Source: Escherichia phage A4 | Strand: one strand, 5' to 3' | Sequence record: ON286972 | Length of the DNA stretch: 64,000 bases | Shown: positions 1-64,000 of the stretch, piece by piece | Layout: every line of letters starts with the position of its first letter | How positions within the stretch are numbered: the stretch's first letter is position 1 | Made by a program: the position numbers and the translations under genes | Notes under the pieces: model-generated | Database searches by the model: none | The model's input: the letters and a program-made list of their open reading frames with translations, nothing else | Told to the model about the DNA's origin: nothing

Positions 1-48
1 ATTTCCTCCTTTATTCATTATACTATATTTAATCAAAAAAGAAAACCC

Positions 49-77
49 TTGACACCCTTTCAGTACTGATGTACTAT
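49..77 (+). promoter_or_regulatory. sigma70-like promoter ahead of family A array
   Basis: TTGACA 49-54, 17-bp spacer, TACTAT 72-77; AAGGAGA SD 89-95 before ATG 103. Confidence 0.5.
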
Positions 78-102
78 ATAAGAAATATAAGGAGAATCGT
101 AC

Positions 103-330
103 ATGCCATATGCTCTAAAGTACTACATCAATGAACTAAATGAACTAGAGTACGCAAAGGTTCTCTCTGACCAATCGTGGCTAATTGAACTAAAAAATAA
201 GAAGAGCACTGGGTGTAACCTTATGCTTGGTAGTGCACTGAACACCCTTACTGTGAGCATTGTACACAATACACTATTAGGGGATACCCGTAAACAATTT
301 TTAAACATCTTAGTACTAGTGGCTATATGA
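103..330 (+). CDS. hypothetical small protein, tandem paralog family A
   Basis: 75-aa ORF after strong SD; N-term ALKYYINEL resembles family A KE[YF]Y start. Confidence 0.6.
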   Translation: MPYALKYYINELNELEYAKVLSDQSWLIELKNKKSTGCNLMLGSALNTLTVSIVHNTLLGDTRKQFLNILVLVAI

Positions 331-527
331 ACATTAACCCGTACTACATCAATGCATTGCACCCTGGGCTACAAGATGCAATGAAGAACCAAAAAACAGT
401 ACTGAAAAATGCTAAACGCACTCCAGGACTCCTGAACTCAAACAGGAATAACCTCATCTGGAATGCAATAGAAGGTAACGAAAGTATGCAGTACTATTTC
501 ATCTTAACACTACTATTGGAGTACTAA
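327..527 (+). CDS. hypothetical small protein, family A
   Basis: 66-aa ORF, ATGA start/stop overlap with upstream gene; C-terminal Leu/Tyr tail. Confidence 0.6.
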   Translation: MNINPYYINALHPGLQDAMKNQKTVLKNAKRTPGLLNSNRNNLIWNAIEGNESMQYYFILTLLLEY

Positions 528-528
528 T

Positions 529-738
529 ATGAAAACTGAACATAAAGAATTCTACACCAAATATCTCAGCAACGAAGAACAAATGTTTCTAAGGAGTGTA
601 CCACCTGTAAGTATAGACACACCCAACACAAGGAATTGCTTTAATAATTGTATACGTAGTACTCTAGAAGCTATTGAATACAATAACAAAAATATGCAGT
701 ACTCAAGTTTAATCGGACTAATATACTTCTATGAATAA
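529..738 (+). CDS. hypothetical small protein, family A
   Basis: 69-aa ORF; N-term HKEFYTKYLS; starts 2 nt after previous stop. Confidence 0.65.
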   Translation: MKTEHKEFYTKYLSNEEQMFLRSVPPVSIDTPNTRNCFNNCIRSTLEAIEYNNKNMQYSSLIGLIYFYE

Positions 739-922
739 TCATAAAGATTTCTACTGTAGTAAACTACACGAACAATACAGGGACTCATTCCCTCAAGAAC
801 CTATGAGAAAGAATAGTCCCTTTTATAATTACGATTTCAGGTTGGAGACACGTTATGCAATAGAACAACCATTTACTTCAACTAAGTACCGCTCTATCCT
901 GAACCTCATCTTTAAGTTCTAA
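731..922 (+). CDS. hypothetical small protein, family A
   Basis: 63-aa ORF; N-term NNHKDFY; overlaps previous stop. Confidence 0.6.
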   Translation: MNNHKDFYCSKLHEQYRDSFPQEPMRKNSPFYNYDFRLETRYAIEQPFTSTKYRSILNLIFKF

Positions 923-933
923 AAAGGTACTAT

Positions 934-1143
934 ATGAAAATTACAAACATTCATCAGTACTACATAGATATTCTACCTAAAGATGTACAGTTCATCCTTA
1001 AACAAGAATTCAGTACTTTTAAAAAACTAAAAAGAACCGCACCTAATGTACTCATCCAGCACCAAAAAAATGTAGTTGATAATATTCTACAAGGTGCAAC
1101 AGGGACCGAGTACTTTAATATAGTAAGGCTAATTACATTATAA
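934..1143 (+). CDS. hypothetical small protein, family A
   Basis: 69-aa ORF; N-term IHQYYIDILP. Confidence 0.6.
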   Translation: MKITNIHQYYIDILPKDVQFILKQEFSTFKKLKRTAPNVLIQHQKNVVDNILQGATGTEYFNIVRLITL

Positions 1144-1328
1144 TGAATCATATAAGCTACTATTACCAACAACTATCCGACAGGGACAAGTACAGCCACA
1201 ACTCCCATGTATGGTACTACAAACGCGGTAGTATAAGGGACAAACAACATTACTTCTGTACTGCTATAAAAGAAGTACTAACAACTAAGTACACGTACAG
1301 AGCAGTACTTAAACTTATTGAAATGTAG
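1143..1328 (+). CDS. hypothetical small protein, family A
   Basis: 61-aa ORF; C-term YTYRAVLKLIEM shared with the next three members. Confidence 0.6.
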   Translation: MNHISYYYQQLSDRDKYSHNSHVWYYKRGSIRDKQHYFCTAIKEVLTTKYTYRAVLKLIEM

Positions 1329-1336
1329 AGAATACA

Positions 1337-1516
1337 ATGCTAGAATACTACCTAAGCGTAATTTACCCAGAAGATAGATACGGCTTCAATTACTTCTCAA
1401 TGAGCTATCATTGTAGTTCGCAAAGAAAACAAAGAAAATTACTCCTGAATTGTACTAAATTGGCACAGGACGAAATGTTCACATATAATGAAGTACTGAA
1501 ACTAATTTCTATCTAA
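1337..1516 (+). CDS. hypothetical small protein, family A
   Basis: 59-aa ORF translated by hand (MLEYYLSV...YNEVLKLISI); below the ORF-track length cut-off. Confidence 0.55.
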   Translation: MLEYYLSVIYPEDRYGFNYFSMSYHCSSQRKQRKLLLNCTKLAQDEMFTYNEVLKLISI

Positions 1517-1524
1517 GGTACACT

Positions 1525-1704
1525 ATGCAAGAATTCTATATCTATAAACTCCAGAACAAAGATAGATATATCTATAATCAATTCCAAAGGTACTACACAG
1601 TAGGGAACAAAAGAGATAAAAAACGATACCTGCTATCATGTACAGTAGAAGCACAAAACGAAAAGTACACGTACAGAGAAGTACTGAAACTAATCTCTAT
1701 ATAA
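1525..1704 (+). CDS. hypothetical small protein, family A
   Basis: 59-aa ORF translated by hand (MQEFYIYKL...YREVLKLISI). Confidence 0.55.
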   Translation: MQEFYIYKLQNKDRYIYNQFQRYYTVGNKRDKKRYLLSCTVEAQNEKYTYREVLKLISI

Positions 1705-1714
1705 GGAATAAACT

Positions 1715-1894
1715 ATGCTAGAGTACTACACCGATAATCTCAGTACTAAGGATCGTTTCATGTACGACACCTTCGTGAAGTACTACAACCTGGGAACAAA
1801 AAGTACTAAAACTATTAATCTCAATAGCTGTATTCATCACGTCCTGACAAAAAATAACCCATACAGAGAAATAATCTCGCTTGTAACAGTATAA
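1715..1894 (+). CDS. hypothetical small protein, family A
   Basis: 59-aa ORF translated by hand (MLEYYTDNL...YREIISLVTV). Confidence 0.55.
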   Translation: MLEYYTDNLSTKDRFMYDTFVKYYNLGTKSTKTINLNSCIHHVLTKNNPYREIISLVTV

Positions 1895-1913
1895 GCAATT
1901 TAAGGAGACTAAA

Positions 1914-2585
1914 ATGAAACTCAATCCACAAAGCAAACGATACCTACAGCACTTTAAGTACCTGCAATCAATCCAGGCTGAATCTACCACTAATGCATAT
2001 ACTTATCATCCTAATGTACTAAAGAACCTAAAGAAAAGTAAAAAAACCAGTACAAATGGAGTTAACGTATCAAAGAACCTTGAATTGTACATGAAGAAAA
2101 ATAATATAGCTGTTCATTATATGAATATCTATAATACTGATTTAAAAGTATTGAGTACTAATACGAGCATGAAGGTACTAAAGAACGCATCCTTCATCAT
2201 CCATATGCAGTTGGATAATACCCCGTGCACTTTAATGCTATACTTCGGGAATACATACTTCTTCGGGAATTGTAACACCTCCCACGATGTCAATACAGCA
2301 CAATTCCAAATGGGTGGCATATACAGTATGGGTTCAGAAGAAATACACGATAACATGCATTTCTTCCAACAGCAACGTACAGAAGAAACTAAATCAATTG
2401 TAGAATTCCTCAAAGAACTACAAGGCAAAGAATTATCAGAAGAAGAACTATTCATGTACAGTACTGTAATCAATAATCCTGTACTGTACAAAAACGCGTA
2501 CAATCTAACAAAACATGTACATGAACTTATCAGTACTAATAAGAAAATTCATCACCTCATTACGTATATTACAAACTATGTATAA
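1914..2585 (+). CDS. hypothetical protein with family C-like motif, inside family A array
   Basis: 223-aa ORF after TAAGGAGA SD; carries SEEELFMYSTV, a variant of the family C FQxS motif. Confidence 0.65.
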   Translation: MKLNPQSKRYLQHFKYLQSIQAESTTNAYTYHPNVLKNLKKSKKTSTNGVNVSKNLELYMKKNNIAVHYMNIYNTDLKVLSTNTSMKVLKNASFIIHMQLDNTPCTLMLYFGNTYFFGNCNTSHDVNTAQFQMGGIYSMGSEEIHDNMHFFQQQRTEETKSIVEFLKELQGKELSEEELFMYSTVINNPVLYKNAYNLTKHVHELISTNKKIHHLITYITNYV

Positions 2586-2760
2586 AGAATACTACATAAG
2601 TTTTCTTAGTATTGATCTACAAAAGCTTATTCCCCAAAAACCTGTAGATTTCAAAGATAAGAGCCAAACTATATTCTACCGATATCAAACAGAATCTGCA
2701 ATAAATGAAGATGATATCTATAACCTGTACAATGTACTAACACTTATATACAGGTACTAA
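2578..2760 (+). CDS. hypothetical small protein, family A
   Basis: Internal ATG 2578 gives MYKEYYISFLS start; ORF-track start 2515 judged an upstream extension. Confidence 0.6.
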   Translation: MYKEYYISFLSIDLQKLIPQKPVDFKDKSQTIFYRYQTESAINEDDIYNLYNVLTLIYRY

Positions 2761-2761
2761 T

Positions 2762-2950
2762 ATGCATAAAGAATACTACACAAAATATTTCCCAATGTAC
2801 CTCAGAACTAATCTATTAGATAAACCTCGCGGTATCAATACACAAAACGATAAAAAGTACTTTACTATGTGCACTAAAGCATGTATACAAGATTATGATA
2901 GCTATCATCGAGTACTGTACCACACCCTGTACCTCGCATTCGTGTACTAA
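2762..2950 (+). CDS. hypothetical small protein, family A
   Basis: 62-aa ORF, MHKEYYTKYFP...LYHTLYLAFVY. Confidence 0.65.
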   Translation: MHKEYYTKYFPMYLRTNLLDKPRGINTQNDKKYFTMCTKACIQDYDSYHRVLYHTLYLAFVY

Positions 2951-2959
2951 GGAAATCAT

Positions 2960-3160
2960 ATGCATAAAGAATACTACATAAAAGAACTACCAAAGTTTCT
3001 ACAAGGCAATCTATTAGATGATGAACCTCGCGACATTAACTGTATATACGAAGCTGATTACTTCCGTACATGTACTGAACAAGTACTTAATGAAGAAGTT
3101 AATGAAAACAATTCTCAAGTACAACTGTACCACACTCTGTATCTCGCGTTCCAGTACTAA
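2960..3160 (+). CDS. hypothetical small protein, family A
   Basis: 66-aa ORF, MHKEYYIKELP...LYHTLYLAFQY. Confidence 0.65.
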   Translation: MHKEYYIKELPKFLQGNLLDDEPRDINCIYEADYFRTCTEQVLNEEVNENNSQVQLYHTLYLAFQY

Positions 3161-3168
3161 GGACTAAT

Positions 3169-3351
3169 ATGTATAAAGAATTTTATAAAGATCATCTCCC
3201 AATGCATCTCCAACACCTTGTACCAACAGAACCAATAGGAATAAAAGATCACGCAAAGATAATGTTCCAACAATGTACTAAGTACACCCTAATATATGAT
3301 GACAATCCATATATGCTGTACTACATGGTAATGCTAACATTCAGGTACTAA
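3169..3351 (+). CDS. hypothetical small protein, family A
   Basis: 60-aa ORF, MYKEFYKDHLP...MVMLTFRY. Confidence 0.65.
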   Translation: MYKEFYKDHLPMHLQHLVPTEPIGIKDHAKIMFQQCTKYTLIYDDNPYMLYYMVMLTFRY

Positions 3352-3352
3352 T

Positions 3353-3553
3353 ATGTATAAAGAATACTATATGAGTAAACTATCAACCACCGAAAGAATC
3401 TGGTGCGGAGCCGCCGCCCCCGTTAATCCAAAAAGTGCATACGCAAAAATGTGCTTTAGGAAAGCTACAACGAACTCAATTGAAGCTCTAGAACAAGATA
3501 ACACTAAAGCACTATACTCTAACCTAATGTTGCTAGTATATATCTATGGATAA
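3353..3553 (+). CDS. hypothetical small protein, family A
   Basis: 66-aa ORF, MYKEYYMSKLS. Confidence 0.65.
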   Translation: MYKEYYMSKLSTTERIWCGAAAPVNPKSAYAKMCFRKATTNSIEALEQDNTKALYSNLMLLVYIYG

Positions 3554-3734
3554 TTATAAAGAATTCTACTTAAGTACTCTCCCTACAGTACTATCACTTA
3601 GTGCTCAATATAAAGTTCCCCTGGATAATGCATACTCCAAGTATAACTACTCCCTAACTGTTAAACGCTGTATAGAGAATCTTAGCAGTACTAATCAGTA
3701 CTATAACATCGTACTACTTATATTCAGGTACTAA
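3546..3734 (+). CDS. hypothetical small protein, family A
   Basis: 62-aa ORF, MDNYKEFYLSTLP...LLIFRY; 8-nt overlap with previous gene. Confidence 0.65.
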   Translation: MDNYKEFYLSTLPTVLSLSAQYKVPLDNAYSKYNYSLTVKRCIENLSSTNQYYNIVLLIFRY

Positions 3735-3735
3735 T

Positions 3736-3921
3736 ATGTATAAAGAATACTATAAACAATTTGTTAAAGAGAACTACAAACATGCCGTCCCCGTAATCCC
3801 TTTAAATTCCCATGACCCAAGTTCTATATTCTTGTTTAAGGACGCAATACGTACAGTACTCAATACTAAAGATGAACAGGTGCAGTACGTATTCTTACTA
3901 TTACTTATATACAGACACTAA
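3736..3921 (+). CDS. hypothetical small protein, family A
   Basis: 61-aa ORF, MYKEYYKQFV...LLLIYRH. Confidence 0.65.
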   Translation: MYKEYYKQFVKENYKHAVPVIPLNSHDPSSIFLFKDAIRTVLNTKDEQVQYVFLLLLIYRH

Positions 3922-3938
3922 AGCACTAAGGCACTAAT

Positions 3939-4139
3939 ATGAATAAAGAACATAAAGACTTCTATATAAGAGAACTCAAAGAGAATGAACAAGTATGGAT
4001 TAAATCTCTCATAGAACTACCCTTTAATAGATATGAATTGTATAGATGTACTAATATAGCAATAGACCCTCCTCCTTTTGAAGAGAATGTAGAGTACAAA
4101 CAGTACTACTATATCTTAATGCTTATATATAGGAAGTAA
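3939..4139 (+). CDS. hypothetical small protein, family A
   Basis: 66-aa ORF, MNKEHKDFYIREL...LMLIYRK; last member before the non-coding hub. Confidence 0.65.
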   Translation: MNKEHKDFYIRELKENEQVWIKSLIELPFNRYELYRCTNIAIDPPPFEENVEYKQYYYILMLIYRK

Positions 4140-4800
4140 TATAGCTAGGGGAAGCTCCATAGTGCAAGCATTATACAGGCTTTAACATATGTTGCATATG
4201 TTAAAATTCAGCCTGGACAAATGCGATCACTAGGATTCTCCCCAGGCTAAACCCCGTAATCATAGGTAGTCATAAGTAATCATATATAAACATTTAAGTA
4301 ATCATTTATAATCATGGTAGTGATTAGTATTGAGTACTAGAGTGTAATAGAGTACAGGAAAGTATTCAGTACTGAAGGATTACCCCTATATGATTCAGTA
4401 CTGATATCCCACTAAGTAGGCAAATGAAGTCGCCCAAAATTTACATAATTTTACAGTACTGAACAATTGCAAAACAAATCATTTCCAATCAAAAGTAATC
4501 ACGGAATGACCAGTACTGAAAACTCCCAATCACCTATTCAAAAAAGTTCAATTTACCCTTCGTCAAAAATCCCGAATACCCATTGGGGAAAATTCCGAAT
4601 ACCCCTTGAGGCTCCAGCAAAAAGTTGGTTAGTACTCCATCGTAAATCTGGATCGTAAAAATTTTGGAGTACCTATGAAATAAAAGTTGGATCTTCGAAA
4701 GTTGAAATTTACATTGGGACATATAGGATTAGTGGGATATAATGAGTTTTGAAGAGATACAGAGTATACGATTTCAGTACTGAATGGTGAAAGAAAGTTA

Positions 4801-4828
4801 TTGACTTTATGATTCAGTACTGTATAAT
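4801..4828 (+). promoter_or_regulatory. sigma70-like promoter with no downstream ORF
   Basis: TTGACT 4801-4806, 16-bp spacer, TATAAT 4823-4828; no ORF of 60 aa or more follows. Confidence 0.35.
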
Positions 4829-5204
4829 GTTCTACATAGAGTGATGGATTGCCGCAAACAATTCAGAGCCTTAACCCTCCTGTCGTGAGACAGTACAGAA
4901 GAGATTGAATCCTCCTATGCAGTGGTTCATCTTTGACAACCTCTTTTTTCGTAATATAAACAGTACTGTTATTAACAGAATGGTAGCAGTACTGATATTA
5001 ATCTAATATAATGTTACCATGCAATGTGGTGAATTCCCCTTAACAGTATTCAGTACTACATGATAGTCTTCATCCTCCTAGGGTAACATAGTGAGGGCTA
5101 TGATGGCAGTACTGAATACTCCCTTCTTAAAGATAGATCTATGGTATAGTACTGACGGATTTTGGGCGTAGTAACCCTGGGTGGATTTTGGACGTAGAGA
5201 TGTC

Positions 5205-5350
5205 TAGACCTCCAGATGGCTGGAAGTAAAGATGGCTATCCCTCTAGACGGCTAGACGGCTGGATGGCTAGATTTCTAGATGGCTGTACTGCTAGACGTT
5301 TGGACGGCTAAACGGCTAGATGGTTACACGTCTGGATGTATAGACGGCTA
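5205..5350. repeat. iteron-like array of about 14 contiguous 8-9-bp repeats (consensus RGAYGGCT)
   Basis: tagacggct / agatggct / ggatggct / ggacggct units run head to tail through 5205-5350. Confidence 0.7.
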
Positions 5351-5534
5351 AATCAAAATTTTATACTGTTTTTTTCCATTAGTTCCCCTACCGCGTGGGG
5401 ATGGTTTCCCCGCAGTATCTGGAGTTAGATTTTTCTGAATCTGGAATCATTATCTAATAAACTGGGGGCAATGTCAACCGCCTGGATGAATATTTTTAAA
5501 AAATAATCTAGTACTGAATTTTGGGCGTAACTAT

Positions 5535-5590
5535 GCACCCGGTGGGCTAGAGTCTTTCTCGACTTGATGAAATAATTATAGCAGTACTGG
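5535..5590. repeat. 56-bp dispersed repeat, copy 1
   Basis: gcacccggtgggctag...cttgatgaaataattatagcagtactgg; about 80 percent identical to copy at 9830-9885. Confidence 0.55.
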
Positions 5591-6053
5591 AAAAATAAAG
5601 CAATACCCTGGATGCAAAAAGTTTTAATTAATTTGCTTGCCATCCTGGGGCGTACTATGGTACTATGATTCAGTACTGAGAAAGTGCTTTGACCTGCTAG
5701 GGTGCGGGAGTGTATCCTTTTTAAATTTTATGAATTTTGGACGGATCTTCCCACCCCCTGGGGTATCCGCTTTCTCGCGTCTATGTAGTAATTATACGCT
5801 TTTTTAGTACTGAGTCAATAGCTAAAAACAAAATAATTGAAAATAATTTAACGCGTTTAAACGGCCCGTAAAGCCCTGGATTGGTGGGAGTGGTGCAAAT
5901 GTATAGCTTAGGTGTATTAATGCGTTAGAACGCGATTGAGGCCGTTTTAATGGTATAGTACTGAATAATTGTACTCACTGGATTGATTCAGTACTGAATG
6001 ATAGTACTCCTATATAGAAAGAAAACTATTTTAAAAGTATTTGTAGAAAGTAC

Positions 6054-6081
6054 TTGCATACTATGTTTAACGGCGTATAAT
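6054..6081 (+). promoter_or_regulatory. class A early promoter
   Basis: AGTACTTGCAT -35 region and TATAAT 6076-6081, 16-bp spacer; followed by G-rich leader and ATG 6138. Confidence 0.55.
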
Positions 6082-6137
6082 GTTTTACATCGAGACGGGG
6101 GAAACGCTCCTAACTCACTTTAATAGGAATTAAAACG

Positions 6138-6500
6138 ATGGCGACTCAAATCACTAAAATCATTGCTAACCTGGTTAACTTTCGCGAAGAGATGAAAGAT
6201 CTTCCGGCTGAGACTGTAAAGATTCATATTTCAGCTTATCGGGAATTGATTGCAATGTTGCCGCTTAAGCGTGAACAATACGCCGCTACTGTGATGCTTG
6301 ATGCGATGATCCACAAGATGATTGCCAGTGATTTAACGATGGCTTATCAGTACATGGGCGAACTATTTGCGGTGTATAGTAAACCAGTGCCTGGGATGGA
6401 AAGTACCGAAGTATTGCACGGCTTAAACTTAAAACAAGATGCATGGGATAATATGCCTCGTTTCCTGGTATGGGCTGACAGTGGCAAGATTTACGAATAA
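6138..6500 (+). CDS. hypothetical protein
   Basis: 120-aa ORF downstream of promoter and purine-rich SD. Confidence 0.7.
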   Translation: MATQITKIIANLVNFREEMKDLPAETVKIHISAYRELIAMLPLKREQYAATVMLDAMIHKMIASDLTMAYQYMGELFAVYSKPVPGMESTEVLHGLNLKQDAWDNMPRFLVWADSGKIYE

Positions 6501-6514
6501 GTTTTAAAAAGTAC

Positions 6515-6573
6515 TTGCATACTAAGTTTAAAAGCGTATAATACTTTCTATCAGGTGGGGAATAGTTCCCCAC
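6515..6573 (+). promoter_or_regulatory. class A promoter plus 5'-UTR hairpin
   Basis: TTGCAT 6515-6520, TATAAT 6537-6542; hairpin GTGGGGAA-tag-TTCCCCAC 6555-6573. Confidence 0.6.
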
Positions 6574-6594
6574 TATAATTAAGAGATTAATTTT

Positions 6595-6828
6595 ATGAGT
6601 ACTATCTTAACTGTTTCTCAATCCGTTGCACTGGCTGAATTGATGGAAGCTCTGAGCCGTTGCACTGAGGTTGGCTTGTTTGATGTGGTTGACGTTGCAC
6701 CGGACGTTATTAATCATTTTTGTGATGCAATGGAAGAGTGCAAGGAAGATGATAGCCGTATGATGGCGGCCACCTTTGAGGAAGTACAGCCAGGTGAGAT
6801 CAAAGGTTTACCAGTACTGAAAAAATAG
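6595..6828 (+). CDS. hypothetical acidic protein
   Basis: 77-aa ORF after promoter, hairpin and SD (AAGAGA). Confidence 0.7.
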   Translation: MSTILTVSQSVALAELMEALSRCTEVGLFDVVDVAPDVINHFCDAMEECKEDDSRMMAATFEEVQPGEIKGLPVLKK

Positions 6829-6831
6829 TAC

Positions 6832-6892
6832 TTGCAAACTAAGTTTAAAAGCGTATAATACTTTACATCGAGGCGGGGGAATGGTTCCCCGC
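6832..6892 (+). promoter_or_regulatory. class A promoter plus 5'-UTR hairpin
   Basis: TTGCAA 6832-6837, TATAAT 6854-6859; hairpin GCGGGGGAATGGTTCCCCGC 6873-6892. Confidence 0.6.
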
Positions 6893-6914
6893 TCAATCAA
6901 ACGAGGATTTAAAA

Positions 6915-7154
6915 ATGGCTAAATCAAAAATGTTCTTAGGTCACAAAAACAAAACTCAATGGAATGTAAGCCTTTGGATTAATAACGATGAATCATTATA
7001 CCGGTTGGCCCAGGACTTTATTGCCGCTAACACTAATCGCAATGATGCGGCCCGTCATATGATGCTATTTTTAGAACAGACTGGACAAGATAAAACGCCG
7101 GACGGATTCAAGTACAGTACTACGGCGATCCGTGCGGCGATGGTTGGAATGTAA
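6915..7154 (+). CDS. hypothetical protein
   Basis: 79-aa ORF; SD GAGGA 8 nt upstream. Confidence 0.7.
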   Translation: MAKSKMFLGHKNKTQWNVSLWINNDESLYRLAQDFIAANTNRNDAARHMMLFLEQTGQDKTPDGFKYSTTAIRAAMVGM

Positions 7155-7236
7155 TAGAATAGATTTAAAGTACTATTGCACGGTGATAGTACTTTATAAT
7201 AGGATTTTATTCATACATCAACGATGGGGTAACAGC

Positions 7237-7500
7237 ATGAATATTATATACTTTGCAACGCGTGAACAAGCTCGGATCGCCGCTCGCCAGGACGGGGCAA
7301 CGTTTAAAGATATGGGCGTGCAATCGGAACGTGGTAAACGTTGGGCGGTAGTAAAGCAAAGTACAGCCAGATCCTTACAGTACTGGTTAGCGGCGTTAAA
7401 AAGTCCTGCTAGTGTATCGCGTCGAGTGGTAGAAATAAAGCACGACCGCAAGGGCAACCGTGTTACTGTGTACAGTACTAAAAAGATAGCAGTACTATAA
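7237..7500 (+). CDS. hypothetical protein, paralog of gene at 19204
   Basis: Start MNIIYFATREQARIAARQ; C-term HDRKGNRVTVYS shared with 19204..19599; ORF-track start 7132 judged an extension. Confidence 0.65.
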   Translation: MNIIYFATREQARIAARQDGATFKDMGVQSERGKRWAVVKQSTARSLQYWLAALKSPASVSRRVVEIKHDRKGNRVTVYSTKKIAVL

Positions 7501-7509
7501 AAAAAGTAC

Positions 7510-7568
7510 TTGCAAAGTAATTAGATTAATGTATAATACTTTCTATCAGGTGGGGAATACTTCCCCAC
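7510..7568 (+). promoter_or_regulatory. class A promoter plus 5'-UTR hairpin
   Basis: TTGCAA 7510-7515, TATAAT 7532-7537; hairpin GTGGGGAATACTTCCCCAC 7550-7568. Confidence 0.6.
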
Positions 7569-7589
7569 TACAATGAAGAGGATTTTAAA

Positions 7590-7820
7590 ATGGCTATTAT
7601 GTATATGACCGAAGTTAAAACCGTAAAAGATACTACCACTAATAAAACTACTTACTTACAGCGGGTATGCGGTGTATGGCAACGTATTAGTAAAGCAAAG
7701 TACTATAAATTAACTTCATATGCTAATCGTTCGGATTCATTCAGTACTGAAATAAAAGGTAATAAATTACACCAATACGGCACTTATTATTATTATAGCC
7801 TGGACGCGATTGCAGTCTAA
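7590..7820 (+). CDS. hypothetical protein
   Basis: 76-aa ORF after promoter, hairpin and SD. Confidence 0.7.
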   Translation: MAIMYMTEVKTVKDTTTNKTTYLQRVCGVWQRISKAKYYKLTSYANRSDSFSTEIKGNKLHQYGTYYYYSLDAIAV

Positions 7821-8070
7821 GCAGTTTACAAATCTTTACAATTGCCAGTATTGACTTATTTTGTCAGTACTGGCATAATGTATCTATTGAAACGAACAAT
7901 TTGGCCCACGGGGTGCGGGAGTGTATCTATAGAAAAAGTAGTTTAGTACAGTTACAATTGTGCACCCTATGGGTTAGCTGTTGTCATGGGGTATATTATA
8001 CCAGTACTGGATAGTGCTGTCAATACCTTTTTTTTACTATTCAGTACTGAAAACTATTTTTAAAAAGTAC

Positions 8071-8098
8071 TTGCAAACTATGTTTAAAGGCGTATAAT
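8071..8098 (+). promoter_or_regulatory. class A promoter (first of a tandem pair)
   Basis: TTGCAA 8071-8076, TATAAT 8093-8098; exact TTCAGTACTGAA palindrome at 8040-8051 upstream. Confidence 0.55.
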
Positions 8099-8106
8099 GT
8101 TTTACA

Positions 8107-8185
8107 TCAGGACGGGGAACGAAATAAGTAACTCCCCATTAAGTAGCCCAGGAGTAAGGCACACGAAAAACTCCCCTGATAAAAT
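8107..8185 (+). other. conserved ~80-nt structured leader / candidate small RNA (copy 1)
   Basis: caggacggggaacgaaataagtaactcccc...ctcccctgat, near-identical to 18008-18085; internal GGGGA/UCCCC and AUCAGG/CCUGAU pairings. Confidence 0.4.
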
Positions 8186-8188
8186 AGT

Positions 8189-8216
8189 TTGAAAATTGTT
8201 TTTAAAAGCGTATAAT
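8189..8216 (+). promoter_or_regulatory. second promoter of tandem pair
   Basis: TTGAAA 8189-8194, 16-bp spacer, TATAAT 8211-8216; ATG 8249 follows. Confidence 0.5.
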
Positions 8217-8248
8217 ACTTACATCAACTACTGAATGAGGGTTACAAA

Positions 8249-8860
8249 ATGAAAACTATCACTACTACTACTTTCGTTATGGATTTTTCTGAATTGAACG
8301 CAGAACAAAAAACGTCAGCTATCGAACTGGTTCGGGAACGTGAAAAAAACTCAAACGACAATTATTTTTCTGAAAGTGAAATTGAATACTATAAAGAAAC
8401 AGTACTACCGGAATATGGCATTAATGACGCTGAAATACAATTCAGTGGTTTTTGGTCCCAGGGTGACGGTGCATCAATCAGTACTGACCACGTTGACGCA
8501 GTGAAGTTTTTACGCAAGGTAAGAGCATTAACTAAGTATCGCTCAATCCGTCACCTGCTGAATGAAGATGATTTGGCGATGAGTGTAAAGCGTTCGCACT
8601 CCCACTACTCGCATGAGAATACTGTAAGCGGGTACATTGAATCGGCTTACACTGATTTAACCGCAAAACAAGAAACGTTAGTTAATGAGCTTGAGGAACT
8701 ACTCACTGAAACTATTCGTGAATTATCCCGCAAGTTGTACCGTGATTTAGAGAATGCATATGAGGATCAATTCACTACTGAAAACATTACGGCACTGATT
8801 GAGGGTAACGAATATCAATTCAATGTTATTGATGGCGTAGTAGAATCAATCGAATATTAA
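8249..8860 (+). CDS. hypothetical acidic protein
   Basis: 203-aa ORF; SD GAGGG upstream; no family recognised by eye. Confidence 0.7.
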   Translation: MKTITTTTFVMDFSELNAEQKTSAIELVREREKNSNDNYFSESEIEYYKETVLPEYGINDAEIQFSGFWSQGDGASISTDHVDAVKFLRKVRALTKYRSIRHLLNEDDLAMSVKRSHSHYSHENTVSGYIESAYTDLTAKQETLVNELEELLTETIRELSRKLYRDLENAYEDQFTTENITALIEGNEYQFNVIDGVVESIEY

Positions 8861-8872
8861 TTTAAAAAGTAC

Positions 8873-8932
8873 TTGCATTGTAGTTAGATTAACGTATAAT
8901 ACTTTACATCGAGGCGGGGAATGGTTCCCGCC
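8873..8932 (+). promoter_or_regulatory. class A promoter plus 5'-UTR hairpin
   Basis: TTGCAT 8873-8878, TATAAT 8895-8900; hairpin GGCGGGGAATGGTTCCCGCC 8913-8932. Confidence 0.6.
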
Positions 8933-8950
8933 TTTACTGAGGGTTATCTA

Positions 8951-9232
8951 ATGAGCAAAGTAATTAACTATACAGTGTTAAGCAAGTCATTGTCTATTAG
9001 CCAATGTACTGATGGTTATTGGCTTTATGATGAAACGCGTGGCATGAATTTAGCTATGCAGGAGAAAACTACTGATGCGGCATATCTTAAAGCACTGGAA
9101 TACTACCAGAAGCGTTTAAAGGAAGTAGAAAACGATTATAATAACCTGAAAGCGAAAGTAGATAATTTCGTTGGTCAATTCGTTGACGATGACGAGGGGC
9201 ACTACTGCGACCGTTGCGGATCTTACAGTTAA
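8951..9232 (+). CDS. hypothetical protein
   Basis: ATG 8951 after GAGGG SD; ORF-track start 8921 lies in the leader hairpin. Confidence 0.65.
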   Translation: MSKVINYTVLSKSLSISQCTDGYWLYDETRGMNLAMQEKTTDAAYLKALEYYQKRLKEVENDYNNLKAKVDNFVGQFVDDDEGHYCDRCGSYS

Positions 9233-9249
9233 GTACTGAGGATTATCTA

Positions 9250-9453
9250 ATGAGTGATTTAATTGAACGTATCAAAGAGCTTGAAGAAAAAGAATTGCAG
9301 TTAATCGGCTTACAGAATAAAATCTATCATGATTTGGGGAGTTTTATCAATGCTTGGGATAGTGGCGATCCTGATGCGTTACCTGCTAACCGCCAGGCGA
9401 TGATCAATGATGTGCGTAGTGTCTTTGAGTATGTTTTAAAGCAATTAAATTAA
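9250..9453 (+). CDS. hypothetical protein
   Basis: ATG 9250 with GAGGA SD 8 nt upstream; no own promoter, likely co-transcribed. Confidence 0.6.
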   Translation: MSDLIERIKELEEKELQLIGLQNKIYHDLGSFINAWDSGDPDALPANRQAMINDVRSVFEYVLKQLN

Positions 9454-9462
9454 AAAAAGTAC

Positions 9463-9490
9463 TTGCAATTAGTTTTTAGTACTGTATAAT
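9463..9490 (+). promoter_or_regulatory. class A promoter
   Basis: TTGCAA 9463-9468, AGTACTG then TATAAT 9485-9490; G-rich hairpin follows. Confidence 0.55.
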
Positions 9491-9541
9491 GGTTTACATA
9501 GAGGGGGGGAAATGGTTCTCCCTGGTAATGAGGAAAATACA

Positions 9542-9763
9542 ATGGCTAATATCACTACTCTTTCCCAACTGGAAGCACTGGTTAAATCTATGCGGGAACA
9601 TGCCGACAATATCGGCGTAAAAGATCCAGCCGTTTGCTTCTGCGACGAATTGAATGATGATACCCTGGTAATAGCAGAAGTCCAGGACGTTTCTAACTAT
9701 TCCTCGCGTTACACTGGCGGTGTAGCAAATAAAGGTGACTTCTGTTTATACCTTACAAAATAA
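9542..9763 (+). CDS. hypothetical protein
   Basis: ATG 9542 after GAGGAAAA SD. Confidence 0.65.
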   Translation: MANITTLSQLEALVKSMREHADNIGVKDPAVCFCDELNDDTLVIAEVQDVSNYSSRYTGGVANKGDFCLYLTK

Positions 9764-9766
9764 CAA

Positions 9767-9798
9767 CGCGGGGAGATAATAACTCCCCGTTACTTTTT
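9767..9798 (+). terminator. rho-independent terminator
   Basis: Stem CGGGGAG/CTCCCCG with 7-nt loop, then TTTTT. Confidence 0.6.
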
Positions 9799-9829
9799 CA
9801 GTACTGAATCATTTAATAGACGGATCTCG

Positions 9830-9885
9830 GCACCCGGTGGGTTAGTGACTGTTTCGTCTTGATGTAGTAATTATGCCAGTACTGG
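9830..9885. repeat. 56-bp dispersed repeat, copy 2
   Basis: gcacccggtgggttag...cttgatgtagtaattatgccagtactgg; weaker relatives near 5745 and 7963. Confidence 0.55.
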
Positions 9886-9931
9886 ATGCACTTGTCAACA
9901 ATTATTTTTCAAATACTTTTTATTAAAATAC

Positions 9932-9959
9932 TTGCAATTAGTTTTTAAACGCGTATAAT
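9932..9959 (+). promoter_or_regulatory. class A promoter
   Basis: TTGCAA 9932-9937, TATAAT 9954-9959; GGGGGAGCGGTTCCCC hairpin follows. Confidence 0.55.
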
Positions 9960-10006
9960 GTTTTGCATAGGGGGAGCGGTTCCCCTGGTAACTAAGGAAT
10001 AAGAAA

Positions 10007-10243
10007 ATGGTCGAACAAATCAAATCAACGTCTTCGAATGTAACGGGAACGGTAGCACACTTTACTAGTGATGAATCGCGGGGCGTTCCCTATTGTGCTG
10101 TACATGTAAACACTGAGGGTAACTACTGGTTTACGGTTTACGGATCATATTCATTTGGACGGCCAGGGCATCAAAAAATTCTGGATAAAGTACAGCCAAC
10201 GGGTAAAAATATCACTGCTGAAATGTTTTATAAAAAATCATAA
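10007..10243 (+). CDS. hypothetical protein
   Basis: 78-aa ORF; SD TAAGGAA. Confidence 0.7.
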   Translation: MVEQIKSTSSNVTGTVAHFTSDESRGVPYCAVHVNTEGNYWFTVYGSYSFGRPGHQKILDKVQPTGKNITAEMFYKKS

Positions 10244-10328
10244 AGTACTTGATAATAGTTTTTAGTACTGTATAATATTTTACATCGCAAGGGGGGAGCG
10301 GTTCCCCCTGGTAACTAAGGATAATCAA

Positions 10329-10628
10329 ATGAAAATTGCAATCATCGCCCTGGCTTTATCTGTTTCCTCTTTCGCTGTTAATGCGTCGTTAGATGTAAGT
10401 AGTGAAAAATTCATTCAGTGCACCGTAGCAATGACAGATGAAAGTACTGGCGAGATTGTTTTAAAGGATTTAGAGATCCAGCCAGAAGCATTTAAAAACG
10501 GGCCGTTCCATGAAGAAGACGAAAAAGGTAGCACGACAATTTATTACGATGCAAGTACTAAACGCGGTTCGGTCACTGTTATGGATACTGAGAAAGTAAC
10601 TCATACTGGCGTTATTAATTGCCGTTGA
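10329..10628 (+). CDS. small secreted/periplasmic protein (predicted signal peptide)
   Basis: N-term MKIAIIALALSVSSFAVNA has positive-hydrophobic-AxA signal-peptide shape. Confidence 0.65.
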   Translation: MKIAIIALALSVSSFAVNASLDVSSEKFIQCTVAMTDESTGEIVLKDLEIQPEAFKNGPFHEEDEKGSTTIYYDASTKRGSVTVMDTEKVTHTGVINCR

Positions 10629-10649
10629 TAGATACTACGGGGTAACATC

Positions 10650-10880
10650 ATGACTAAGCGAATTGTTTTACTTAACGAAAGCAGTACTACACAACTACTT
10701 AACGCCGTGCATTATGATATTGAAACGAGCGTTAATCTTATCAGTACTGTAGTACTGTTGGACACTGGAAAGGTCGCCAATGATAAAGCGATTGCAGGTA
10801 TACTAACGGATCTTGAGCCTGGTAGCAGTGCACCAATAACGTTAAATGGTAAAGTGTTTAACATTTTACTTACTGATTAA
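10650..10880 (+). CDS. hypothetical protein
   Basis: 76-aa ORF 20 nt after previous stop. Confidence 0.6.
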   Translation: MTKRIVLLNESSTTQLLNAVHYDIETSVNLISTVVLLDTGKVANDKAIAGILTDLEPGSSAPITLNGKVFNILLTD

Positions 10881-10886
10881 GTACAT

Positions 10887-10909
10887 AGCCCACCTGGTGG
10901 GCTTTTTTG
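10887..10909 (+). terminator. rho-independent terminator
   Basis: Stem AGCCCAC/GTGGGCT, loop CTG, then TTTTTT. Confidence 0.7.
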
Positions 10910-10962
10910 TTTTTGTAGTATCGTAGTACTGAGATACTTTGAAAATAGTTTTAAAAAAGTAG

Positions 10963-10990
10963 TTGACATTACCGCAGAAAAGCGTAGAAT
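10963..10990 (+). promoter_or_regulatory. sigma70-like promoter
   Basis: TTGACA 10963-10968, 16-bp spacer, TAGAAT 10985-10990. Confidence 0.5.
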
Positions 10991-11113
10991 GTATTACATC
11001 AAGACGGGGAGCACTAAGTAGACCGCCAGTAAGTCGAACGAAAAACTGGACACGTCGAGAAAACTTTGATACACTAATAAACGTAAACTAAACTTTAATT
11101 GAGGATTTATAAA

Positions 11114-11596
11114 ATGGCTAATGTAAAATCATTCATCAAAGCACTGGTAGCAAATGAAACTAACGTAGCGGCAGAGATCCTGGCTGAACTGGATAACGAT
11201 ACCATGAAAGCGGTACGCAATAATTTTAACATCGCTTACAGTACTGCGAAAGAACTACAAGCAAATAAAGCGGCGGCACTTGAAGCTGAGAAGGCAGCAC
11301 GCGAAGCAGAATTGCAGAAAACGATTGAAGATATTAACGCCGCCGTCGCTGGGCTTGATCTGGAAGTAGTTACCGAAATGGCACGTAAAGCCCTGGCAGC
11401 GAAATACGGGGAAGACAAGCCAGAAGTAAAAGCTAAAAAATGGATTCAAGAACGTGTGACGGTTGTACTGGATAATGGCGAGGAATACACTGTACCAGTA
11501 CGCGGTAACTGCATTGCCGTAGTACTGGATGCTATCAAAGAAAGCGGTTTGACCCGTGAGGAATGGATCGAAGCTCATCGCAAAGTTGAAGCATAA
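11114..11596 (+). CDS. hypothetical Ala-rich protein
   Basis: ATG 11114 after GAGGA SD; 160 aa. Confidence 0.7.
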   Translation: MANVKSFIKALVANETNVAAEILAELDNDTMKAVRNNFNIAYSTAKELQANKAAALEAEKAAREAELQKTIEDINAAVAGLDLEVVTEMARKALAAKYGEDKPEVKAKKWIQERVTVVLDNGEEYTVPVRGNCIAVVLDAIKESGLTREEWIEAHRKVEA

Positions 11597-11617
11597 CAAT
11601 TAAAGTACTGAATCACT

Positions 11618-11645
11618 AGCCCACCTTAAACAGTGGGCTTTTTTG
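11618..11645 (+). terminator. rho-independent terminator
   Basis: Stem AGCCCAC/GTGGGCT, 8-nt loop, then TTTTT. Confidence 0.7.
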
Positions 11646-11798
11646 TGTCTATAGTATTCCAGTCCACTAGCACCGCCTAGAATCGATTCTAACGCATTAA
11701 ACTGATTATCTGATGTATCGCCCTAGCTGGTGGCGTTAAGGTCGTTAGAACGCGATTGAGGGCGATTAAAGTATTTTATAAAAACTAATAAAAAGTAC

Positions 11799-11826
11799 TT
11801 GCACGATTAAGAGATTAGCGTATAAT
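11799..11826 (+). promoter_or_regulatory. class A promoter
   Basis: AGTACTTGCAC -35 region, TATAAT 11821-11826. Confidence 0.5.
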
Positions 11827-11871
11827 TAATTACATCAAGGCGAGACACCTTAACTAACTGAGGATATAAAG

Positions 11872-12024
11872 ATGAATACTTATGAACTGGATTGTTTCAC
11901 TTTACAAGTAATGTCAGTATGCAGCAAGAAAGATTGGTCATCAAAGGAATTTAAAGCAGTTATCGCGTGTGCAAAACACGGCAAGACTATCAATGAAACG
12001 GCATCAATCATTGATAAACTTTAA
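11872..12024 (+). CDS. hypothetical small protein (50 aa)
   Basis: Hand-translated MNTYELDCFTLQV...; SD TGAGGA upstream. Confidence 0.5.
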   Translation: MNTYELDCFTLQVMSVCSKKDWSSKEFKAVIACAKHGKTINETASIIDKL

Positions 12025-12032
12025 AAAATAGT

Positions 12033-12061
12033 TTGACAATAGTTTTAAGTACTGACATAAT
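12033..12061 (+). promoter_or_regulatory. sigma70-like promoter
   Basis: TTGACA 12033-12038, 17-bp spacer with AGTACTG, CATAAT 12056-12061. Confidence 0.55.
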
Positions 12062-12094
12062 ACATACATCAACTACTGAATAGGAATCAAAACA

Positions 12095-12322
12095 ATGGCT
12101 ATCGTAATCACTCGCGTAACTGGTACTACTGGCACTGCTTCAACTGTTGCTGTAATTACTAATAAGAAAGGTGCGGAATTACATTTTGCAATGAATACCT
12201 GGGCGGTGAATGAGTTCGGTCAGTGGGCAAGTGTAGAATACATTGAAACCTATCAAGTGCCATCGATTAGCTTAACTGATTTAGGTGTAGAACGTATCCT
12301 TTGCCTGGATGAATTAAATTAA
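12095..12322 (+). CDS. hypothetical protein
   Basis: 75-aa ORF; SD AGGAA. Confidence 0.7.
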   Translation: MAIVITRVTGTTGTASTVAVITNKKGAELHFAMNTWAVNEFGQWASVEYIETYQVPSISLTDLGVERILCLDELN

Positions 12323-12330
12323 AAAAGTAC

Positions 12331-12358
12331 TTGCAAAGTAAATCGGATAAAGTATAAT
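12331..12358 (+). promoter_or_regulatory. class A promoter plus hairpin
   Basis: TTGCAA 12331-12336, TATAAT 12353-12358; hairpin GGGGAGAAATGATTCTCCCC follows. Confidence 0.55.
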
Positions 12359-12408
12359 ACATTACATCAAGGGGAGAAATGATTCTCCCCACTAAGAGGA
12401 AACTAAAA

Positions 12409-12552
12409 ATGAAAACTTGTCAATGTGGTAAAAAATCTATTACTGGTTTAAAGCGGGGCGTTGCTCTTTGCCAGTATCATTATAATGCTCAAGTATGGGG
12501 TAAAGAGTGGGCCGACCAGGTTGAAGCATCAAAGAAAGCAAAAAGTAAGTAA
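12409..12552 (+). CDS. small Cys-rich protein (47 aa), possible zinc ribbon
   Basis: Hand-translated MKTCQCGKK...CQYHYNAQ; CxC...CxxH spacing. Confidence 0.5.
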   Translation: MKTCQCGKKSITGLKRGVALCQYHYNAQVWGKEWADQVEASKKAKSK

Positions 12553-12571
12553 AAATATTATCACAGTACTA

Positions 12572-12600
12572 TTGACATAGTTTGATAGTACTGGCATAAT
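12572..12600 (+). promoter_or_regulatory. class B promoter flanked by inverted AGTACT half-sites
   Basis: CAGTACTAT-TTGACA-17 bp-CATAAT, with ATAGTACTG inside the spacer. Confidence 0.6.
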
Positions 12601-12633
12601 AGATTTTATCAAGACAACTAAGAGGAAACAAAA

Positions 12634-12846
12634 ATGGCTATCATTACTAAAATCAAAGTAAACAAAACACTGGTTAAGCTGGAACAAGTGAAAGCAGGTT
12701 ATAAAGTATCTTGGTGCGGTATGTATCGGACGTTCGCAGAGGTTGACGATGCAATCAAGTACTACACTGATACGGTTGCTAACTTTGTTCGTGCTGATGT
12801 AGTAATGGCAGTGGCAACACATAAAGCAGCGAAAGAAAGTAAGTAA
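12634..12846 (+). CDS. hypothetical protein
   Basis: 70-aa ORF; SD AGAGGAAA. Confidence 0.7.
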   Translation: MAIITKIKVNKTLVKLEQVKAGYKVSWCGMYRTFAEVDDAIKYYTDTVANFVRADVVMAVATHKAAKESK

Positions 12847-12865
12847 AATTATTATCACAGTACTA

Positions 12866-12894
12866 TTGACATAGATTGATAGTACTGGCATAAT
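12866..12894 (+). promoter_or_regulatory. class B promoter
   Basis: Near-identical copy of the 12572 cassette. Confidence 0.6.
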
Positions 12895-12937
12895 AGATTT
12901 TATCAAAACAACACATATTAATTTAAGGAATACTAAA

Positions 12938-13282
12938 ATGGCTAACATCAACACTATCGCATCACAAAATATCAACCTGTCTTCTGTTGAAGTTGTACAT
13001 ATTGCCGCTCGGCGTTGGTTCCAGGCTTCATATGGTAACACTTATTTCTCTTTAAGTGTAGACGTTGAAATTGATGGTAATTTTATTGAAGTAGTAAACG
13101 TGCCGTTCCAATATGGATACGGGGATCACTTTGACACTGTAGCAATGGAAGAATTTAGCAAGGTTATTAATATGGAAGGTAAAGAGTTTTTACGCGGTTC
13201 TTATCTTTCCCGTTTTTGCCGTGACAATAATATCACTGTTTACAGTTCGGTAACTGATGTTAAACGCAAAAAAGATCTTTAA
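12938..13282 (+). CDS. hypothetical protein, paralog of gene at 18785
   Basis: 114 aa; shares GNTY...YGYG and C-terminal DVKRKKD with 18785..19108. Confidence 0.7.
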   Translation: MANINTIASQNINLSSVEVVHIAARRWFQASYGNTYFSLSVDVEIDGNFIEVVNVPFQYGYGDHFDTVAMEEFSKVINMEGKEFLRGSYLSRFCRDNNITVYSSVTDVKRKKDL

Positions 13283-13362
13283 TTAGCTTTACTTTATGCA
13301 GATACTTTGATATAGTGTCTGCATAGGGGAAAGAAATTAAATTAACTTAAGAGGATAGTATA

Positions 13363-13632
13363 ATGAAAAATATCAGTACTTTAATCGATGCAGGTACGCA
13401 TGTTCGTCGGTCTATGGTTGCAACCAGCACTACAAAACAAGTAGCAAGCGGTTATCTTGTATTTGTACACGATGGAAAACTCCTGGAACGTTCAATCAAT
13501 TTTGATGTTAAGAACAATTGTCGTTTTATTATCTTTAAGCGTGAGCAATATAAAATTGATTTACCAGCGAAGCCCATTAGCGGGGCGTACAACGTGCAAT
13601 CATTGTTTGAGCGTCAACCATACACCTATTAA
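13363..13632 (+). CDS. hypothetical protein
   Basis: 89-aa ORF; SD AAGAGGA. Confidence 0.65.
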   Translation: MKNISTLIDAGTHVRRSMVATSTTKQVASGYLVFVHDGKLLERSINFDVKNNCRFIIFKREQYKIDLPAKPISGAYNVQSLFERQPYTY

Positions 13633-13683
13633 TCAAAACAACGTTAGCGGTTGATTTGGGCCGCTAATTTTGAGGATAATACT

Positions 13684-13854
13684 ATGAATGTTAATCAAGT
13701 ACTAAATGAAGTTGAAAGCATCATTAAACCAATGAAACGTATTGATGCTATTCCTACGCCGGAAGAATGCAGACTATACGAACAATACAGCGTAGAACAA
13801 GCCCAGGCGATGGCCCGTATCCGTCCGGTTGCTAGTACTGATAAGGCGGCGTAA
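13684..13854 (+). CDS. hypothetical small protein
   Basis: ATG 13684 after GAGGA SD. Confidence 0.55.
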   Translation: MNVNQVLNEVESIIKPMKRIDAIPTPEECRLYEQYSVEQAQAMARIRPVASTDKAA

Positions 13855-13897
13855 TATTCTTACTGTACAGGATAAGATCGACATCTTAAAGGTTAAT

Positions 13898-14065
13898 ATG
13901 TATGTGATTGATGCCGTACCTGGTAAAGTATTTGCATACGATGATTCTAATCGCAGTCCTTTCTATTGTAGTCATGTAGTTGGATACGTGCCGTTAGCGT
14001 ATGTTATTGAAAGAGTGGTTGATGCAGCATACAATCATTTTTTAGAAAATAATACTTGCAATTAG
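13898..14065 (+). CDS. hypothetical small protein
   Basis: ATG 13898 after AAAGG. Confidence 0.5.
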   Translation: MYVIDAVPGKVFAYDDSNRSPFYCSHVVGYVPLAYVIERVVDAAYNHFLENNTCN

Positions 14066-14083
14066 TTTTTAGTACTGTATAAT
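14056..14083 (+). promoter_or_regulatory. class A promoter
   Basis: TTGCAA 14056-14061, TATAAT 14078-14083. Confidence 0.55.
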
Positions 14084-14137
14084 GTTTTACATCGAGGGGG
14101 GGGGAAATGGTTCTCCCCACTAATTAAGGAATATGAA

Positions 14138-14284
14138 ATGAAAGCATCAAAAAAGAGTAATACTAAGAAAGCATGTTCACCTTTCGCTGGGGTATTCCCT
14201 TTACGTTTCGTTGATGAAGTGGTTTCCTACCCGCCGGGCCTTACTCCTGAGATGGTAGAAAGTTTGCGTAAATCTAAAAAATAG
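14138..14284 (+). CDS. hypothetical small basic protein (48 aa)
   Basis: Hand-translated MKASKKSNTKKACSPFAG...; SD TAAGGAA. Confidence 0.5.
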   Translation: MKASKKSNTKKACSPFAGVFPLRFVDEVVSYPPGLTPEMVESLRKSKK

Positions 14285-14287
14285 TAC

Positions 14288-14315
14288 TTGCAATTAGTTT
14301 TTAGTACTGTATAAT
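14288..14315 (+). promoter_or_regulatory. class A promoter
   Basis: TTGCAA 14288-14293, TATAAT 14310-14315; GCGGGAACTATTCCCGC hairpin follows. Confidence 0.55.
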
Positions 14316-14369
14316 GTTTTACATCGAGTGCGGGAACTATTCCCGCCTAACTCAAAGAGAGAAAATATA

Positions 14370-14612
14370 ATGGAAACCATTTTAATCAAAGACACTGCTA
14401 CTACTGTAACTTATGATAATGATTGTATTATCCCTGGCACTGATTACGGCGAACGTGTACCCGTTCAAGTCGAGATTGATACTACATACATTGACCAGGC
14501 TGAAAAGTGTATCACTATTGTTATTGGTGAATATCGTTTTCTACCAGAAGAGATCCAAAAATGGCAGTATATGATTGACCGTGCGAAATTAGTCGCACAA
14601 AGTTTAAAATAA
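14370..14612 (+). CDS. hypothetical protein
   Basis: ATG 14370 after AAAGAGAGA SD. Confidence 0.65.
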   Translation: METILIKDTATTVTYDNDCIIPGTDYGERVPVQVEIDTTYIDQAEKCITIVIGEYRFLPEEIQKWQYMIDRAKLVAQSLK

Positions 14613-14693
14613 TACTTGCAATTAGTTTTCAGTACTGTATAATGTTTTACATAGAGGGGGGAAATGGTTCTCCCCGATACTAGGAGAATCAAA

Positions 14694-14846
14694 ATGAAAC
14701 AATATAATGCTCGGTTTGATGTTACTATCGGCAACGGCAAAGGTCAATTTTCTTTCAGTACTCGCCGCAGTTATACAGAAAACTTCCTGCGTAATTGTGC
14801 ATTGACCGCCGCACAAATTAAACATTACTTCCAGGCTAAAAAATGA
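14694..14846 (+). CDS. hypothetical small protein
   Basis: ATG 14694 after TAGGAGA SD. Confidence 0.6.
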   Translation: MKQYNARFDVTIGNGKGQFSFSTRRSYTENFLRNCALTAAQIKHYFQAKK

Positions 14847-14932
14847 AATCATTGGCTTATTACAGTTCGGCGGTGATCGGTGCATTGATCGCGGCATTGT
14901 TAGTAACCTATCTATTCTTTATGGTGATTTAA
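14843..14932 (+). CDS. 29-aa hydrophobic peptide (single predicted TM helix)
   Basis: ATGA overlap with upstream stop; MKSLAYYSSAVIGALIAALLVTYLFFMVI. Confidence 0.45.
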   Translation: MKSLAYYSSAVIGALIAALLVTYLFFMVI

Positions 14933-15070
14933 ATGAATCCTAACGGTTTAATTTACAGTACTCCTAAAACGAAAGCAGATAAAGCGAAAGCACGTAAAGC
15001 GAAAGTAAAGGAGTACATCAAGCAAGGCATGACGCGAAAAGCAGCAGTACTAAAAGCTAAAAATAAATGA
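14933..15070 (+). CDS. hypothetical small Lys-rich protein (45 aa)
   Basis: ATG immediately after TAA of the upstream peptide; MNPNGLIYSTPKTKADKAKARKAK... Confidence 0.45.
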   Translation: MNPNGLIYSTPKTKADKAKARKAKVKEYIKQGMTRKAAVLKAKNK

Positions 15071-15155
15071 AAAAAGTGGTTGACTTCGGTCAGCCATTTT
15101 GCTATTATATATTCATTGAGAGATAGCTCACTAGCCCACAGGGTGCGGAAGTGTA
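15071..15155 (+). repeat. composite hairpin/promoter/conserved-box module, copy 1
   Basis: A-run, hairpin with TTGACT -35 in its arm, 17 bp, TATTAT; then box AGCCCACAGGGTGCGGAAGTGTA. Confidence 0.55.
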
Positions 15156-15189
15156 AATAAAATATATCAATCTAATAAGGAGTACTACA

Positions 15190-15372
15190 ATGTTTAAACC
15201 AATCGAACTAGCGGCATCACATATCATCGGTAAACCTGCCGTTATCATACGCCAGGAAGACGTAAACCTATGGATCATCTATCTAGACATGAAAGAGATT
15301 GAGCGTCACGATGATTTCAAATCAGCGTCAATTGCGTATGATATGGCGTTATGTGAGTATCAAAGAGATTAA
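15190..15372 (+). CDS. hypothetical protein
   Basis: 60-aa ORF; SD TAAGGAG. Confidence 0.65.
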   Translation: MFKPIELAASHIIGKPAVIIRQEDVNLWIIYLDMKEIERHDDFKSASIAYDMALCEYQRD

Positions 15373-15392
15373 AAGTATTTTGCAAAAAGTAC

Positions 15393-15420
15393 TTGCATTG
15401 TACTTAGAATCAAGTATAAT
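15393..15420 (+). promoter_or_regulatory. class A promoter
   Basis: TTGCAT 15393-15398, TATAAT 15415-15420; GGGGAAACGGTTTCCCC hairpin follows. Confidence 0.55.
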
Positions 15421-15472
15421 GTTTTACATAGCAAGGGGAAACGGTTTCCCCTGGTAACTAAGGAAACATATC

Positions 15473-15814
15473 ATGACTATTGCAATTGCTCAATCTAACT
15501 TTGAAAACGAATTCATCGCTCAGGCACTGCGTTTAAATGATGGTCGGGCCGAAATCAATTACGGTTTCAATTCAGGCGGTTGTGAAAACTATCAGTACTT
15601 TATAACTGCTGATGGCGGTGTCCTGGGTATCAATACAGTTATTGTAAACATTCAGAAAATTAATTTCAATGATCCAGACGATAGCCAGTTTTACATTGTA
15701 GGCGTTGACGTGAACTATGAGGATGACTCACTAACTGATGATTGCACTGGAGAGAAGTTAGAAAGTGCATACGGTGAAGATGATTATCAGTCCGGTCCAG
15801 AAGATTTCGAATAA
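15473..15814 (+). CDS. hypothetical acidic protein
   Basis: 113-aa ORF; SD TAAGGAAA. Confidence 0.7.
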   Translation: MTIAIAQSNFENEFIAQALRLNDGRAEINYGFNSGGCENYQYFITADGGVLGINTVIVNIQKINFNDPDDSQFYIVGVDVNYEDDSLTDDCTGEKLESAYGEDDYQSGPEDFE

Positions 15815-15827
15815 TATTAAAAAATAG

Positions 15828-15855
15828 TTTGACAATAGATTATAGTACTGTATAA
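15828..15855 (+). promoter_or_regulatory. sigma70-like promoter
   Basis: TTGACA 15828-15833, TATAAT 15850-15855; hairpin GGGAAGTACCAGTACTTCCC follows. Confidence 0.55.
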
Positions 15856-15916
15856 TAGTTTACATCAAGGCACGGGAAGTACCAGTACTTCCCTACTAAC
15901 AAAGAGAGAAAACAAA

Positions 15917-16129
15917 ATGGCTAATATCCGCACTGTACTGAAAAATGCAAAACAAGTTTTATTTTCTGATCATGAAAATTTCAACAAGGATATCACAGGC
16001 GTTCGGAATATCAAAGATGTAAAAAATGTTATGGGTATCTATTGCAATATGAAACGTGTTGGTACTTTCGGCGACAAGGTACTATACCAGGCAGGGGATT
16101 ACAATTTTACACTGACTATCATTAACTAA
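15917..16129 (+). CDS. hypothetical protein
   Basis: 70-aa ORF; SD AAGAGAGA. Confidence 0.7.
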   Translation: MANIRTVLKNAKQVLFSDHENFNKDITGVRNIKDVKNVMGIYCNMKRVGTFGDKVLYQAGDYNFTLTIIN

Positions 16130-16148
16130 AAATATTATCACAGTACTA

Positions 16149-16177
16149 TTGACAAAGATTGATAGTACTGACATAAT
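16149..16177 (+). promoter_or_regulatory. class B promoter
   Basis: CAGTACTAT-TTGACA 16149-16154, CATAAT 16172-16177. Confidence 0.6.
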
Positions 16178-16220
16178 AACTTTTATCAAGACAACGCATA
16201 TTAACTTAAGGAATACTAAA

Positions 16221-16400
16221 ATGGCTATTATCGCAAAAACTGAAATCATCGGTCTGGATTCTATCATCATGACGTTTGAAGAACAAAAAGGTATGTATGT
16301 AGTTTCCTATGGTGATTATGTTCGGGAGTATGAAACGGTAGACGAAGCCTTTGAAAGTTACATTCGCCAGGTGAATAAAGCATACGACGACTACCGCTAA
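16221..16400 (+). CDS. hypothetical small protein
   Basis: ATG 16221 after TAAGGAA SD; weak resemblance to 12634 gene (MAII...). Confidence 0.6.
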   Translation: MAIIAKTEIIGLDSIIMTFEEQKGMYVVSYGDYVREYETVDEAFESYIRQVNKAYDDYR

Positions 16401-16427
16401 AATATATTACCAGTACTATTAAAGATA

Positions 16428-16455
16428 TTGACAACGTTTGATAGTACTGTATAAT
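16428..16455 (+). promoter_or_regulatory. class B-like promoter
   Basis: TTGACA 16428-16433, 16-bp spacer, TATAAT 16450-16455. Confidence 0.5.
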
Positions 16456-16499
16456 AAGTTTTATAAACAGTAGTTAACTTAACCTAAGAGAGAAACAAA

Positions 16500-16643
16500 A
16501 TGATCGCACTGGATTCATTCATCGACGCAGTACTGGCAAAAACTGGCGAAGATCTGACCGCAGAACAATACGCAATGATCGAACAATGCCAGCAAGACGG
16601 TAAATCGGTGAAAGATACTGTTAAGATTATCCGCAAGATGTAA
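16500..16643 (+). CDS. hypothetical small protein (47 aa)
   Basis: Hand-translated MIALDSFIDAVLAKTGEDL...; SD AAGAGAGA. Confidence 0.5.
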   Translation: MIALDSFIDAVLAKTGEDLTAEQYAMIEQCQQDGKSVKDTVKIIRKM

Positions 16644-16649
16644 GATTAT

Positions 16650-16680
16650 AGCCCACTGGTTAACGCTGGTGGGCTTTTTA
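16650..16680 (+). terminator. rho-independent terminator
   Basis: Stem AGCCCAC/GTGGGCT then TTTTT. Confidence 0.65.
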
Positions 16681-16763
16681 GTATATACCTATCCGATAGT
16701 ACTACAAAATAGATTAGCTCGTTAGAATGCGATTGAGAGCGTTTAAATAAGTACTAAAAAGTA

Positions 16764-16791
16764 TTGACAGTACTGAAAGATAGTGTATAAT
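16764..16791 (+). promoter_or_regulatory. sigma70-like promoter
   Basis: TTGACA 16764-16769, TATAAT 16786-16791. Confidence 0.55.
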
Positions 16792-16840
16792 GTTTTATAT
16801 CAAGGGGAGGATAACCCTTCCCAGTACTGAGGAAAACAAA

Positions 16841-17029
16841 ATGGAACAATTATCAAGTATTTTAGTACAAGATGAATACGGCAATCCAGGAAGTGCTATC
16901 ATTGTTCGGGGTAATAAGGCAACATTTGTTATTGCTGGTGGACCTGTACAGCGTAGCATTAAAAACAATGCCGTTACTATTAATAATGTACGCTATCGTT
17001 TAGATAAAGAATTAATTCATAAACTTTAA
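16841..17029 (+). CDS. hypothetical protein
   Basis: ATG 16841 after TGAGGAAAA SD. Confidence 0.65.
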   Translation: MEQLSSILVQDEYGNPGSAIIVRGNKATFVIAGGPVQRSIKNNAVTINNVRYRLDKELIHKL

Positions 17030-17115
17030 AAAAGTACTGGACAATAGATTATAGTACTGTATAATAGTTTACATGAAGGGGAGAAATGATTCTCCCCAGT
17101 ACTGAGGAAAGAAAA

Positions 17116-17328
17116 ATGCAAGGTCAACTAATCGTTCGTAAATGGTCTGATACTAACGAAAAACCGTGGGATGTACAATACATCGCCCCCAATGGTGAAT
17201 CCAGATATCAACCTGGCGTAACGCATAGTACTGAGCAATTCGCCGCTGCTCACCGTGAACGCCTGTTACAATCCATGCAGCAAGGCTTCGGTGAAAAATT
17301 CATCCAAGATCATTGGCTGAAAGATTAA
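17116..17328 (+). CDS. hypothetical protein
   Basis: ATG 17116 after TGAGGAAAGAAAA. Confidence 0.65.
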   Translation: MQGQLIVRKWSDTNEKPWDVQYIAPNGESRYQPGVTHSTEQFAAAHRERLLQSMQQGFGEKFIQDHWLKD

Positions 17329-17336
17329 AAAAGTAT

Positions 17337-17364
17337 TTGACAAAGTATCACAGTACTGTATAAT
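17337..17364 (+). promoter_or_regulatory. sigma70-like promoter
   Basis: TTGACA 17337-17342, TATAAT 17359-17364; hairpin GGGGAGAAGTTTTCTCCCC follows. Confidence 0.55.
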
Positions 17365-17415
17365 TAATTACATCAAGGGGAGAAGTTTTCTCCCCACCAT
17401 ATAAGGGTAACAGTT

Positions 17416-17505
17416 ATGCACATGAATCCGTTCATAGTAGTAATTGCAATCATTATGGCAGTACAGGCCGTATTAGTTTACTTAAGCAAAGCAGGAGTTA
17501 TCTAA
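17416..17505 (+). CDS. 29-aa hydrophobic peptide (single predicted TM helix)
   Basis: MHMNPFIVVIAIIMAVQAVLVYLSKAGVI; SD TAAGGG upstream. Confidence 0.45.
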   Translation: MHMNPFIVVIAIIMAVQAVLVYLSKAGVI

Positions 17506-17506
17506 A

Positions 17507-17680
17507 ATGATCCATGTAGAATTGTCAGTACTGAAAGATCTGTTTTATCGGATGGGTACTACTGGCGAATATCCGAAGGGTGATACCGCAAAACTTTTTG
17601 TATCACTCGACTTATGGCAACGCGAACAATTAGTAACGTCCTGGCGTAAAGGTAAAGCCGACAAGGGGGTCGTAGCATGA
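17507..17680 (+). CDS. hypothetical small protein (57 aa)
   Basis: ATG 1 nt after upstream stop; MIHVELSVLKDLFYRMG... Confidence 0.45.
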   Translation: MIHVELSVLKDLFYRMGTTGEYPKGDTAKLFVSLDLWQREQLVTSWRKGKADKGVVA

Positions 17681-17826
17681 AAGAATACATTTTCGAAGTT
17701 ACGTTTTTGGGTAAAGGTATGCATCAACTGATACGGTCCAGCGGATACAGTGTTAACCAGGCGTGGAATAACTTAAAACAAATGTACCCGAACGCTATCA
17801 CATATCGCAACCCTCGCGAGGCATAA
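17677..17826 (+). CDS. hypothetical small protein (49 aa)
   Basis: ATGA overlap; MKEYIFEVTFLGKGMHQL... Confidence 0.45.
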   Translation: MKEYIFEVTFLGKGMHQLIRSSGYSVNQAWNNLKQMYPNAITYRNPREA

Positions 17827-17835
17827 AATAAATTG

Positions 17836-17918
17836 AAAAAAGGGATTGACTCCGGTCAGTCCCTTTGCTATTATATACGCATAGACAAAAACTAGCCCAC
17901 CGGGTGCATAAATGTATC
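17836..17918 (+). repeat. composite hairpin/promoter/conserved-box module, copy 2
   Basis: Hairpin GGGATTGACTCCGGTCAGTCCC 17842-17863 (TTGACT 17846-17851), TATTAT 17869-17874, box AGCCCACCGGGTGC. Confidence 0.55.
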
Positions 17919-17974
17919 TATTGTTTGCTGGTGGCCTGTATTGTCTAGTACTGAAAACTATTTTAAAAAAGTAC

Positions 17975-18002
17975 TTGCATTGTACTTAGAATCAAGTATA
18001 AT
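17975..18002 (+). promoter_or_regulatory. class A promoter (first of tandem pair)
   Basis: TTGCAT 17975-17980, TATAAT 17997-18002. Confidence 0.55.
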
Positions 18003-18007
18003 GTTTT

Positions 18008-18085
18008 ACATCAGGACGGGGAATGAAACAAGTAACCCCGTTAAGTAGTCCAGGAGTAAGACATACGAAAACCTCCCCTGATAAA
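18008..18085 (+). other. conserved ~80-nt structured leader / candidate small RNA (copy 2)
   Basis: Near-identical to 8107-8185, with compensatory-looking changes. Confidence 0.4.
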
Positions 18086-18090
18086 ATAGT

Positions 18091-18118
18091 TTGACAATAG
18101 AAAGTAAACGAGTATAAT
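18091..18118 (+). promoter_or_regulatory. second promoter of tandem pair
   Basis: TTGACA 18091-18096, TATAAT 18113-18118. Confidence 0.55.
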
Positions 18119-18150
18119 ACTTACATCAACCACTGATAAGGAAACATAAA

Positions 18151-18426
18151 ATGCGGATTCTACTGACAGCTAACGAAATCGAACAAGTACTGACTACTAA
18201 CCTGCAAGACTGGAAACGTGAAGCAGATATCCAGGCGGTTCAATGGCTTAACGATAAGTTAACGCCGGATGACTTAAGCAAGATTGTAGATCCTCAATTC
18301 TACGAAGATATTCACGACACCGCGTTAAGCGTCGAGGATGTACTTGATAAGCACTACATTGATACTGATTTACAGGTTTACGGTCGTAAAAACTTTATCA
18401 CTATTCACGACATTTACAATACTTAA
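18151..18426 (+). CDS. hypothetical acidic protein
   Basis: 91-aa ORF; SD TAAGGAAA. Confidence 0.7.
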   Translation: MRILLTANEIEQVLTTNLQDWKREADIQAVQWLNDKLTPDDLSKIVDPQFYEDIHDTALSVEDVLDKHYIDTDLQVYGRKNFITIHDIYNT

Positions 18427-18513
18427 GTATTGACAAAGTATCTTAGTACTGTATAATAGTTTACATCAAGGCGGGGAAATGGTTCCCCTCCTAACTAAAA
18501 GAGAGAAATTAAA

Positions 18514-18696
18514 ATGGCTAAGTGCACTATCTGTAAGAAAGAAATCGTATTAGTTCCAAGTGCCCGTGAACGTGCCGCTCGGTTCGGTGGCAAAGCGTCA
18601 GACTATACAAAAATGTTTACTGCCCATGCAGATTGCCAGGTAGCAAAACGTTCACAAGAAAGCGTAGAATTAATGCGTAAACTTTCCAAAAAATAA
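18514..18696 (+). CDS. small Cys-containing protein, possible zinc ribbon
   Basis: MAKCTICKK...HADCQ; own promoter and GGCGGGGAAATGGTTCCCC hairpin upstream. Confidence 0.65.
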   Translation: MAKCTICKKEIVLVPSARERAARFGGKASDYTKMFTAHADCQVAKRSQESVELMRKLSKK

Positions 18697-18784
18697 GTAT
18701 TGACAAAGTATCTTAGTACTGTATAATAGTTTACATCGAGTGAGGGGAAACGGTTCCCCTCCTAACAAAGAGAGAGAAATAAAA

Positions 18785-19108
18785 ATGGCTATGATCCTTA
18801 CCCAGAAAGTAGAACTGAAAATTGTAACCTCCTTTGACATTAAAGTTAATCGGTGGACTGATTCACACGGCAATACTTACCACTCTTGCTACGTGTCTGC
18901 TTTGATTGGTGATCGCTGGGAGGATTTAGGACATGAAACCTTTACTTACGGTTACGGCACACAAGGCGAATACACGGGCTTGGAGATCATTAAAGAAACG
19001 GTTATAGGTTTCAACCCGAAAGAAAAAGTTATTCATCAAATAGAAAAAGAGATCAACAAAGAAATAACAGTTCGCTACAACGATGTAAAACGTAAGAAAG
19101 ATATGTAA
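18785..19108 (+). CDS. hypothetical protein, paralog of gene at 12938
   Basis: ATG 18785; shares GNTY, YGYG and terminal DVKRKKD with 12938..13282. Confidence 0.65.
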   Translation: MAMILTQKVELKIVTSFDIKVNRWTDSHGNTYHSCYVSALIGDRWEDLGHETFTYGYGTQGEYTGLEIIKETVIGFNPKEKVIHQIEKEINKEITVRYNDVKRKKDM

Positions 19109-19130
19109 TAGAATCCATTTAAAGTACTAT

Positions 19131-19159
19131 TTGACATTGCCCAGATAGTACTTTATAAT
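19131..19159 (+). promoter_or_regulatory. class B promoter
   Basis: AGTACTAT-TTGACA 19131-19136, 17 bp, TATAAT 19154-19159; the paralogous site near 7176 has a 13-bp spacer. Confidence 0.5.
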
Positions 19160-19203
19160 AGACTCTCGCTTGTAGTACTAACTTAACTAATAGGATGTAT
19201 ACC

Positions 19204-19599
19204 ATGATTACTAAATTCTACGCTACCCGTGAAGCTGCCCGTATTGTTGCACGCGAGGAAGGAGCAGCATTTAAAGACATGGGCACGACCGCACCGAAAG
19301 GTCAACGCTGGGCCGTACAGTTCAAAGAAATCTCTGATATTGTGAATTCACCTGAGCCAGTACTGACAGCAGCAGAACAGAAGAAAGCTGATGAACTGTC
19401 AGCAGTACTTAACGCTCAAGATGAATTTATCGCTGGTTCTGATATTAAAGTACAGGTAAATTCGAATGCATGGACTCACGCGGATCACCTGGCTAACCTG
19501 AAGCGTCCAAGTGAACTGATTCGCAACAAACGAGAGATCCGTCATGACCGCAAGGGAAACCGTGTTACCGTATACAGTAAACGCCGCCAGGTTATCTAA
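19204..19599 (+). CDS. hypothetical protein, paralog of gene at 7237
   Basis: MITKFYATREAARIVAREEGAAFKDMG...HDRKGNRVTVYS. Confidence 0.65.
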   Translation: MITKFYATREAARIVAREEGAAFKDMGTTAPKGQRWAVQFKEISDIVNSPEPVLTAAEQKKADELSAVLNAQDEFIAGSDIKVQVNSNAWTHADHLANLKRPSELIRNKREIRHDRKGNRVTVYSKRRQVI

Positions 19600-19621
19600 T
19601 AACTTGCAGTACTAACAACAC

Positions 19622-19646
19622 GGCGGGATCAGTTCCCGCCTTTTTT
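19622..19646 (+). terminator. rho-independent terminator
   Basis: Stem GGCGGGA/TCCCGCC, loop TCAGT, then TTTTTT. Confidence 0.7.
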
Positions 19647-19661
19647 ATAGGATAAACTAAA

Positions 19662-19916
19662 ATGATTAAGGTACAACTATCTAAAGATAATATCTTGCGG
19701 GTACACTATAAAGCCCCACAGAGAATCATCACAAAGGCCGTACAGCTTGCTAATGAGTTTATTAATGGTAATCTATTACCGAGGAAGTTAAGCAACGGAA
19801 AACTGCGTGTAATCGACGTGGACACCAACAACAGAATAGTAATCGAGAATACCGGAAAGATAAACCTATATGAACACCAACAATATAATAAGAAAATAAA
19901 ACTAATATCACGTTGA
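19662..19916 (+). CDS. hypothetical protein
   Basis: 84-aa ORF; SD TAGGA. Confidence 0.65.
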   Translation: MIKVQLSKDNILRVHYKAPQRIITKAVQLANEFINGNLLPRKLSNGKLRVIDVDTNNRIVIENTGKINLYEHQQYNKKIKLISR

Positions 19917-19970
19917 CAGTACTCAAATGTTTTAGTACTATGTATCTATACCAACACGGGGAGTAACAAA

Positions 19971-20189
19971 ATGAATTTATCTAAAGTCGAAAAGAAAACT
20001 ATTGATGTAGCTATCCAACATGGTTACACCTTTCGTAATGATTCACATTTTACCAATTTTCAACAAGGCCAACGAACTATTAAAAAACTAATTGACAAAG
20101 GTTTATTAGTTAAAGTAGATAACGGTAACGGCGTGGAGTATCAGCCAACACAAGACGCATTATCTTTAAAGAAATATGCAATTATCTAA
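19971..20189 (+). CDS. hypothetical protein
   Basis: 72-aa ORF; TTGACAGTACT promoter element and SD GGGGAG upstream. Confidence 0.65.
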   Translation: MNLSKVEKKTIDVAIQHGYTFRNDSHFTNFQQGQRTIKKLIDKGLLVKVDNGNGVEYQPTQDALSLKKYAII

Positions 20190-20254
20190 TTGACAGTACT
20201 CAAATGTTTTAGTACTATATGTACATACCAACACGGAATAACTGGAGAAACAAA

Positions 20255-20482
20255 ATGATTAATATCTTAGAACGCATCAAAGAAACTACTACGCTGGTGG
20301 ATCTACTCAATGTACTGACTTTTAAAGTAACTCGGTTTAGTACTCCTGAATTTATCAACCTCATTGATAGTAAAGGTGAATACCGCATCACTATTGAAAA
20401 TGGTCGTGCTAATGTATTCAGTACTAAATCAGGTAAAACCGCAATTCATTCAGTAATTGCAAATAAAACTGTTGCAATCTAA
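20255..20482 (+). CDS. hypothetical protein
   Basis: ATG 20255 after TGGAGAAA SD; upstream region duplicates that of 19971. Confidence 0.6.
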   Translation: MINILERIKETTTLVDLLNVLTFKVTRFSTPEFINLIDSKGEYRITIENGRANVFSTKSGKTAIHSVIANKTVAI

Positions 20483-20551
20483 TTAGTACTAACATATAAT
20501 AGTCACATCAAGGCAGGGAATACCTCCCTGCTATCTTAAAGAGTAAATGCA

Positions 20552-21136
20552 ATGCGTAATTATACTAAATTCATCCGTACACTGGGAGAAATGGAAACTA
20601 ACAAAGAGATCCTTACAGCTTGTCGGTTGGCTGGTCTGGAGATCATCGGGGCCGGATCATCCCGTATCGTATTCGCTTTAAATGATCGGTTAGTGATTAA
20701 GGTCGCTAATTGTGACGCTGGCGTAGAACAAAATGAAACAGAATGTAAGGTATGGAATTTTTTAGATTATGACCGCCCTCACCTTAAACAGTACTTTGCA
20801 AAGGTGCATATGCATTTATGCGATCCTGATAATATGTTTATCGTTATGGATCGGTTGAGTACTGCAAGTAAAGGCAGTGTAAAGCACGTAAACGCGTGCA
20901 ATGAATTAAAGTACAATATTAAACGTAATGCCATTGAACGCCAGCACCGCTTTGCTGATGCACTACAACACGTTGATGATACATTATCAACACTAACGAT
21001 AAGAGATATCAGAAAACAGAATATCGGCCAGGATCGTAATGGCCTTATTAAAGTACTTGATTACGGTTTAACCCGCAATATCTGGAATCAGTACTATAAA
21101 AAGCGTGATGTAGAAGCAAGTAAGGTAACACGATAA
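20552..21136 (+). CDS. putative protein kinase-like protein (minimal kinase fold)
   Basis: IGAGSSRIVF (Gly loop), VIKV (Lys), DIRKQN (catalytic-loop-like), DYG (DFG-like) in kinase order. Confidence 0.45.
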   Translation: MRNYTKFIRTLGEMETNKEILTACRLAGLEIIGAGSSRIVFALNDRLVIKVANCDAGVEQNETECKVWNFLDYDRPHLKQYFAKVHMHLCDPDNMFIVMDRLSTASKGSVKHVNACNELKYNIKRNAIERQHRFADALQHVDDTLSTLTIRDIRKQNIGQDRNGLIKVLDYGLTRNIWNQYYKKRDVEASKVTR

Positions 21137-21145
21137 AAAAGATTA

Positions 21146-21231
21146 AAAAAGGGATTGACTCCGGTCAGTCCCTTTGCTATTATATATTCATTGAGAGATA
21201 ACTCACTGACCCATAGGGTGCGGAAGTGTAT
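21146..21231 (+). repeat. composite hairpin/promoter/conserved-box module, copy 3
   Basis: Hairpin GGGATTGACTCCGGTCAGTCCC 21151-21172, TATTAT, box CCCATAGGGTGCGGAAGTGTATC. Confidence 0.55.
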
Positions 21232-21359
21232 CTATTATATAAGTATTCAGTACTGAAAACTATTTGATAAAAAGTACTTGCATTGTACTTAGAATCAAGT
21301 ATAATGTTTTATATCGAGAGGGGGAAATGGTTCTCCCTGGTACATTAAGGAATAAAATC

Positions 21360-21581
21360 ATGACTACAATGACTTGCATTCACGCTTCAAACCTGCTTAA
21401 TGATGCGGCCTTTAATGTTGATTCAGAATATCAATGTTATCGGGATGAAAATAAAAAAGTTTTTGTAGTTGATAATAATGGTTTCCATATTGAATTACAA
21501 TCCGGTTTCACTGGTGTTGATGGTAAATCAGTGTGGGGCGTACAGGATGATAAAGGCACATATCATTTTAAACGTAATTAA
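21360..21581 (+). CDS. hypothetical protein
   Basis: ATG 21360 after TAAGGAATAAA; class A promoter and hairpin upstream. Confidence 0.65.
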   Translation: MTTMTCIHASNLLNDAAFNVDSEYQCYRDENKKVFVVDNNGFHIELQSGFTGVDGKSVWGVQDDKGTYHFKRN

Positions 21582-21667
21582 GTATTGACAAAGTATATCA
21601 TCAGTACTGTATAATAGTTTACATCAAGGGGAGAATAGTTCTCCCCAATACAATAAGGAATAAAATC

Positions 21668-22075
21668 ATGTCTACTACTACTAATCTCGCTCGGAACATC
21701 ACTAACGATAAAAATCATGCTGCAATGGTTGTAGCTTACATTGAAGCTATGCAATTCAGTACTGTACATAATGATAACGGCGATTACCTGGAAGATTATG
21801 AGTTATCTGATGAAGCACGTCAAGCGGCGGTGATTGCATGTTCTCGCTTCATTGAGAAACACGGTAATGATCTGGAAGTAGTTCGCGGTATGTTTATTGA
21901 TTACGGTTATGAGCAAGCTGGTCATGATCTGTTCCTTACCCGCGAAGGTCACGGAACTGGTTTTTGGGATCGTGGTTTAGGTCACTATGGCGATGTATTC
22001 ACGAAGTACTGCGAAGAAATCAACGTTTGCGATCCCTATGTAGGCGATGATAACTTAATCTATATGGGCGAATAA
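21668..22075 (+). CDS. hypothetical protein
   Basis: 135-aa ORF; promoter and GGGGAGAATAGTTCTCCCC hairpin upstream. Confidence 0.7.
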   Translation: MSTTTNLARNITNDKNHAAMVVAYIEAMQFSTVHNDNGDYLEDYELSDEARQAAVIACSRFIEKHGNDLEVVRGMFIDYGYEQAGHDLFLTREGHGTGFWDRGLGHYGDVFTKYCEEINVCDPYVGDDNLIYMGE

Positions 22076-22164
22076 AAGTATTTGACAAAGTATATCAGTA
22101 CTGTATAATAGTTTACATCAAGGGGAGAATAGTTCTCCCCACACCAATAAAAGGAAACAAAATT

Positions 22165-22437
22165 ATGTCCAGCTACTCCGCTACTATGATCATTAAAGAT
22201 ATGAACGGTAATCCTACTTCTGCTGGTGGATCATTTGGAAACATTAATTTAGATGGTCGGTTATCCATGCAATCAGCCATCGATGCAGCGAAAGAAGTTT
22301 TTAAGAATGAATGTACTGTTAGTAAGCTGGATTATATGGGATTCGCTATCGAGAAAACTAATCGTTTTGTGAACTACAAAAATCCACTGATGATTGATAC
22401 TAACCTGAAAGCTAACGAAGTGGGGTACTTATTATGA
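22165..22437 (+). CDS. hypothetical protein
   Basis: 90-aa ORF; SD AAAGGAAA. Confidence 0.7.
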   Translation: MSSYSATMIIKDMNGNPTSAGGSFGNINLDGRLSMQSAIDAAKEVFKNECTVSKLDYMGFAIEKTNRFVNYKNPLMIDTNLKANEVGYLL

Positions 22438-22625
22438 CAGTAGAAGAAGTTAAAAAAGTACTGGCAGTACTACGCTATCATAATCATTGCAAGGTGAAGA
22501 ATGATCCTGATTATGTTGATTCATCCCTGGAGGAAGACACATTAAACGCAATAAGCCATATGCAAACATTAGCAAAGCGTATGACCGAAAAGAATAGACC
22601 GGACTATATCGGAAATAAAATTTAA
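22434..22625 (+). CDS. hypothetical protein
   Basis: ATGA overlap with upstream gene; 63 aa. Confidence 0.6.
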   Translation: MTVEEVKKVLAVLRYHNHCKVKNDPDYVDSSLEEDTLNAISHMQTLAKRMTEKNRPDYIGNKI

Positions 22626-22711
22626 AAAGTACTTGCATTGTAGTTAGATTAACGTATAATGTTTTACATAGAGCGGGGGAATAGTTCTCCCGCCAGTCCA
22701 GGAGATACACC

Positions 22712-22975
22712 ATGAACACTATCGAAATCACTATCAATGCACACGTATACGACAACGTAGCACTGCAAACTACTATGACCGCTAATGATACCAGTACTTT
22801 GCGGAATACTGTTATTAGTGCCGTATGTGCTGCAATCGGTGATGTCGCCCTGGAAAATGCAAAACACGTAAACGATGGTTTCACTATGTGCAAACGTGAT
22901 AACGCAAAACATATCATCGTGGAAGGTTACGGCGGTGTAGAATTTAATGTTTATATGAAAAAAGTACTTGCATAA
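22712..22975 (+). CDS. hypothetical protein
   Basis: 87-aa ORF; promoter and GCGGGGGAATAGTTCTCCCGC hairpin upstream. Confidence 0.7.
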   Translation: MNTIEITINAHVYDNVALQTTMTANDTSTLRNTVISAVCAAIGDVALENAKHVNDGFTMCKRDNAKHIIVEGYGGVEFNVYMKKVLA

Positions 22976-23042
22976 TAACTAAAACAAAGTATAATGTTTT
23001 GCATAGGGGGAGATATCCTCCCCCACTAAAAGGAGTAATAAA

Positions 23043-23267
23043 ATGGCTAACTTTGATGAACTGATGCGGGAAGTAGCTAACCTGGCAGAAGAGAAGAAAT
23101 CATTCGATTCTATCTATAACACCGCTCACCGTGATTCAGTACTGGCATGTAACCAGGATCAAAAAGATGAACTAATCGCCACCTATCATGAAGCATGGAA
23201 GTACTACCGACAATGGGAGAAAGAAGAAAGAGAGTCTACCATTGACGGCCTCAATAATCTAATCTAA
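23043..23267 (+). CDS. hypothetical protein
   Basis: 74-aa ORF; hairpin GGGGGAGATATCCTCCCCC upstream. Confidence 0.7.
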   Translation: MANFDELMREVANLAEEKKSFDSIYNTAHRDSVLACNQDQKDELIATYHEAWKYYRQWEKEERESTIDGLNNLI

Positions 23268-23343
23268 AAGTTTTATTTCAGTACTATTGACATAGCTTGA
23301 TAGTACTGATGTAATAACTTTACTAACTACAAGGGGAAACATA

Positions 23344-23601
23344 ATGGATCAATTCACACAATATCGGGTAAATCCTCAAGCTATGGCCTACGTAGAAGAC
23401 CATAAAACGTTACCAGTACTGCAACCAGTTAAAGGCCATATCTATCGTGCAATGTCGTGGAGTGCGGCCCAGGATGGCTATAAAACCGTAGCCGTGGGTA
23501 TGTATTGCGGTAATGGTGAATGGTTTGATCCAAATAATCCGGTAGCCATTGACAGTACTGAAAAAATGAAATGGGCCGACTACATCGAAGATATTTCATA
23601 A
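23344..23601 (+). CDS. hypothetical protein
   Basis: 85-aa ORF; class B-type promoter at 23287-23315. Confidence 0.65.
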   Translation: MDQFTQYRVNPQAMAYVEDHKTLPVLQPVKGHIYRAMSWSAAQDGYKTVAVGMYCGNGEWFDPNNPVAIDSTEKMKWADYIEDIS

Positions 23602-23691
23602 AAACTATTTGACAGTACTACAAGATAATGTATAATGTTTTACATAGAGCGGGGGAATAGTTCTCCCGCCAATAGTTTGGAGTTAAACATT

Positions 23692-23892
23692 ATGTCTATC
23701 GCTATCGCCCTGGTTGAAGTACTGAAAGAAGCTAAAGCCAACCTTATCGATGTACAGATTAAGGAATTGCAAAACGGCTTAATCGGCTGTACTTGTACCG
23801 CTGGTGGAGCGGCAGACTATCGAGAACACGAATCACTCGAATCACTGGTTCGGTATCTTACCATGATCGTTGATGATTGGAGAATCATCTAA
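23692..23892 (+). CDS. hypothetical protein
   Basis: ATG 23692 after TGGAG SD. Confidence 0.6.
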   Translation: MSIAIALVEVLKEAKANLIDVQIKELQNGLIGCTCTAGGAADYREHESLESLVRYLTMIVDDWRII

Positions 23893-23904
23893 CAAAAAAG
23901 AATA

Positions 23905-23986
23905 AAAAAGGGATTGACTCCGGTCAGTCCCTTTGCTATTATATACGCATAGACAAAAACTAGCCCACAGGGTGCATAGGTGTATC
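23905..23986 (+). repeat. composite hairpin/promoter/conserved-box module, copy 4
   Basis: Hairpin GGGATTGACTCCGGTCAGTCCC 23910-23931, TATTAT, box AGCCCACAGGGTGCATAGGTGTATC. Confidence 0.55.
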
Positions 23987-24137
23987 CAAAATATATAGTT
24001 AATAACGGTGAGTAACTATCTGCTGGTGGGGTGAAAACTATTAATAAAAAAAGTATTGACAAAGTATATCAGTACTGCAATAATGTATCTCGTAGGGCGG
24101 CAATGGTGCGACGGCCCACAAAGTTAGGAGATTCAAA

Positions 24138-24470
24138 ATGACTACTTCAATCGCTATCGTTAAAGCTTTCATCCGTACTAATGTTTCCTCTGTATTCATC
24201 GACGGCCTCGACCGTAACGTAGAATACTCAATCATTATCGCACAAACGGCAAACGGTTCTCGGTACATCCTGAATGATAGTGAAGCAAATCACTACTACT
24301 TCACTAAAGCCACTGGCTTTAAACGCATCGATGCTGATGTAGTATACGCTAAGATGAATAAGCTGGTAGATAAGATTAACGCTAAAGGTACTATAGATTT
24401 ACAGTACTGGACCGAAACCGATCCAGAATATGGATCTCACCGCTACCTGAATCCAGGTGTTAAAATGTAA
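24138..24470 (+). CDS. hypothetical protein
   Basis: 110-aa ORF; SD TAGGAGA. Confidence 0.7.
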   Translation: MTTSIAIVKAFIRTNVSSVFIDGLDRNVEYSIIIAQTANGSRYILNDSEANHYYFTKATGFKRIDADVVYAKMNKLVDKINAKGTIDLQYWTETDPEYGSHRYLNPGVKM

Positions 24471-24559
24471 AAAGTACTTGCATAGTACTTAGATTCAAGT
24501 ATAATGTTTTTCATAGAGAGGGGGAAATGGTTCTCCCTCCTAAATTAAGGAGTTTTATC

Positions 24560-24961
24560 ATGACCTTCTCAATCACTTCCTTCGCTGACGTTTTAGTACT
24601 GGCTCGGACTTTTGGTAAAGATGCACTGGAGTACGCTGTAAGTAATGGCACTATCCAACCGGAACAGTGCCGCATCATTGGAAACTGCAAACGTTGGGCG
24701 GTATCCAATACTATTGCACTGGAAAACTTCAACGATGGTAACAATGAGTATTCAGTTGATGCAGTATTCGAAGCCGTTGATCTTGGCGGTATCTATAACA
24801 CTAACCTAAATGATGTGCGTATCGTTCGCACGGGGTTCGGTGCTTATGATGTATCTATCCGTGAAGCTATGAACACCGGATACATTAGTAAGGACTTACT
24901 TGCTCACATCATGCAGCTATGGACGGAACGTAACGAAGCACGCACTATCTTAGGGCTGTAA
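24560..24961 (+). CDS. hypothetical protein
   Basis: ATG 24560 after TAAGGAG. Confidence 0.65.
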   Translation: MTFSITSFADVLVLARTFGKDALEYAVSNGTIQPEQCRIIGNCKRWAVSNTIALENFNDGNNEYSVDAVFEAVDLGGIYNTNLNDVRIVRTGFGAYDVSIREAMNTGYISKDLLAHIMQLWTERNEARTILGL

Positions 24962-25029
24962 GCAATACACATCACCAAACATCATAGGCCGCTCTCTAGC
25001 GGCCTTAACTATATCAGGAGTACACACAC

Positions 25030-25239
25030 ATGATCTATACAGTATACAGCGTTCTAGGTACTATTGCAGGCGTACACGATAACGTCGATGATGCTATGCG
25101 TACAGTACTGCAACAGGTTCCACTAAAGCCTAAGACTATTAAGCAGATGACAGCACGACTAACCAGGGCAAAGGCTGGCGGTGAAGTCTGGCAGGACTAC
25201 GCGGATACGCAGATTATCATTGCAGTAAGTAATGATTAA
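25030..25239 (+). CDS. hypothetical protein
   Basis: 69-aa ORF; SD CAGGAG. Confidence 0.65.
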   Translation: MIYTVYSVLGTIAGVHDNVDDAMRTVLQQVPLKPKTIKQMTARLTRAKAGGEVWQDYADTQIIIAVSND

Positions 25240-25278
25240 TGAATTAAATGATTCAGTACTAAAACTATTAGTCAGAAA

Positions 25279-25309
25279 ATAATTGAGTCAAAAAATAATT
25301 GACTCAATT
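25279..25309. promoter_or_regulatory. 11-bp perfect inverted repeat, operator-like
   Basis: TAATTGAGTCA-9 nt-TGACTCAATTA, about 130 bp upstream of a TATAAT at 25444-25449. Confidence 0.45.
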
Positions 25310-25479
25310 AAAAAATGAACCAATACCTTATAACCCCAGTGATAATAACGACCTGTTATTATAACTTAGGGCAACTAGGGGCGGGTAATTGCTTAGCTCG
25401 TGTGAAGGGGTTCGTGGGTGGGACAAAAATGTTTCGTATGCTATAATCATATCGAATATGAACATAGCTAGGAGACACT

Positions 25480-26298
25480 ATGCAGATTACCCGTTGTGGA
25501 AGAACCTTCCACTACATGGAGCCTAAAGATGTACAGATGATATACACTGTTCATAATAAGAAAACTCCAAACTTTTATATAAATGAAATTAAGAATAAAC
25601 ATAAAGATTTAAAAATATACGGTTATAACATAACATCATCTAATGAGTTCAACGGTAACAAAACACTTGTTCTTTATGAATTAAAAGGTGTATTACTTAC
25701 AGCTTCAGCAAATCAATTGATGAAGTCAAAGGATATATCAAGAATTCGTTACCGAGATGATGATATCGTTTACGTCACTAATTGTATATTGTTAAACGAA
25801 GGAAAAAATATTAGGTGTACTGGTTTTACACCAGGAAAACAAACTAAAAATACAACATATGGAAATCATGAATGTCATTTGGTGTGTGATGATTGTAATA
25901 GGGAATGGTCAAAACTTATTACAAATATTGTATCAGATGACAGAGAAACCTTTTGTTATTGTGCACAAAGAATATCTTTTAAGGGTAAATGTGCAGCTTA
26001 CTTTTATGTTAATAAATTCACTTATAATGGTGAAACTGTTTACAAATATGGAATAGCTCACAACACAATCAAAAGACGCACACTGTTCAAAAACAATAAT
26101 GGATTAGACTCTGAAGAAATCATAGCTGTACTGTTTGAAAACTCATTGGAAGCTGCTGATCTTGAAGACATGTTGAAGTATACTAATTTAATTAATCATA
26201 TGCGTCATGTTAAAATAAAAGATGGCTGTACTGAACTCACCGATGAAGCTGGACTAAAATTTATTATGGAAGAACTTACTTACATGGGTAAGCTTTAA
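25480..26298 (+). CDS. hypothetical protein with Cys/His cluster and possible GIY-YIG-like segment
   Basis: 272 aa; HECHLVCDDC...FCYC cluster; FYVNK...YKYGIAHNTIKRR loosely resembles GIY-(10-11)-YIG...R. Confidence 0.6.
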   Translation: MQITRCGRTFHYMEPKDVQMIYTVHNKKTPNFYINEIKNKHKDLKIYGYNITSSNEFNGNKTLVLYELKGVLLTASANQLMKSKDISRIRYRDDDIVYVTNCILLNEGKNIRCTGFTPGKQTKNTTYGNHECHLVCDDCNREWSKLITNIVSDDRETFCYCAQRISFKGKCAAYFYVNKFTYNGETVYKYGIAHNTIKRRTLFKNNNGLDSEEIIAVLFENSLEAADLEDMLKYTNLINHMRHVKIKDGCTELTDEAGLKFIMEELTYMGKL

Positions 26299-26301
26299 CA
26301 C

Positions 26302-26330
26302 TTGACATCATGCCTCGTATGGGGTATGAT
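26302..26330 (+). promoter_or_regulatory. sigma70-like promoter at head of family B array
   Basis: TTGACA 26302-26307, 17 bp, TATGAT 26325-26330. Confidence 0.6.
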
Positions 26331-26364
26331 GTTTTTTCATATATGAACCTATGGAATTTGCCCT

Positions 26365-26562
26365 ATGCGTATTTTAACACAAGAAGAGCATCACGAAAGA
26401 CTTATCAATAACATGGCTATGATAATGTATAAGTCTCATAAACGTGGTAATGCCTATAAACGTGAATTAGTTATGGAACTATTCTTAGGAACTAACTTAC
26501 AAAATGAATATGTTAAACTATATGTAAAAGAGTTATGTTTAGAGATAAATGGTAAACTATGA
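26365..26562 (+). CDS. hypothetical small protein, paralog family B
   Basis: motif FLGTNLQNEY. Confidence 0.65.
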   Translation: MRILTQEEHHERLINNMAMIMYKSHKRGNAYKRELVMELFLGTNLQNEYVKLYVKELCLEINGKL

Positions 26563-26759
26563 AAATGCGTACATTAACCCAAGATGAATATCATCATATA
26601 CTACGTAAAAACACGGCAAGGATTTACCAAAGCAATGTGCATTTAGAAAGAGTTGAGTTGTACCTGTTGATTACGATGGGAACCAACTATCAGGAAGTGT
26701 GGGTAACTCACTATTTGGAATCTTTGAAAGCTGACATACGAGCGAGGTGCAAACATTGA
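26559..26759 (+). CDS. hypothetical small protein, family B
   Basis: ATGA overlap; motif TMGTNYQEVW. Confidence 0.65.
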   Translation: MKMRTLTQDEYHHILRKNTARIYQSNVHLERVELYLLITMGTNYQEVWVTHYLESLKADIRARCKH

Positions 26760-26965
26760 AAATCATAACACAGACACAAGCATTTGGTCGTATATTGAAA
26801 TACCTTGATGACATGATAGATATACATAGTGACCTCCCTAAAACTGTAATCTACGCCAAAAGAGCAGAATATCGCATGATGGCTGTACTGAACACAAACT
26901 TTCAGGAAGAGTATGTAAATGATTGGATTGGATTTTTAATTGAAGATATAAAGAGTAAACTATGA
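26756..26965 (+). CDS. hypothetical small protein, family B
   Basis: Probable TTG start (GTG at 26747 possible); motif VLNTNFQEEY. Confidence 0.5.
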   Translation: MKIITQTQAFGRILKYLDDMIDIHSDLPKTVIYAKRAEYRMMAVLNTNFQEEYVNDWIGFLIEDIKSKL

Positions 26966-27174
26966 TTATATTAACACCAGAGCAATATAGGAAACGTTAC
27001 AATTCTAAGCAGATTGAAATCTTGCTGATATATGCAGACAGGGATGATGTATACTTATCAAAAGTTATGGAAAAAGAATTACTTATGGGTGTCTTCTTAG
27101 GAACTGACCACCAGAAATCTTATGTCCAAGAGTATCTAATAGCTCTTGAGAAATACATCAGGAGTAAACTATGA
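26962..27174 (+). CDS. hypothetical small protein, family B
   Basis: ATGA overlap; motif FLGTDHQKSY. Confidence 0.65.
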   Translation: MIILTPEQYRKRYNSKQIEILLIYADRDDVYLSKVMEKELLMGVFLGTDHQKSYVQEYLIALEKYIRSKL

Positions 27175-27395
27175 ACTGCATTAATAACTTTGAATACGAG
27201 GCTCGCTCAAGGTGTGCATCTCAAAAAGAGAACCACATTTACTTCACTATGATGTACTTATCTTGGAATGAAATTGAAGAAATGGTTGCTGAAGTATGGC
27301 TGTTTGAATTCATGGGGACGCAGTATCAGAATAGGTTTGTGGGTGAGTATCTTAATGTTCTTATGAAACATATAGAAAGAAAGGGAATGAACTAA
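27171..27395 (+). CDS. hypothetical small protein, family B
   Basis: ATGA overlap; motif FMGTQYQNRF. Confidence 0.65.
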   Translation: MNCINNFEYEARSRCASQKENHIYFTMMYLSWNEIEEMVAEVWLFEFMGTQYQNRFVGEYLNVLMKHIERKGMN

Positions 27396-27646
27396 TGAAA
27401 GTATTATCAAGCACTGAGTATCAATCTGCCCTATTCTCTTTACTAAACACCCTTCGCAAGAACAATGAACTTTATCCTTCCCCTGAGAATGATGTAGTTA
27501 ATGGTGACGTGTTTCTTCTTAAATTCATTGGAACTAATAAACAAGATACCTTTACTGATCGTTATATCAATGCACTAAGAAACCTTGTAGCGTATAAAAC
27601 CCGCCAGGCCAAAAGAGAATGGAAGAGACAATGCGATCCAGAATAA
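27395..27646 (+). CDS. hypothetical small protein, family B
   Basis: motif FIGTNKQDTF. Confidence 0.65.
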   Translation: MKVLSSTEYQSALFSLLNTLRKNNELYPSPENDVVNGDVFLLKFIGTNKQDTFTDRYINALRNLVAYKTRQAKREWKRQCDPE

Positions 27647-27879
27647 ATCACATTATGTACGTTAAACTATTTCAGAAACTAATCCACAAACACTATGATA
27701 CAGTATCTGATAAACTCACTAATGATATCAGCAGACTTATACACTGTGAAGCAGAGATGCTTGTACTGATGACGGGAGACGATACACAAACAATCTCTAA
27801 GGCAATAGAGAACTATCTGGAAGCATATCAACAACATATAAGAACGGAAGTCTGGAGACGAGAGAATGAAAATCCTTAG
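27631..27879 (+). CDS. hypothetical small protein, divergent family B member
   Basis: ATG 27631 after GGAAGAG; motif degraded to LMTGDDTQ. Confidence 0.5.
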   Translation: MRSRINHIMYVKLFQKLIHKHYDTVSDKLTNDISRLIHCEAEMLVLMTGDDTQTISKAIENYLEAYQQHIRTEVWRRENENP

Positions 27880-28081
27880 TGGGTATGAATATTACAGTCT
27901 GTTGCGAACTATACAAGCAAAAGTTTCTAGTATTTCTTTAGACAAATCTATTGCACAAGTGGACAAATGTGTTATAATAACTGAAATGAAGCTATCTATC
28001 TTCATTGGGACAAACTATCAAAGCATCTACACTGACGCATGGTTAGCAAGTCTACGTAACAAGGTGATATCCAGAGAATGA
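27866..28081 (+). CDS. hypothetical small protein, family B
   Basis: motif FIGTNYQSIY. Confidence 0.65.
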   Translation: MKILSGYEYYSLLRTIQAKVSSISLDKSIAQVDKCVIITEMKLSIFIGTNYQSIYTDAWLASLRNKVISRE

Positions 28082-28296
28082 AAAAATTACAAGGTTTTGA
28101 ATATATTAAGCTTCTTCAAACCTGTGAAATCCAAAGAAGAAAGATTCAAAAGGCTAAAAGAATTACCGCAGAACGAAAGTTTACACTGATAACTGAAGTC
28201 TATGTATTAAAACTCTTAGGCACAAACCATCAACACAAGTATGTAGACCTATGGATTGATGCACTCCAGAAAGAGGTTAAAAGTAAATGCAAATGA
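28078..28296 (+). CDS. hypothetical small protein, family B
   Basis: ATGA overlap; motif LLGTNHQHKY. Confidence 0.65.
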   Translation: MKKLQGFEYIKLLQTCEIQRRKIQKAKRITAERKFTLITEVYVLKLLGTNHQHKYVDLWIDALQKEVKSKCK

Positions 28297-28511
28297 TTAA
28301 TTTAAGTAAAGATGAATATTATGTACGTCTTGCAAAAACTTATTCATTACGCAAGGCCATTTATGAAAGTCACATTATTGAACAATCAAATAAGTGGATT
28401 GTAGTAAATGAGATCAAGATGCTTTCAGTCTTAGGAACAAACTATCAAGCGAGTGCTGTACTGAAGGTCATTAATGCACTTCAAAATGAGGTCCAAAGTA
28501 AATGCAAATGA
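28293..28511 (+). CDS. hypothetical small protein, family B
   Basis: ATGA overlap (alternative ATG 28287); motif VLGTNYQASA. Confidence 0.6.
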   Translation: MINLSKDEYYVRLAKTYSLRKAIYESHIIEQSNKWIVVNEIKMLSVLGTNYQASAVLKVINALQNEVQSKCK

Positions 28512-28765
28512 TTAATTTAAGTAAAGATGAATATAACGAGCGACTAGCAAAAATCTCACCTAAACGTAATGCAATCTATCACAGCCAAGAAATTCAACAC
28601 AGTAAGAAGATGATTATGTTTCGTGAGTTAAAGATGGGTGTCTTCTTAGGAACAAACTATCAAGAGACAGAAGTAAATCGCGTCATAACCGAGTTACTCA
28701 TGGAAATCAGAGGTAAGCTGTACTTTCATCAAATGACCCAACCACTGAGGTGTAATGAGAAATGA
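28508..28765 (+). CDS. hypothetical small protein, family B
   Basis: Start junction identical to that of gene 28293 (recent duplication); motif FLGTNYQETE. Confidence 0.6.
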   Translation: MINLSKDEYNERLAKISPKRNAIYHSQEIQHSKKMIMFRELKMGVFLGTNYQETEVNRVITELLMEIRGKLYFHQMTQPLRCNEK

Positions 28766-28998
28766 ATAAAATTAATAACATCAACTTAGCAGAAAGATTT
28801 GATAGAATTGGGGAAGCTCTGAGAAGATACGATAAAGCATATGGTCATTTAAGCTTTACCATAGAAACGAGATATGCCCTTGAAGAAGAGTTTAAAATGC
28901 ATAGTCTCTTAGGCACACAGTATCAAAAACAATATGTTCAAAAATGGATTGAATGTTTAATCCAAACAATTCATGTGAGGAACATAAAATGCAAATGA
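28762..28998 (+). CDS. hypothetical small protein, family B
   Basis: ATGA overlap; motif LLGTQYQKQY. Confidence 0.65.
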   Translation: MNKINNINLAERFDRIGEALRRYDKAYGHLSFTIETRYALEEEFKMHSLLGTQYQKQYVQKWIECLIQTIHVRNIKCK

Positions 28999-29243
28999 TA
29001 TACTTAACAGACGATGAAATAAAAGAAAGAATAATTAAATCCAGAAAACATACAAATCAACTTCCAAAAGACCCAAACCAAACCCCTGCTGCAAGGAGTG
29101 CAGAAGTATTATATCAACAACTCCTGTACTTTCTTGGAACTGATAGACAGGATTATTATGTTCGATCGATTCTTAGATATCTTAAAATGACTATTCAGGA
29201 AAAGATACATGACCAAATATATAAAAATCTTAACAGTCAATGA
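28995..29243 (+). CDS. hypothetical small protein, family B
   Basis: ATGA overlap (alternative ATG 28989); motif FLGTDRQDYY. Confidence 0.6.
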   Translation: MIYLTDDEIKERIIKSRKHTNQLPKDPNQTPAARSAEVLYQQLLYFLGTDRQDYYVRSILRYLKMTIQEKIHDQIYKNLNSQ

Positions 29244-29460
29244 ATATCATAAGATTATCATGAAGACTAATAGTGCAATTTCTAAAAAATCAAACCCCAA
29301 GTACATTCTGGAACACACATTTGAAGAACGACAATTAGCTTTAGTTGAAGCAAAACTTCTTGCACTATTAGGGACTAACTATCAAGACGAGTACGTAAGA
29401 AAACTAATATACCTTTTAACTAAACACATCAGGAAAAGAAATGCTGCACTTGACAAATGA
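29209..29460 (+). CDS. hypothetical small protein, family B
   Basis: motif LLGTNYQDEY. Confidence 0.6.
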   Translation: MTKYIKILTVNEYHKIIMKTNSAISKKSNPKYILEHTFEERQLALVEAKLLALLGTNYQDEYVRKLIYLLTKHIRKRNAALDK

Positions 29461-29671
29461 CGAATACGGTGTTATCATCCTTGATGTTATCAATAAAGAA
29501 TACCATAGGAAACAACGATACGCTTGTTATGAAGATAAACAGCTTTCTATAGCTGAACAACAATTAGTTCATTTATTAGGAACAAACTATCAAGAACAAT
29601 GCACTGAACGTTACCTGTACCTACTGTCGAGGAAAGCAAAAAGAGATTATGAAAATTTTAAACGAAGGTGA
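29441..29671 (+). CDS. hypothetical small protein, family B
   Basis: motif LLGTNYQEQC. Confidence 0.6.
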   Translation: MLHLTNDEYGVIILDVINKEYHRKQRYACYEDKQLSIAEQQLVHLLGTNYQEQCTERYLYLLSRKAKRDYENFKRR

Positions 29672-29864
29672 TGAAGTAATATTACTTATAGAGAATTCAA
29701 GTAAATTCTTAAACATATCACTGTCTGATATAGATGAAGATGACAAAGAAGTACTGAGAGCAGATTTAAGAGTACTGTTACATCTCGGAACAAACCTACA
29801 AGAACAATTTGTTGAGGACTACATCGATGAACTTAAAGAATCAGTACTGAGAAGATGTAAATGA
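29649..29864 (+). CDS. hypothetical small protein, family B
   Basis: motif HLGTNLQEQF. Confidence 0.6.
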   Translation: MKILNEGDEVILLIENSSKFLNISLSDIDEDDKEVLRADLRVLLHLGTNLQEQFVEDYIDELKESVLRRCK

Positions 29865-30103
29865 AAATGAAAATCCTTTCAAGCACAGAATACAACCAAC
29901 TATTAAGTAGTTTAATTCCAAAGTTGCATCGTAGCTGGTCAGCAGAATTATCACAGGATGAAAAAAATATTCTAATAAGTGAAATCTATGTTCTAGCTAC
30001 TATAGGAACTAACTATCAAGAACACATCATAGTGGATTATATTAATACACTCAAAAGGGTAATACAATTAAAATGCACAGACAGCACATACACAAACCCC
30101 TAG
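29861..30103 (+). CDS. hypothetical small protein, family B
   Basis: ATGA overlap; motif TIGTNYQEHI. Confidence 0.65.
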   Translation: MKMKILSSTEYNQLLSSLIPKLHRSWSAELSQDEKNILISEIYVLATIGTNYQEHIIVDYINTLKRVIQLKCTDSTYTNP

Positions 30104-30303
30104 GAACAGCAGAATACATTGAACTAATGGCAGCAAACTTCTCATCCTTTCAGAAACTGAGGCAAGAATCAAATAATGATTTAGAATATCATATCAAAAG
30201 TTCAGATTTAAGATTGTTACTCACTCTAGGAACAGACAGTCAGTACAAATTCGTACAGGAGCATATTAGAGCACTTTTAAATGGCATCAGGAATAAACTA
30301 TGA
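30073..30303 (+). CDS. hypothetical small protein, family B
   Basis: motif TLGTDSQYKF. Confidence 0.6.
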   Translation: MHRQHIHKPLGTAEYIELMAANFSSFQKLRQESNNDLEYHIKSSDLRLLLTLGTDSQYKFVQEHIRALLNGIRNKL

Positions 30304-30515
30304 AGGAAATATCAAACCAAGAGTACTTAGAACTATTCAGAAAAAATAAGAACGAATATATGGCACTTGATACAAGAACTGATATAGGGGAACTTGAAAA
30401 AAATCTTTTGCGTTCAGAGATGATAGTACTGACACTCTTAGGAACACAGCACCAAGAGAGAACTGTTAATTCACACATAGAAATACTTAAGAAGCTTATA
30501 CAGGAAAAGATATGA
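30300..30515 (+). CDS. hypothetical small protein, family B
   Basis: ATGA overlap; motif LLGTQHQERT. Confidence 0.65.
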   Translation: MKEISNQEYLELFRKNKNEYMALDTRTDIGELEKNLLRSEMIVLTLLGTQHQERTVNSHIEILKKLIQEKI

Positions 30516-30733
30516 GAATCATAACACAACAAGATATTCTTAAGTTCACAAGGGTTCATGCATCTGAATTTGATGCTATATTATCAAAAAGTTACAACAA
30601 CCCTTATACAGAAGATGTACACTACAGTGAATTATGGGTGTATATACTTTTAGGTACAGATCATCAAGAGCAAGCAGTACAGAAGTATTTGTTAGCTTTA
30701 CGTGATGCTACTGCTAATGGAGTAGGTGTTTAA
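30512..30733 (+). CDS. hypothetical small protein, family B
   Basis: ATGA overlap; motif LLGTDHQEQA. Confidence 0.65.
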   Translation: MRIITQQDILKFTRVHASEFDAILSKSYNNPYTEDVHYSELWVYILLGTDHQEQAVQKYLLALRDATANGVGV

Positions 30734-30735
30734 AA

Positions 30736-31077
30736 ATGAAAACTAATATTCAACTCAAGGTATACATATCGTATGAAAATATATACATCAAAAGTAGTCT
30801 ATGTAAAGATGTAATGGACTACAAAGGTAAGCCATTCACAGTTACTTACAGTTCTACAGGAGGTTTATATATATCTTTTGCTAATTACGAAAATAATATG
30901 TACGAACACATTGACATTGAAGATTTAAGTACTTTATCAGAAGAGGAATACTTTCAGGAATCATTAGTCTGGGATTTAGAGTTTCCTATGCCATTAGTAC
31001 ATAAAATGATAGTACTAATAAAAGAAACTAAACAGGAGCCTCGTGATAATTATGAAGAACACATTATTGAGTATTAA
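30736..31077 (+). CDS. hypothetical acidic protein, paralog family C
   Basis: motif EEEYFQESLVWD. Confidence 0.65.
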   Translation: MKTNIQLKVYISYENIYIKSSLCKDVMDYKGKPFTVTYSSTGGLYISFANYENNMYEHIDIEDLSTLSEEEYFQESLVWDLEFPMPLVHKMIVLIKETKQEPRDNYEEHIIEY

Positions 31078-31089
31078 GAGTACTGAACC

Positions 31090-31320
31090 ATGAAAAGATT
31101 ATCATTCGAAGAGTACTGCAAGCTTATTAATACTTTACAACCACAAATACAACAAATAAATTCTCTTCCTATACCCCAAGAAGAACGTGCAGTACTGAAA
31201 GATGAGTTAATTTTAAAATGCACAGTAGGTACTAACTATCAAGCTGATAGTGTTCGTTATCTAATTTGGGGTTTAATGTGCATAATAGAGAACAAAGCAG
31301 TTGACAGTACTCTAATGTAG
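31090..31320 (+). CDS. hypothetical small protein, family B
   Basis: motif TVGTNYQADS. Confidence 0.65.
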   Translation: MKRLSFEEYCKLINTLQPQIQQINSLPIPQEERAVLKDELILKCTVGTNYQADSVRYLIWGLMCIIENKAVDSTLM

Positions 31321-31359
31321 TGCTATAGTACTTCTACGTTCTAATATAGGGTACAGATT

Positions 31360-31605
31360 ATGTTAAAATTTTTAAATTTCCTTATCGTCTTGTGTATTGT
31401 TCTTGGGATTGCACCGTTTGTATTAGCGTATCTGGATTCAGATGAAATGCACAAGATGAATTGCACAAAGACAGGACAGAGTAGAAAAGAGACGGTTATG
31501 ATGCCCGTAACGGTTATTGTGAATAATATGCCGATTACGAACATGATTCCTACCCTAACGACAACGTATCAGTACTCTTGCGATGACGGAGAGAGGTGGA
31601 GATGA
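31360..31605 (+). CDS. small predicted membrane protein
   Basis: N-term LKFLNFLIVLCIVLGIAPFVLAYL hydrophobic helix; 81 aa. Confidence 0.55.
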   Translation: MLKFLNFLIVLCIVLGIAPFVLAYLDSDEMHKMNCTKTGQSRKETVMMPVTVIVNNMPITNMIPTLTTTYQYSCDDGERWR

Positions 31606-31931
31606 CACGTAAATTCAATTGTATTGTCAGAGATAAAATCTGTTTCATTGCGTTGTCCAATTTCCAGAGCAATTCTGGGGTTAAGGTATTTGAGTACAAT
31701 AAAGTTGATAATTGTTTCTATTGGGTAGACGGTGTAAAATCCACAGGAAACAAGATTGCAGTACCGAATCTAGTTGATATCTCTGAAGAAGAAGAGTTTC
31801 AGTACAGTTTAGTACATGATGATTCTTTTGGATTTACGTTCAATGAAATGAAGGAAGTACAAAGGCAGATGATATCGTATAGTAATCTTCCAAAGCATTT
31901 CATACAAGATGTGCATAGAATTGTAATATAG
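31596..31931 (+). CDS. hypothetical acidic protein, family C
   Basis: motif EEEEFQYSLVHD. Confidence 0.65.
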   Translation: MEMTRKFNCIVRDKICFIALSNFQSNSGVKVFEYNKVDNCFYWVDGVKSTGNKIAVPNLVDISEEEEFQYSLVHDDSFGFTFNEMKEVQRQMISYSNLPKHFIQDVHRIVI

Positions 31932-31938
31932 GGGATAT

Positions 31939-32274
31939 ATGAAATTCAACATTCACCGAATTAATTCCGGTTGTATATTTGCTTATACGCATGAGAATTA
32001 CAAGAAGTACATGAATCATGAAGTACATTATGTTTTCGAGGACGGTAAAGAATATTTTGCTTATTTGAGTCCCAGGAGTTTAGGTAAGTACGAGTTGCTT
32101 CAGGATCTTTCTCTTATGCAGGAAGATGAATTATTTCAGTACAGTCTAATTCATGACCCTTATATGTTTGATATAGATATTATGTGCAGTTTACAGAAGA
32201 GGATGAAAGAAGTTTGGGATTCGATTAAAAGAGGTGATTGTATAGAATATGATAGTATACAAGAAGATGCCTAA
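31939..32274 (+). CDS. hypothetical acidic protein, family C
   Basis: motif EDELFQYSLIHD. Confidence 0.65.
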   Translation: MKFNIHRINSGCIFAYTHENYKKYMNHEVHYVFEDGKEYFAYLSPRSLGKYELLQDLSLMQEDELFQYSLIHDPYMFDIDIMCSLQKRMKEVWDSIKRGDCIEYDSIQEDA

Positions 32275-32467
32275 CGGATATGAATTGAAGTACAGACATT
32301 TTATTCGAAATGTAGAATCAGATCCTTTTAATGTTAAAATGGCAGAGTTCGATTTATTATTTTATCTAGGAACGAGAGCACAGCCACAATTCGTTGATGC
32401 ATACATAAGGGCTTTACGAACAGAGATAGTATGCACACCAAAGGAGTCTAAATGTACAAAAATGTAA
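32249..32467 (+). CDS. hypothetical small protein, family B
   Basis: motif YLGTRAQPQF. Confidence 0.6.
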   Translation: MIVYKKMPNGYELKYRHFIRNVESDPFNVKMAEFDLLFYLGTRAQPQFVDAYIRALRTEIVCTPKESKCTKM

Positions 32468-32709
32468 ACCATCATTTGTACGCATCAAAGTACAGGGATT
32501 TTTGTTTACAAGGGGGCGATGAAGATTTTGCTTTGCGATTATCGGAATTTAATATGTTATTTTATCTTGGTACATCAGTACAAGAAGAAATGGTACAGAA
32601 ATTTATCAAGCACCTTGAACGAAAAATTCATACGCAAATTTTGGTTGTTAAGTTACAGAATGAGATAAATGAATACAATGCAGAATCTAACAGTAGTACA
32701 GGATCTTAG
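32452..32709 (+). CDS. hypothetical small protein, family B
   Basis: motif YLGTSVQEEM. Confidence 0.6.
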   Translation: MYKNVNHHLYASKYRDFCLQGGDEDFALRLSEFNMLFYLGTSVQEEMVQKFIKHLERKIHTQILVVKLQNEINEYNAESNSSTGS

Positions 32710-33070
32710 ACCAGTAATAATGATGTTAAATGCAAGACGAGATTTATGGCACGAAATGCATAACAACAAGGATTCATTTGCACAAATCAATTTAGTCTTT
32801 CAGGAGTTAATCCAGAGTGCATTGGATGTTATAGTACCAAAATACAAAGATGGTATATTCTGTGTAAAGAATGCAGTTCGTCCTCATGCAATTCCAAGGA
32901 AAATTAAGTTAGCCAGATTAACATTTGACGAGAGGGATTTCTTCAGTTATAATCCCAGTACAGCTTTATATTTTATTCCTGATTCAGACAAATATCATCC
33001 TATCCATTACGGATGGATTATGTCGTATGTAGTGAATGAAACGGAATACCCTATTAAATGGGAAAGATGA
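32669..33070 (+). CDS. hypothetical protein
   Basis: 133-aa ORF; only weak LVFQELIQS resemblance to family C. Confidence 0.5.
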   Translation: MNTMQNLTVVQDLRPVIMMLNARRDLWHEMHNNKDSFAQINLVFQELIQSALDVIVPKYKDGIFCVKNAVRPHAIPRKIKLARLTFDERDFFSYNPSTALYFIPDSDKYHPIHYGWIMSYVVNETEYPIKWER

Positions 33071-33255
33071 TGATAGATGCAAAGACATTAAATGCATTAA
33101 ATGCATTACAGGATTCATTATTAGATAGTATTAAGCTGTATTACAATATGCATTTGAGGGGTGGTATCAATGATTACAATTATTATTTGAGTGTAATTAT
33201 ATTTGAGCATCTTTCAGTACAGGATAGAATTTTACACAAGTACAAACATTATTGA
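33067..33255 (+). CDS. hypothetical small protein
   Basis: ATGA overlap; 62 aa. Confidence 0.5.
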   Translation: MMIDAKTLNALNALQDSLLDSIKLYYNMHLRGGINDYNYYLSVIIFEHLSVQDRILHKYKHY

Positions 33256-33266
33256 GGAAACAAAAT

Positions 33267-33617
33267 ATGTTCAATAAAATCATGTTCATTTTAACATTTG
33301 TGTTTTTATCATTTATAAACACCGCACATACAGCACAGGCATCATCGGATGTACCGTTATATGAAACATACAAATTTGATTGCAGATTACAGAATAATGA
33401 AATAATCAATATCTTTTTACACAATACAGAAGTACCTTATTTGCAGATTGAAGCAACGAAGTACATGTATTATGGTACGAATTCAGTACAGGAATTTTTA
33501 TTCAAACACACCAATCAGGATGTAATTATATCATTGCAGTACGTTGATAGTTCATTGTCTTTAATGCATTTCAAGAATGCAGAGGGATTAGTTACAGTGC
33601 TCAAATGCTATAGGTAA
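33267..33617 (+). CDS. predicted secreted protein (signal peptide) with family B-like GTNxxQ segment
   Basis: MFNKIMFILTFVFLSFINTAHTAQA signal-like N-term; YYGTNSVQEF echoes family B motif. Confidence 0.6.
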   Translation: MFNKIMFILTFVFLSFINTAHTAQASSDVPLYETYKFDCRLQNNEIINIFLHNTEVPYLQIEATKYMYYGTNSVQEFLFKHTNQDVIISLQYVDSSLSLMHFKNAEGLVTVLKCYR

Positions 33618-33623
33618 TAATAT

Positions 33624-34139
33624 ATGAATGAAATTGAATTATTAACGCACAAGATTAGTACAATAATGCTTATGCTCAAAAATAATCATCCTATACATAA
33701 GTACATTGATATAGATGAATTACGCATAGAAGATAGGCATGGTAAATTATCGTTTATGTTTCACAATGCAAATAATGCAGGGAATGTTAACGTTTGTATT
33801 GCAGCATTTACCCAAGCCAATCCAGTACAAACATCTCCTGTTGTATACGAAAATAAAGAAGGGTATTTGTGGGTAAACACAAACGATTATTTCTTTTATG
33901 ATTTGAAACAAGATGATGAAGTAGAAGAACGAATTGATTTAATTGATATTAGTACAGATTGTAGTGCTGAATTATTTCAGAAATCGTTATTATATAGTCC
34001 TCGTCAAATGCATTATCTAAAGTTATTCAGTTCATTGTACGCGAATCCTTTAATTAAGGGTTTTAAATTTTATATAAAAGTTCCTGACATTCAAGCAGTT
34101 TATGATATTTTGATGCAAGGATATAGTTATGAAGTATAA
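33624..34139 (+). CDS. hypothetical acidic protein, family C
   Basis: motif AELFQKSLLY. Confidence 0.65.
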   Translation: MNEIELLTHKISTIMLMLKNNHPIHKYIDIDELRIEDRHGKLSFMFHNANNAGNVNVCIAAFTQANPVQTSPVVYENKEGYLWVNTNDYFFYDLKQDDEVEERIDLIDISTDCSAELFQKSLLYSPRQMHYLKLFSSLYANPLIKGFKFYIKVPDIQAVYDILMQGYSYEV

Positions 34140-34437
34140 AATGCTTTATACAAAAGATATGATTTATGTTGAATTAGAAGGCGATGAAGACGGTTGGAAT
34201 TTGATTTATTCAAGTAGTTCAGGTTGGTACATGGCACATTTAAATGATAACGAAGTTACAGATTATTTTGTAGATTTCAATACATTATCAGACGAAGAAT
34301 TGTTTCAACAGCAATTAGTGATTGACACGGGTGGTTATGATGTGTTATTATTAAAAAAGATACAGAAAGCTGTTATGAATTTTAATGCCCAAGTATCCGA
34401 ATGGGAAAGGAAATATTATGACCTCGAAGTACAATAA
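34129..34437 (+). CDS. hypothetical acidic protein, family C
   Basis: motif DEELFQQQLVID. Confidence 0.6.
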   Translation: MKYKMLYTKDMIYVELEGDEDGWNLIYSSSSGWYMAHLNDNEVTDYFVDFNTLSDEELFQQQLVIDTGGYDVLLLKKIQKAVMNFNAQVSEWERKYYDLEVQ

Positions 34438-34786
34438 TACATTTGATATTAATAAGTTAACAGAATGGTTTTATAATATTGAAATTGAAGCTATTCCGTA
34501 TCACAAGTACGAACAACGTGATTTGCGTAGTATAGATATTCGTGAGTTGTACGAGTATTATCAGAGTGCATTAGAGATGCATAAGATATTTTTGAGTACA
34601 GAATACATGACACGTTGTAATGATGCGTTTGATGAATTCAAGAAGAATGATAATTTAGTACAGAAATATGTAATAGCAAAGTACATGTACCTTCAGGGAA
34701 TTACAAGTATAGTGGAATTCAATACAGTTCTTGCTTTAGTTGAGATTATTTTATTATGCAAAAATGTAAAGTGGAATTTAGTTTAG
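34418..34786 (+). CDS. hypothetical protein
   Basis: ATG 34418 after AAAGGAAA SD; no family motif. Confidence 0.55.
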   Translation: MTSKYNNTFDINKLTEWFYNIEIEAIPYHKYEQRDLRSIDIRELYEYYQSALEMHKIFLSTEYMTRCNDAFDEFKKNDNLVQKYVIAKYMYLQGITSIVEFNTVLALVEIILLCKNVKWNLV

Positions 34787-35253
34787 AGAGTGCTGTACAG
34801 TACGTTAAGTACATTGAAGGTGTATACAATATAATGAAAGCATATGAAGGAAAAGGATATGCTTCAATAAATCACAAATATGATTACATCAACAATCAGT
34901 TAGAAGAATCAAATTCAGGTAAAGTGCTTTTTAGTTTTTTATATTTTGCTCCTGACAATGTATATCCTGATGAAGATGATCTTCGTCTGGATAGAGATGA
35001 CCTGTGGTATATGTATCCAGGACGTGATAAGCCAATGGATGATGCTTTGTTGGAAATCAAATACAGTACAGAACCATTGACACCGGAGTTGTGGTTCCAG
35101 TACAGTACAATACATGAAGAAATTGATATCTTTTTCTACGCAATATACAAGATGCTTTATGAGAATGGTGTGCTTAAGAATCATGTATATTTTTATTTCC
35201 AGCAAATGAAAAATGTATATGAGTCCTTTTACCCAACCGAGCCTGTATCGTAA
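34756..35253 (+). CDS. hypothetical acidic protein, family C
   Basis: motif PELWFQYSTIHEE. Confidence 0.6.
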   Translation: MQKCKVEFSLESAVQYVKYIEGVYNIMKAYEGKGYASINHKYDYINNQLEESNSGKVLFSFLYFAPDNVYPDEDDLRLDRDDLWYMYPGRDKPMDDALLEIKYSTEPLTPELWFQYSTIHEEIDIFFYAIYKMLYENGVLKNHVYFYFQQMKNVYESFYPTEPVS

Positions 35254-35278
35254 GATATGGGCTTTTTTCGTTTTGGTA

Positions 35279-35307
35279 TTGACATAGAAGACCAAAGCTG
35301 TTATCAT
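35279..35307 (+). promoter_or_regulatory. sigma70-like internal promoter in family C array
   Basis: TTGACA 35279-35284, 17 bp, TATCAT 35302-35307; AAAGGAGA SD then ATG 35334. Confidence 0.55.
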
Positions 35308-35333
35308 GTGTATTCATTTTAAAGGAGACATTT

Positions 35334-35858
35334 ATGGCGAGTTTCATGATCCCAAGTACATACGAAGATGCATCAAGTGCAGTGTATAAGGTTCATTATA
35401 TTTTTAATTTAATTATTAGTGCATCAAAAAATAAAATGTATGCACCTCTTGTGAAATATGATAAAAATGAGGAAATTTTTGTTAGCACAGAACAAACGAT
35501 TTTTCCATATTTCAAAGAAGATAGATTGTGGTTCATGCATTCAGTCGTATTACAAAGATATAATATAACAAGGTCCAATGAGCATGATTATTTGGATATA
35601 CAATTAGATCAACCCGATATTGGAGAGGATGAATATTTTCAGTACAGCACAGTACACCACCATGAAGATATCTTTGCTGCTATGCTTATTGCTAAATTGA
35701 ACACCGTTGATTTGGAGCAGCACAAATACAATAATAAATCATGTAAGATCATAATCCCTGCATTCATTGCTCTTTATGATTACATTGTGCATAACAAAAA
35801 AGATGATACCTATGCTTTCAATGAAGAGTATTTGGATTTTTTTAAGGAGAACATATGA
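35334..35858 (+). CDS. hypothetical acidic protein, family C
   Basis: motif EDEYFQYSTVHHHED. Confidence 0.7.
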   Translation: MASFMIPSTYEDASSAVYKVHYIFNLIISASKNKMYAPLVKYDKNEEIFVSTEQTIFPYFKEDRLWFMHSVVLQRYNITRSNEHDYLDIQLDQPDIGEDEYFQYSTVHHHEDIFAAMLIAKLNTVDLEQHKYNNKSCKIIIPAFIALYDYIVHNKKDDTYAFNEEYLDFFKENI

Positions 35859-36379
35859 GCAGTTCAACAATACAGAAAGCAATGACATTCAATGAAATTG
35901 GTGCATTTAAAGATAAGATTATTGATTGTATTGAATACGCGATTTGTAGTAATATCAAAAGTATAGAGGTATTTAACAAGTCAAATCGCTCTTACCATAT
36001 GATGTACATTGCAAACAATAATGGTATCATTCCATTTGTTTCGGATAGTACAATATGGTTCGCTTGCGATGTGAAAAAATACACAATAGGTTCATATGTC
36101 TTCGGTAAACATGGTGATCTAATTATTCCTGAGCATTGTATGCAAGAAGAAGAATATTTTCAAAAGCAATGTGTACATGAACCATTAGAGATGGTTGCTT
36201 TATATATGATACCTTATATCTCTAAATGTGTTCATGAGAATAAAGCTCCGTGGAATCATGAATTTGTATCGTTGAAGTTATTGTATAATGTTTTAGTACA
36301 ATATTATGATTACAGGCACAATGGTACAATCAGTGATGTATGGGATTTCGAAAATTTAAGGGTAAGTACATATGCATAA
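35855..36379 (+). CDS. hypothetical acidic protein, family C
   Basis: ATGA overlap; motif EEEYFQKQCVHE. Confidence 0.65.
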   Translation: MSSSTIQKAMTFNEIGAFKDKIIDCIEYAICSNIKSIEVFNKSNRSYHMMYIANNNGIIPFVSDSTIWFACDVKKYTIGSYVFGKHGDLIIPEHCMQEEEYFQKQCVHEPLEMVALYMIPYISKCVHENKAPWNHEFVSLKLLYNVLVQYYDYRHNGTISDVWDFENLRVSTYA

Positions 36380-37010
36380 TTTTCCCAGAAATGCTTCACC
36401 GTATGAGGTGATGAAGTTCATGGAGCCTCATGTTCCTTATATGTTTGAAATGCTAAAGAAGTTCAATGCTATTTTCCCTGAGAATTCAAAATTGGAGATT
36501 CCATTTGATTCCGCATCCAGATACAGTGCATCCTGTGGTAAATTAGTTTTAGTTATCGGTAGTGACAGAATTGGTTTCAGGGAAGTATTTGACACGTCAT
36601 TAGCATTTGGTATATTCGATAACAACAATAACATCACATACATTGACAAGTACATTTGCGACATAGCAGGTTCCTCTAAGCCTGATTCCTTTGTGGATTC
36701 AGTTGCAGATTATGGTGTTTCAAAAGATGGTAATGTAATAAGTACAAAGACGTTCATATCATTATCGTTAGAAGATGACATATGTTACATTGCAGGTCAA
36801 GAGTACGAGGGTGTAGAGGAAGTGCTTTTTCAAATGTCCTTAGTACAGAAGGATATGGTGGACCCTACCGAAATCCTGAAGTTGTGCAAATATGCGAATG
36901 AGTACAAGAAATTGATTGAACCTGGGTTTAGTTTCAGTGCACAGAGTCCACATTTTCAGATAAAAGTATATGAAGATTTCATTTTGAAGTTAAAAGAGAT
37001 TGTGTTATAA
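36372..37010 (+). CDS. hypothetical acidic protein, family C
   Basis: motif EEVLFQMSLVQKD. Confidence 0.65.
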   Translation: MHNFPRNASPYEVMKFMEPHVPYMFEMLKKFNAIFPENSKLEIPFDSASRYSASCGKLVLVIGSDRIGFREVFDTSLAFGIFDNNNNITYIDKYICDIAGSSKPDSFVDSVADYGVSKDGNVISTKTFISLSLEDDICYIAGQEYEGVEEVLFQMSLVQKDMVDPTEILKLCKYANEYKKLIEPGFSFSAQSPHFQIKVYEDFILKLKEIVL

Positions 37011-37062
37011 TACGCTATAACATGCAATAACACACAATACAACAAAGACGGGAGTGATTGAT

Positions 37063-37599
37063 ATGATCCAGCACAAACATTTTGAGTACGAGTTCGCTGA
37101 CAATTTAGTAAAAATCGTACAGGCGTTTGAGGCTGGGGATTTTGACCACATCTATCCTAAGCACAAGGAAGGATGGCTTGAGCCTAAGAGCGATATTGAA
37201 CAGTATCCCTCTATTGTGTATTACAGGAGAGATACGGTAATGCACGCTGTAGGTGAGAAGATGCAGTTAGAGTATTGTCTTTTGTTCAATGCTATTACAT
37301 CGGCTACATCAGCATCTGAAGAGTTCGCTCCAGTGAATTGGATTCGTTATTTGGATATGAGCAAGAGAGAGGAAGAAACCTTTTTTGGTTTAACAAAGCA
37401 CGTTGATATTGCAACCTTAAATCCTAACATCCTGAGTCCTGAAGAATATTTTCAGGAGTCCTTAGTACAAGATCCTTATGTTTTACAGGTGCAGCAAGTA
37501 TATAATGTATTACGTGCTAATGTGAAAACGAATTTCTTTTTAGCTTTAACGTGGTACGATAGGTTAGTAAAAGATCTCAAAGAGATTAAGGGGGAGTAA
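37063..37599 (+). CDS. hypothetical acidic protein, family C
   Basis: ATG 37063 after GGGAG SD (GTG 37054 alternative); motif PEEYFQESLVQD. Confidence 0.6.
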   Translation: MIQHKHFEYEFADNLVKIVQAFEAGDFDHIYPKHKEGWLEPKSDIEQYPSIVYYRRDTVMHAVGEKMQLEYCLLFNAITSATSASEEFAPVNWIRYLDMSKREEETFFGLTKHVDIATLNPNILSPEEYFQESLVQDPYVLQVQQVYNVLRANVKTNFFLALTWYDRLVKDLKEIKGE

Positions 37600-38165
37600 T
37601 GCTGGACCTTCAGGACATAGAAAGTACATGCAAAGTGATAGAAGATGATTTAGAATACATCAAGGGGTTGTATTTAATTGTAGATAGGATTTACAAAAAT
37701 CCGAATGCGTTTCAGGAAACGTACCAGCATGATAAATTTCGTCACGATGCAATCATTACGCTTATGTCGGATTTATCGATTTACGAAAGAAAATCCAACA
37801 AATCACATAGTGTATTATTTGTGAGTACAGATAGATTTTACAGTACAACATCAATTTGTTCAGATGTATCATGTGCATGGTTCAGTTCAAATGAATATAT
37901 AACAGTTAAAAATAATGGCGAAAATGAGAAATTAAAAGTAAGTGAGCTTATTGATTTGATGCCATATAGTCCTGATGTAGTGTTTCAGTACAGTACATTG
38001 CACGATTATAATTCAATACGATATCGTTATTTTGTTAAGCATTATTATGATACCTTCGGGGAGTTAACGGAGAAGTTAACGTTGAGATTTGACAGAGATA
38101 TCGATCTCGTTGCATTGAATCAGTACCTTCAGGAAGTGTTTGATATAAACGCGGAAAAGGGGTAA
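37599..38165 (+). CDS. hypothetical acidic protein, family C
   Basis: motif PDVVFQYSTLHD. Confidence 0.65.
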   Translation: MLDLQDIESTCKVIEDDLEYIKGLYLIVDRIYKNPNAFQETYQHDKFRHDAIITLMSDLSIYERKSNKSHSVLFVSTDRFYSTTSICSDVSCAWFSSNEYITVKNNGENEKLKVSELIDLMPYSPDVVFQYSTLHDYNSIRYRYFVKHYYDTFGELTEKLTLRFDRDIDLVALNQYLQEVFDINAEKG

Positions 38166-38379
38166 TTTTAAAATGATAAATATAGGCTTGTTTTTGGGGG
38201 CGTTTTGGGGGGTCAAAAAAATTTTCGCTGAAAAACATGTTAAGGTATATGTTTAATATAAAATTTTATATTGTGTTTTTCAGAGTACAGTTCATGTTTC
38301 CTTAAACAAAAAATACCCCCCGCCGCCGAACGTGCTCCTTATATTGGAGTTTACCTTATTAATTATAGTAGAGGTTATT

Positions 38380-38736
38380 ATGAGCAATGATTTTGCTATT
38401 CACAGTTTTTTCTACAAAAAGGTTGAGTTCTATTGTAATCTCGTTAAGGGTGATACCAATCATTCGTTGGACCAATATATTAAGTACACCTCAAATGGAT
38501 TTTCTTTTGTTGATTACGGTCGAGTTGGTGGTGGTGTTAATGAACCTATGCTGGACTATACAGAAATGGATGAGGCTACTCTATTTCAGGAATCATTAGT
38601 GTTCGATAAGAAATATATTTGTACACTAGATGAAGTTATTGGTATTCAGAATATCATGAAAGAATACTCTGCGAAGTGCATGATGGAATTAACTCAAGAT
38701 AAGCACAAGACTGTTCAGTGCTATTTCAATCTTTAG
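38380..38736 (+). CDS. hypothetical acidic protein, family C
   Basis: ATG 38380 after AGAGG; motif EATLFQESLVFD. Confidence 0.6.
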   Translation: MSNDFAIHSFFYKKVEFYCNLVKGDTNHSLDQYIKYTSNGFSFVDYGRVGGGVNEPMLDYTEMDEATLFQESLVFDKKYICTLDEVIGIQNIMKEYSAKCMMELTQDKHKTVQCYFNL

Positions 38737-38747
38737 GGGTCTTAACT

Positions 38748-39092
38748 ATGACATACAATGAATACCGTGAAATAGATCTTCTCCAGAATACATTATATGA
38801 AATTGAAGATTTAATGCACGGATGGACAAGTCTTTCTTTCTTTAATGAAATGTTCGAAGAAATAAAAGTAGTACTACAGAAAAAACATAATGGTACTAAA
38901 ATTAAAATAAAGACTTTCACTGGAGAAGTCTGGTGCGGAGAAATTGTGAAATACATTATAACTCGCAATAACGCATCATTCTGTTTGAATACTGGTCATT
39001 ACAGAAATCATTTCAACAATAGCAGTACTCAAGTTATTTCCGAGGAAGAATACAATGAGCACTGTAATAAACTTCTTAAGAGTAGATTCTAA
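38748..39092 (+). CDS. hypothetical protein, divergent family C-like
   Basis: Acidic EEEY stretch present but the FQ dyad is missing. Confidence 0.5.
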   Translation: MTYNEYREIDLLQNTLYEIEDLMHGWTSLSFFNEMFEEIKVVLQKKHNGTKIKIKTFTGEVWCGEIVKYIITRNNASFCLNTGHYRNHFNNSSTQVISEEEYNEHCNKLLKSRF

Positions 39093-39418
39093 TGAATACT
39101 AAAATATATGTTTCTTCAAGTACAATGGGAAGTGGTTTTACTTATACGTGCTTTTTTACTACATTGAATAAAACACCTATATTGATTATTCGTGATTTCA
39201 ATGAATGTAATATTGAGTACGTATCCAAAACAGATAAGCTTCCTAATTACATCGAATGTGAATACATGGAGAACTATGAAAGTTTTATATTTCAGGAATC
39301 ATTAGTATGGGATAAAGAAATCGATTTCTTTATGTACCTTGCATTACAAAAGTACTACAGAGATAACAAGGACAAAATAGTTCGTTCTTGCATTTATTCT
39401 ATTAATCTGGAGTACTGA
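39092..39418 (+). CDS. hypothetical acidic protein, family C
   Basis: motif ESFIFQESLVWD. Confidence 0.65.
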   Translation: MNTKIYVSSSTMGSGFTYTCFFTTLNKTPILIIRDFNECNIEYVSKTDKLPNYIECEYMENYESFIFQESLVWDKEIDFFMYLALQKYYRDNKDKIVRSCIYSINLEY

Positions 39419-39588
39419 TGCTTAAAAAAGAACAAATGGAATCATTAATGAATGCAGTTATTCGTCGTTTTGTTAAAGACATTAGTCATAAAAACTGTAT
39501 TACAAATGACAGGTACGGTATAGAATTGTATATAGCTAATATTCACATGGCGTACAGAGAATATATTAAGACACGTCACAGGGGTTGA
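39418..39588 (+). CDS. hypothetical small protein (56 aa)
   Basis: ATGA overlap; hand-translated MLKKEQMESLMNAVIRRF...TRHRG. Confidence 0.45.
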   Translation: MLKKEQMESLMNAVIRRFVKDISHKNCITNDRYGIELYIANIHMAYREYIKTRHRG

Positions 39589-39589
39589 A

Positions 39590-40072
39590 ATGAGTTTAGA
39601 AAGTGCATTGAAAGAAGCAAAGAAGATTCATGAGTACATGAATATGGCAAAAGAAGGTTCAGTTTACGGTATTTTCAAAGACACAAGTACTCAATATTAT
39701 GTCTCTGATAACCTCATTGATAATGACTTCCCAGATACAGAAACGTGCGTACTAGATACCGACCCTAATGATTATGAATGTTTCATTGATATGCATAATG
39801 AGTACATGGTCTATGTTAATGATGGAGATATTACCATCTACAGTACTGTCCACGATACCGATGACATTATAATTCCGTGTGCAGTACTGGATGGTCCTTG
39901 GGATAGTGAAGAGTATTACTTCCAACAAAGTACTGTATACAATGAAGAAGAACTTGATTGTATTGTAATTATGTGGTACTTTAAAAGTATTGGTTCTGAG
40001 AACTTCTATTTCGATTACAGATACGTAAAGAAAACTGTAGATAACGGTATTAATAAACTTCACAGGGGTTGA
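39590..40072 (+). CDS. hypothetical acidic protein, family C (subfamily MSLxSAL, copy 1)
   Basis: motif SEEYYFQQSTVYNEEE; closely related to next three genes. Confidence 0.7.
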   Translation: MSLESALKEAKKIHEYMNMAKEGSVYGIFKDTSTQYYVSDNLIDNDFPDTETCVLDTDPNDYECFIDMHNEYMVYVNDGDITIYSTVHDTDDIIIPCAVLDGPWDSEEYYFQQSTVYNEEELDCIVIMWYFKSIGSENFYFDYRYVKKTVDNGINKLHRG

Positions 40073-40073
40073 A

Positions 40074-40544
40074 ATGAGTTTAGAAAGAGCATTAGAGATT
40101 GCGAAGTTAATTGATTTATGCAGCAAAGAAATTGTATCAAATTGTCTCAATGGATATCTATTCAAGGAAGGTAAATCATATTGTCGAATGATATACGATG
40201 ACAGTAGTGAATATATTCATATGTATGAAGAAAATTTAGATTCTTCTGAAACAACACTCATTGGATGTGATGTTAATTTGGAAGATAATTACATGTACTT
40301 CTGTCGTGATGCTGATATTTTAATCCAAGATTCATTTATTCAAACAGGTGCACCAGAGGTATATATTCCGTATTCAGTACTGGATAATGACTGGGGAAGT
40401 GAAGAGTTCTACTTCCAGCAGAATACTATCTACGAGGAAGATGTGCTTGACAAGCTTGTCATTCTGTGGTACTTTAACAACACTGATTGTCCTAGCTTCT
40501 ATATGGACTTGGATCTATTACGAGTTATAAAAGAGGATATATGA
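40074..40544 (+). CDS. hypothetical acidic protein, family C (copy 2)
   Basis: motif SEEFYFQQNTIYEED; upstream junction cacaggggttgaaatgagtttagaa duplicated. Confidence 0.7.
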   Translation: MSLERALEIAKLIDLCSKEIVSNCLNGYLFKEGKSYCRMIYDDSSEYIHMYEENLDSSETTLIGCDVNLEDNYMYFCRDADILIQDSFIQTGAPEVYIPYSVLDNDWGSEEFYFQQNTIYEEDVLDKLVILWYFNNTDCPSFYMDLDLLRVIKEDI

Positions 40545-40984
40545 GTTTAGTAAGTGCACTTGAACTGGCACACAAAATACATCACTTCCACGATAACATA
40601 AAAAGTGGGTTCTATGGTGATAAAGTAAGTGCTTTTGGTAATGAGTATTATCTATCAGGTATAAAGACATACTCTGCTGATATTTTACTTATGGGTCATG
40701 ATAAAGACAATACTATACAGTACTCTTCATGTAGTCAATATACTAGTTTTATGGTATATATTCCAGGTACTAAGATTACTTTTGACACATCAAATTCACC
40801 TGTTGACTTCGGGGTACTTGATGGCCCGTGGGGTACTGAAGAGTATTACTTCCAACAGAGTCTCATTTTTAACCAAGAAATGCTTGATTCCTTGGTTGTG
40901 TTGTGGTACTTTAAGGAATTGAATTTTGAACCATTCTTTCTTGACTGGGGAGCATGTGAATATTTAAGTACAGGGGATTTGTAA
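40541..40984 (+). CDS. hypothetical acidic protein, family C (copy 3)
   Basis: motif TEEYYFQQSLIFNQE. Confidence 0.7.
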   Translation: MSLVSALELAHKIHHFHDNIKSGFYGDKVSAFGNEYYLSGIKTYSADILLMGHDKDNTIQYSSCSQYTSFMVYIPGTKITFDTSNSPVDFGVLDGPWGTEEYYFQQSLIFNQEMLDSLVVLWYFKELNFEPFFLDWGACEYLSTGDL

Positions 40985-41439
40985 TGTCGTTACAAAGTGC
41001 ATTGAAAGAAGCAAAGAAGATTCATGAGTACATGATTAAGGTCAAAGGTGGAGAAATTCCAGGTATCTTCAAAATGTCAGAGACTGAATATTGCACGAAG
41101 AATATTGAGGATTTTGATGGTTCTGATACATTAGTACTGCAATGTGATGATTATGATCATGATAATTGTGGTTATAACCCTTTGTACTACTTTATCAATT
41201 ACTACCCAGGGTCAGATATAACCGTATACAACCCTGATTATTATGCTAAAGATTTGACAATTCCGTTTTCAGTACTGGATGGTCCGTGGGATAGTGAAGA
41301 GTATTACTTTCAGCAAAGTACTGTATATACTGAACATGAACTCGATACTCTGGTCATTATGTGGTACTTTAAAAGTATAGATTCAACATGTTTCTATATG
41401 GATTATGAATACATAGAGACACAGAAATATAAGAGGTAA
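40984..41439 (+). CDS. hypothetical acidic protein, family C (copy 4)
   Basis: motif SEEYYFQQSTVYTEHE. Confidence 0.7.
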   Translation: MSLQSALKEAKKIHEYMIKVKGGEIPGIFKMSETEYCTKNIEDFDGSDTLVLQCDDYDHDNCGYNPLYYFINYYPGSDITVYNPDYYAKDLTIPFSVLDGPWDSEEYYFQQSTVYTEHELDTLVIMWYFKSIDSTCFYMDYEYIETQKYKR

Positions 41440-41444
41440 TTGTA

Positions 41445-41891
41445 ATGTTTTTTTATTATTATGAAGTAAATGATAAGTTGGTTCAGGATATTGTACAAAT
41501 AATCAAGTACTTCAATGATAATCCTAACGTATTGGGTAGTGAGCTTGAATACGAGAAAGGTGGGTGTGTATATTTTACTTTCTGTGGTGGGTGCTCGGAA
41601 GAGCAATCATTTTTCAATTCTTATTCAAATTACATCTCCTATAATGCACTTGCAGACGAGTTGATTGTGGTACGTGACAGTAGTGATGACCGTACAGTGT
41701 ATACCAGAGAGACAATACAAAGTGTAGGTAATGAAGAAGGATACTTTCAATTGAGTACAGTACTGAATCATGAAGAACTACATGTATTACGTTTGTTTTA
41801 TCTTATTAGTACTATGAACTTGAAGCACGATCAGGTATACATTGATTTAGATTACTTTGAGTACTTACGTAAGATTAGTTCTAAAAAATAA
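41445..41891 (+). CDS. hypothetical acidic protein, family C
   Basis: motif EEGYFQLSTVLNHEE. Confidence 0.65.
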   Translation: MFFYYYEVNDKLVQDIVQIIKYFNDNPNVLGSELEYEKGGCVYFTFCGGCSEEQSFFNSYSNYISYNALADELIVVRDSSDDRTVYTRETIQSVGNEEGYFQLSTVLNHEELHVLRLFYLISTMNLKHDQVYIDLDYFEYLRKISSKK

Positions 41892-41901
41892 GTTCATGCT
41901 A

Positions 41902-41929
41902 TTGACAAGAGCCTGTACTGTGTTACAAT
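41902..41929 (+). promoter_or_regulatory. sigma70-like internal promoter
   Basis: TTGACA 41902-41907, 16 bp, TACAAT 41924-41929. Confidence 0.5.
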
Positions 41930-41963
41930 GCACAGTAATATTAATTAAAAAGGTGCACATGAA

Positions 41964-42497
41964 ATGATTATTAATGCTTACAATGCTGAGGAAATGCAGG
42001 AATTATCTCGTAAAATCAACATTATAGTTCCTTTGCTTAAGGATTGCAGTACTGGTTTGATTCCATCACGAGACATTATTAAAGAAGGATACTACCTACA
42101 GGCAGTCTATAAGGGTGGTACATTTCATCGTTGTCGTGTATTACGTGATGGCCTTCCTGCACTTACACTCATTGGTATTGGTATTGCCGTATGCGGTACG
42201 AACCGTTTGTACTTGAATGAAAAAAATCAAATCATGAATTTGTTTTATACAGGAAAAAGTACTGAATTATATTTTGGTATTCAGAACTGGTGGGATACCG
42301 TAAAGAGTAGTACTATTGAAATCCCGAAATACAATTACAACTCATTTGAAGAGCAGATGTTTCAATTGTCATGTACTGATGACATGTACATGATTCTACG
42401 TCTCTATATGGAGATGCAAATGAACTTCAGAAGTAATTTATACATTGATACTTCAACATTTGAATTCGAAGATGTATTCGTTGATGGTATATTATGA
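41964..42497 (+). CDS. hypothetical protein, family C
   Basis: motif EEQMFQLSCTDD. Confidence 0.65.
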   Translation: MIINAYNAEEMQELSRKINIIVPLLKDCSTGLIPSRDIIKEGYYLQAVYKGGTFHRCRVLRDGLPALTLIGIGIAVCGTNRLYLNEKNQIMNLFYTGKSTELYFGIQNWWDTVKSSTIEIPKYNYNSFEEQMFQLSCTDDMYMILRLYMEMQMNFRSNLYIDTSTFEFEDVFVDGIL

Positions 42498-42721
42498 AGT
42501 ATATTCCAAAACACCAGTACTACAGGATGTGTTCTGACATTTACACAAAATGGAATACATTTCATCCCCTTTTGAAGAAGAGGCGTCCATATCATGATTA
42601 TAAGTTGAATCATTTTCTTGGAACTAATTATCAAGAGGTTGTAATGAAAGATTACATTTTTAACCTTCAGAAATTAATTCAGAATAAAGTTCAAGGAAAG
42701 GGGGAGTCCACGTGGGTATAA
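42494..42721 (+). CDS. hypothetical small protein, family B (inside family C array)
   Basis: ATGA overlap; motif FLGTNYQEVV. Confidence 0.65.
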   Translation: MKYIPKHQYYRMCSDIYTKWNTFHPLLKKRRPYHDYKLNHFLGTNYQEVVMKDYIFNLQKLIQNKVQGKGESTWV

Positions 42722-42918
42722 GACACAGAGACATGCAAGATATTCTTAACCAATACAGTGCTCAAATGTTCACTGCAATCAGGTCTTCCAATCAAAATGA
42801 CGTGTCGGAATTACAGTTACTGATGTACATAGGGACACAATACCAGGAGGCTTCAGTTGAGACGTATATTAAGTACCTATTGGGTATTATAAGGATGAAA
42901 AATGGACAATACTTTTGA
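42712..42918 (+). CDS. hypothetical small protein, family B
   Basis: motif YIGTQYQEAS. Confidence 0.6.
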   Translation: MGIRHRDMQDILNQYSAQMFTAIRSSNQNDVSELQLLMYIGTQYQEASVETYIKYLLGIIRMKNGQYF

Positions 42919-43138
42919 ACAAGCACCAGCATCGGATTTTAGTTATGGGTTTATTATAGATATATTTTCTGGTACTGAAGCATCTGATATACCTCTTTAT
43001 ATCTTTGCTAATATGCGTTATATTTTTCGTATTGCAGAGGACAGTGATAAATCTGATATGTCTTTTATGATTAAAAAAATCATATACTTATCGTGCTATG
43101 AATATATGAATGAAATGAGCGAACACTATGACCTATGA
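42902..43138 (+). CDS. hypothetical protein
   Basis: 78-aa ORF; no family motif. Confidence 0.5.
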   Translation: MDNTFEQAPASDFSYGFIIDIFSGTEASDIPLYIFANMRYIFRIAEDSDKSDMSFMIKKIIYLSCYEYMNEMSEHYDL

Positions 43139-43676
43139 TGAGATAATTTCTTTTGCAAATAAGTTAAGTACACTAACCAAATTGACGGAAGTAGTACTGC
43201 AAGATGAGCGTATACTTTCTAGGAGTGAGCTAATTGTTTCACAAAACGATTCCATGACGTATATGTCTTTCAGATCGTCAGGCCGAACAATTATTAAGTT
43301 CGGTTCTGTTCCTGAAACAAATGGAAAATTATCTATGTGCACACATAATAATGGGGAATTGTATGGATTAGTGTACAGAAAAGATTCGACAGTACTGAAT
43401 ACTTTCAATGCAGGTGCGAGTGCAGTTGATGTTACATCATTGAGTGATGTTGACAAATACATAGATTTACCACACCTTGAAATTAATGAAGAAAGTGTTT
43501 TTCAGTTAAGTACAGTGCACAATGATATTGAAGTGTTTGGTATTTCTTTATGGAATATCCTTCGTTTAAGGGATGATGCTCCTGTATTTGTATATGCAAA
43601 TTATGAAGACATTGATACTTGTATTGATGAAATGGAGAAATACATTGATCAATTTAAACAAAACTTCCACATTTGA
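43128..43676 (+). CDS. hypothetical acidic protein, family C
   Basis: motif EESVFQLSTVHND. Confidence 0.65.
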   Translation: MTYDEIISFANKLSTLTKLTEVVLQDERILSRSELIVSQNDSMTYMSFRSSGRTIIKFGSVPETNGKLSMCTHNNGELYGLVYRKDSTVLNTFNAGASAVDVTSLSDVDKYIDLPHLEINEESVFQLSTVHNDIEVFGISLWNILRLRDDAPVFVYANYEDIDTCIDEMEKYIDQFKQNFHI

Positions 43677-44223
43677 TATTCACGAGAAAGCTAAGCTACT
43701 TATCAGTACTGCTGAATATTATTACGATACAGTACTGAGTCAATCACCTTCTACATTTCGTGATTTAGTTAAATCATTTAATAAAACACAAAAAGATTGT
43801 GAGCTTTCATATAATGGTGTGAACTTTATGTATATTAAACCATATATGTCAAAGCGTGATTTGATTAAATGCAATGATGATTTCAAGATTGATCGTGATT
43901 TAAATCGTTTCTTCTACGATGTAAGAAGCAATCTGTATCAACTTACATTAAATTCCAGTACTTCTTTCATTATTGGATTGGGTAAGAATTTAGGTACTGG
44001 TACTTCATTTTATAATAAAGGTGAAGTACAAGATGTGGATCTCAATCCAAGTACTGATGTTGCATTCCAACAGGATTTGATTATGGATGTGGATTCAGCA
44101 GCTACATACAGTTCTAATGTTCTGTGCAAGGAATTTCAGAATTCCAAAATTCTTGAGTTATTGTACATTGCGGATTGCAATATACTGTACAAATTTTGTA
44201 CTCATCTGAAGGAGATTTTATGA
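43645..44223 (+). CDS. hypothetical protein, family C
   Basis: Probable TTG start 43645 after GGAGA (ORF-track start 43573); motif TDVAFQQDLIMD. Confidence 0.5.
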   Translation: MINLNKTSTFDIHEKAKLLISTAEYYYDTVLSQSPSTFRDLVKSFNKTQKDCELSYNGVNFMYIKPYMSKRDLIKCNDDFKIDRDLNRFFYDVRSNLYQLTLNSSTSFIIGLGKNLGTGTSFYNKGEVQDVDLNPSTDVAFQQDLIMDVDSAATYSSNVLCKEFQNSKILELLYIADCNILYKFCTHLKEIL

Positions 44224-44588
44224 AAAAAGAAATTAGAATCCAATTCGGTATGAGGAAAAAAGAGGTCATTTGCACACTGAATCATGCGGTCGTGGAAAGG
44301 TTTGATGCATTACAAAAATTCTCCCATTTTGTTCTTGTACTATATGAAAATGGGTCTTTTAAAATCTTCACTTATGATGATTCAAAAAATTATCGTAATG
44401 ATTTTGTAAATCTTACAGTACTGTCAGAAGAGGAATTCTTTCAGGAAAGTACAGTCTGGGATTTACCAGGAGCACCAATTGAATACGTCCGTGCTACACA
44501 GGCAGAAATGATCAAAGCAATGCAGAACTATCCAGAAGATCATATGACTAAGTTTCCTGAATCTATTCATGTAGAGGTTGAGTACTGA
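44220..44588 (+). CDS. hypothetical acidic protein, family C
   Basis: ATG 44220 after GGAG, ATGA overlap; motif SEEEFFQESTVWD. Confidence 0.65.
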   Translation: MKKEIRIQFGMRKKEVICTLNHAVVERFDALQKFSHFVLVLYENGSFKIFTYDDSKNYRNDFVNLTVLSEEEFFQESTVWDLPGAPIEYVRATQAEMIKAMQNYPEDHMTKFPESIHVEVEY

Positions 44589-44926
44589 TGGATTTAGTAA
44601 AAGTTACTATAGCCAAACATCAGTACTATGTAATGATTGAGTTAGGTTATAACCACAAGAAAGAACATTTTTATTATCTTACATATGAAAAGAATATGTT
44701 CAAGATAATCACTAATAATTTAGCACGAGATGTATTTCATATTTTTGATTACAGTGATTATAGTGAGGAAGAGTTATTTCAGGAATCATTAGTATGGGAG
44801 TACAATAGAATTGTAGATATTGAAAAGTTAATTAAGTATCAACAACTAATGAAAGATATAATGAATAACTATCCATGTGAACTACAAAGAGAACTGGAAT
44901 TTATTGTCCAATACAAAGAGGTTTAA
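44588..44926 (+). CDS. hypothetical acidic protein, family C
   Basis: motif SEEELFQESLVWEY. Confidence 0.65.
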   Translation: MDLVKVTIAKHQYYVMIELGYNHKKEHFYYLTYEKNMFKIITNNLARDVFHIFDYSDYSEEELFQESLVWEYNRIVDIEKLIKYQQLMKDIMNNYPCELQRELEFIVQYKEV

Positions 44927-44928
44927 TT

Positions 44929-45465
44929 ATGTTAGATTATGACAGAATAGAGAAAGATGATTGGGACGGTACTCACCATTTAAAGGTTGACACTTTTGAA
45001 CACGCTCGCAGTACTGCTCAAGATCTTATGCAAATCCATGAGTTCATTTGTAATAACAGAGAGACTTCTATTTGGGTAAAATCTGACAGATTTATTGATT
45101 CAAGTTATGATTACTTCAGTATTCGTTCAAGAGGTCTGGATGATGACGGGTACAGTGTTGATATGTTCAATATCAACAAATTTAATGACCCTGAATATGA
45201 TCCAAAATACAGCGGTGGCTTTTTAAGTTATTCACCTGACTATGACAGAATAAAGTTCTTTTATGAAGAGGCAGACATTGTTATACCATTTATAGAAGAA
45301 GAACTTACCGAAGAACTGTTCTTTCAGATGAGTACTGTTGACGACCCGTACATAGTTGGTGTACAATTCATGTTCTCTTGGCTTAAACAGAATAACTTCC
45401 CTCCTTTTTATGTTGACCTTACTTTTTACGATCTAATTTGGAATTTTGTTCGTAATCCATCTTGA
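44929..45465 (+). CDS. hypothetical acidic protein, family C
   Basis: motif TEELFFQMSTVDDP. Confidence 0.65.
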   Translation: MLDYDRIEKDDWDGTHHLKVDTFEHARSTAQDLMQIHEFICNNRETSIWVKSDRFIDSSYDYFSIRSRGLDDDGYSVDMFNINKFNDPEYDPKYSGGFLSYSPDYDRIKFFYEEADIVIPFIEEELTEELFFQMSTVDDPYIVGVQFMFSWLKQNNFPPFYVDLTFYDLIWNFVRNPS

Positions 45466-45490
45466 CACCTCCTTCTGTGCATGATATAAT
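45462..45490 (+). promoter_or_regulatory. sigma70-like internal promoter
   Basis: TTGACA 45462-45467, 17 bp, TATAAT 45485-45490. Confidence 0.6.
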
Positions 45491-45521
45491 CTTTTTCATC
45501 TAATACGAAAAGGATCATATC

Positions 45522-46019
45522 ATGCAATTCAATCCTGAACTCTCATACAGTAATGCTATAACTTTTGCAGACAATTTAATTCGCATTCATAACTTTTTAA
45601 GAGATGTTGAAACTAATTTTGACGTTACATATGTGGACCCCAAAAGTGGAGAGATGTTTACCGATACAGTACAGGTATCCAGTATTCTGTCATTTCGTAT
45701 GCATATGCTATACAGCAAAGTTGAAGCACATAATAATGTAAGAATTCTTGGTTCGTCATTCTTTGGATTCAATGCGAAAGCGAAAGGTACACTTCGTTTT
45801 TATAAAGAATTTTTGGAGTGCGAAGAGATAGATCTCATTGATATCAATGATGAGTGTGAATACTTTCAGTACTGCACAATCTATTCAGAAGATGTGGTTT
45901 TTGCATTAACTGCAATATCTGAATTGCATAAAAAATTACCACCAGATGCCCAATTTTACTTTGACCTTAGTGATTATGATATCATGTTGGATCATATTAA
46001 TCGTGTAGGAGAATTGTAA
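45522..46019 (+). CDS. hypothetical acidic protein, family C
   Basis: motif ECEYFQYCTIYSED. Confidence 0.7.
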   Translation: MQFNPELSYSNAITFADNLIRIHNFLRDVETNFDVTYVDPKSGEMFTDTVQVSSILSFRMHMLYSKVEAHNNVRILGSSFFGFNAKAKGTLRFYKEFLECEEIDLIDINDECEYFQYCTIYSEDVVFALTAISELHKKLPPDAQFYFDLSDYDIMLDHINRVGEL

Positions 46020-46522
46020 TGCCTGATATTAGCAAACTTAATTACGATGAGATTGAACAGTACGCAAAAGATATCTACGAAATCTATGATGAATTCAAGA
46101 ACAATACTACAGCATTTGGTTCAATGTATTCTCGAAAAAAGAGTCTTAACAGGGATAGGAAAAGTTGTTTAACATATACACAGAAATCAGGCGAAATGAT
46201 GGAAATCTTCTGTGAATCATTTGATGATAGTGAATATAGTGTAGGCATGAATTACCTATCTTACTCAAAAGAAGGTGAAGTTGTAGTAGATTTACGTGAT
46301 GAAAAGGGTCGTAATAAAAAGAGTAGTATCAAGGAAGAAGATGTAAAACTAATTTCTGAAGAAGATTACTTTCAGTTAAGTACTACTATGAATATGTTGG
46401 TATTGAATGTCATAACACTCTACGGTTTCCTCCGATATAAGCATGAAATTGAAACTGACTTCTATTTTGATTTGAATGATTTTGAAGTATGCAAGGGATA
46501 TCTAAATGGGAAAAGTAGTTGA
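46019..46522 (+). CDS. hypothetical protein, family C
   Basis: motif EEDYFQLSTTMN. Confidence 0.65.
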   Translation: MPDISKLNYDEIEQYAKDIYEIYDEFKNNTTAFGSMYSRKKSLNRDRKSCLTYTQKSGEMMEIFCESFDDSEYSVGMNYLSYSKEGEVVVDLRDEKGRNKKSSIKEEDVKLISEEDYFQLSTTMNMLVLNVITLYGFLRYKHEIETDFYFDLNDFEVCKGYLNGKSS

Positions 46523-46844
46523 TATTGAGTACATGCACGATGGTGATGAAATTTTTATTGTCCAAAAAGAATGCAAGGCTGGACATTGGGTTATCTTCTC
46601 TGTAGAAGAGGATGAATCCATTGTATCTTTTATTTCTACTAAACATAAAGATACGAATTTGGAACTTCTTTACAATTTAAGTGAAGAAGAACTATTTCAA
46701 ATGAGCACTACATTTGAATATGATGTATACGAATTATTAGATGTACAGAATATTTTGTTGGAGTCTCTTCAGAAACTAAAACACAAAGATTTATTTCTGG
46801 TTAAATCATTTATGATGCACAAATTTACACTTGAGGTGGATTAA
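46506..46844 (+). CDS. hypothetical acidic protein, family C
   Basis: motif EEELFQMSTTFEYD. Confidence 0.6.
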   Translation: MGKVVDIEYMHDGDEIFIVQKECKAGHWVIFSVEEDESIVSFISTKHKDTNLELLYNLSEEELFQMSTTFEYDVYELLDVQNILLESLQKLKHKDLFLVKSFMMHKFTLEVD

Positions 46845-47275
46845 TGTATTTTGAAATTATAAAAGTTAAATCAAAGGCTTTACTTAATACAAGATTTCAA
46901 ACGTATGGTTGCACTCATAGTGTAATGCTGGATGATAATAACGAATTGTATTATTCTAAAGTAACACAACCAGTACCGGAGAATAAATTCTATATCTATT
47001 CTCACAAAGATAACTCACAATATGACATTGAGAATCTCGCTGTAATGCCACCTGACGAGCTATTTCAGTACAGCTTAGTATGTCCTTACCGTGGTGATAT
47101 TGACCTTCTCAAGAAGATTCAGGAGGGTTTAATGGACTTTGTGCCTAAGTCTAACCCTGAATATTTTTCAACTAATGTAGAGTTTTTAAAGATCGAAAGA
47201 GAAATTCCTGATTATATGCTTAGTGATGATGAGTTCTACGATAAGCATTTCCCAGGAAAAAAATGGAGAGATTAA
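46844..47275 (+). CDS. hypothetical protein, family C
   Basis: motif PDELFQYSLVCPY. Confidence 0.65.
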   Translation: MYFEIIKVKSKALLNTRFQTYGCTHSVMLDDNNELYYSKVTQPVPENKFYIYSHKDNSQYDIENLAVMPPDELFQYSLVCPYRGDIDLLKKIQEGLMDFVPKSNPEYFSTNVEFLKIEREIPDYMLSDDEFYDKHFPGKKWRD

Positions 47276-47745
47276 TGACATTCCAGGAAGATATTGATTT
47301 TGCAAAAAAGATTTACAAAATTCATCTTATAATGGAAAGTACTGAGTTCCAAAAGCGTTCATATGTCGATAAGATTAAAAGCTGTGATAAAAGTTCATTT
47401 GTCATAAAACTACCCACATTCAAATCCAAAAGAGAGGCCATCTACGCTACGATTTATGATGATTCAGAATACAATCTAATGGATTTGTACATGACCTTTA
47501 CCCCTGGGAATACACTTGTATGTTACTTCCAATGGGAGGAAGAGACAATTGTACTTGATAATATAGGTTCTTATAAGCCTACTGAAGAGACGCACTTTCA
47601 GTTATCTTTGATCTATACAGAAGAAACAGTTCGTGCTATAATGTTGTATTCATATCTCAATAGTGTAAATGCCAGTGCTTTCTATCTGGATTTAGTACAT
47701 CTTGAACTTATTGAGGAATTACTTGCAGAGGAACTTTCTCTATGA
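47263..47745 (+). CDS. hypothetical protein, family C
   Basis: motif EETHFQLSLIYTEE. Confidence 0.6.
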   Translation: MERLMTFQEDIDFAKKIYKIHLIMESTEFQKRSYVDKIKSCDKSSFVIKLPTFKSKREAIYATIYDDSEYNLMDLYMTFTPGNTLVCYFQWEEETIVLDNIGSYKPTEETHFQLSLIYTEETVRAIMLYSYLNSVNASAFYLDLVHLELIEELLAEELSL

Positions 47746-48212
47746 TAGAATCCGAAGAGTTAGTACTGGATGGTCACGTTATCCGATACGATTCATATGC
47801 GGCGTGTATTGATTTTGCAAAGATTTTGATGAAGATTTATCATGCTGGTAATAATGGTAAATTTGACAAAGTGTTTGGAAAATCATTTACTCATAATGCA
47901 TGGTATTACGCTGGTACTGAAGTTTTAAACATAGGGGAATCAGTGTGTGATGATGAATCATTCATGAGCTTTGATTACTATTATATTCAGTACCATTCAT
48001 ACCTTGATAAAATTTGTGTTCATGACAGTGATTTTAAAGTATTACCTTCATATATTGAAATATGTAATGAAGAGATGTACTTTCAAAACTCATTATTATA
48101 TACAAGTAATATACTTTTACTATCTGTGATTGTGACATACTTAAGAAGCGAAGGACTTAATTCCTTTTATATTGATTTGGATTTCTTTAATACATTTTTG
48201 GAACATTTATAA
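47742..48212 (+). CDS. hypothetical protein, family C
   Basis: ATGA overlap; motif NEEMYFQNSLLYTS. Confidence 0.65.
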   Translation: MIESEELVLDGHVIRYDSYAACIDFAKILMKIYHAGNNGKFDKVFGKSFTHNAWYYAGTEVLNIGESVCDDESFMSFDYYYIQYHSYLDKICVHDSDFKVLPSYIEICNEEMYFQNSLLYTSNILLLSVIVTYLRSEGLNSFYIDLDFFNTFLEHL

Positions 48213-48221
48213 AGGTGCTAT

Positions 48222-48728
48222 ATGTCGAGGAAACTATCAGAACTAATAAAGTTCGCAAAGGATTGTCTTGATACAATAACTTATTTGTACGTTAATGAAG
48301 TTAATTTGCATAGATATTTCGCTATCCATCACAGTACTGAATCGTCTTTCAATATTCGTCACGGTGCTCATAGTATATATTTTCATACTAAAGCTGAAGA
48401 TCGTCTGGCTCATTCTATGTTTGAGAAAGGTAAAACAGACTATATTCTATTTCGTTCAGATGGTTCTGATATAAAATATATTTCACACCAAAGAGGAAAA
48501 GCACAATTTATTAATCATATACTTCCGTACATTACGGATTTAACGGATGAAAATTATTTCCAAAATTCATTAATTTACAATGACTCTGAACTTAAAGCTA
48601 TGTTTATTCTATCGTACTTTAAAAAATATAGTGAGTTTCAGAGAATTAGTTTTGAATTTGCTTCAATGAAGCACTTTATTAAACAGGTAAGGATTTTAAA
48701 AAATGCTGACAAACGAAACAATAGATAA
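48222..48728 (+). CDS. hypothetical protein, family C
   Basis: motif DENYFQNSLIYNDS. Confidence 0.65.
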   Translation: MSRKLSELIKFAKDCLDTITYLYVNEVNLHRYFAIHHSTESSFNIRHGAHSIYFHTKAEDRLAHSMFEKGKTDYILFRSDGSDIKYISHQRGKAQFINHILPYITDLTDENYFQNSLIYNDSELKAMFILSYFKKYSEFQRISFEFASMKHFIKQVRILKNADKRNNR

Positions 48729-49317
48729 AATTAGTCAGATAAGTTTAGAACTAATTCGTATTCATGAATTTGCATGGCGTCTAACAAATCGTGTTATTTC
48801 ATTTCATACCAGTACTGAACAAAATTCTACATACAAATTTGACCGTGGTGACAAATGGTTTGATTTAATGGATGAAAATGATAAATGTATCATCTGCGTA
48901 AGAACTGAATTGACCGACCGCAACAGTGCAAGAGATTTAGATATATATATGCCCGGTTCTTATATTTGTATCTCAAGAAGCGATGGTATTTTTATTAGTT
49001 CATCTGGACTTAATTATCTTAATAAAGTCTACATTGATATGGATGAAGAAGAAGAATACTATGTTACAACACATGAACCTGAATTTCTGGATATTCCAGA
49101 TGATGATGTACTCGACGAAACATTGTTTCAGTACTCATTAATTCACAATGCCTGTGTTATTGATGCTATTAAATTTTGTAAAAATCTATCCCCTAAATTA
49201 CCATTAACAAAGTATATCAAATTAGAACCTGAAATATTCAAAGAACAGGACTGGGATGGGTTATTACTTAAATTAAAAAGTATTACTGAAGAAAACATAT
49301 GTACAATTGAGGATTAA
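48703..49317 (+). CDS. hypothetical acidic protein, family C
   Basis: motif DETLFQYSLIHNAC; 26-nt overlap with upstream gene. Confidence 0.55.
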   Translation: MLTNETIDKISQISLELIRIHEFAWRLTNRVISFHTSTEQNSTYKFDRGDKWFDLMDENDKCIICVRTELTDRNSARDLDIYMPGSYICISRSDGIFISSSGLNYLNKVYIDMDEEEEYYVTTHEPEFLDIPDDDVLDETLFQYSLIHNACVIDAIKFCKNLSPKLPLTKYIKLEPEIFKEQDWDGLLLKLKSITEENICTIED

Positions 49318-49321
49318 TTGA

Positions 49322-49954
49322 ATGAGTTCAAAAAGAAAACCAATTTCAAAGTACGTTTTTCATCGCCTAGAATATAAGCACTGCATTGCGTATGCACGAG
49401 CCTTAACGGACATATTACCACGTCTGAAAGATGATAAGTTCCTTGAATGTTATGACATGCGTTTTCATAACAATGTTCTTGAGTACATAGAATCAGATGA
49501 TAGTGAGTTGAATGAAGTATGGCTTGATTTCAGTCCTAGTGGTTTAGATAAAAATAGAGTTGGTAATTTGGGACCATTTTTTACGCACTGCTTGAACTTC
49601 GATTTGTCAGATAAAACATTAGTACTGGACAGTAATGAGGTACTTAGATTAAACCTCAATGATATGGATTATTCAGAAGAATCATTCTTTCAATATAGTT
49701 TATTATATGAACCGAATGATTTATTATATACTATTGTTTTCCCATATCTACATGAGCACCTTAAAGGTACTAAAGTTCAAAGAGCAGACATTGCCTTTAG
49801 TTTAGTAAATTTATTCAAGTACAGTGATGTGTTCAAAGAAATATGTATTGAAGGTGGTTACTTCGATGACCTTGCTGATTTGAATAACATGGCGTTTGAA
49901 AATGATAATTATTTTAACGATACCTATATAGGCGGTTCGAGGATAATGAAATGA
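49322..49954 (+). CDS. hypothetical acidic protein, family C
   Basis: motif SEESFFQYSLLYEPN. Confidence 0.65.
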   Translation: MSSKRKPISKYVFHRLEYKHCIAYARALTDILPRLKDDKFLECYDMRFHNNVLEYIESDDSELNEVWLDFSPSGLDKNRVGNLGPFFTHCLNFDLSDKTLVLDSNEVLRLNLNDMDYSEESFFQYSLLYEPNDLLYTIVFPYLHEHLKGTKVQRADIAFSLVNLFKYSDVFKEICIEGGYFDDLADLNNMAFENDNYFNDTYIGGSRIMK

Positions 49955-50502
49955 GTCTCCCATTAACAATAAACCCAGTACTAAAAGATCTATCTAAAGT
50001 TATTATGAACTTTTTTCCTATTGTACTACAAGATATAAAACCTATATCAAATCTTGGTTCATGTTATATTCGACACAGTAATAATAAAAACGGTTCTATA
50101 GGTACTTTGTACATTAGTGATAGTTCATTGTTTCTTTTGCACCCTGAGTTATCAGATGAAGAAATACAAGATGGATGCTCGGAGGCACAGAATCGTGTAC
50201 TCACACGTTATCCATATGTGTACATAAGCAGCATTAAACATAAAAATCTTGCTAATAACTTTTGCCAATGCAATCACGGTGATAACTTAATAGATTTAAA
50301 TGTTGACGATGGGGTGCTTTTCCAGTACAGTACTCTATATGATCAGTTAACAATGGATATCATTGAGTTGGATAAGTTAGTGCGTGATTACATCCCTGAT
50401 GGTTTCTATCTTACAATGGATCTTAATGTACTGAATTCCGTAATGGAACAAGGCACTCTACCAAACATTCTGAGAGACTTACGAGCATTTAAAAGACCCT
50501 GA
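49951..50502 (+). CDS. hypothetical protein, family C
   Basis: ATGA overlap; motif DGVLFQYSTLYDQL. Confidence 0.65.
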   Translation: MSLPLTINPVLKDLSKVIMNFFPIVLQDIKPISNLGSCYIRHSNNKNGSIGTLYISDSSLFLLHPELSDEEIQDGCSEAQNRVLTRYPYVYISSIKHKNLANNFCQCNHGDNLIDLNVDDGVLFQYSTLYDQLTMDIIELDKLVRDYIPDGFYLTMDLNVLNSVMEQGTLPNILRDLRAFKRP

Positions 50503-50515
50503 TGGGTCTTTTTTC
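50494..50515 (+). terminator. rho-independent terminator
   Basis: Stem AGACCC/GGGTCT, loop TGAT, then TTTTT. Confidence 0.65.
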
Positions 50516-50524
50516 GTTTATAGG

Positions 50525-50553
50525 TTGACATTAGTAATGTAGAATGTTAGAAT
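50525..50553 (+). promoter_or_regulatory. sigma70-like promoter upstream of the chemoreceptor-like gene pair
   Basis: TTGACA 50525-50530, 17 bp, TAGAAT 50548-50553. Confidence 0.55.
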
Positions 50554-50584
50554 ATTGTAACCTATTTAAAAGAGAGCGTATTTT

Positions 50585-51133
50585 ATGGACAGCATTGTAA
50601 ATATTATTGAATGCATGATTTATATTTTTAAAAACAGTCCTGATAATGAGACTGTTAATTTTGAGTTAGGTGAATTAAATATCAACCCAAAAGAATCTCC
50701 ATCAGTATATTCTAATATTACATTGTTCATTAGTGGTTTAGGTTATGTCGTAAAGATCATTAATGCAACACAACGTAGACAAGAATACAAGATGGAAATT
50801 CTACGCGGAGATAGTGAAATTCGTCTATATAATGTATCACGCTACACTAAGATACTGGTAAAACATTCTTATGAAGATGACGAGAAGTTAGCTGTAGCTA
50901 AAATTGATTCAAACACTTTCAAAGAACAAATGTTCATGGCTGCTATGTCATATGATCAATTAACTTATAATAAGCTAGAAATGGGTTATAAATTACTTAG
51001 GTTATTAGAAGATCATTATGAAATTACAATTATGGACAAATTGCTTACCAAAAGCCAAGAGGAACTAGAGAAAATGCATTTGTTATTAAAAAAATATATT
51101 GATGATAATTTAAATTATGGAGAAGTACGTTGA
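50585..51133 (+). CDS. hypothetical protein, divergent family C member
   Basis: 182 aa; motif degraded to [15 protein letters not shown]. Confidence 0.6.
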
Positions 51134-52542
51134 AAAGTAATTTAGAAAATATACGCAAAAAAGCCGATAATTTAGTACTATGTTGTATAGGGGCTTTATT
51201 TGCTGTTACTTTAGTTTCCGGTGTTGTTCATGGTAGTTTTATTATTGCACTTATCGGTGCAGTTTTATTATTAGTAATGCTAACTCCTTTACTATTTGTT
51301 GAAAGTAATGCATTCACTCGAACGTTATTAAGTATAAATGTGATGTGCTGGAGTGCGTTACTAATACATCTTGGCTTAGGGATGGTGGAATGGCACTTTA
51401 CAGTTTTTGTCTTTTTAAGTTTATTGATTGTATGGCGTGACTGGCGTTGTGTATTAGCAGGTTCAGTACTGATAGCAATACATCATTTATTATTTGGATT
51501 GTTGCAGGGTGCTGGAATTCCAATATTATTCGTGTTTTCTTTTCACCATATTTCGTTATGGCACATTATAGAGCACGCAATATATGTAGTAGTACAGGCA
51601 ATAGTTCTGATGTACGTTGCGTACATTATGGAGAAAGATGCAAATGAAGCAGATGAAATTCAACGAATTGCAAGATCAGTGAATTCTGAAGACGGCAATA
51701 TTACTTTAGAAATACAAAATAATCATTTCAACTCCGAATTTGCACAGACTTTTAGTAAAACAATATCAGCTATGCGTGAGGCAATTGAACAAGTACAAAT
51801 TACAGTTCAGTCAATGAAAAGCAACTCCTATCATCTCGAAAGTAAAAGTAATGATTTAGCTTTCAGAACTGAAACACAAGGACAGGCACTCACTCAAATC
51901 GCTGCTGCTATGGAAGAATTAAGTGCTACATCTGCAAATACATCTGATAACTCCAATACTGCAAAAAGTATGGTTAAAACTACAAAAGAATCCAGTACTA
52001 ATGCAATTGAAAGTATTAATAATTGCAAAGAGCAGATGAATAGAATTAAGGAAGATTCTAATGCTATAGTTGCTATACTCAAAAATATAGAAACTATTGC
52101 TTTCCAGACTAATATTCTTTCTTTAAATGCAAGCATTGAGGCTGCTAAAGCGGGTGAACATGGACGTGGATTCTCTGTTGTTGCACAGGAAGTTCGTAAC
52201 TTAGCAATGAAATGTGATACATGTAGTAAAGAAATTAAAGAAATCGTTGATAACTCCGTAAAAAACAACAACCAAGGAATTGAACAAATCAACGAGACAG
52301 CAAGTGATATTGATTCTATTGTAAAAAATGTTGATTCTCTCTTGCAGTTCATTGATGATTTAGCTATAATGGCTGAACAACAAAGTATTGCAATCCTTCA
52401 GGTCACTGAGAGTGTTAATATGATGGACCGTTCAGTACAGCAAAATGCGGAGCATGTCAAGGACACAATGCTGATGGTAGACAATCAACAGTCTGAAGTA
52501 CATGCTTTACAAAAAGCCACTTCGATTTTTAACGTGAAATAA
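51130..52542 (+). CDS. methyl-accepting chemotaxis protein-like polytopic membrane protein
   Basis: About 6 hydrophobic helices N-terminally; C-terminal [37 protein letters not shown] (nt ~52096-52206) matches the MCP signalling-domain core; TTG start with GGAGA SD. Confidence 0.8.
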
Positions 52543-52549
52543 TTTTAAA

Positions 52550-52576
52550 GCCAGGGTATTGACTCTGGCTTTTTTC
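52550..52576 (+). terminator. terminator hairpin overlapping next promoter
   Basis: Stem GCCAGGG/CTCTGGC then TTTTTT; TTGACT 52559-52564 lies in the hairpin. Confidence 0.55.
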
Positions 52577-52587
52577 TTTGCTATTAT
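52559..52587 (+). promoter_or_regulatory. sigma70-like promoter embedded in terminator hairpin
   Basis: TTGACT 52559-52564, 17 bp, TATTAT 52582-52587; same architecture as the four composite modules. Confidence 0.5.
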
Positions 52588-52615
52588 TTTAATATTATTT
52601 AACCGAGGATATCAT

Positions 52616-53170
52616 ATGGACAATTACCTATTAATCTTACAAATTTACAACGAACTGGGAAAACTTCTTGAAACGTGTAATTCACCGGGACGTAAATTAA
52701 GAATCGGTTTCGATTATGAAATTGAATACACAGGAGAGGGTATTGCAACGCAGCAGATGTTCACAGAAGAAAATAAAACTATTCTGTGCATTTACCCACA
52801 TGAAGGTGATGAGGAAGACTGTGTTGTTGATTTTTCATATGACAGTTCTTGGGCTTTTATTTCACGTAATCCTCGAATGAAAGAGGCAGTGGATTACAAA
52901 GAACCATCATATGATCCTATTGCGTTGTTCAGTACTGAGAATTTAGAAGAACAAAATTTCCAGAGTTCTGTAACTCACGATAAATTAATCACTGATGCAC
53001 TTACGATTGAAGCTTTAGCACGTAACTATAAATTTGATTTCAATCTCAATAATTATTATATGTCATATAGTGCAACAGCATCATTACTCACTGATGATCA
53101 ATTAGTAGTATTACTCAAGGACTTGAAAAACTACGCACAAACGAGAAAAGAACATGAAAACACTAATTGA
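52616..53170 (+). CDS. hypothetical acidic protein, family C
   Basis: ATG 52616 after GAGGAT; motif EEQNFQSSVTHDKL. Confidence 0.65.
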   Translation: MDNYLLILQIYNELGKLLETCNSPGRKLRIGFDYEIEYTGEGIATQQMFTEENKTILCIYPHEGDEEDCVVDFSYDSSWAFISRNPRMKEAVDYKEPSYDPIALFSTENLEEQNFQSSVTHDKLITDALTIEALARNYKFDFNLNNYYMSYSATASLLTDDQLVVLLKDLKNYAQTRKEHENTN

Positions 53171-53726
53171 TATTTTTAAAGTACTAGAAGAACTTACTCA
53201 TAAGTTAGATGAACAAAAAAGAACTGAGAATATTTTTCATTACTTCAACAATCCAATGTACCGATTAGTTTTTGATTGCAGTACTTTGTATCGTTATGCT
53301 AATATCCAAATACAACACTGCATTCAACATAAAACCAAAAATATATGGTCAGTTGATGCTTCTTATGTGGCATCAGGCAGAGAGAGTAAATTTCTGGGTT
53401 CAGTTTCTGATTGTAGTCTTACGGTTAATAAACTTAAAGAAACTAACGAATTAATCGTCAGAAATTTGTACGATGATTATTATGATGATGAAGAATATCT
53501 TCATATTGCACCTGAGCTACAAAATCCAGAAGAGCGAGAAGCATATCTTTTCCAGTTGTCGTTGCTTCCTGGTTATGATATGATAGCTAAAGCTGATTTT
53601 GTATATCAACTATCAATGCAACTTGGTAGTGGGGAGTGTTCTGCTTTCAATAATCTATACAATGAAAGTACTGAAACACAAGAAGAATTATTGGAGGAAT
53701 TAAATGCATTTCTCAAATCTTTATAA
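53154..53726 (+). CDS. hypothetical protein, family C
   Basis: motif EAYLFQLSLLPGYD. Confidence 0.6.
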   Translation: MKTLIDIFKVLEELTHKLDEQKRTENIFHYFNNPMYRLVFDCSTLYRYANIQIQHCIQHKTKNIWSVDASYVASGRESKFLGSVSDCSLTVNKLKETNELIVRNLYDDYYDDEEYLHIAPELQNPEEREAYLFQLSLLPGYDMIAKADFVYQLSMQLGSGECSAFNNLYNESTETQEELLEELNAFLKSL

Positions 53727-54282
53727 TTACATGTCCGAAGAGTATCAATATTACACTAAGATGGTTTTGAAAGTGAATGCTATTCTTAATAGTGATTTAT
53801 GTAAAACTAAAAAGACATTTAATCTCCCATATATGCGTTTGGCGATTACTAAAGACCAGGAAGGTATGTATGATCATGCAGTAGTTTTGATGAATGATCT
53901 ACGTGTCTTTCTGATAATTAAGTACAATAAAGAAGATTTAACCAATAACGATGGGTACATTAACTACGATTATATTATTGGAGGAAATGCTGAAGTTCCA
54001 GGGACAAGTGAATTTGCAGGGATTGTTATTTCAGGTAAAAAAATTCCAAAGATTAATCTTAACAGTAGTACTATAGAAGAAGAACTATTCCAGTTAAGTA
54101 CTATGTACAGTACTAACGAATTGGATTTATTACTTTTCAGTACAATCGTCAATCATGAACTGGATAAGAAAGACAAATACTGTCCATTACAACAAATTGT
54201 TCATCGTTTTAAACGTAGTGAATTTAAAAGAATTCATGAAGGTCTGGACAGTCTTATCAACAATACTGGGGAGTTCTCATGA
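53704..54282 (+). CDS. hypothetical protein, family C
   Basis: motif EEELFQLSTMYSTNE. Confidence 0.6.
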   Translation: MHFSNLYNYMSEEYQYYTKMVLKVNAILNSDLCKTKKTFNLPYMRLAITKDQEGMYDHAVVLMNDLRVFLIIKYNKEDLTNNDGYINYDYIIGGNAEVPGTSEFAGIVISGKKIPKINLNSSTIEEELFQLSTMYSTNELDLLLFSTIVNHELDKKDKYCPLQQIVHRFKRSEFKRIHEGLDSLINNTGEFS

Positions 54283-54839
54283 AATATAGTCTTTACAGTA
54301 GAGGAAAGTTTCTTGAGAAGTTCATTGAAGATTGTGTAGCTGCACTGAGTTTAATTCGTGAAGGTGAATACATTAAAGTCAATCACACTGTACTAAGAGA
54401 TCTTAATTTTTTTCTGAGTGGTGATTTGAATAATGATATGCACTTCACAATAACGTACAACCACAAAGATATCATTGAAATCAATACACAACAACGACAC
54501 ATAAAAGAATACACCCGATTACGCAATACCAAGACAAAGCGTGTAGTAATCAAAAAAGGTGATGTAGAGTTGATGTGTAAAGATAGTACTGCAATAGATA
54601 TCAGTACTTACTTCGATAATGAAGAAGATATGGATTGTGATTGCTTCCAGAAGAGTTTAATTATTGATGATCCGTATGTACTGTACGGTGCAGTACTGGC
54701 TCCGTTCTGTCAGAAGAACTTACCAGATGGATGTACGGTTGAATTGAACTTGACAGAACTCATGAATGATGATATATTTGAGTACATGAGTACTAACTCC
54801 AAGGCAATGATTGAACATATTAAGGCAATCCAATGTTAA
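54279..54839 (+). CDS. hypothetical protein, family C
   Basis: ATGA overlap; motif DCDCFQKSLIIDDP. Confidence 0.65.
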   Translation: MKYSLYSRGKFLEKFIEDCVAALSLIREGEYIKVNHTVLRDLNFFLSGDLNNDMHFTITYNHKDIIEINTQQRHIKEYTRLRNTKTKRVVIKKGDVELMCKDSTAIDISTYFDNEEDMDCDCFQKSLIIDDPYVLYGAVLAPFCQKNLPDGCTVELNLTELMNDDIFEYMSTNSKAMIEHIKAIQC

Positions 54840-55318
54840 ATCCAGCAGACGTTATTAAATTTTGTAAAATTCTTGAGAAGTATTCTCATAAATTTGTGCA
54901 CGAAGTACAGATAATGATTGATGGCATTCCCTTTAACTTCGTGAAAAACAACGACATTATATCTGTGTTCTGTGGCTCATGGACATTTTGTGAACTCAAC
55001 TGTCAAGAATCTCAAAATGTTATTGTGAAACGAAACATGATCCTATCAAGGGAAAGTTCAGTATTCATTGAACCAAGTGGTGAAATCATATACGAGAAAA
55101 AGAACGGCGACAGAACTTTAGATGATTTTATGGCTGAATTGAGCCTTGATAATGAGTTTCATAGAAATGCAGTTCTGATACATAGTGCTATGGTGCATGA
55201 AACTAATTTAAATTCTATATCAATTAATTTCGGTGTTTATTCTTATTACAAATTTACATTTGATATGATATTTCAAACACTTAACAAACATCCTATATTC
55301 TGGAAATGCAATGAATAA
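54833..55318 (+). CDS. hypothetical protein
   Basis: 161-aa ORF; family motif not recognisable. Confidence 0.55.
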   Translation: MLNPADVIKFCKILEKYSHKFVHEVQIMIDGIPFNFVKNNDIISVFCGSWTFCELNCQESQNVIVKRNMILSRESSVFIEPSGEIIYEKKNGDRTLDDFMAELSLDNEFHRNAVLIHSAMVHETNLNSISINFGVYSYYKFTFDMIFQTLNKHPIFWKCNE

Positions 55319-55769
55319 AGACGATTACGAATTACTGAAAAAGTTAATCCAGTACTGCCTCAATGAACTGGATAATGGTAAAGCTCGAAAATCAGGTTCA
55401 TGGTTTGATGTAAGCTATCCATCAGACGGCGATGATATGATGACATTATGGTCAAATGAAAGATACATTGATTATAGTGTAATGGATAATACTACTATAG
55501 ATTATGTCAATGACAATGTATGGTATTTCAATACACAGTTAATCATTGATATTAAAAGTATAGATTTAAGTACTGAGATTGATGAAGCAACCATATTTCA
55601 ATTAAGTACTTTGTATTCTGATGAAGTGATATATCCGTTATTACTTCTCCTACAGTTGAGAGCCATTGCAGCGGAACGTGGTTTCACATCCATATCATTT
55701 GCTCATGACATTGATGTACGAAGAGCAGAAATTACAAAATTAGTTGAGGGATATGATGGAACACTTTAG
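55311..55769 (+). CDS. hypothetical acidic protein, family C
   Basis: motif DEATIFQLSTLYSDE. Confidence 0.65.
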   Translation: MNKDDYELLKKLIQYCLNELDNGKARKSGSWFDVSYPSDGDDMMTLWSNERYIDYSVMDNTTIDYVNDNVWYFNTQLIIDIKSIDLSTEIDEATIFQLSTLYSDEVIYPLLLLLQLRAIAAERGFTSISFAHDIDVRRAEITKLVEGYDGTL

Positions 55770-56247
55770 TACTAAAGACTTTGTGGAATTGCATAAAATT
55801 CTTGAAGAAAAATATATCAATGAACAATATGGTCGATTCGAACTGGCTCCAGATATTATTCTTAAAATACAAAAAGATGGTATGATCAGAGTTGTATTTG
55901 AGCAGAAAAGAGGTTTAGACCATGACATTTTCATGCTCTTTGATAGCAATAGTCCTATCTATGATGCACCAAGTTTCGATACAAGCACCATTGGTTCACA
56001 ATCCGCAGTCTTTCATCCAGGAACTACTGTTGTAAAAATCGATGGTGTAGATTGCAACATGCGACCTGTATCATTGGGTGAAATTGATGAAGTTGAATTT
56101 CAGAACAGTACTGTGAATAATTATAGTGCAATGTTCACCTACATGTGCTATCTTAACAGTACTTGTTGCAAATTTCTTATGTACACATCGTATGTAAATG
56201 AAGATGAAGTACTACACTATGTATTGAAAAAACTAAGAGAATTATGA
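55756..56247 (+). CDS. hypothetical protein, family C
   Basis: ATG 55756 after GAGGG; motif DEVEFQNSTVNNYS. Confidence 0.6.
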   Translation: MEHFSTKDFVELHKILEEKYINEQYGRFELAPDIILKIQKDGMIRVVFEQKRGLDHDIFMLFDSNSPIYDAPSFDTSTIGSQSAVFHPGTTVVKIDGVDCNMRPVSLGEIDEVEFQNSTVNNYSAMFTYMCYLNSTCCKFLMYTSYVNEDEVLHYVLKKLREL

Positions 56248-56248
56248 T

Positions 56249-56851
56249 ATGATCATTGACATGCCTATTCTTAATAAAATGCTTAACCCTGTCATTACGT
56301 TAGCTAAAAGTATTTCTAATAATGAAAAGTTGCATCTCCCATACTCTATGTTAACGTATGCAACTGATTTTTACAGGATTGAAATCTCGGCATGTGAACA
56401 ACGAATTACACTAGCATTCAAACGCCTTGGTGCTGGACTTGCAAATGATTTTGATATTTCACTGATACTTCATGGTGAATTAGAAGATAGTAAAATTCTG
56501 TCCTATGAAAGAATTCTTCGCAGTACAAATGAAATAAAATTATTCAAAACATTTTCACATTATAATGGTTCTGATGTTTCATATTATTTTGATAAGGATT
56601 CATTTAAGAATATCAAAAGTGTTGAAGTGAAAGATTTCAGCGAAGAATGGTATTTTCAAAATACATTAATTCATTCTTTACCTTCATATGAAGAAATGAA
56701 GATGAACATTGATCTTTATGAAAAATTAAAATCAGAACTGAAATGTAATTTTCTATTATCAATGAACTACAAAAAGATCAGTACTGATGTGGTATTAGAA
56801 GATGAACTAATGAAACGAATTTGGTCTGCTATACCAGTTATTAAGGAATAA
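56249..56851 (+). CDS. hypothetical protein, family C
   Basis: motif SEEWYFQNTLIHSLP. Confidence 0.65.
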   Translation: MIIDMPILNKMLNPVITLAKSISNNEKLHLPYSMLTYATDFYRIEISACEQRITLAFKRLGAGLANDFDISLILHGELEDSKILSYERILRSTNEIKLFKTFSHYNGSDVSYYFDKDSFKNIKSVEVKDFSEEWYFQNTLIHSLPSYEEMKMNIDLYEKLKSELKCNFLLSMNYKKISTDVVLEDELMKRIWSAIPVIKE

Positions 56852-56853
56852 TA

Positions 56854-57393
56854 ATGCACATTGCAACATTATCAAATACTAAAGAATTTGAGCTATGGCC
56901 TGAGAAAGTTAACAGCTTACGTCAGCGTTATGTTAATTTCTGCCGTGGCATCAGGAAAGCCAGTAGAATGTCACATTCACTAAGCATGTCAATTGATGGT
57001 TGTGTTATGAATGCAGATAAGAACCGTTTGTACGTTGAATCATACAGTTCGCAAGCTCTGTACATTATGCTTCATGCTGGTACACAAATCCCACAGAATT
57101 CGATTGGTTGTTATTCAATTACATGGTCTGGACGAAAGTCTACTAAATTATATCCGTGCAAAAGAAACGACCAATCGTTCAGTGTTGATATTAATTACTG
57201 TGAGTACACTGAAGAAGAACACTTTCAGCACAGTACTCTTCATGATATCATTGAGTACAATGAATGCATCAATGTACTGGATAAATGTTATGATTTAGAA
57301 CATAATACTGGTATCGTTGTAGTTAATAATTGCTTTTTTGATAGTGATGTACTTGATACATTAGATTATTTTTTAGAGGGTTACAATGACTAA
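56854..57393 (+). CDS. hypothetical protein, family C
   Basis: motif TEEEHFQHSTLHDII. Confidence 0.65.
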   Translation: MHIATLSNTKEFELWPEKVNSLRQRYVNFCRGIRKASRMSHSLSMSIDGCVMNADKNRLYVESYSSQALYIMLHAGTQIPQNSIGCYSITWSGRKSTKLYPCKRNDQSFSVDINYCEYTEEEHFQHSTLHDIIEYNECINVLDKCYDLEHNTGIVVVNNCFFDSDVLDTLDYFLEGYND

Positions 57394-58003
57394 CATTAGA
57401 ACAGAGTATGTTAAGTACGAGAAAGCACTACGTGATTTACTAAACATTGCACCGGATTTAATTAGAGCTAAACAAACACTATTTGACAAGTACGGTCCGA
57501 AAAGTGAACTCAAGCTATCAAAAAAGGGAAAACCCACACAATATACAACGCTGTATAATAGATATAGCGTTGGGATTTGTAATATCTATACAGATGAATT
57601 AGTACTGGAATTAACCCAAGACGATGATGAAGAAGCACATGATTTATTTCCTGAATTTGAAGAGTGCATGTTTAGTCCAGGTAATCCAGTGTTTTTAACC
57701 TTAAATGATGGAAGAAAAACGCTAAAAGAATCGTTCATCACATATGATGCCAAAACTAAAACACTAATGGATATTGAATCTGGGTATAAGACTGATCTGA
57801 AATCACTTGAAGATTGTAAGGGTGCATTGTTTCAGATGGGTGTAATCACAGAGGTTACCACTACACCAGAAGAATTATGGCTTATGGTTTCAGTACTGAA
57901 TGATTGGTACAAAGTGAAGAGTCTACGAAATATGTTCATTTATATCAAGCCTGATTGCATCAAGAAAGAAACACTAATTAACAATATGGTAATACCTGAA
58001 TGA
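57386..58003 (+). CDS. hypothetical protein, family C
   Basis: motif KGALFQMGVITEV. Confidence 0.6.
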   Translation: MTNIRTEYVKYEKALRDLLNIAPDLIRAKQTLFDKYGPKSELKLSKKGKPTQYTTLYNRYSVGICNIYTDELVLELTQDDDEEAHDLFPEFEECMFSPGNPVFLTLNDGRKTLKESFITYDAKTKTLMDIESGYKTDLKSLEDCKGALFQMGVITEVTTTPEELWLMVSVLNDWYKVKSLRNMFIYIKPDCIKKETLINNMVIPE

Positions 58004-58599
58004 AAAAAGATCCCAATGAAGACTTAATCAATTCTTTAAGTACTATCAAAGATTTGTGGTTACGATATCGTGGATTGTATAGTGTTAAAGATACAGAAAA
58101 TAACATACTCCAAAGTCTTAAAATCACGATTCGAATGCAATTCAAAAATGGAATGGCAGTTGATGTTGAGATGAACAAAACTGGAGTTTATGTATATGAT
58201 GGTTCTCGAACTGCAATCTTTATGGCAGAATTCATAGATGAAGACTGTAATCTATATTGTTCATACGACATTGAAAGTGGTGATATCGAAATGTTCGCTA
58301 ATGAACCTATCCTGCTCCGTTTCACTAAATCATGGAATGAAGATTACATTATATATCAAAATGGAGGCTTCTTAAATTCCGATGAGGAACCCATCGATAA
58401 CATAGAAGAAATGGCATTCCAGAGCAGTACTGTTAACGATGATGCATTATCTTATCAAGAAATCCTTGACACAGTGAATGGTTATGATAAAATACAGGCT
58501 GCAATGAAAGAGAACGGTATCTGTTATCTTACAGTACTGGACAAACTCTTCTACGATGAACTGTGTTCGTACCTGAACTGTATTCTCACTGAGGATTGA
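58000..58599 (+). CDS. hypothetical acidic protein, family C
   Basis: ATGA overlap; motif IEEMAFQSSTVNDD. Confidence 0.65.
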   Translation: MKKDPNEDLINSLSTIKDLWLRYRGLYSVKDTENNILQSLKITIRMQFKNGMAVDVEMNKTGVYVYDGSRTAIFMAEFIDEDCNLYCSYDIESGDIEMFANEPILLRFTKSWNEDYIIYQNGGFLNSDEEPIDNIEEMAFQSSTVNDDALSYQEILDTVNGYDKIQAAMKENGICYLTVLDKLFYDELCSYLNCILTED

Positions 58600-59015
58600 T
58601 GATGATTCTATACCATGCAAGTACTGTTAAAATTGACAACTTCTACATTCCTTATGGTGGTTTACATATGGGAGGGAAGCATAGTGCTCTTGAGGCTGCG
58701 TTACGCAAGCTGAGAAGCCCACTGAACGTTGTTGATGCTGACATGGTGTACTTGCATACCTTAGAAGTTGACGTTGATAACGTGCTTCTGTGTGAGGATA
58801 TGGGTAGTGATGACGAATGGCGTTCACTTATTGAGTATTGTGATACTGAAGGTTACGATGCAGTTCAGTACAAGAATGAATACGAGCCGGACAATGTTCC
58901 TAGTTATATGATTTGGGATACATCTAAAGTTCGTATTGTTGAAGTTGATACTATGCATATGGATGAAGCTGAAATGATTATCGAAGATTTTCTTGATGAA
59001 TATGAAGGTGTATAA
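58596..59015 (+). CDS. hypothetical acidic protein, not family C
   Basis: 139 aa; ILYHASTVKIDNFYIPYGGLHMGG N-term; no FQxS motif. Confidence 0.6.
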   Translation: MMMILYHASTVKIDNFYIPYGGLHMGGKHSALEAALRKLRSPLNVVDADMVYLHTLEVDVDNVLLCEDMGSDDEWRSLIEYCDTEGYDAVQYKNEYEPDNVPSYMIWDTSKVRIVEVDTMHMDEAEMIIEDFLDEYEGV

Positions 59016-59539
59016 TGACTGATCCAATGACAGTACTGGTACGTACTAAGTTACTATTGAAGATTGGTGAGATTTTCACAGATCTTATGCACAATCAAAT
59101 TGATATTACAGAACTAGATATTAAGCAACCGTGGGAAATTACAAGGTTCTCGGCGTTCCACCGATTGTCATATAAAGGTGAAACTGTTCTTGATTTTAAT
59201 CACAAAGCACAATTCCTGGATTATGCCGCGTTGTACCGAAATAATTATTCAGGTTGTATAACCAATAACTTCAAAGAAATAAAAGTACAGATTGAATCAA
59301 TTGAATTTAACGAATTACTATATCCAGAATTTAAGTTAACTGAAGAATCTATGTTTCAGTACTCACTAATTCTAAAAGATCTAGAAACTCTAGAGTACTA
59401 CAGAGAGTTAGTAGATATTTTTATGAATGTTCGTCTTTCAAAAGATATTGTGATATTCTGGTATACAGAGCGTATTACAGAGGAAGTACTTGAAGAATTT
59501 CTCGTAAATATGACAGCTATTAAGGAGAATTTATGTTAG
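59015..59539 (+). CDS. hypothetical protein, family C
   Basis: motif TEESMFQYSLILKD. Confidence 0.65.
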   Translation: MTDPMTVLVRTKLLLKIGEIFTDLMHNQIDITELDIKQPWEITRFSAFHRLSYKGETVLDFNHKAQFLDYAALYRNNYSGCITNNFKEIKVQIESIEFNELLYPEFKLTEESMFQYSLILKDLETLEYYRELVDIFMNVRLSKDIVIFWYTERITEEVLEEFLVNMTAIKENLC

Positions 59540-59997
59540 ACATTTTAGGAAACATTGATACGGTAAACTTTTTTATTCAAGACGCTATTATCAATATCAC
59601 ATCAAAGCCAATCCAAGTTAGAAGTAACTTTTATAGTGGTGATGGTTATATGGTTGATATTGTTGAAGTTAAGAAAAATGTTTTCCAAATCAATATTCTC
59701 ACCCAAACGAGAACACAGATTTCTCGTATCATCATTAATAAAGATGAAGCCGTCATTCGTTATAATTCAAAATTTATGATGTTCTTTAAAAAGAAAACTG
59801 GTATGTTCAGTACTAATCTCTTTGATGAATCATTTTATTCAACCGATGTGGAATCTACCTTCTTCACACAAAGTACATTTATCAAATTTGATAGTATTGA
59901 GTTCGATTCAAATATCATGTCAGAAACATTACAATGCCTAAAGGTATTACATAATGAATTTACCAACTTTATCGATAGCCGAAACAAGATTAACTAA
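59533..59997 (+). CDS. hypothetical protein, divergent family C
   Basis: AAGGAGA SD; motif ESTFFTQSTFIKFD. Confidence 0.6.
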   Translation: MLDILGNIDTVNFFIQDAIINITSKPIQVRSNFYSGDGYMVDIVEVKKNVFQINILTQTRTQISRIIINKDEAVIRYNSKFMMFFKKKTGMFSTNLFDESFYSTDVESTFFTQSTFIKFDSIEFDSNIMSETLQCLKVLHNEFTNFIDSRNKIN

Positions 59998-60412
59998 TAT
60001 AAATGAATTAGTTAATGCTATCTTATCATGCAAATTAAAAATTGATACCAAATGTAAGTACAATGGTATTAATTTATACAAATTAAAATATTCACGAATA
60101 CATAATTCAGTAAAATACATTTACGGTACTAGTCAAATCATCTTTGAAACGGTTACAGTGAACAGTAAATTACTTATTGATGTTTATATCAGTAATAAGA
60201 TTAAAAATTCACAAAAAGTGTTGACAGTTTCTTCTGATAATGTTACTATGTTTGATACCAACAATAAGAAGTTAGATATTGATTTAGATGTTATTCTTGA
60301 TGGTGACTTATTCCAGTACGAGTGTATTGGTCTAAATAATCCATTTGATAAATCAGTACTAGTCAATTTAATCAAACATATTAAGGGTATTTTAGATGAA
60401 ACTAACAACTGA
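59954..60412 (+). CDS. hypothetical protein, family C
   Basis: motif GDLFQYECIGLNNP; 44-nt overlap with upstream gene. Confidence 0.55.
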   Translation: MNLPTLSIAETRLTNINELVNAILSCKLKIDTKCKYNGINLYKLKYSRIHNSVKYIYGTSQIIFETVTVNSKLLIDVYISNKIKNSQKVLTVSSDNVTMFDTNNKKLDIDLDVILDGDLFQYECIGLNNPFDKSVLVNLIKHIKGILDETNN

Positions 60413-60896
60413 TATGAAACTTTGCATTTCTTTGATTATGCGTTCATTCGATGACAAAAGGACAAGTAAAGTTACTATCACCAATGACCATTTACAATGC
60501 AGTACACTCAATAGTACTGTAGTTTTCGGATTACATAGCCTCCGTTTGACGATAGTAAATAATATTGACAATACGGCGATGTGTATTACCCCCTGCCACG
60601 TTCAGGATGAACATGGTGTTTATCTTCACCACATGGGGACTTCGTATTTCATTTTCAATGAAGAAAAGGGAGTACAAAAAGACTTTAACACGTTGTGCGT
60701 AGACGGCGGTGAATTGTTCCAGATGGGAACTTTATATCAGTGTGATTTTACTGATACATCTGAAGTACTTCCATTATTTCTTGATCTCATTAAGAATTTA
60801 GGTTCATTTACTGGTCGCTATAACAAATCATTAAAGGCACAGGCAATTCAAAATATCTCGGAAGCAATAGAATATTACGAAAACGCTGTGTCGTAA
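60396..60896 (+). CDS. hypothetical protein, family C
   Basis: motif GELFQMGTLYQCDF. Confidence 0.6.
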   Translation: MKLTTDMKLCISLIMRSFDDKRTSKVTITNDHLQCSTLNSTVVFGLHSLRLTIVNNIDNTAMCITPCHVQDEHGVYLHHMGTSYFIFNEEKGVQKDFNTLCVDGGELFQMGTLYQCDFTDTSEVLPLFLDLIKNLGSFTGRYNKSLKAQAIQNISEAIEYYENAVS

Positions 60897-60936
60897 CACC
60901 AGCACATGGATGTGCGATGACGATCAAGGATAGATC

Positions 60937-61410
60937 ATGGAGATTAAAACTGTTGAAAACGGAAAGATTGATGACATTTTAGAGTTGGACGCTTTCAAAG
61001 TGCATGATATAATGTTTAACGTAAGAGACATTATCCAATGCCTTTTCTTGTGCAGCAAGTCAATGTATGAACATTTCCATTGCCCACGTACTAATATTTT
61101 TATACTAACTATCAGTACTGAAAACTCATTTATCATGGGTATTCCAATGAATACAAATGAAGAATATATTGATTGTGTTGTTCGTAATGATCCTTCTATC
61201 ACACCACAGAGTGAAGTGCATAAGAAGAAAAATACATATACTATTAAAGACGATAAAATTATGTTGTGCGTGACCAAGGGTTTTCTACTTGACAACTTCA
61301 TAATCAAAGATAGTTATCATGACTTTAAAGTATCTGAGAAGCAAGTCAATGTAGTTCTATATGCAAGTGATATCGAGAGCCTTACAGTGAAAGATCCAGA
61401 CCTGGAGTAA
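60937..61410 (+). CDS. hypothetical protein
   Basis: 157-aa ORF; SD AAGGA. Confidence 0.6.
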   Translation: MEIKTVENGKIDDILELDAFKVHDIMFNVRDIIQCLFLCSKSMYEHFHCPRTNIFILTISTENSFIMGIPMNTNEEYIDCVVRNDPSITPQSEVHKKKNTYTIKDDKIMLCVTKGFLLDNFIIKDSYHDFKVSEKQVNVVLYASDIESLTVKDPDLE

Positions 61411-61412
61411 TT

Positions 61413-61550
61413 ATGGCTAAGAAATCTAAAGTAAACAACTTTGTTGCAAAGCACTGTAATGAGTTTAATAAGGCTCAAGTGCACGTGGACCGCAAGAAAG
61501 CTGCAAAAAATGGAAAAATTAAACACCAGTCGAGATTTTATCTCGACTAA
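61413..61550 (+). CDS. hypothetical small basic protein (45 aa)
   Basis: Hand-translated MAKKSKVNNFVAKHCNEFNKAQVHVDRKK... Confidence 0.45.
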   Translation: MAKKSKVNNFVAKHCNEFNKAQVHVDRKKAAKNGKIKHQSRFYLD

Positions 61551-61557
61551 TTTTTTT
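61529..61557 (+). terminator. putative rho-independent terminator
   Basis: Stem GTCGAGA/TCTCGAC, loop TTTTA, then TAATTTTTTT. Confidence 0.5.
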
Positions 61558-61567
61558 GAGGTAAAAT

Positions 61568-62214
61568 ATGGTATTCAATTTTGGAATAAATGATTCTAAT
61601 GGTGATTCTTCAAGAAAACATAAAGATAACAATATCTATAATTCATGGTATAATATGTTAAAACGATGCTATTCACCATCATTTCACAAAATTGAACCAT
61701 CGTATATTGATATAACCGTTTGTGATGATTGGAAACATTATTCTAATTACAAACAATGGTTCAAGGAAAATTACATACAAGGATATGAAATTGACAAAGA
61801 TATAGCACATGGATATTCAAAAATATATTCACCAAGAACTTGTTTTTTTGTTCCCAAATTAATTAACAATTGTATTTTAGAAGGTACGAAAAAATATCAA
61901 AATATCCCATTGGTGTATCGTATAAAAATAAAAGTTCAAGTATGATTAATGAATACAAAAAACCATATTCTTCACATATTACACGTTATGGTAAACTAAA
62001 AAATAATGGCTATTATCATACACCTGAAGAAGCACATAAAGTTTGGCAAATGTCAAAAAAAGAATATATAGAAGAACTTATAGATATATACAAAAATGAT
62101 GTTTCTATACAAATCATATCAGGTTTACAAAACATAGTTGATATGTTAGATTATGATATACAAAATAATTTAATCACAAAATCGTTAAAATTTAATATAT
62201 GGTGTTCAAAATGA
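61568..62214 (+). pseudogene. HNH-type homing endonuclease, split by a frameshift near 61865-61872
   Basis: Frame 2 has NSWYNMLKRCYSP...ITVCDDW...YSPRTCFFVP nuclease module; frame 1 continues with the IGVSYKNK...GYYHTPEEAHKVWQ AP2-like module. Confidence 0.55.
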
Positions 62215-63050
62215 TGTTCTTAAACTTCAAAGAGTATTCAGTACTTGATCATATCAAGATTCTATCTGAGAATCCTGAAACATTTGGTGCAGTAAAAACA
62301 GCAAATGGAGAATCTTATGATGTTTATAACATTACAGGACATACTGTTTCTGTAAAAAACAATATCCGTCCTTCGACACTAGATATTAATATTCGTAATA
62401 ATGAAACTTATGAAACTTCACTATCATACGAATATGATTCAGATCTTAAGTCTGAAATATTCAACACACCATCAGTCCATTATTACAAGTCAGAAGATAC
62501 AATTCGTTACCGAGATACCACGATTAATGATATAGTTTTTAATCGTAGAATTAATGCCAGTGGTATAGTTTCAGTTCGTAGTACTGATAGATTTGCAAAA
62601 TATACTGTCGAAAATAATGTACGATCATTTGAAACAACTTTCCGTCTAACACAAGGTACAGAAGAAAGCAACATCACACTCCAAGAACGTTTGTCATCAG
62701 ACGGGATTATTATGCGTAGTGTTGCTTTTTTCAGATATAACACCGAAGATGGGCGTCCAGTGATGTGTGATTTGGATATCACTCGTACAGGTGATAAAAC
62801 AATCGCCACTATAACCTCTGGATACCGACATTCGTTTACATTAGAACTGGATGTACCTGATGCATCATTACTTGGTATTTTTGATCCGCTGGCAGCATTT
62901 CAAGCAGAGTTAGTGCTGAACCCTAAGCAGTACGAGATTCTTGATATCTTACGTAAAGGCATAGTTAATAAGTTGAAAACTTACCAACAGTTAGGTGGTA
63001 AGATGAGTATAGTTAATACTATTCTCGAAAATATTGAAAGAGTAAGTTAA
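62211..63050 (+). CDS. hypothetical protein
   Basis: About 280-aa ORF; start taken at ATG overlapping the endonuclease stop. Confidence 0.6.
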   Translation: MMFLNFKEYSVLDHIKILSENPETFGAVKTANGESYDVYNITGHTVSVKNNIRPSTLDINIRNNETYETSLSYEYDSDLKSEIFNTPSVHYYKSEDTIRYRDTTINDIVFNRRINASGIVSVRSTDRFAKYTVENNVRSFETTFRLTQGTEESNITLQERLSSDGIIMRSVAFFRYNTEDGRPVMCDLDITRTGDKTIATITSGYRHSFTLELDVPDASLLGIFDPLAAFQAELVLNPKQYEILDILRKGIVNKLKTYQQLGGKMSIVNTILENIERVS

Positions 63051-63070
63051 TACATGGAGATAGATTTAGT

Positions 63071-63373
63071 ATGGATACTAAATTTGAAATTAAATTCTTG
63101 ACACAACCATATACTCCTAATACTGGGAAACGTTTTATTCCTGAAGGAGCAGTAGAGGTTGTTCACCCTGATGGTACTAAATTGTATTTGAATCCATGTT
63201 CATATGAGCGTGCTGTTGAAATGCTTATCATGAACTGCAAGCACAATACAAAGACAGAGGACAGTAAGTACATCAGTTATCTATATAGCGAGCACATCCT
63301 CGACTTCCAAGACGAGAATATGTTCATTCTTGCAATTCAAGACTTTGAAAATTGGATTGAAAATATTGTCTAA
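63071..63373 (+). CDS. hypothetical protein
   Basis: 100-aa ORF. Confidence 0.6.
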   Translation: MDTKFEIKFLTQPYTPNTGKRFIPEGAVEVVHPDGTKLYLNPCSYERAVEMLIMNCKHNTKTEDSKYISYLYSEHILDFQDENMFILAIQDFENWIENIV

Positions 63374-63439
63374 AATCATCTGGACATATGACAATTCAAT
63401 GATATAATGTTCGCATCTTTTTGATAAACGGAGATAAAG

Positions 63440-63826
63440 ATGAATACAAGTTCTATTCTAAAAGCAATTGGTGGTGTACTTCTCATCGAAGTACAAGGTG
63501 AACCAAAACTATGTTGTTTAGAAGATATGAAACAAACTAAATTCTTTGGTACTGGTCAGATTTTCAATGCAATTCGCGTTTTGAATGATAAAACAGTAGG
63601 TGACTACGGTCGTGCATGGCCTAACTATCGCAATGACGAAGGTGAAATCAGTACTGACTGGAAAACAATTGAAGCTGTTCGTCAGAATTGTGATTCAGAT
63701 TGGGATTTCATTGTTGAAGTGTGTAATCAACTTCAAGAAGAAGTACCAGAGATTGTTGAACGTAAAGAAGTACTATCACAGCTAGAGAAGTTCCGTCACG
63801 GAACACTACAATACGAAGTACTGTAA
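63440..63826 (+). CDS. hypothetical protein
   Basis: 128-aa ORF; TGGACA-17-TATAAT promoter and GGAGA SD upstream. Confidence 0.65.
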   Translation: MNTSSILKAIGGVLLIEVQGEPKLCCLEDMKQTKFFGTGQIFNAIRVLNDKTVGDYGRAWPNYRNDEGEISTDWKTIEAVRQNCDSDWDFIVEVCNQLQEEVPEIVERKEVLSQLEKFRHGTLQYEVL

Positions 63827-63880
63827 TATCTCCGATTATTAAAACAAACTAATTAAACATTATATAAAAAGGAATTTAAA

Positions 63881-64000
63881 ATGGAAGACAACGGAATGAA
63901 ATTTGATATGTTTGAAGGTGTACCAGAGTTTGATTTCAACAAGCTTGAAAATGGCGAAGAAGCAGAACTCGTAAGTGTTACCTTAAAATCGGATACTAAG
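63881..64000 (+). CDS. hypothetical protein, 5' fragment (runs off window end)
   Basis: ATG 63881 after AAAGGAA; MEDNGMKFDMFEGVPEF... with no stop before base 64000. Confidence 0.5.
   Translation, partial: MEDNGMKFDMFEGVPEFDFNKLENGEEAELVSVTLKSDTK

Follow-up and report, generated by a model that had tools for sequence, protein, structure and literature searches.

The window, i.e., the whole stretch of 64,000 nucleotides of Escherichia phage A4 (ON286972) analyzed here, is the left terminal-repeat early region and adjoining DNA of an Asteriusvirus, a jumbo myovirus of the 121Q/PBECO4-like ("Rak2-like") type. A preliminary description had placed five copies of a promoter cassette, class B, in this region, and the pattern AGTACTAT.{0,1}TGACA.{6,10}ATAGTACT matched exactly these five (at 12565, 12859, 16142, 19123, and 23280). 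Each cassette consists of AGTACTAT(T)TGACA-N7–9-ATAGTACT followed by a −10 element. Four of the five read CAGTACTAT-TGACA-N7-ATAGTACTG, and the copy at 19122 reads AAGTACTAT-TTGACA...ATAGTACTT-TATAAT. The −10 hexamer CATAAT, ascribed earlier to all five, is found in three of them, the copy at 23279 having TGTAAT and that at 19122 TATAAT. A 9-bp inverted repeat around the −35 is present as described, but it is longer than 9 nt (TATTAT-CA-CAGTACTAT...ATAGTACTG-GC-ATAATA), so that the −10 is mirrored on the upstream side. The shortened site before gene 7237 (AAGTACTA-TTGCAC-13 bp-TATAAT) does have a 13-bp spacer. All features are collected in Table 1.

Table 1. Promoter cassettes, strand-polar blocks, and other features of the window.
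Feature	Position	Strand	Details
Terminal-repeat early region	4414–25900	+	Corresponds approximately to DTR 1–21525 of vB_Ec-M-J; 6.7 AGTACT per kb
Class B cassette 1	12564–12600	+	AGTACT 12565–12570; −35 TTGACA 12572–12577; AGTACT 12587–12592; TGG-CATAAT 12595–12600; drives 70-aa gene 12634–12846
Class B cassette 2	12858–12894	+	Near-identical to cassette 1, including 5′ UTR; drives 114-aa gene 12938–13282
Class B cassette 3	16141–16177	+	−10 CATAAT 16172–16177
Class B cassette 4	19122–19159	+	AAGTACTAT-TTGACA-17 bp-TATAAT; AGTACT at 19123 and 19147; drives 134-aa gene 19195–19599 (phrog_8127)
Class B cassette 5	23279–23315	+	Deviant −10 TGTAAT 23310–23315, kept in BF17; drives 85-aa gene 23344–23601
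Short variant	7168–7200	+	AGTACT at 7169 and 7188; −35-like TTGCAC; 13-bp spacer; TATAAT; 5′ of gene 7237–7500
Far-upstream variant	16411–16455	+	Upstream AGTACT (16412) 9 bp further out; TTGACA 16428–16433; AGTACT 16443–16448; G; TATAAT
Commoner dual-site class (example)	9458–9490	+	AGTAC-TTGCAA-N9-AGTACTG-TATAAT; copies 20 bp apart; others at 10244, 14283, 17033
Spacer-only class (example)	18430–18457	+	TTGACA-N9-AGTACTG-TATAAT; others start at 12033, 15829, 17337, 18700, 22082, 24056
Spacer-only class, minus-strand examples	8023→7995, 9898→9870	−	
Polar block L	25261–29250	−	No palindromic AGTACT; AGTAC 9 on minus, 0 on plus; mostly CTGTACTG
Central segment between polar blocks	29750–31576	.	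13 palindromic AGTACT
Polar block R	31577–38869	+	No palindromic AGTACT, no GTACT at all; AGTAC 56 on plus, 0 on minus
89-aa basic early protein	13363–13632	+	Candidate motif reader; phage distribution matches the AGTACT-enriched clade

Four of the five cassettes have TTGACA-17 bp-CATAAT or -TATAAT, which fits a σ70-type promoter with an extended −10. In class B, a TGn lies directly 5′ of the −10, since AGTACTG-G-CATAAT puts the TG at −15/−14; in promoters reading AGTACTG-TATAAT, the TG is one base nearer the −10, i.e., out of register. As single-stranded DNA, the arms fold with −7.4 to −8.1 kcal/mol (z-scores of −4 to −5.6). The cassettes are not five independent cases: those at 12564, 12858, and 16141 are near-identical over ~110 bp, 5′ UTR included. 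The copy at 19122 and the short variant at 7168 form a second related pair, and the gene at 7237–7500 is a paralog of that at 19195–19599. The BF17 counterpart of the short variant has a degenerate −35, yet retains both AGTACT copies.

The AGTACT hexamer within each arm also occupies a fixed spacer position in several promoter classes beyond class B. In 21 of the 39 σ70-type promoters of the repeat region, exactly 9 bp separate the −35 from an AGTACT copy (+15 from the −35 start), and in 12 a copy directly adjoins the −35 or lies 2 bp upstream of it (−5 or −7), i.e., a palindromic site overlapping the −35/spacer, as in repressor operators. In the rest of the window, by comparison, a spacer copy is found in none of 23 promoter-like hits. 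TTGACA-N9-AGTACT occurs 14 times versus 0.01 expected. In the early region of phage RaK2, the spacer copy is present in 23 of 37 promoters and the upstream copy in 12; RaK2 also has class B copies, with different bases between the AGTACT copies from those of the window. Because this layout is common to several promoter classes and to RaK2, class B is one arrangement of a shared architecture.

AGTACT is the commonest hexamer of the window, with 273 occurrences versus 20.2 ± 4.6 expected (13.6-fold over a first-order model), and the only enriched one among the 64 six-base palindromes; at least 12 others, as well as GCGC, are missing altogether. Its single-base variants are enriched only 1.4–3.3-fold. 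The 9-mer with up to one mismatch occurs 160 times versus 21.2 expected. Approximately 70% of the AGTACT sites are intragenic, without a nearby −10, and lie in all three reading frames (184 sites versus 65 ± 7 after synonymous shuffling of the genes). The motif skews the choice of both codons and dipeptides: Ser-Thr occurs 142 times versus 67 expected, and 82 of these dipeptides are encoded by AGT-ACT versus 21 expected. It is spread evenly over both strands and over early, middle, and late genes, with ~2 sites per kb in late structural genes, and is twice as dense in the early region. In the comparison of the window with BF17, conservation was 87% for AGTACT (138 of 158 sites) and 61% for all hexamers. 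AGTACT is maintained by selection at the DNA level. Genome-wide, it lies about ten times above chance, with about a thousand copies beyond the early promoters. The bases around it are symmetric, with C at −1 and G at +6, each in ~50% of the sites, and T at −3 and A at +8, each in ~47%, giving the extended palindrome TnCAGTACTGnA (T-n-C-AGTACT-G-n-A). Judged from the sequence, this is the pattern expected of a dimeric site of ~12 bp.

The enrichment is conserved across the clade. AGTACT was enriched 6–18-fold in every relative sampled, from Escherichia, Klebsiella, Cronobacter, Pectobacterium, Yersinia, and Salmonella and including one phage reported on Xanthomonas; RaK2, GAP32, CBB, fHe-Yen9-04, Munch, and XbC2 are among them. 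No enrichment was seen in PA5oct, T4, or E. coli. In XbC2, the Xanthomonas-reported Mimasvirus (18-fold), the early region is very dense in AGTACT, yet no scanned promoter has a spacer copy, and promoter occlusion is thus not a universal role of the motif.

The preliminary description had inferred an operator overlapping the promoter, and this is partly supported: palindromes that are under selection and resemble protein sites flank the −35 and fill the spacer of σ70-type early promoters, positions at which a repressor would come into competition with RNA polymerase. Two further elements of that proposal were not supported. The 9-bp arms were taken as half-sites of a single dimer, but each arm already contains a full palindrome, and the copies lie 19, 20, 22, 24, or 31 bp apart. 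Likewise, a sub-class of co-repressed early genes is at odds with the hexamer's recurrence in the same spacer position across promoter classes and with its 273 copies in the window; any regulator would hit most early promoters and about a thousand further genomic sites. An operator specific to class B, in which one dimer on the two arms around the −35 co-represses only five or six genes, is therefore very unlikely. Four copies have exact 9-nt arms, and the pattern has no more than five instances, but three of the five are duplicates of one segment and the downstream genes belong to unrelated families.

Instead, we propose, at a probability of about 0.45, that every AGTACT copy is by itself the full recognition site of a symmetric DNA-binding protein, which blocks early promoters and marks the phage DNA. 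In this model, class B cassettes would be early promoters of the host σ70 type with two AGTACT copies, each bound whole by a putative sequence-specific protein. One copy would fill spacer positions 9–14 bp after the −35, touching the extended −10, and the second would lie against the upstream edge of the −35. Copies 20–22 bp apart, about two helical turns, would lie on the same helix face, so that the bound protein would bracket the −35 and compete with σ70-RNA polymerase. Most early promoters, and not class B alone, would thereby be controlled together, probably by being shut off. With its roughly one thousand other copies, AGTACT is 35–100 times denser in phage than in host DNA, and this protein would hence concentrate on the phage genome, possibly leading to silencing, compaction, or discrimination of self from host. 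The sites in late structural genes are not accounted for by early-promoter control.

Other explanations of the hexamer were considered. One of them, that a phage DNA methyltransferase targets AGTACT and that methylation (virion versus new DNA) tunes promoters or protects or marks the genome, is unlikely. A strict and invariant six-base palindrome is typical of type II targets, an N6-adenine methyltransferase of the Dam family (PF05869) is encoded in the genus just past the window, and two methyltransferases were reported in the RaK2 paper. However, PF05869 is widespread, occurring in 1368 phage records with no special tie to this clade, and the symmetric preferences three bases beyond the hexamer suggest a bigger site. 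A methylation site has no known reason to rise ten-fold, and a restriction-modification target would be avoided or neutral in genomes that meet the enzyme, whereas AGTACT is enriched 10–18-fold. In addition, digests of fEgEco12 DNA agreed with in-silico patterns, although ScaI was not among the enzymes. It is also unlikely that the element read is a strand-specific 5-mer, AGTAC, which a primase, a helicase-nuclease, or another motor would recognize on DNA that is single-stranded or being translocated, much as Chi or KOPS are read; the palindrome would then be two overlapping opposite copies, one for each direction. The even, lineage-specific spread over both strands would agree with it, as would two blocks of single orientation (Table 1). 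In block R, 46 of the 56 AGTAC are AGTACA, CAGTACAG occurs nine times, and all three reading frames are used. Its polarity (plus versus minus) is kept in 121Q (40 versus 0) and BF17 (50 versus 0); that of block L, 0 versus 9 in the window, is 0 versus 6 in 121Q and 2 versus 13 in BF17. Block L and the central segment belong to one tandem paralog array, with xxA-GTA-CTG in the central segment where block L has xxT-GTA-CTG. The two polar blocks are difficult to square with a simple symmetric dimer and could reveal a landmark of replication, packaging, or injection. On the other hand, the word is mostly palindromic outside the two blocks, no clean polar block was seen in RaK2, and the 5-mer leaves unexplained the fixed positions in the spacer and at the −35 edge, the doubled early density, and the symmetric outer flanks.

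An intrinsic promoter or DNA-structure element, i.e., a spacer read by RNA polymerase/sigma to give the extended −10 TG, or a cruciform/hairpin, appears improbable. The canonical TGn and the folding of the class B arms would speak for it, but most sites are intragenic and lack a −10, the TG is off register in AGTACTG-TATAAT, and a 9-bp stem and 12-nt loop make a weak candidate for extrusion as a cruciform. Nor does class B match N4-type hairpin promoters, in which a virion polymerase reads a 5–7-bp stem and 3-nt loop in single-stranded DNA; its stem is 9 bp (17 bp if imperfect), its 12-nt loop holds a consensus −35, and folding is ~−7.5 kcal/mol. We know of no hairpin-reading virion polymerase in these phages. 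Most improbable of all is the recruitment or titration of host SlmA by AGTACT, affecting cell division. The E. coli SlmA-binding sequence, GTGAGTACTCAC, is a 12-bp palindrome with the identical hexamer at its center (PMC3020112), nearly all enriched phages infect Enterobacterales, and the Pseudomonas relative PA5oct lacks the motif. Yet SlmA requires G1, T2, and purine 3 flanking AG(T/C) (PMC3020112), which the phage sites lack: the adjacent G is disfavored, position −1 being C in 49% and G in 7% of the sites, and the window holds no full match to GTRAGYRCTYAC and three half-matches. Moreover, T4, with the same host, is not enriched, whereas XbC2 is.

The proposed arrangement of complete palindromic sites resembles repressor operators over σ70 promoters (LexA, lambda-type, and TetR/Arc spacer sites), with palindromes in the spacer and at the −35 edge, often paired on one helix face. 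It differs in its 6-base core (~12 with the weak flanks), its hundreds of intragenic copies, the lack of a known cognate repressor, and the virulence of the phage. The LexA box CTGT-N8-ACAG itself is not matched, as the half-sites are everted (ACAG-TA-CTGT) and the promoter pairs do not show an 18-bp spacing with the needed flanks. The stoperators of cluster A mycobacteriophages and the C1 operators of P1 are asymmetric sites of 13–17 bp, present in tens of copies, to which a temperate phage's immunity repressor binds. As with AGTACT, one sequence is reused genome-wide, within and between genes and in promoters, but AGTACT is palindromic, has about a thousand copies, and shapes codon and dipeptide usage. 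The genome-coating proteins p6 of phi29 and TF1 of SPO1 also repress early promoters, and the model likewise has one protein bind all along the phage genome and shut early promoters in a terminal region; p6 has little sequence specificity and TF1 needs hydroxymethyluracil DNA, whereas specificity here would rest on a strict hexamer in unmodified DNA. Over-represented words, namely USS/DUS, Chi, KOPS, and the single-orientation EcoP15I sites of T7, are asymmetric and linked to uptake, recombination, translocation, or restriction. They likewise greatly exceed chance, occur in every frame of coding DNA, affect protein sequence, and are strictly polar in certain regions, but AGTACT is mostly palindromic and has fixed promoter positions.

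Among ~60 early proteins, no DNA-binding Pfam or PHROG family was matched. One clear winged-helix protein (19971–20186) has a phage distribution that does not fit an AGTACT reader. The 89-aa basic protein fits by distribution and may be regarded as a lead. A broader reading takes AGTAC/AGTACT as a lineage-specific "self" mark that Rak2-like jumbo phages carry in their unmodified DNA and that a conserved immediate-early protein (candidate, the 89-aa protein) reads; it is possible but doubtful. If so, the phage could handle its own DNA apart from that of the host in transcription, protection, or processing, and the single-orientation blocks beside the terminal repeat would give direction, e.g., around a replication or processing landmark. 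As a protein mark, AGTACT would offer a first handle on early-gene control in this group of large, increasingly isolated phages, which are therapy candidates and whose early genes nearly all lack a known function. Such maintenance of about a thousand copies of one palindrome, strong enough to bend the virus's own proteins in a genome that otherwise removes palindromes, would likewise be rare among viruses. The phages with the 89-aa protein are exactly those of the enriched clade, and its gene sits in the first few kb from the injected end.

AGTACT is the most frequent hexamer of the window, with 273 occurrences against 20.2 ± 4.6 expected, i.e., 13.6-fold over a first-order model. In 164 kb comprising the window and vB_Ec-M-J sequence, it is the sole enriched six-base palindrome (10.3-fold). 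In that sequence, no fewer than 12 other six-base palindromes do not occur at all, among them AGCGCT, AGGCCT, CAGCTG, CCATGG, CTCGAG, CTGCAG, GACGTC, and CGTACG. When the window was combined with the 50–100 kb and 150–200 kb segments of vB_Ec-M-J, GCGC was found 0 times versus 99 expected and GATC was at 0.57 times expectation; palindrome avoidance is extreme there, with AGTACT as the single exception.

Intergenic DNA carries approximately 9 AGTACT per kb and genes carry 3.5 per kb, versus 0.3 per kb by chance. The intragenic sites are spread over the three reading frames (82, 37, and 65) and number 184, compared with 65 ± 7 after synonymous-codon shuffling; these shuffles and the higher intergenic density exclude a codon or composition artefact. 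The encoded proteins are affected as well: Ser-Thr dipeptides are doubled (142 versus 67 expected), and 82 of them are encoded by AGT-ACT (21 expected). The flanks are symmetric, with the pair C(−1)/G(+6) in about half of the sites and T(−3)/A(+8) in approximately 47%. Past ±3 bases, copies inside genes are no longer conserved, which argues against a repeated mobile element. In a comparison with phage BF17 at 88.9% identity across aligned DNA, 138 of 158 sites are intact in both sequences, versus 61% of hexamers generally.

By megablast, the window belongs to Asteriusvirus, a genus of 121Q/PBECO4-like (“Rak2-like”) jumbo myoviruses infecting E. coli, with BF17 as the best match (approximately 92% identity in patches). 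A direct terminal repeat of 21,525 bp is annotated at the left end of vB_Ec-M-J, and the left end of BF17 aligns to window position ~4414, near which (~4400) the GC skew changes sign. Thus, 4.4–25.9 kb of the window corresponds to the terminal-repeat early region, which consists of small plus-strand genes of unassigned function with promoters in the gaps between them. Positions 1–4400, which precede the repeat, have a GC skew of −0.15 and a high AT skew, and contain tandem paralogs of 59–69 residues and 7.7 AGTACT per kb. Eight Chi sites (GCTGGTGG; 11726, 16665, 16934, 17927, 20293, 22222, 23800, and 24022) all lie within the repeat on the plus strand, with none on the minus strand, in the orientation that RecBCD would meet on entering at the right end of the repeat. 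Around its inner boundary is a 272-residue endonuclease-like gene (phrog_681, 25480–26295), located in an AGTACT-free block; only smaller genes are annotated at this place in BF17 and vB_Ec-M-J.

Scanned with a promoter consensus, the terminal-repeat region yielded 39 sigma70-type promoters. In 21 of them, an AGTACT copy lies in the spacer and starts 15 bp after the first −35 base, i.e., 9 bp past the hexamer; 12 carry a second copy, which starts at −5 (AGTAC-TTGnnn) or, in class B, for which the preliminary description gave inverted AGTACT half-sites around the −35, at −7; eight have both copies. The spacer copy is present in none of the 23 promoter-like matches elsewhere in the window. The arrangement TTGACA-N9-AGTACT occurs 14 times versus 0.01 expected, including two minus-strand promoters. 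These strong promoter-like sites (8023→7990 and 9898→9865; TTGACA-N9-AGTACTGG-TATAAT or CATAAT) point the opposite way to every annotated gene. RaK2, which belongs to another genus, shows the same design in its early region, with the spacer copy in 23 of 37 promoters and the upstream copy in 12. Its two class B copies read CAGTACTA-TTGACA-ACGGGTGAT-AGTACTG-C-TATAAT, and the stretch between their AGTACT elements is not that of the coliphage cassettes.

A second conserved promoter class, AAAAAAGGG(G/A)TTGAC-TCCGG-TCAGTCCC-TTTGCTATTAT, is free of AGTACT; the AGTACT-free promoters of the repeat region are of the GGGATTGAC...hairpin class. Its −10 elements are at 15103, 17869, 21178, 23937, and 52582 in the window; it also occurs in RaK2 (7468, 12837, 15483, and 17357) and several times in XbC2. 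Since the −35 lies inside a GC-rich hairpin, this class resembles a terminator-promoter unit.

The preliminary description had reported five class B cassettes, and the pattern AGTACTAT(N0-1)TGACA(N6-10)ATAGTACT indeed matches exactly five times (12565, 12859, 16142, 19123, and 23280); the 13-bp spacer of the short variant before gene 7237 is likewise correct. The 9-bp inverted repeat said to flank the −35 is present but reaches further, as TATTAT-CA-CAGTACTAT ... ATAGTACTG-GC-ATAATA, and the extended repeat folds modestly as single-stranded DNA (−7.4 to −8.1 kcal/mol). The copies are not independent: those at 12564, 12858, and 16141 are near-identical across approximately 110 bp, including the 5′ UTR, and a second pair, 19122 and 7168, is followed by paralogous genes (phrog_8127). 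The genes after the remaining copies belong to unrelated families. In the BF17 homologue of the 7168 site, the −35 is lost and both AGTACT copies are kept. Two further proposals are not supported. The arms are unlikely to be half-sites: the AGTACT core of each is itself palindromic, and the distance between copies varies (19, 20, 22, 24, or 31 bp), which shows each copy to be a separate site. Nor does class B look like a sub-class of its own; it is one of several arrangements within the shared promoter architecture.

Strand-polar exceptions were found in two blocks adjoining the terminal repeat, both of which have no palindromic AGTACT. In the right block (31577–38869), AGTAC occurs 56 times on the plus strand (46 as AGTACA; 6.2 expected), spread over the three reading frames, and GTACT 0 times versus 3.2 expected. 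The left block (25261–29250) is reversed: the plus strand has no AGTAC and the minus strand has 9, most of them reading CTGTACTG. The segment separating the blocks, 29750–31576, contains 13 normal palindromes. The left block and this centre form one tandem array of paralogous genes of 65–96 residues, in which the same x-Val-Leu position reads xxT-GTA-CTG in left-block members and xxA-GTA-CTG in central ones; this T/A switch is a case of selection at a wobble base that differs by region. The array (26365–32467, directly after the terminal repeat) comprises approximately 25 tightly packed genes with overlapping start and stop codons and a conserved ...LGTNYQ... motif (phrog_4148). Modified motifs can produce strand-specific base-calling errors. 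A sequencing artefact is nevertheless rejected, since the blocks recur at equivalent positions in three genomes of 84–92% identity that were sequenced independently, the other two being BF17 (50 versus 0 at 28–36 kb; 2 versus 13 at 20–25.5 kb) and 121Q (40 versus 0 at 161.9–169 kb; 0 versus 6 at 155.6–159 kb). RaK2 has no clean equivalent. The opposite orientations, diverging from the central segment of ~1.8 kb, would be consistent with a polarity tied to replication or processing.

In vB_Ec-M-J, AGTACT is enriched genome-wide, with counts of 206, 144, 115, and 106 for four segments of 50 kb each; minus-strand tail and baseplate genes are included. Enrichment was seen in Asterius-, Alcyoneus-, Mimas-, and Eneladusvirus and in Munch-like phages, and was absent from PA5oct.

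AGTACT in related phages and reference sequences
Sequence	Host or affiliation	AGTACT
RaK2	Klebsiella	11.4-fold, top hexamer
GAP32	Cronobacter	64 sites per 30 kb
CBB	Pectobacterium	48 versus 6.2 expected
fHe-Yen9-04	Yersinia	57 versus 5.3 expected
Munch	Salmonella	37 versus 6.0 expected
XbC2	Mimasvirus; host reported as Xanthomonas	18.5-fold
PA5oct	Pseudomonas, distant relative	1 site in 30 kb
T4		3 sites in 25 kb
E. coli K-12		3 sites in 50 kb

This distribution over phages and hosts indicates that the enrichment is a trait of a phage lineage and not of coliphages generally. In PA5oct (100–130 kb), a different palindrome, CTGCAG, tops the enriched hexamers (14 sites, 5-fold); the coliphage sequence lacks it entirely.

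Copies in the spacer and at the edge of the −35, approximately two helical turns apart, lie where repressors act, and the strict core with weaker symmetric flanks resembles a site for a dimeric DNA-binding protein. Site position and dimer-like symmetry favour a global regulator of early promoters that may also occupy the remaining phage DNA, a tentative reading to which we assign a probability of about 0.45. Against it count the approximately 2 AGTACT per kb in late genes, which early-promoter control leaves unexplained, the failure to find a binding protein, and XbC2, whose early region is AGTACT-dense, yet none of its scanned promoters has the spacer copy. An intrinsic promoter or structural element was also considered, as was a strand-specific 5-mer read on single-stranded DNA, for which the polar blocks speak. 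AGTACT might instead be a methylation target, given that a PF05869 N6-adenine methyltransferase is encoded just beyond the window, but this family is too widespread for the co-occurrence to be informative. Exploitation of host SlmA is suggested by the identical core of its site and was rejected as unlikely for want of the required flanks (0 full-site matches). A LexA box was rejected as well, its half-sites being everted and incorrectly spaced. A phage-encoded protein recognizing AGTACT is more likely than a host-encoded one. Operators set within promoters are well known; a palindrome that is maintained across a lineage, shapes proteins, is fixed in promoters, and has strand-polar exceptions has no close described counterpart. 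The accessible literature on the clade mentions neither the motif nor the promoter architecture nor the polar blocks; for the motif, work on promoters and transcriptomes of the clade was covered too.

Pfam and PHROG scans of approximately 60 early proteins detected no DNA-binding family; the only matches were a ParE-like toxin domain, DUFs, and weak kinase-like hits. Sequence searches of the PDB with three candidates gave no match, and the 134-residue protein behind the 19122 cassette (19195–19596) yielded a mediocre AlphaFold model without a Foldseek fold match. Approximately 20 early proteins are common to the window and the RaK2 early region. The best conserved is a basic protein of 89 residues (13363–13632), with 97–100% identity within the genus and 74% in RaK2. 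Its homologues occur in 69 records from Escherichia, Klebsiella, Salmonella, Erwinia, Yersinia, Serratia, Cronobacter, and Pectobacterium phages and XbC2, none of them from Pseudomonas, and lie 2–9 kb from the physical end in records starting at that end. This co-occurrence with the enriched clade makes it a candidate for the AGTACT-recognizing protein, as a lead and not as evidence of binding. A 72-residue protein (19971–20186) is confidently predicted to be a winged helix (AlphaFold pLDDT 92; Foldseek matches to AspA, MecI, and MarR with TM 0.78–0.83). It was rejected for this role, being absent from RaK2, GAP32, and CBB and confined to Asteriusvirus and unrelated 146-kb phages. Its gene adjoins the ParE-like toxin-domain gene (19662–19913; PF24732, E = 6e-11; 67% identical in RaK2), with which it may form a predicted toxin-antitoxin-like pair in the early region.

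Follow-up and report, generated by a model that had tools for sequence, protein, structure and literature searches.

Do two 29-codon hydrophobic ORFs in the genome of a jumbo E. coli phage (Asteriusvirus-type, 121Q/PBECO4 group) encode genuine membrane peptides, and how might such peptides act? In jumbo phages of the RaK2/121Q group, tiny early genes without a known function number in the hundreds. The smallest of these genes are annotated inconsistently; a given 29-codon gene may be annotated in one record but left out of another. I analysed the two ORFs, here named pep1 and pep2, together with their surroundings in a 64-kb window, which is the whole stretch of phage DNA under study. Both ORFs had been claimed in an initial annotation, and both were found in place with the translations that it gave (Table 1).

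Table 1. Features of the pep1 and pep2 operons (positions in the 64-kb window)
Feature	Position	Strand	Description
Sigma-70-type promoter, pep1 operon	14616..14643	+	TTGCAA-16-TATAAT, 10/12; repeated cassette family D1/D2
GC-rich 5′-UTR hairpin	14656..14675	+	GGGGGGAA/TTCTCCCC type; part of the promoter cassette; repeat families D3, D6
up1, first cistron	14694..14846	+	50-aa basic protein, phrog_7119; SD AGGAG at 14682-14686
pep1	14843..14932	+	29-aa single-helix hydrophobic peptide (MKSLAYYSSAVIGALIAALLVTYLFFMVI, hydropathy-based); ATGA start overlap with the up1 stop
dn1	14933..15070	+	45-aa Lys-rich protein, pI 10.6, 14 K/R, phrog_29913
Intrinsic-terminator hairpin, pep1 operon end	15073..15100	+	TTGACT embedded; TATTAT then follows
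Consensus sigma-70 promoter, pep2 operon	17337..17364	+	TTGACA-16-TATAAT, perfect 12/12
5′-UTR hairpin	17377..17395	+	GGGGAGAA-GTT-TTCTCCCC; part of the promoter cassette; repeat families D3, D5
pep2	17416..17505	+	29-aa single-helix hydrophobic peptide (MHMNPFIVVIAIIMAVQAVLVYLSKAGVI, hydropathy-based); first cistron
dn2a	17507..17680	+	57-aa protein, phrog_10572, pI 9.2; 1-nt gap after pep2
dn2b	17677..17826	+	49-aa protein, phrog_37188, pI 9.6; 4-nt ATGA overlap with dn2a
Intrinsic-terminator hairpin, pep2 operon end	17839..17866	+	Same repeated element as at 15073

Two hydrophobic ORFs and their operons

Each peptide has about 20 hydrophobic residues and almost no part beyond the membrane. 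The GRAVY value is 1.80 for Pep1 and 1.82 for Pep2, and the best 19-residue Kyte-Doolittle windows score 2.73 (residues 11-29) and 2.69 (residues 6-24), respectively. The single TM helix predicted for each peptide holds as a hydropathy-based call, there being one strongly hydrophobic stretch per peptide, and both peptides belong to the small single-pass membrane proteins as defined by size (below about 50 aa) and one hydrophobic segment of at least 19 residues. Among ATG-ORFs of 25-60 aa with a hydropathy window of at least 2.5, five were found in the 64-kb window vs 1.2 ± 0.8 in shuffles. Hydrophobicity alone is unconvincing, because shuffled sequence yields one or two such ORFs per window.

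The pep1 gene lies second of three in its operon (promoter at 14616, terminator at 15073). It exactly fills the gap between up1 and dn1, with the ATGA overlap on the 5′ side and a TAA-ATG junction on the 3′ side; the dn1 start codon directly follows the pep1 stop codon in the same frame, and an SD-like GGTGAT for dn1 sits within the final pep1 codons. Pep1 has no C-terminal tail. The SD of pep1 itself is weak (AGG), and its translation would depend on stop-start coupling to up1 via the ATGA overlap. The up1 family, phrog_7119, is of unknown function, and up1 homologs without pep1 are present in RaK2 and rV5-like phages. The pep2 gene is the first of three cistrons, preceded by a perfect promoter, a hairpin in the 5′-UTR, and an SD of its own (AAGGG, 17403-17407), and has a second in-frame ATG at 17422. 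The pep2 codons A-G-V contain the SD of dn2a (AGGAG, 17493-17497). The neighbours of pep2 encode small soluble proteins (PHROGs 13428, 10572, and 37188). Overlapping basic ORFs had been said to follow each peptide, which is correct in part: basic dn1 adjoins pep1 but does not overlap it, and basic dn2a and dn2b overlap each other but not pep2.

Perfect TTGACA-N16/17-TATAAT sites number 12 in the 64-kb window vs 0.1 expected, and 10 of the 12 are on the + strand from 15.8 to 23.6 kb. One promoter/hairpin/SD cassette recurs about 14 times in this block. In vB_Ec-M-J the locus is part of the direct terminal repeat, annotated with a length of 21.5 kb, and in Muenster and CBB it likewise lies within the terminal repeats. 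The terminal-repeat location and the 10 perfect promoters make early expression plausible, and host RNA polymerase would transcribe pep1 and pep2 right after infection. An early/host-takeover role was likewise inferred for the region in the related phage CBB (PMC5259590).

Conservation of pep1 and pep2

Full-length Pep1 was found in 34 Asteriusvirus phage records, in syntenic position and with at least 89.7% identity. The 90-nt gene fills the up1-dn1 gap exactly in 13 of the 14 relatives compared; the remaining record, which contains indels, carries an UNVERIFIED flag. Variable sites in pep1 number 4, 1, and 8 at the three codon positions, so the changes are mostly at the third position; pN is 0.045 vs a pS of 0.24, and all replacements are conservative (K/R, S/T, V/L, I/V, and T/A). 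Taken alone, this codon-position bias is borderline (p = 0.058), and a "helix-packing face" of small residues did not reach statistical significance (p = 0.11). Pep1 is more conserved than dn1 (74-100% identical), and the two genes are found only together and only in Asteriusvirus. No variation was seen in the final 45 nt of pep1, and nucleotide-level constraints such as the dn1 SD could account for part of this. By these comparisons, pep1 belongs to the core genes of the genus.

The pep2 alleles of the window and of 121Q share the junction between gp297-like and gp299-like genes, and keep the frame, length, and hydrophobicity at only 62% nucleotide and 48% amino-acid identity. Their differences number 12, 4, and 17 at the three codon positions (chi-square p = 0.02), with a dN of 0.38, a dS of 1.65, and a dN/dS of ~0.25. 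Since the T at the second codon position is kept along the helix across the alleles, a TM-grade helix has been preserved. When 33 random substitutions were simulated in pep2, 0.7% of the sequences remained open and equally hydrophobic, and 0.9% retained at least 14 identical residues. With the type-B allele as the query, the type-A allele was detected at E = 0.01 (tblastn, 2.3 Gb). The Klebsiella phages RaK2, K64-1, and KP13-7 have a syntenic 27-aa counterpart of Pep2; it is annotated as gp462 in K64-1, and in RaK2 and KP13-7 it is a hydrophobic ORF with a GGGAG SD, 3 nt upstream of the dn2a homolog. The Pep2 alleles have a mid-helix polar residue (Q17 or H17) and mostly E21. The invariant Gly27 is encoded by the GGA of the downstream AGGAG, and pep2 conservation is in part dual-coded with the dn2a SD. 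About 14 close relatives (roughly 40% of the relatives) lack pep2, and because they manage without it, pep2 is accessory and its function dispensable. It is fast-evolving, with two diverged alleles and the RaK2-type counterpart. The initial annotation had paired the two peptides. This pairing does not hold, since their sequences are unrelated and one gene behaves as core while the other comes and goes.

Both genes are already in databases as unnamed "hypothetical proteins" that belong to no family. The Pep1 sequence matches phAPEC6 gp520c at 100% identity (same 90% cluster, with synteny between phrog_7119 and phrog_29913 genes), and the other catalogued pep1 entry is SHEFM2K M2K_0193; several annotators, among them those of 121Q, PBECO4, G17, and SP27, skipped the gene. 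The catalogued pep2 entries are 121Q gp298 and G17_00022 for type B and Turkey5 XMR01550.1 for type A. Pep2 shares 93% identity with the Turkey5 ORF and 48% with gp298, at a common genomic junction, and the exact Pep2 sequence of the window was absent from a collection of 15 billion proteins. Together, the position, translation signals, and conservation place both ORFs well beyond chance, and purifying selection keeps both of them open and hydrophobic.

Family searches and possible modes of action

No fitting Pfam, PHROG, NCBIfam, PADLOC, PDB, or Rfam family was found for Pep1 or Pep2. Neither peptide matched the Pfam or NCBIfam models of type I toxins (Hok/Gef, Ldr, Ibs, TisB, ShoB, and Fst) at E cut-offs of 1-10. 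Promoter-like sites of at least 10/12 were not found on the minus strand over or beside either ORF; because an antisense promoter was not found and both ORFs are embedded in three-gene operons, a type I toxin layout is missing. The sole Pfam or NCBIfam match at these cut-offs was that of Pep2 to NF033695 (KPN_01571 family), the "transporter-adjacent" enterobacterial small proteins of 30 aa, which share the length class of Pep2. Both Pep2 alleles align from the second Met (MNP...) to model position 1. Membership was rejected, since the scores (15.3 bits for the window allele and 17.4 bits for the 121Q allele) are far below the cutoff of 35 and no transporter gene adjoins pep2; the RaK2-type peptide did not match the model. 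For holins and antiholins, the criteria were a lysis cassette with an adjoining endolysin or spanin gene, late expression, and a tail of charged residues at the C-terminus. They were also rejected; the locus is a block of sigma-70 promoters and small genes of unknown role, and lysis-gene annotation is absent from the flanking regions in 14 of 14 relatives. Lipoprotein-type superinfection exclusion (T5 Llp and Cor, whose signal peptide ends at a lipobox Cys) was excluded because neither peptide contains Cys. No Pfam, functional PHROG, or PADLOC match pointed to T4 Imm/Sp-type or other exclusion or defence proteins. As for a structured RNA, riboswitch, or leader, no Rfam match covers either ORF; the only match in the 12-21 kb block is sub-threshold (IS009, 18 bits vs 117) and lies elsewhere in the block. 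The suggestion of membrane-acting early peptides survives as selected genes for membrane-type peptides with hallmarks of early transcription. The functions proposed with it (host takeover, superinfection exclusion, or a toxin-like effect) gained no support, and similarity to a toxin, exclusion, holin, or defence family was not found.

The explanation that I favour, at somewhat better than even, is that pep1 and pep2 are genuine genes for early inner-membrane single-pass microproteins acting by helix-helix contacts. The peptides would insert post-translationally by the SRP/YidC/SecYEG route, as E. coli proteins of 27-33 aa do. Within the bilayer, the helices may bind at least one inner-membrane protein of the host, or possibly of the phage, and the bound protein would be tuned or blocked in host takeover or exclusion, not in bulk-pore killing. 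Such contacts are more probable than a role as toxin or depolarizer. In that alternative, the helices might, in the manner of type I toxins or YohP, oligomerise or disorder the inner membrane and partly dissipate the proton-motive force, so that host metabolism is shut down without a specific partner. The size and composition fit, the 27-aa YohP partially dissipates the potential, Q17/H17 and E21 of Pep2 could line an oligomeric pore, and the weak constraint on Pep2 past hydrophobicity (48% between alleles) is expected if bulk properties dominate. However, this is unlikely: no Hok, Ldr, Ibs, TisB, Fst-type, or other toxin model matched, the ORFs are operon-embedded behind strong constitutive-type promoters without antisense-RNA architecture, an early collapse of the proton-motive force would be costly for a jumbo phage needing a long productive infection, and the near-invariance of Pep1 suggests specific contacts. 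It is quite unlikely that translation itself matters in cis, by coupling, SD access, or mRNA tethering via the nascent hydrophobic chain. The junctions and the SD-like GGTGAT of pep1, the AGGAG of dn2a within the last pep2 codons in all alleles, the type C relatives expressing dn2a straight from the promoter without a peptide, and the reported presence of yohP mRNA at the membrane would be in line with it. Yet hydrophobicity is needless for pure coupling, and the TM-grade helix is kept across 38% nucleotide divergence and into RaK2. Moreover, dn2a keeps its own SD, and pep2 is not needed for ribosome delivery from upstream because it opens the operon and has an SD of its own.

Might the ORFs be chance frames in AT-rich spacer or leader DNA, conserved only because the genomes are close? 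The one or two such ORFs expected per 64 kb, the annotators who skipped pep1, the lack of a PHROG or Pfam family for either peptide, and the pep1 comparisons covering only ~10% nucleotide divergence speak for this. It is highly improbable in view of the codon-position patterns, dN/dS, and simulation (P ~0.007-0.009), the 34 records in which pep1 fills its gap exactly between coupled junctions, and the homologous or syntenic peptides in another genus, where the flanking protein is only 50% identical. Pep1 might also be made in fused form, anchoring a neighbouring protein in the membrane. If ribosomes slipped by -1 at the overlap, on its invariant A6 run (GCT AAA AAA TGA), up1 would be fused to pep1, and read-through of the single in-frame TAA would join pep1 to dn1, so that a Lys-rich cytoplasmic tail would follow the TM helix. 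None of the 13 intact relatives shows a change in the AAAAAATGA junction or in the in-frame TAA-ATG junction, and pep1 and dn1 co-occur exclusively, in Asteriusvirus only. Such fusion is nevertheless barely credible: both junctions are ordinary translational-coupling signatures, TAA is the most efficient stop, the 64-kb window has no suppressor tRNA, no fused homolog was found among phage records, and the up1 homologs found elsewhere lack a TM extension at the C-terminus. A very unlikely further reading is that Pep2 is a phage-encoded mimic, or even a relative, of NF033695/KPN_01571-like proteins, plugging or re-tuning a host inner-membrane transporter or insertase within minutes of infection, with Pep1 and dn1 as a second module. 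If so, the presence of allele A, allele B, or no pep2 would reflect an arms race over the target, and Pep1 with the in-frame dn1 would be a two-part membrane/cationic module unique to Asteriusvirus.

Comparison with known systems

The two genes reveal no new kind of system. Their peptides are two cheap-to-synthesise candidates for finding host-membrane targets of takeover or exclusion, and the distribution of pep2 offers a natural presence/absence series. A systematic re-annotation of ORFs shorter than 30 codons in such genomes is also argued for. SPO1 and T5 have early/host-takeover modules in their terminal repeats. These modules and CBB share with the present block dense arrays of tiny genes, strong host-type promoters, and long direct repeats; this is an analogy of organisation only, implying no gene homology, and the timing is promoter-based here. 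Type I toxins (TisB, Ibs, ShoB, Ldr, and Hok) are 19-50 aa in length, with a single hydrophobic helix, and target the inner membrane. Pep1 and Pep2 are likewise small with a single hydrophobic helix, but they are encoded in polycistronic early operons, unlike the tightly repressed stand-alone toxin loci.

The E. coli proteins YohP (27 aa) and YkgR (33 aa) are inserted by SRP with SecYEG or YidC (PMC7549839). [quoted passage not shown] No sequence similarity to Pep1 or Pep2 was detected, and YohP and YkgR are products of stress-induced chromosomal genes vs the constitutive-type early promoters of the phage genes. Nonetheless, all four share the size class and a lone hydrophobic helix with little outside the membrane and no catalytic domain, and the insertion route is likely common to them by analogy. 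In S. aureus, the small membrane protein Gp11, made early by phage PhiNM1, stops cell division and has MurG and DivIC as binding partners (PMC11237401). Gp11 differs in its length (53 aa), its two predicted TM helices, and its origin from a temperate Gram-positive phage. Like Pep1 and Pep2, however, it is a very small membrane-type product of a phage early region, and its binding to host proteins is the mechanism that may apply to Pep1 and Pep2.

Existence and conservation of the pep1 gene

Two 29-aa hydrophobic peptides (pep1 and pep2) had been described in the initial annotation, each with a single predicted TM helix and each followed by small overlapping ORFs for basic proteins. Re-reading of the sequence agreed with the positions and translations of both ORFs, and each peptide has one TM-grade stretch (19-residue Kyte-Doolittle windows of 2.73 for pep1 and 2.69 for pep2). 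Basic proteins do follow both peptides, and the two genes 3′ of pep2, dn2a (phrog_10572) and dn2b (phrog_37188), do overlap, but pep1 is followed without overlap by dn1 (phrog_29913). Hydrophobicity by itself is no evidence of genes, since shuffled sequence also gives comparable ORFs; five were observed on both strands versus 1.2 ± 0.8 per shuffled window, and this statistic is not decisive. When + strand ORFs of 18-65 aa were scanned, just one convincing small hydrophobic ORF, pep2, had a Shine-Dalgarno (SD) sequence of at least 4 bases. pep1 failed this SD filter and depends on coupling. The coordinates are collected in the table.

Features of the two peptide operons and of the surrounding window
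Feature	Position	Strand	Remarks
Promoter, pep1 operon	14616-14643	+	
Hairpin, pep1 operon	14656-14675	+	
SD of up1	14682-14686	+	AGGAG
up1	14694-14846	+	
pep1	14843-14932	+	start overlaps up1 stop (ATGA)
dn1	14933-15070	+	45 aa, pI 10.6, strongly basic
Terminator, pep1 operon	15073-15100	+	
Promoter cassette, examples	15815-15868, 17323-17376, 18416-18469		
Perfect promoter, pep2 operon	17337-17364	+	
Hairpin, pep2 operon	17377-17395	+	
SD of pep2	17403-17407	+	AAGGG
pep2	17416-17505	+	second in-frame ATG at 17422
dn2a	17507-17680	+	57 aa, pI 9.2; one base 3′ of pep2
dn2b	17677-17826	+	49 aa, pI 9.6; ATGA overlap with dn2a
Terminator, pep2 operon	17839-17866	+	
Repeated terminator element	15073-15146, 17839-17907, 21148-21185 region, 23907-23975 region	+	exact copies, n=4
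Repeated terminator element, further sites	5535-5551, 9830-9846	minus	
99-aa protein	10329-10628		predicted membrane/secreted; signal-peptide-like N-terminus
81-aa protein	31360-31605		predicted N-terminal TM
133-aa protein	34385-34786		predicted C-terminal TM
421-aa protein	51277-52542		predicted multi-TM

The distribution of the peptides was based on exact look-up, tblastn against phage records, and neighbour-anchored loci. Of 14 fetched relatives, 13 have the 90-nt pep1 ORF intact; the other, CMSTMSU, is marked UNVERIFIED and carries indels along its whole length. By tblastn, full-length pep1 was found at 89.7% identity or more in 34 phage records, every one of them Asteriusvirus, and exact look-up revealed that the pep1 of the window is identical to phAPEC6 gp520c. 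Variable sites number 4/1/8 at the three codon positions, a bias that alone is borderline (p = 0.058); pN/pS is 0.045/0.24 and all replacements are conservative. The gene is annotated in SHEFM2K, WPEC5, JP4, and SD-6_S16 but skipped in 121Q, PBECO4, G17, and SP27. A small-xxx-small packing face in pep1 was dropped as evidence because it was not significant (p = 0.11).

pep1 and the Lys-rich dn1 share a reading frame with only a TAA between them (TAA ATG, 14930-14935), and an SD-like GGTGAT for dn1 lies inside the last pep1 codons (ATG GTG ATT). In the relatives, the junction never varies and the two genes always occur together. dn1, which is less conserved than pep1, is confined to Asteriusvirus and always directly follows pep1, whereas homologs of the upstream gene up1 (phrog_7119) occur in RaK2 and rV5-like phages with neither pep1 nor dn1 behind them. 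Thus, pep1 and dn1 look like a genus-specific pair. A bacteriocin or immunity reading of dn1, whose composition is Lys/Ala-rich (GRAVY −1.0), was rejected; its aureocin A53-type match, at 16.5 bits where the cutoff is 27, was judged compositional. Directly 5′ of the ATGA shared by up1 and pep1 is an invariant A6 run (GCT AAA AAA TGA, 14837-14846), which could in principle permit −1 slippage into the pep1 frame.

Three architectures of the pep2 junction

I found three architectures at the pep2 junction among the relatives. In type A (the window and Turkey5), a promoter and a hairpin precede the 29-aa peptide. Type B, found by tblastn in 20 records (121Q, PBECO4, G17, SHEFM2K, JP4, SP27, SD-6, and others), is without the promoter; a strong TAAGGAG SD directly follows the upstream gene, and a peptide of 30 aa, MQMNPMI[I/V]VLAVLMIIHAIVEVL[T/N]QSGVI[K/Q], overlaps dn2a through ATGA. 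In type C, the promoter and hairpin stand directly 5′ of dn2a without any peptide. Six of the 14 fetched relatives belong to this type (WPEC5, ph0011, Ecwhy_1, UE-S1, JNE01, and CMSTMSU), and the tblastn census leaves about 14 such records by subtraction.

The A and B alleles share 62% of their DNA and 48% of their protein sequence, while frame, length, and hydrophobicity are retained, as is the second-position T along the helix. By codon position they differ at 12/4/17 sites (p = 0.02), with a dN of 0.38 versus a dS of 1.65. When 33 random substitutions were simulated, 0.7% of the sequences remained open and as hydrophobic, and 0.9% retained at least 14 identical residues. In the Klebsiella phages RaK2 and KP13-7, with dn2a homologs of only 50-52% identity, the counterpart is a 27-aa ORF, MYMPIIIPLAVLLIAAVICEQYHLLGM; it has a GGGAG SD and stops 3 nt 5′ of the dn2a homolog, and this type of peptide is annotated as gp462 in K64-1. 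The dn2a homologs of EJP2, GAP32, CBB, and one IMG/VR contig lack a peptide. From the A/B constraint pattern, the RaK2 counterpart, and the relatives without a peptide, pep2 is judged to be a real gene, yet a dispensable and fast-evolving one.

The pep2 allele of the window is rare; among phage records, tblastn found it otherwise in Turkey5 only, and exact look-up found its sequence absent from a collection of 15 billion proteins. An invariant Gly near the C-terminus is encoded by the GGA of the AGGAG SD of dn2a. Since this residue is dual-coded, its conservation is no evidence about the peptide. At position 21, the window has Val (GTT), while Turkey5 (L009, 4883-4972) has Glu (GAA, two base changes away), as do the type B alleles; the RaK2-type peptide has Glu at position 20, one column earlier in the alignment. 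A conserved acidic residue in mid-helix may therefore be lost from the window allele.

Two further observations come from other phage loci. A dn2a-anchored scan of IMG/VR gave only one new locus (L023, IMGVR_UViG_3300042923_000569), in which tandem dn2a paralogs (1196-1405 and 1501-1671) with the common pattern ..W/RWY..G...D..LF.SL..Q.EL..AY.. are separated by a promoter and no small peptide is present. In RaK2 (L015, 982-1137), a very hydrophobic 51-aa ORF spans a consensus promoter and the 5′ UTR upstream of ORF339, whose start its stop overlaps (ATGA); a shorter peptide might be made from an internal start.

The promoter-dense, probably early, block

Over the 3.2 kb around both peptides, the sequence shares about 90% identity with jumbo myophages of Escherichia and Salmonella in the genus Asteriusvirus, among them 121Q, PBECO4, phAPEC6, SHEFM2K, and G17. 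The 12-24 kb block consists of very short + strand genes with one copy of a promoter cassette before each gene or small operon, about 14 copies within 9 kb (window 12000-24000). In the cassette, an A-rich tract precedes the −35 box; the spacer contains AGTACTG, with a ScaI-like AGTACT, and TATAAT and TTTACATCAA come next, before a GC-rich 5′ hairpin of the GGGGAGAA..TTCTCCCC type and an SD region reading CTAAC..AAAGAGAGAAA. The conserved hairpin, at the predicted transcript start, could be an mRNA stabiliser or a regulator binding site. The window has 12 perfect TTGACA-N16/17-TATAAT sites where 0.1 would be expected, 10 of them on the + strand at 15.8-23.6 kb. One lies on the minus strand (7995-8023), and negative GC skew (−0.16) is confined to positions 1-4000; together these suggest that a segment on the left edge of the block is transcribed divergently.

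In relatives whose genome ends are determined, for example vB_Ec-M-J (repeat 1-21,525), Muenster, and CBB, the block lies inside a long direct terminal repeat. An early, host-takeover region was inferred in the CBB paper from promoter-rich arrays of short ORFs (PMC5259590). No transcriptome for the Asteriusvirus group was found in the literature; from the promoter-dense short genes, the terminal-repeat location, and the CBB precedent, early timing can reasonably be inferred. None of the four other predicted membrane or secreted proteins in the table adjoins pep1 or pep2.

The terminators of both operons belong to a repeated element. Its strong terminator hairpin has TTGACT in the stem; the −10-like GCTATTATAT comes next, at a spacing of 17 nt, and ACTAGCCCACNGGGTGC lies about 20 nt farther on. 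As a special link between the two operons the element was rejected, the four window copies being general punctuation. Possibly it serves as a terminator-promoter unit from which a short RNA is made; it had no Rfam match, and its downstream fold was not significant. In PHANOTATE-annotated relatives, ORFs of about 30 aa (..LAHRVHKCIYY..) are called over the element and are probably spurious. Small-gene annotation is inconsistent among relatives across the whole block, as seen in a minus-strand CDS over the up1/pep1 region of UE-S1, N-terminally extended dn2a calls, and PHANOTATE antisense ORFs; the calls concerned are at 4942-5145 and 8317-8592 in UE-S1 (L013), with a minus-strand 195-nt CDS in three other loci (L001, L004, and L012). 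Small genes in this phage group need curated annotation.

Possible mode of action and known small membrane proteins

Judged by comparison among relatives, pep1 and pep2 are shown to be selected coding genes for predicted single-helix peptides, with credible translation signals and host-type promoters. That the ORFs are not genes, as hydrophobic ORFs in shuffled sequence might suggest, is less likely beside the codon-position and substitution patterns of both. A role in cis only, for translational coupling or mRNA targeting, would suit the SD motifs inside both ORFs, and is also the less likely reading next to the retained hydrophobicity of pep2. Production of pep1 as a fusion with a neighbour as well, possible via the invariant A6-TGA or the in-frame TAA junction, is less likely too; no fused pep1-dn1 homolog was found.

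The initial proposal of membrane-acting early peptides, with host takeover, superinfection exclusion, or toxin-like action as candidate roles, is partly supported. Host RNA polymerase would transcribe both genes immediate-early, and the peptides would be inserted post-translationally by the SRP/YidC/SecYEG route established for YohP and YkgR, of 27-33 aa (PMC7549839). They would then act within the bilayer, and since there are essentially no extramembrane residues, only two modes are possible: binding TM helices or perturbing the bilayer. Binding of an inner-membrane protein is favoured on three grounds: the near-invariance of pep1, the placing of both genes on strong unregulated promoters without an antidote, and the cost that losing the proton-motive force early would have for a jumbo phage. 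The same points weigh against the peptides being depolarizers, as reported for YohP (bioRxiv 10.1101/2025.05.06.652344), but this is a live rival, most of all for pep2, in which hydrophobicity is the main constraint on sequence. For the favoured binding, the 53-aa early membrane protein Gp11 of PhiNM1, which binds MurG and DivIC (PMC11237401), is a precedent.

No family in Pfam, PHROG, NCBIfam, PADLOC, or PDB-sequence searches fits pep1 or pep2. The sole family hint is for pep2, both alleles of which match NF033695 (the KPN_01571 family), a 30-aa "transporter-adjacent" enterobacterial family, in the same register but below threshold (15-17 bits versus a cutoff of 35); the resemblance is a lead only, and no mention of KPN_01571 was found in the literature. 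Unlike the layout of type I toxins, pep1 and pep2 are embedded in operons, with no antisense promoter over the ORFs and no Rfam hit. A lipobox is ruled out by the lack of Cys in either peptide, no lysis-cassette context surrounds them, and no suppressor tRNA was found in the window. Small single-pass membrane proteins of phage early regions are an already known kind, and both genes are already in databases as unnamed hypothetical proteins. What is new beside these is the comparative demonstration of selection on both, the distinction between a core and an accessory peptide gene, and the three-state polymorphism of pep2 with its RaK2 counterpart and one new allele.

Follow-up and report, generated by a model that had tools for sequence, protein, structure and literature searches.

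Predicted terminator-promoter modules of phage A4

The DNA analysed here, a stretch of 64,000 nucleotides (the window), belongs to an Asteriusvirus-like jumbo coliphage, Escherichia phage A4 (ON286972). Four modules are present in it at intervals of 2.7-3.3 kb among ORFs of 45-194 aa (Table 1). Each is composed of a hairpin located 2-20 nt 3' of a plus-strand stop codon, an extended -10 sigma70 promoter whose -35 (TTGACT) sits in the 5' arm of that hairpin, and further downstream a box, GCCCACNGGGTGC. All transcription starts and transcript ends referred to below were predicted from the sequence.

Table 1. Predicted features of the modules and RNA units in the window
Feature	Position	Strand	Remarks
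Copy 1 terminator hairpin, AAAGTGGTTGAC-TTCG-GTCAGCCATTTT	15073..15100	+	3 nt after stop of ORF 14933-15070; -15.9 kcal/mol, z -4.4
Copy 1 promoter	15080..15108	+	-35 TTGACT in 5' arm, 17-bp spacer, TGC-TATTAT extended -10
Copy 1 RNA unit	15115..15162	+	P1 15117-15120/15127-15130; P2+GC 15134-15146; 54.2 bits, E 1.4e-12
Copy 2 terminator hairpin	17839..17866	+	13 nt after stop of ORF 17677-17826; -19.5 kcal/mol, z -5.9
Copy 2 promoter	17846..17874	+	-35 TTGACT, 17-bp spacer, TGC-TATTAT
Copy 2 RNA unit, short form without stable P1	17881..17923	+	P2+GC 17895-17907; runs into early promoter ~17966; 51.3 bits
Copy 3 terminator hairpin	21148..21175	+	12 nt after stop of ORF 20552-21136; terminator in G17 annotation
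Copy 3 promoter	21155..21183	+	
Copy 3 RNA unit	21190..21237	+	P1 TGAG/CTCA; P2+GC 21209-21221; runs into early promoter ~21269; 66.9 bits
Copy 4 terminator hairpin	23907..23934	+	15 nt after stop of ORF 23635-23892; terminator in G17 annotation
Copy 4 promoter	23914..23942	+	
Copy 4 RNA unit, short form	23949..23991	+	P2+GC 23963-23975; runs into promoter at 24056; 49.9 bits
RNA unit	5519..5566	-	TATAAT promoter without hairpin; 36.2 bits
Degenerate RNA unit, P2 loop enlarged	5675..5721	+	convergent with 5735-5782; 20.7 bits, E 0.004
Divergent RNA unit (CCCCAGGGGGTGG)	5735..5782	-	107 nt start-to-start from 5675 unit; 26.3 bits
RNA unit	7886..7932	+	TTGACT-N17-CATAAT promoter (7852-7880); convergent with 7946-7987
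RNA unit	7946..7987	-	TTGACA-N17-TATAAT promoter; 101 nt start-to-start from 7886 unit
Free-standing unit, ~100 nt	9762..9861	-	RNA element 9814-9861, then terminator hairpin 9769-9789; converges on ORF 9512-9763
Box-less terminator/promoter composite	52547..52587	+	hairpin AAGCCAG..CTGGCTT, -35 TTGACT in loop, then TTTGCTATTAT; -15.5 kcal/mol

The hairpin GGGATTGACTCCGGTCAGTCCC was found in exactly three exact occurrences (0 expected), and copy 1 has the variant TGGTTGAC-TTCG-GTCAGCCA, in which the pairing is preserved. The A-run adds three A-U pairs to the stem. On the plus strand the hairpin is followed by UUUGCUAUUAU in copies 2-4 and by UUUUGCUAUUAU in copy 1, a short U-tract of 3-4 U that is then interrupted. 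The terminator scan accepted the hairpin only with T's counted as stem; ARNold accepted it in G17, and the related records of G17 and GAP32 label such hairpins as ARNold terminators or stem-loops. Between genera the stems covary, TTGAC being constant. The emphasis that the preliminary description laid on a minus-strand terminator is not borne out. For 32 hairpin-type promoters the mean stability was -11.6 kcal/mol in the sense RNA versus -6.3 kcal/mol in the antisense RNA, the sense fold being the stronger in 31, and for copy 2 the plus-strand hairpin was calculated at -19.5 versus -13.2 kcal/mol for the minus strand. The plus-strand RNA hairpin is the more stable because of G-U pairs.

The sequence TTGAC-N17-TATTAT occurs six times in the window versus 0.49 expected; five of these belong to the four modules and to a composite at 52559-52587. 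These five promoters carry TG ahead of the -10, at -15/-14, and are thus of the extended -10 type. All four module copies, whose promoter scores 10/12, read TTGACT-N17-TGCTATTAT with A6 upstream, an A-run which we take to match the proximal UP-element consensus AAAAAARNR. The sequence at 52550-52587 had been regarded as a relative of the modules. It is a related composite; its hairpin is a different one, with the -35 in the loop, and no box lies downstream. The terminator-plus-promoter reading itself is supported by the position of the hairpins directly 3' of stop codons, their strong folds and the G17 and GAP32 annotations. Hairpin and promoter very probably constitute a composite cassette in which early transcription from upstream is ended and then restarted by a strong host sigma70 promoter.

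A probable structured RNA element at the predicted transcript start

The box is not confined to the four modules, which are present where they had been reported and at counts far above chance. With up to two mismatches it was found 10 times in the window versus 0.57 expected, and a covariance model retrieved 10 units at E <= 0.004 (next match E 1.6), on both strands and all within 5.5-24 kb. Most of them have other promoters, without the hairpin. The count of four therefore stands for the modules and is too low for the box family. Four further copies, at 5535, 5751, 7962 and 9830 on the minus strand, had been missed, and the claim that this strand encodes nothing is therefore wrong for this region. 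As to the two boxes described as partial, the one at ~7900 is a full box (7904-7916) and the one at ~5693 is degenerate (CC-TGCTA-GGGTGC). The consensus was not exact either, since copy 3 reads ACCCATAGGGTGC, two mismatches away from it, and copy 1 has GTGTAAA instead of the GTGTATC ascribed to all four.

The box is no separate site: the RNA that the module promoter is predicted to yield contains it within its initial ~48 nt. When the covariance model was applied to the window and 21 loci (RaK2, GAP32, CBB, 121Q and fHe-Yen9-04 included), 87 matches were obtained, 71 of them distinct. The comparison with related genomes that had been suggested thus yielded the element family in RaK2, GAP32, CBB, fHe-Yen9-04 and 121Q-like genomes. 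In 70 of the 73 distinct units a sigma70-like -10 ends 4-9 nt (mode 6) upstream of unit nucleotide 1, a spacing found at 1.7% of random positions. In essentially every copy the box begins 17-27 nt downstream of a predicted start, which agrees with the earlier proposal that a small RNA or a short conserved leader is made. The other suggestion, that a phage regulator has its site here, may also hold.

The element starts with an optional 5'-terminal hairpin, P1, which is variable in sequence and has a purine-rich loop. It is followed by the invariant P2 (RCCC-AYN-GGGU), GC, five variable bases that are likewise purine-rich, and a U-N-Y-R-UCU tail. CCC and GGGTGC are constant in the 71 distinct copies without compensatory change, and RNAalifold independently predicts P2. 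As the P2 stem (CCC/GGG) never varies, no covariation can be obtained from it; an invariant stem is also expected from protein recognition of DNA. P2 is closed by G-U in 38 sequences and by A-U in 30, and in P1 both sides change in 4 of 4 pairs, these counts being made on an alignment fitted to the covariance model, which favours the structure. The P1 covariation score was 0.327 versus 0.131 after shuffling (reached in 0 of 500) and at most 0.052 with the partners slid. P1 contains too few G-U pairs to tell which strand folds, and about 21 of the 71 units, copies 2 and 4 among them, have no stable P1 hairpin. The 5' segment and the tail were no more complementary to each other than permuted pairs were. 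To judge from its sequence and position, the box is probably part of an RNA with which the new transcript begins.

Genomic contexts and comparison with known systems

The element, which is early, multi-copy and near the terminal repeat, would start at least 10 transcription units in the window and dozens in RaK2-like jumbo phages. It is found in three contexts: as a leader that continues to a further early promoter with its gene, as a free-standing gene of ~100 nt with its own terminator, and in convergent pairs. The leader context is that of the four module copies. Like most hairpin-type units they have no terminator downstream, and the transcript enters the next promoter and gene. Free-standing units of 95-100 nt consist of promoter, element and terminator (e.g. 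window 9762-9861, minus strand, and loci L003, L005, L024 and L029) and oppose the 3' ends of other-strand genes, often converging; a long single-stranded A/U-rich stretch extends from P2 to the terminator. The box is present in both orientations in the genome, with inverted pairs 45-60 bp apart. The tail of copy 1 is interrupted at 15155 by an insertion with ORF 15190-15372, and synteny with a 121Q-like locus is lost at this point in the box tail and regained at the next early promoter (15369). BLAST coverage between relatives is patchy; flanking genes vary and cassettes persist.

No Rfam 15 family reached its gathering threshold anywhere in the window, and in 14900-24300 none of the units was matched at E <= 10. 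The strict motif was not found in 185,579 bacterial and archaeal genomes, nor was a description of the element found in Rfam, record annotations or the literature. ARAGORN detected no tRNA or tmRNA gene in the whole window. The RNA element is apparently new.

In T4-like phages, promoter-early stem-loops (PeSLs) with the stem-loop overlapping the -35 were shown experimentally to terminate as well as promote transcription (PMC2839356; PMC4122927), the criteria being mini-circle excision and promoter and terminator activity in reporters (PMC2839356). The stems of nt-1 and KVP40 PeSLs, A3-4G3-loop-C3T3-4 (PMC4122927), are resembled by the module stem AAAGGGA...TCCCTTT. PeSLs are also repeated intergenic cassettes of ~100 bp with a strong sigma70-like early promoter together with a stem-loop terminator, which may overlap the -35. 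They have an A/T-rich tract upstream, like the A6 of the modules, lie between small ORFs where the early region is plastic and are linked to indel breakpoints (here 15155 and 15369). They differ in their hosts, which are Tevenvirinae and not RaK2-like jumbo phages, and in ending with a Shine-Dalgarno sequence and start codon, whereas the modules continue with a conserved structured RNA element that is also found without any hairpin. This 48-nt element, plus a second promoter in copies 2-4, precedes any ribosome-binding site; only copy 1 leads directly into one, via the insertion. On these sequence features the four modules match composite promoter/terminator cassettes (PeSLs) to which a conserved RNA element is added.

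At lambda PR'-qut-tR' (6S RNA) and other antitermination signals near promoters (nut, HK022 put), as in the modules, a conserved element lies within the first tens of nucleotides behind a strong constitutive promoter. By description, PR'-qut-tR' is also resembled by those units in which a terminator ~100 nt downstream would give a short RNA. The module element differs in having no boxA, ops or evident -10-like pause inducer. BoxA (GCUCUUWA) has one match in the window versus 3.96 expected by chance, at 35769 and distant from all units; ops (GGCGGTAGNNTG) matched none of the units at up to two mismatches, and its total count equalled chance. HK022 put, unlike the module element, consists of two larger stem-loops. 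Because the free-standing units oppose other-strand genes, read-through would be antisense, unlike lambda-type antitermination.

The consensus pause has G-10 Y-1 G+1, and his-type pauses are stabilised by a hairpin, for which an invariant stem sequence is unnecessary. In the alignment the element resembles the his type in that a small hairpin ends ~11 nt before a conserved step from pyrimidine to purine, position -10 being G. It differs from the consensus in that its commonest tail has A at +1, and about 1/5 of the tails have no pyrimidine-G or pyrimidine-A step where expected.

Possible role of the 5' element

The account that combines the cassette, the RNA element and its recognition at the 5' end is given a probability of about 0.6. 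A G+C-rich hairpin after the stop codon would end early transcription arriving from upstream. As an arm of this hairpin doubles as the -35 of a strong sigma70 promoter, transcription would restart ~30 nt downstream, and the new transcript would open with the ~48-nt P1-P2-tail element. We favour the element being a 5' RNA that would be recognised by a protein or RNA polymerase, with P1 possibly shielding the transcript end. More specifically, it is conceivable, if rather doubtful, that P2 and the tail are recognised on the emerging RNA, either by RNA polymerase itself or by a protein of the phage or the host. Spacing and base pattern in the alignment (P2 stem end at -11, G at -10, U at -3, pyrimidine at -1, purine at +1), set against the consensus given above, are compatible with a hairpin-stabilised promoter-proximal pause. 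Such a pause might load a factor and so alter elongation, stability or translation of the 5'-tagged transcripts.

Alternatively, the RNAs could act in trans: at least 10 strong early promoters would yield abundant short RNAs with one invariant hairpin, which would titrate or decoy an RNA-binding protein of the host or the phage, or base-pair with a target. In that case the four leader copies would represent the same RNA in 5'-UTR form, from which processing might free it. The existence of several complete genes of ~95-100 nt, often converging on the 3' end of an opposite-strand gene, is in line with this, as are the restriction of the multi-copy element to the early terminal-repeat-proximal region and the A/U-rich stretch behind P2. 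In the related jumbo phage PA5oct, abundant ncRNAs of 236-619 nt arise from the terminal repeat (PMC7318152). They are comparable by description, as highly transcribed ncRNAs of a terminal-repeat or early region in the same wider clade, and according to the authors resemble no sequence from beyond the species itself (PMC7318152). However, the four copies and most hairpin-type units lack a terminator, no complementary target besides the units themselves was found in the window, a search of E. coli genomes, insensitive to short seeds, gave no match, and the conserved bases are mostly sequestered in P2. Action in trans is considered unlikely.

The invariance of CCC and GGGTGC, the dyad symmetry of the core, the two orientations with their inverted pairs and the paucity of G-U pairs in P1, which leaves no strand asymmetry to be seen, would also suit a partly palindromic DNA operator (ACCC-N3-GGGT plus flanks) at +17 to +45, where a phage or host protein could block or modulate the promoters, e.g. 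for post-early shut-off. This is improbable, as the box goes with a promoter that places the unit start at the predicted +1 (70 of 73 units), and its distance from the -10 changes with the length of P1 (box start at about +15 to +27), which is unexpected for a promoter-relative DNA site. In addition, the G at the P2 closing position in 38 of 71 copies breaks the DNA symmetry, and the conserved flank is one-sided. It is very improbable that the box has no function and that the cassettes are recombination substrates, repeatedly copied and homogenised by PeSL-style shuffling, even if the persistence of cassettes between varying genes, the two breakpoints, the patchy coverage and the proposal of PeSLs as recombination sites (PMC2839356) point in this direction. 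The 12-nt core and tail are constant over at least five genera despite divergence of the promoters, of P1 and of the sequence downstream, and compensatory changes maintain P1 pairing. As homogenisation acts within a genome, conservation between genera would be left unexplained.

With regard to the favoured 5' RNA, we tentatively suggest that P1-P2-tail may represent a new RNA family specific to RaK2-like jumbo phages, a 5' tag that each genome would produce from at least 10 strong early promoters. RNA polymerase or a dedicated protein would read it, so that early transcription would be reprogrammed, through pausing or antitermination, or a host factor sequestered, and the convergent pairs would serve as antisense or collision switches. 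The free-standing units that oppose the 3' ends of other-strand genes are a better fit to a trans-acting RNA than to a cis-acting pause or loading site.

Genome region and the hairpin/promoter half of the modules

A megablast search with 14500-24500 matched 109 phage records, nearly all of them Escherichia jumbo phages of ~350 kb (such as G17, which is classified as Asteriusvirus, JP4 and BF17), at 80-97% identity and with patchy coverage. The first 30 kb of the window is made up of small plus-strand ORFs. Dozens of sigma70 promoters close to consensus lie between these ORFs and sort into families D1-D8; downstream of every one come a short 5' leader hairpin and a ribosome-binding site. The window contained neither tRNA or tmRNA genes nor matches to Rfam families. 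There is essentially no work on early-gene control in the RaK2-like enterobacterial jumbo phages (Asteriusvirus, Alcyoneusvirus, Mimasvirus and relatives), and their published annotations label the sites described here as terminators only.

On rereading the sequence, the four modules of hairpin, promoter and conserved box were present as the preliminary description had them (see table). The 22-nt hairpin sequence occurs exactly three times in the window (0 expected), the hairpin of copy 1 being a variant with compensating changes. The promoter pattern TTGAC-N17-TATTAT was found six times (0.49 expected), five of which are the four modules and a site at 52559, and the box with up to two mismatches ten times (0.57 expected). 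The count of four copies was thus too narrow: ten units, the predicted box-bearing RNA elements, were found in the window, and box copies on the minus strand at 5535, 7962 and 9830 had escaped notice.

The hairpins begin 2-20 nt past plus-strand stop codons (ORF ends at 15070, 17826, 21136 and 23892). As RNA they fold with -15.9 kcal/mol (z -4.4) in copy 1 and -19.5 kcal/mol (z -5.9) in copies 2-4, whereas RNA read from the opposite strand attains -13.2 kcal/mol at best, because a U-G pair turns into a C-A mismatch. On this strand asymmetry the minus-strand terminator that had been proposed was rejected. The -35 lies within the hairpin in 32 of 74 distinct unit promoters from the window and related phages, and in 31 of these 32 the RNA folds more stably in the sense than in the antisense direction (means -11.6 vs -6.3 kcal/mol). 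Across relatives the outer stem shows compensated variants (GGGA/TCCC, TGG/CCA, GGGG/CCCC, AGGA/TCCT, GTAC/GTAC), with TTGAC constant. Sense-strand stability and compensated stem changes together show that selection acts on the hairpin as a structure of gene-strand RNA. ARNold terminators are annotated in G17 at the homologues of copies 3 and 4, and the equivalents in Cronobacter phage GAP32 are annotated as one stem-loop and one terminator. The promoter matches the consensus at 10 of 12 positions, with TG ahead of the -10, and its A6 run with GGG behind it would fit the proximal UP-element consensus, AAAAAARNR. By computation the hairpin is a plus-strand RNA structure in terminator position, overlapped by a strong promoter, and we consider the terminator/promoter layer of the cassette very probably real.

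A conserved element at the predicted transcription start

Scanning IMG/VR for the box pattern gave 28 loci. The genuine matches are in A+T-rich contigs of ~350 kb or pieces of such contigs; eight others, in G+C-rich contigs and without any of the surrounding context, look like chance. In every genuine match the box stands shortly downstream of a sigma70-type promoter, either hairpin-embedded (TTGACT with TATTAT or TATACT), TTGACA with TGGCATAAT, or with TATAAT. A short hairpin, P1, separates the box from the predicted start (the A of a conserved CAT); the P1 loop is purine-rich, and the P1 stem changes from copy to copy (for example TGAG/CTCA, AGCA/TGCT, GACA/TGTC, GACG/CGTC, ACCAC/GTGGT, GGC/GCC and GGAG/CTCC).

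Seven copies sharing one register were used to build a first covariance model, which recovered nine copies from the window alone and, with 21 loci added to the search, 87 in all, 71 of them distinct. A second, built from all matches and run without filters, gave ten window units at E <= 0.004, all within 5.5-24 kb, the next match having E = 1.6. The consensus begins with A-U-W-G, a P1 stem of 3-5 bp and a loop such as AGAUAA, GAGAAA, AGAACAA or GCGAAA; it continues with C-U-A-R, the second hairpin P2 (CCC-A-Y-N-GGG-U), G-C, five variable, mostly purine bases and a tail, U-N-Y-R-U-C-U-R-U. The R in the 'RTG' of the tail is an artefact of the search pattern, unbiased copies having U, C or A.

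In the alignment of the 71 distinct units both partners have changed in each of the four P1 pairs, and 86.9% of P1 cells are paired. The P1 covariation score is 0.327 against 0.131 ± 0.009 for shuffled alignments (0 of 500 reach 0.327) and at most 0.052 with the partners slid; this alignment had been fitted to the model, which favours the structure, and the compensatory stems are nonetheless plain in the raw sequences. About 21 of the 71 units have no stable P1 hairpin; copies 2 and 4 are among them, with UAG/CUA as their only possible pairing. P1 folding did not differ between sense and antisense (p = 0.41), so P1 alone cannot tell which strand folds. The CCC/GGG of P2 never varies (it is closed by a G-U pair in 38 sequences and by A-U in 30), and its covariation consequently says nothing either way; RNAalifold predicted P2 independently in the free-standing units.

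The conserved element begins at the predicted +1. A promoter (at least 8/12 consensus) ends 4-9 nt, most often 6 nt, before unit nucleotide 1 in 70 of 73 distinct units, compared with 1.7% of random positions passing the same test; the remaining three have truncated coordinates or a variant -35 hexamer, and a -10-like hexamer lies upstream of each. The earlier idea of a terminator-promoter insulator yielding a conserved leader or small RNA was right in outline.

Two further readings of the element were rejected. Pairing of the tail (UAUCU) with the 5' segment or with the P1 loop (AGAUA), as a closing helix or pseudoknot, is not supported: complementarity was above that of shuffled tails, but matched pairs were no better than permuted ones, 9% of permutations equalling them. 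Small ORFs across the module (a TTG ORF at 15080-15160 and a mini-ORF from the tail RUG) were rejected as coding, because P1 lengths differ between copies by non-multiples of three and because of the search-pattern origin of the R in 'RTG'.

Contexts, distribution and possible roles

Positions of modules, units and associated repeats (in the window unless one of the related-phage loci L002, L014, L022 or L029 is named)
Feature	Position	Strand	Arrangement
Copy 1	15071-15155	+	ribosome-binding site brought directly after box by insertion
Copy 2	17836-17918	+	leader: terminator/promoter hairpin, unit, 23-59 nt, ordinary early promoter with own leader and gene
Copy 3	21146-21231	+	leader, as copy 2
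Copy 4	23905-23986	+	leader, as copy 2
Free-standing small gene	9762-9861	-	promoter, unit, ~25-30 nt with AGUACUG, terminator; predicted RNA of ~95-100 nt
Convergent pair	5675/5782	+/-	starts 101-127 nt apart in such pairs
Convergent pair	7886/7987	+/-	as preceding pair
AATGATAATCATT palindromes	L002 about 8080-8105 and 2820-2843; L022 about 3110-3135; L029 about 6088-6110		
CAGTACTG octamer, examples	4367, 5582, 7865, 9799, 21248, 24070		
Second leader (D8)	8088-8170, 10980-11062, 17992-18072; L014 5790-5872		

Units occur in leaders, as free-standing small genes and in convergent pairs. Free-standing units usually converge on the 3' end of an opposite-strand gene, and others are present in RaK2 and several metagenomic relatives. 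Eight more convergent pairs were found in other loci. Each predicted transcript of such a pair would carry the complement of its partner's box, and for this reason the 7886 RNA forms a long hairpin (-45.6 kcal/mol, z -2.9). In several convergent pairs of relatives the centre between the boxes is a palindrome with AATGATAATCATT, which would correspond to the Fur-box core of enterobacteria; the window's own pairs lack this palindrome.

Unit loci were found in Klebsiella phage RaK2, GAP32, Pectobacterium phage CBB, Yersinia phage fHe-Yen9-04, a 121Q-like coliphage and uncultured relatives of Salmonella phage 7t3, with exact-pattern matches at no more than three short loci per ~350-kb genome. In CBB and some coliphages the box loci lie within or adjoin the terminal repeat; abundant non-coding RNAs from the terminal repeat have been described in the more distant relative PA5oct (PMC7318152). 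The strict motif was absent from 185,579 bacterial and archaeal genomes, and the 33-nt consensus had no match in E. coli genomes. The papers found on CBB, RaK2, PA5oct and Asteriusvirus phages report RpoD-like promoters and terminators and do not describe the box element. The element is well defined and is conserved across genera.

Composite cassettes of early promoter and stem-loop, in which the stem-loop can overlap the -35, are known from T4-like phages as PeSLs (promoter-early stem-loops); in reporter assays they terminate and promote, and they mark sites of modular gene shuffling (PMC2839356; PMC4122927). The hairpin/promoter half described here has the same architecture and belongs to this known kind as a new member; for the 5' RNA element attached to it we found no earlier description. 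BLAST endpoints at query 3337 and 559 were discarded as recombination breakpoints, being mostly cross-matches among cassette copies, and direct pairwise comparison was therefore used. Colinearity with the 121Q-like locus is lost at 15155, inside the box tail of copy 1, and regained at 15369, the next early promoter; the interval contains a 213-bp insertion overlapping nearly all of a 60-codon ORF (15190-15372). This break is consistent with a PeSL-like gene-shuffling role.

That the conserved element starts with the transcript, and that the distance of the box from the -10 shifts with P1 length, argues for a role in RNA and against a DNA site positioned relative to the promoter. An operator in DNA is in play, CCC/GGG being invariant. 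We infer that the element acts as RNA, and put the probability that it is a transcribed RNA element at about three in four. If it is a functional RNA, it would be a candidate for a new RNA family, clearly defined by its sequence, would widen the PeSL concept by adding an RNA tag to terminator and promoter, and would offer a conserved, multi-copy and easily mutated handle on the first minutes of transcription in a 350-kb phage. Should it prove a mere recombination scaffold or a DNA operator, the result would be an ordinary one.

As to how such an RNA might work, the geometry of P2 and the tail would suit a hairpin-stabilised pause. With the conserved pyrimidine of the tail taken as the RNA 3' end, the P2 stem would end at -11 and the G of GC would fall at -10, and in the same register the alignment would place an invariant U at -3 and a purine at +1; the pause consensus and the spacing of his-type hairpins served for comparison. 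A promoter-proximal pause at the element could load a factor. The likeness to lambda PR'-qut-tR' would lie in this pause and, here, in the free-standing units. Such a pause/loading mechanism is speculative, and we give it clearly less than even odds. No boxA fitting the units was found, nor was an ops element, and transcripts reading through beyond the free-standing units would run antisense to the genes next to them, so that a trans-acting decoy or small regulatory RNA is a serious rival. Target sites complementary to box or tail were found in the window only in the units themselves. CsrA-type GGA sites, CRISPR-repeat mimics and type III antitoxin repeats were dismissed on their known sequence features, which are absent or inconsistent here.

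Other repeats and leaders in the window

Families D1-D8 comprise at least 25 near-consensus early promoters within 6045-24524 (AAAAAGTACTTGCA/TTGACA-N16-17-GTATAAT), with ACAT, a leader hairpin (for instance GGGGAATGGTTCCCC) and a ribosome-binding site after each, and are a separate family of PeSL-like cassettes. The D8 leader is a second conserved non-coding leader (ACATCAGGACGGGGAAYGAAAYAAGTAAC..CCCC.TTAAGTAG.CCAGGAGTAAG..ACGAAAAAC). An early promoter stands on either side of it, and in two cases a box unit immediately precedes it; it is predicted to form a GGGG/CCCC hairpin, but its four sequences show no covariation. Downstream of copies 2 and 4, at 20-60 nt, GCTGGTGG(C/G) offers the box a pairing that would take the place of P2. 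AGCCCAC, the 5' half of the box, is common to two ordinary terminators, at 10887-10903 (AGCCCACC-T-GGTGGGCT+T6) and 16650-16675 (AGCCCACTGG..GCTGGTGGGCT+T4).

The palindromic octamer CAGTACTG occurs 72 times in 1-64000 (0.86 expected). Its sites include promoter spacers, where it directly precedes the -10, positions some 60 bp ahead of early promoters and 10-20 nt past RNA units, and ORFs throughout 30-64 kb; it is probably bound by a protein or related to modification. At 5244-5350 about 13 copies of the 8-mer CTAGACGG form a degenerate tandem array, which was also scored with a 24-nt period. The surrounding 2 kb (about 4140-6130) lack a convincing ORF and are promoter-dense on both strands; this region could be iteron-like or related to packaging or injection. 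Paralogous small-ORF families lie at 2577-3795, 26482-29411 and 31785-57245, with repeated MYKEYY-type N-terminal starts (D16/D20), a repeated LLGTNYQ..YV segment (D15) and an EE.FQYS-type motif common to ten ORFs (D11), which indicates extensive gene duplication in the region.
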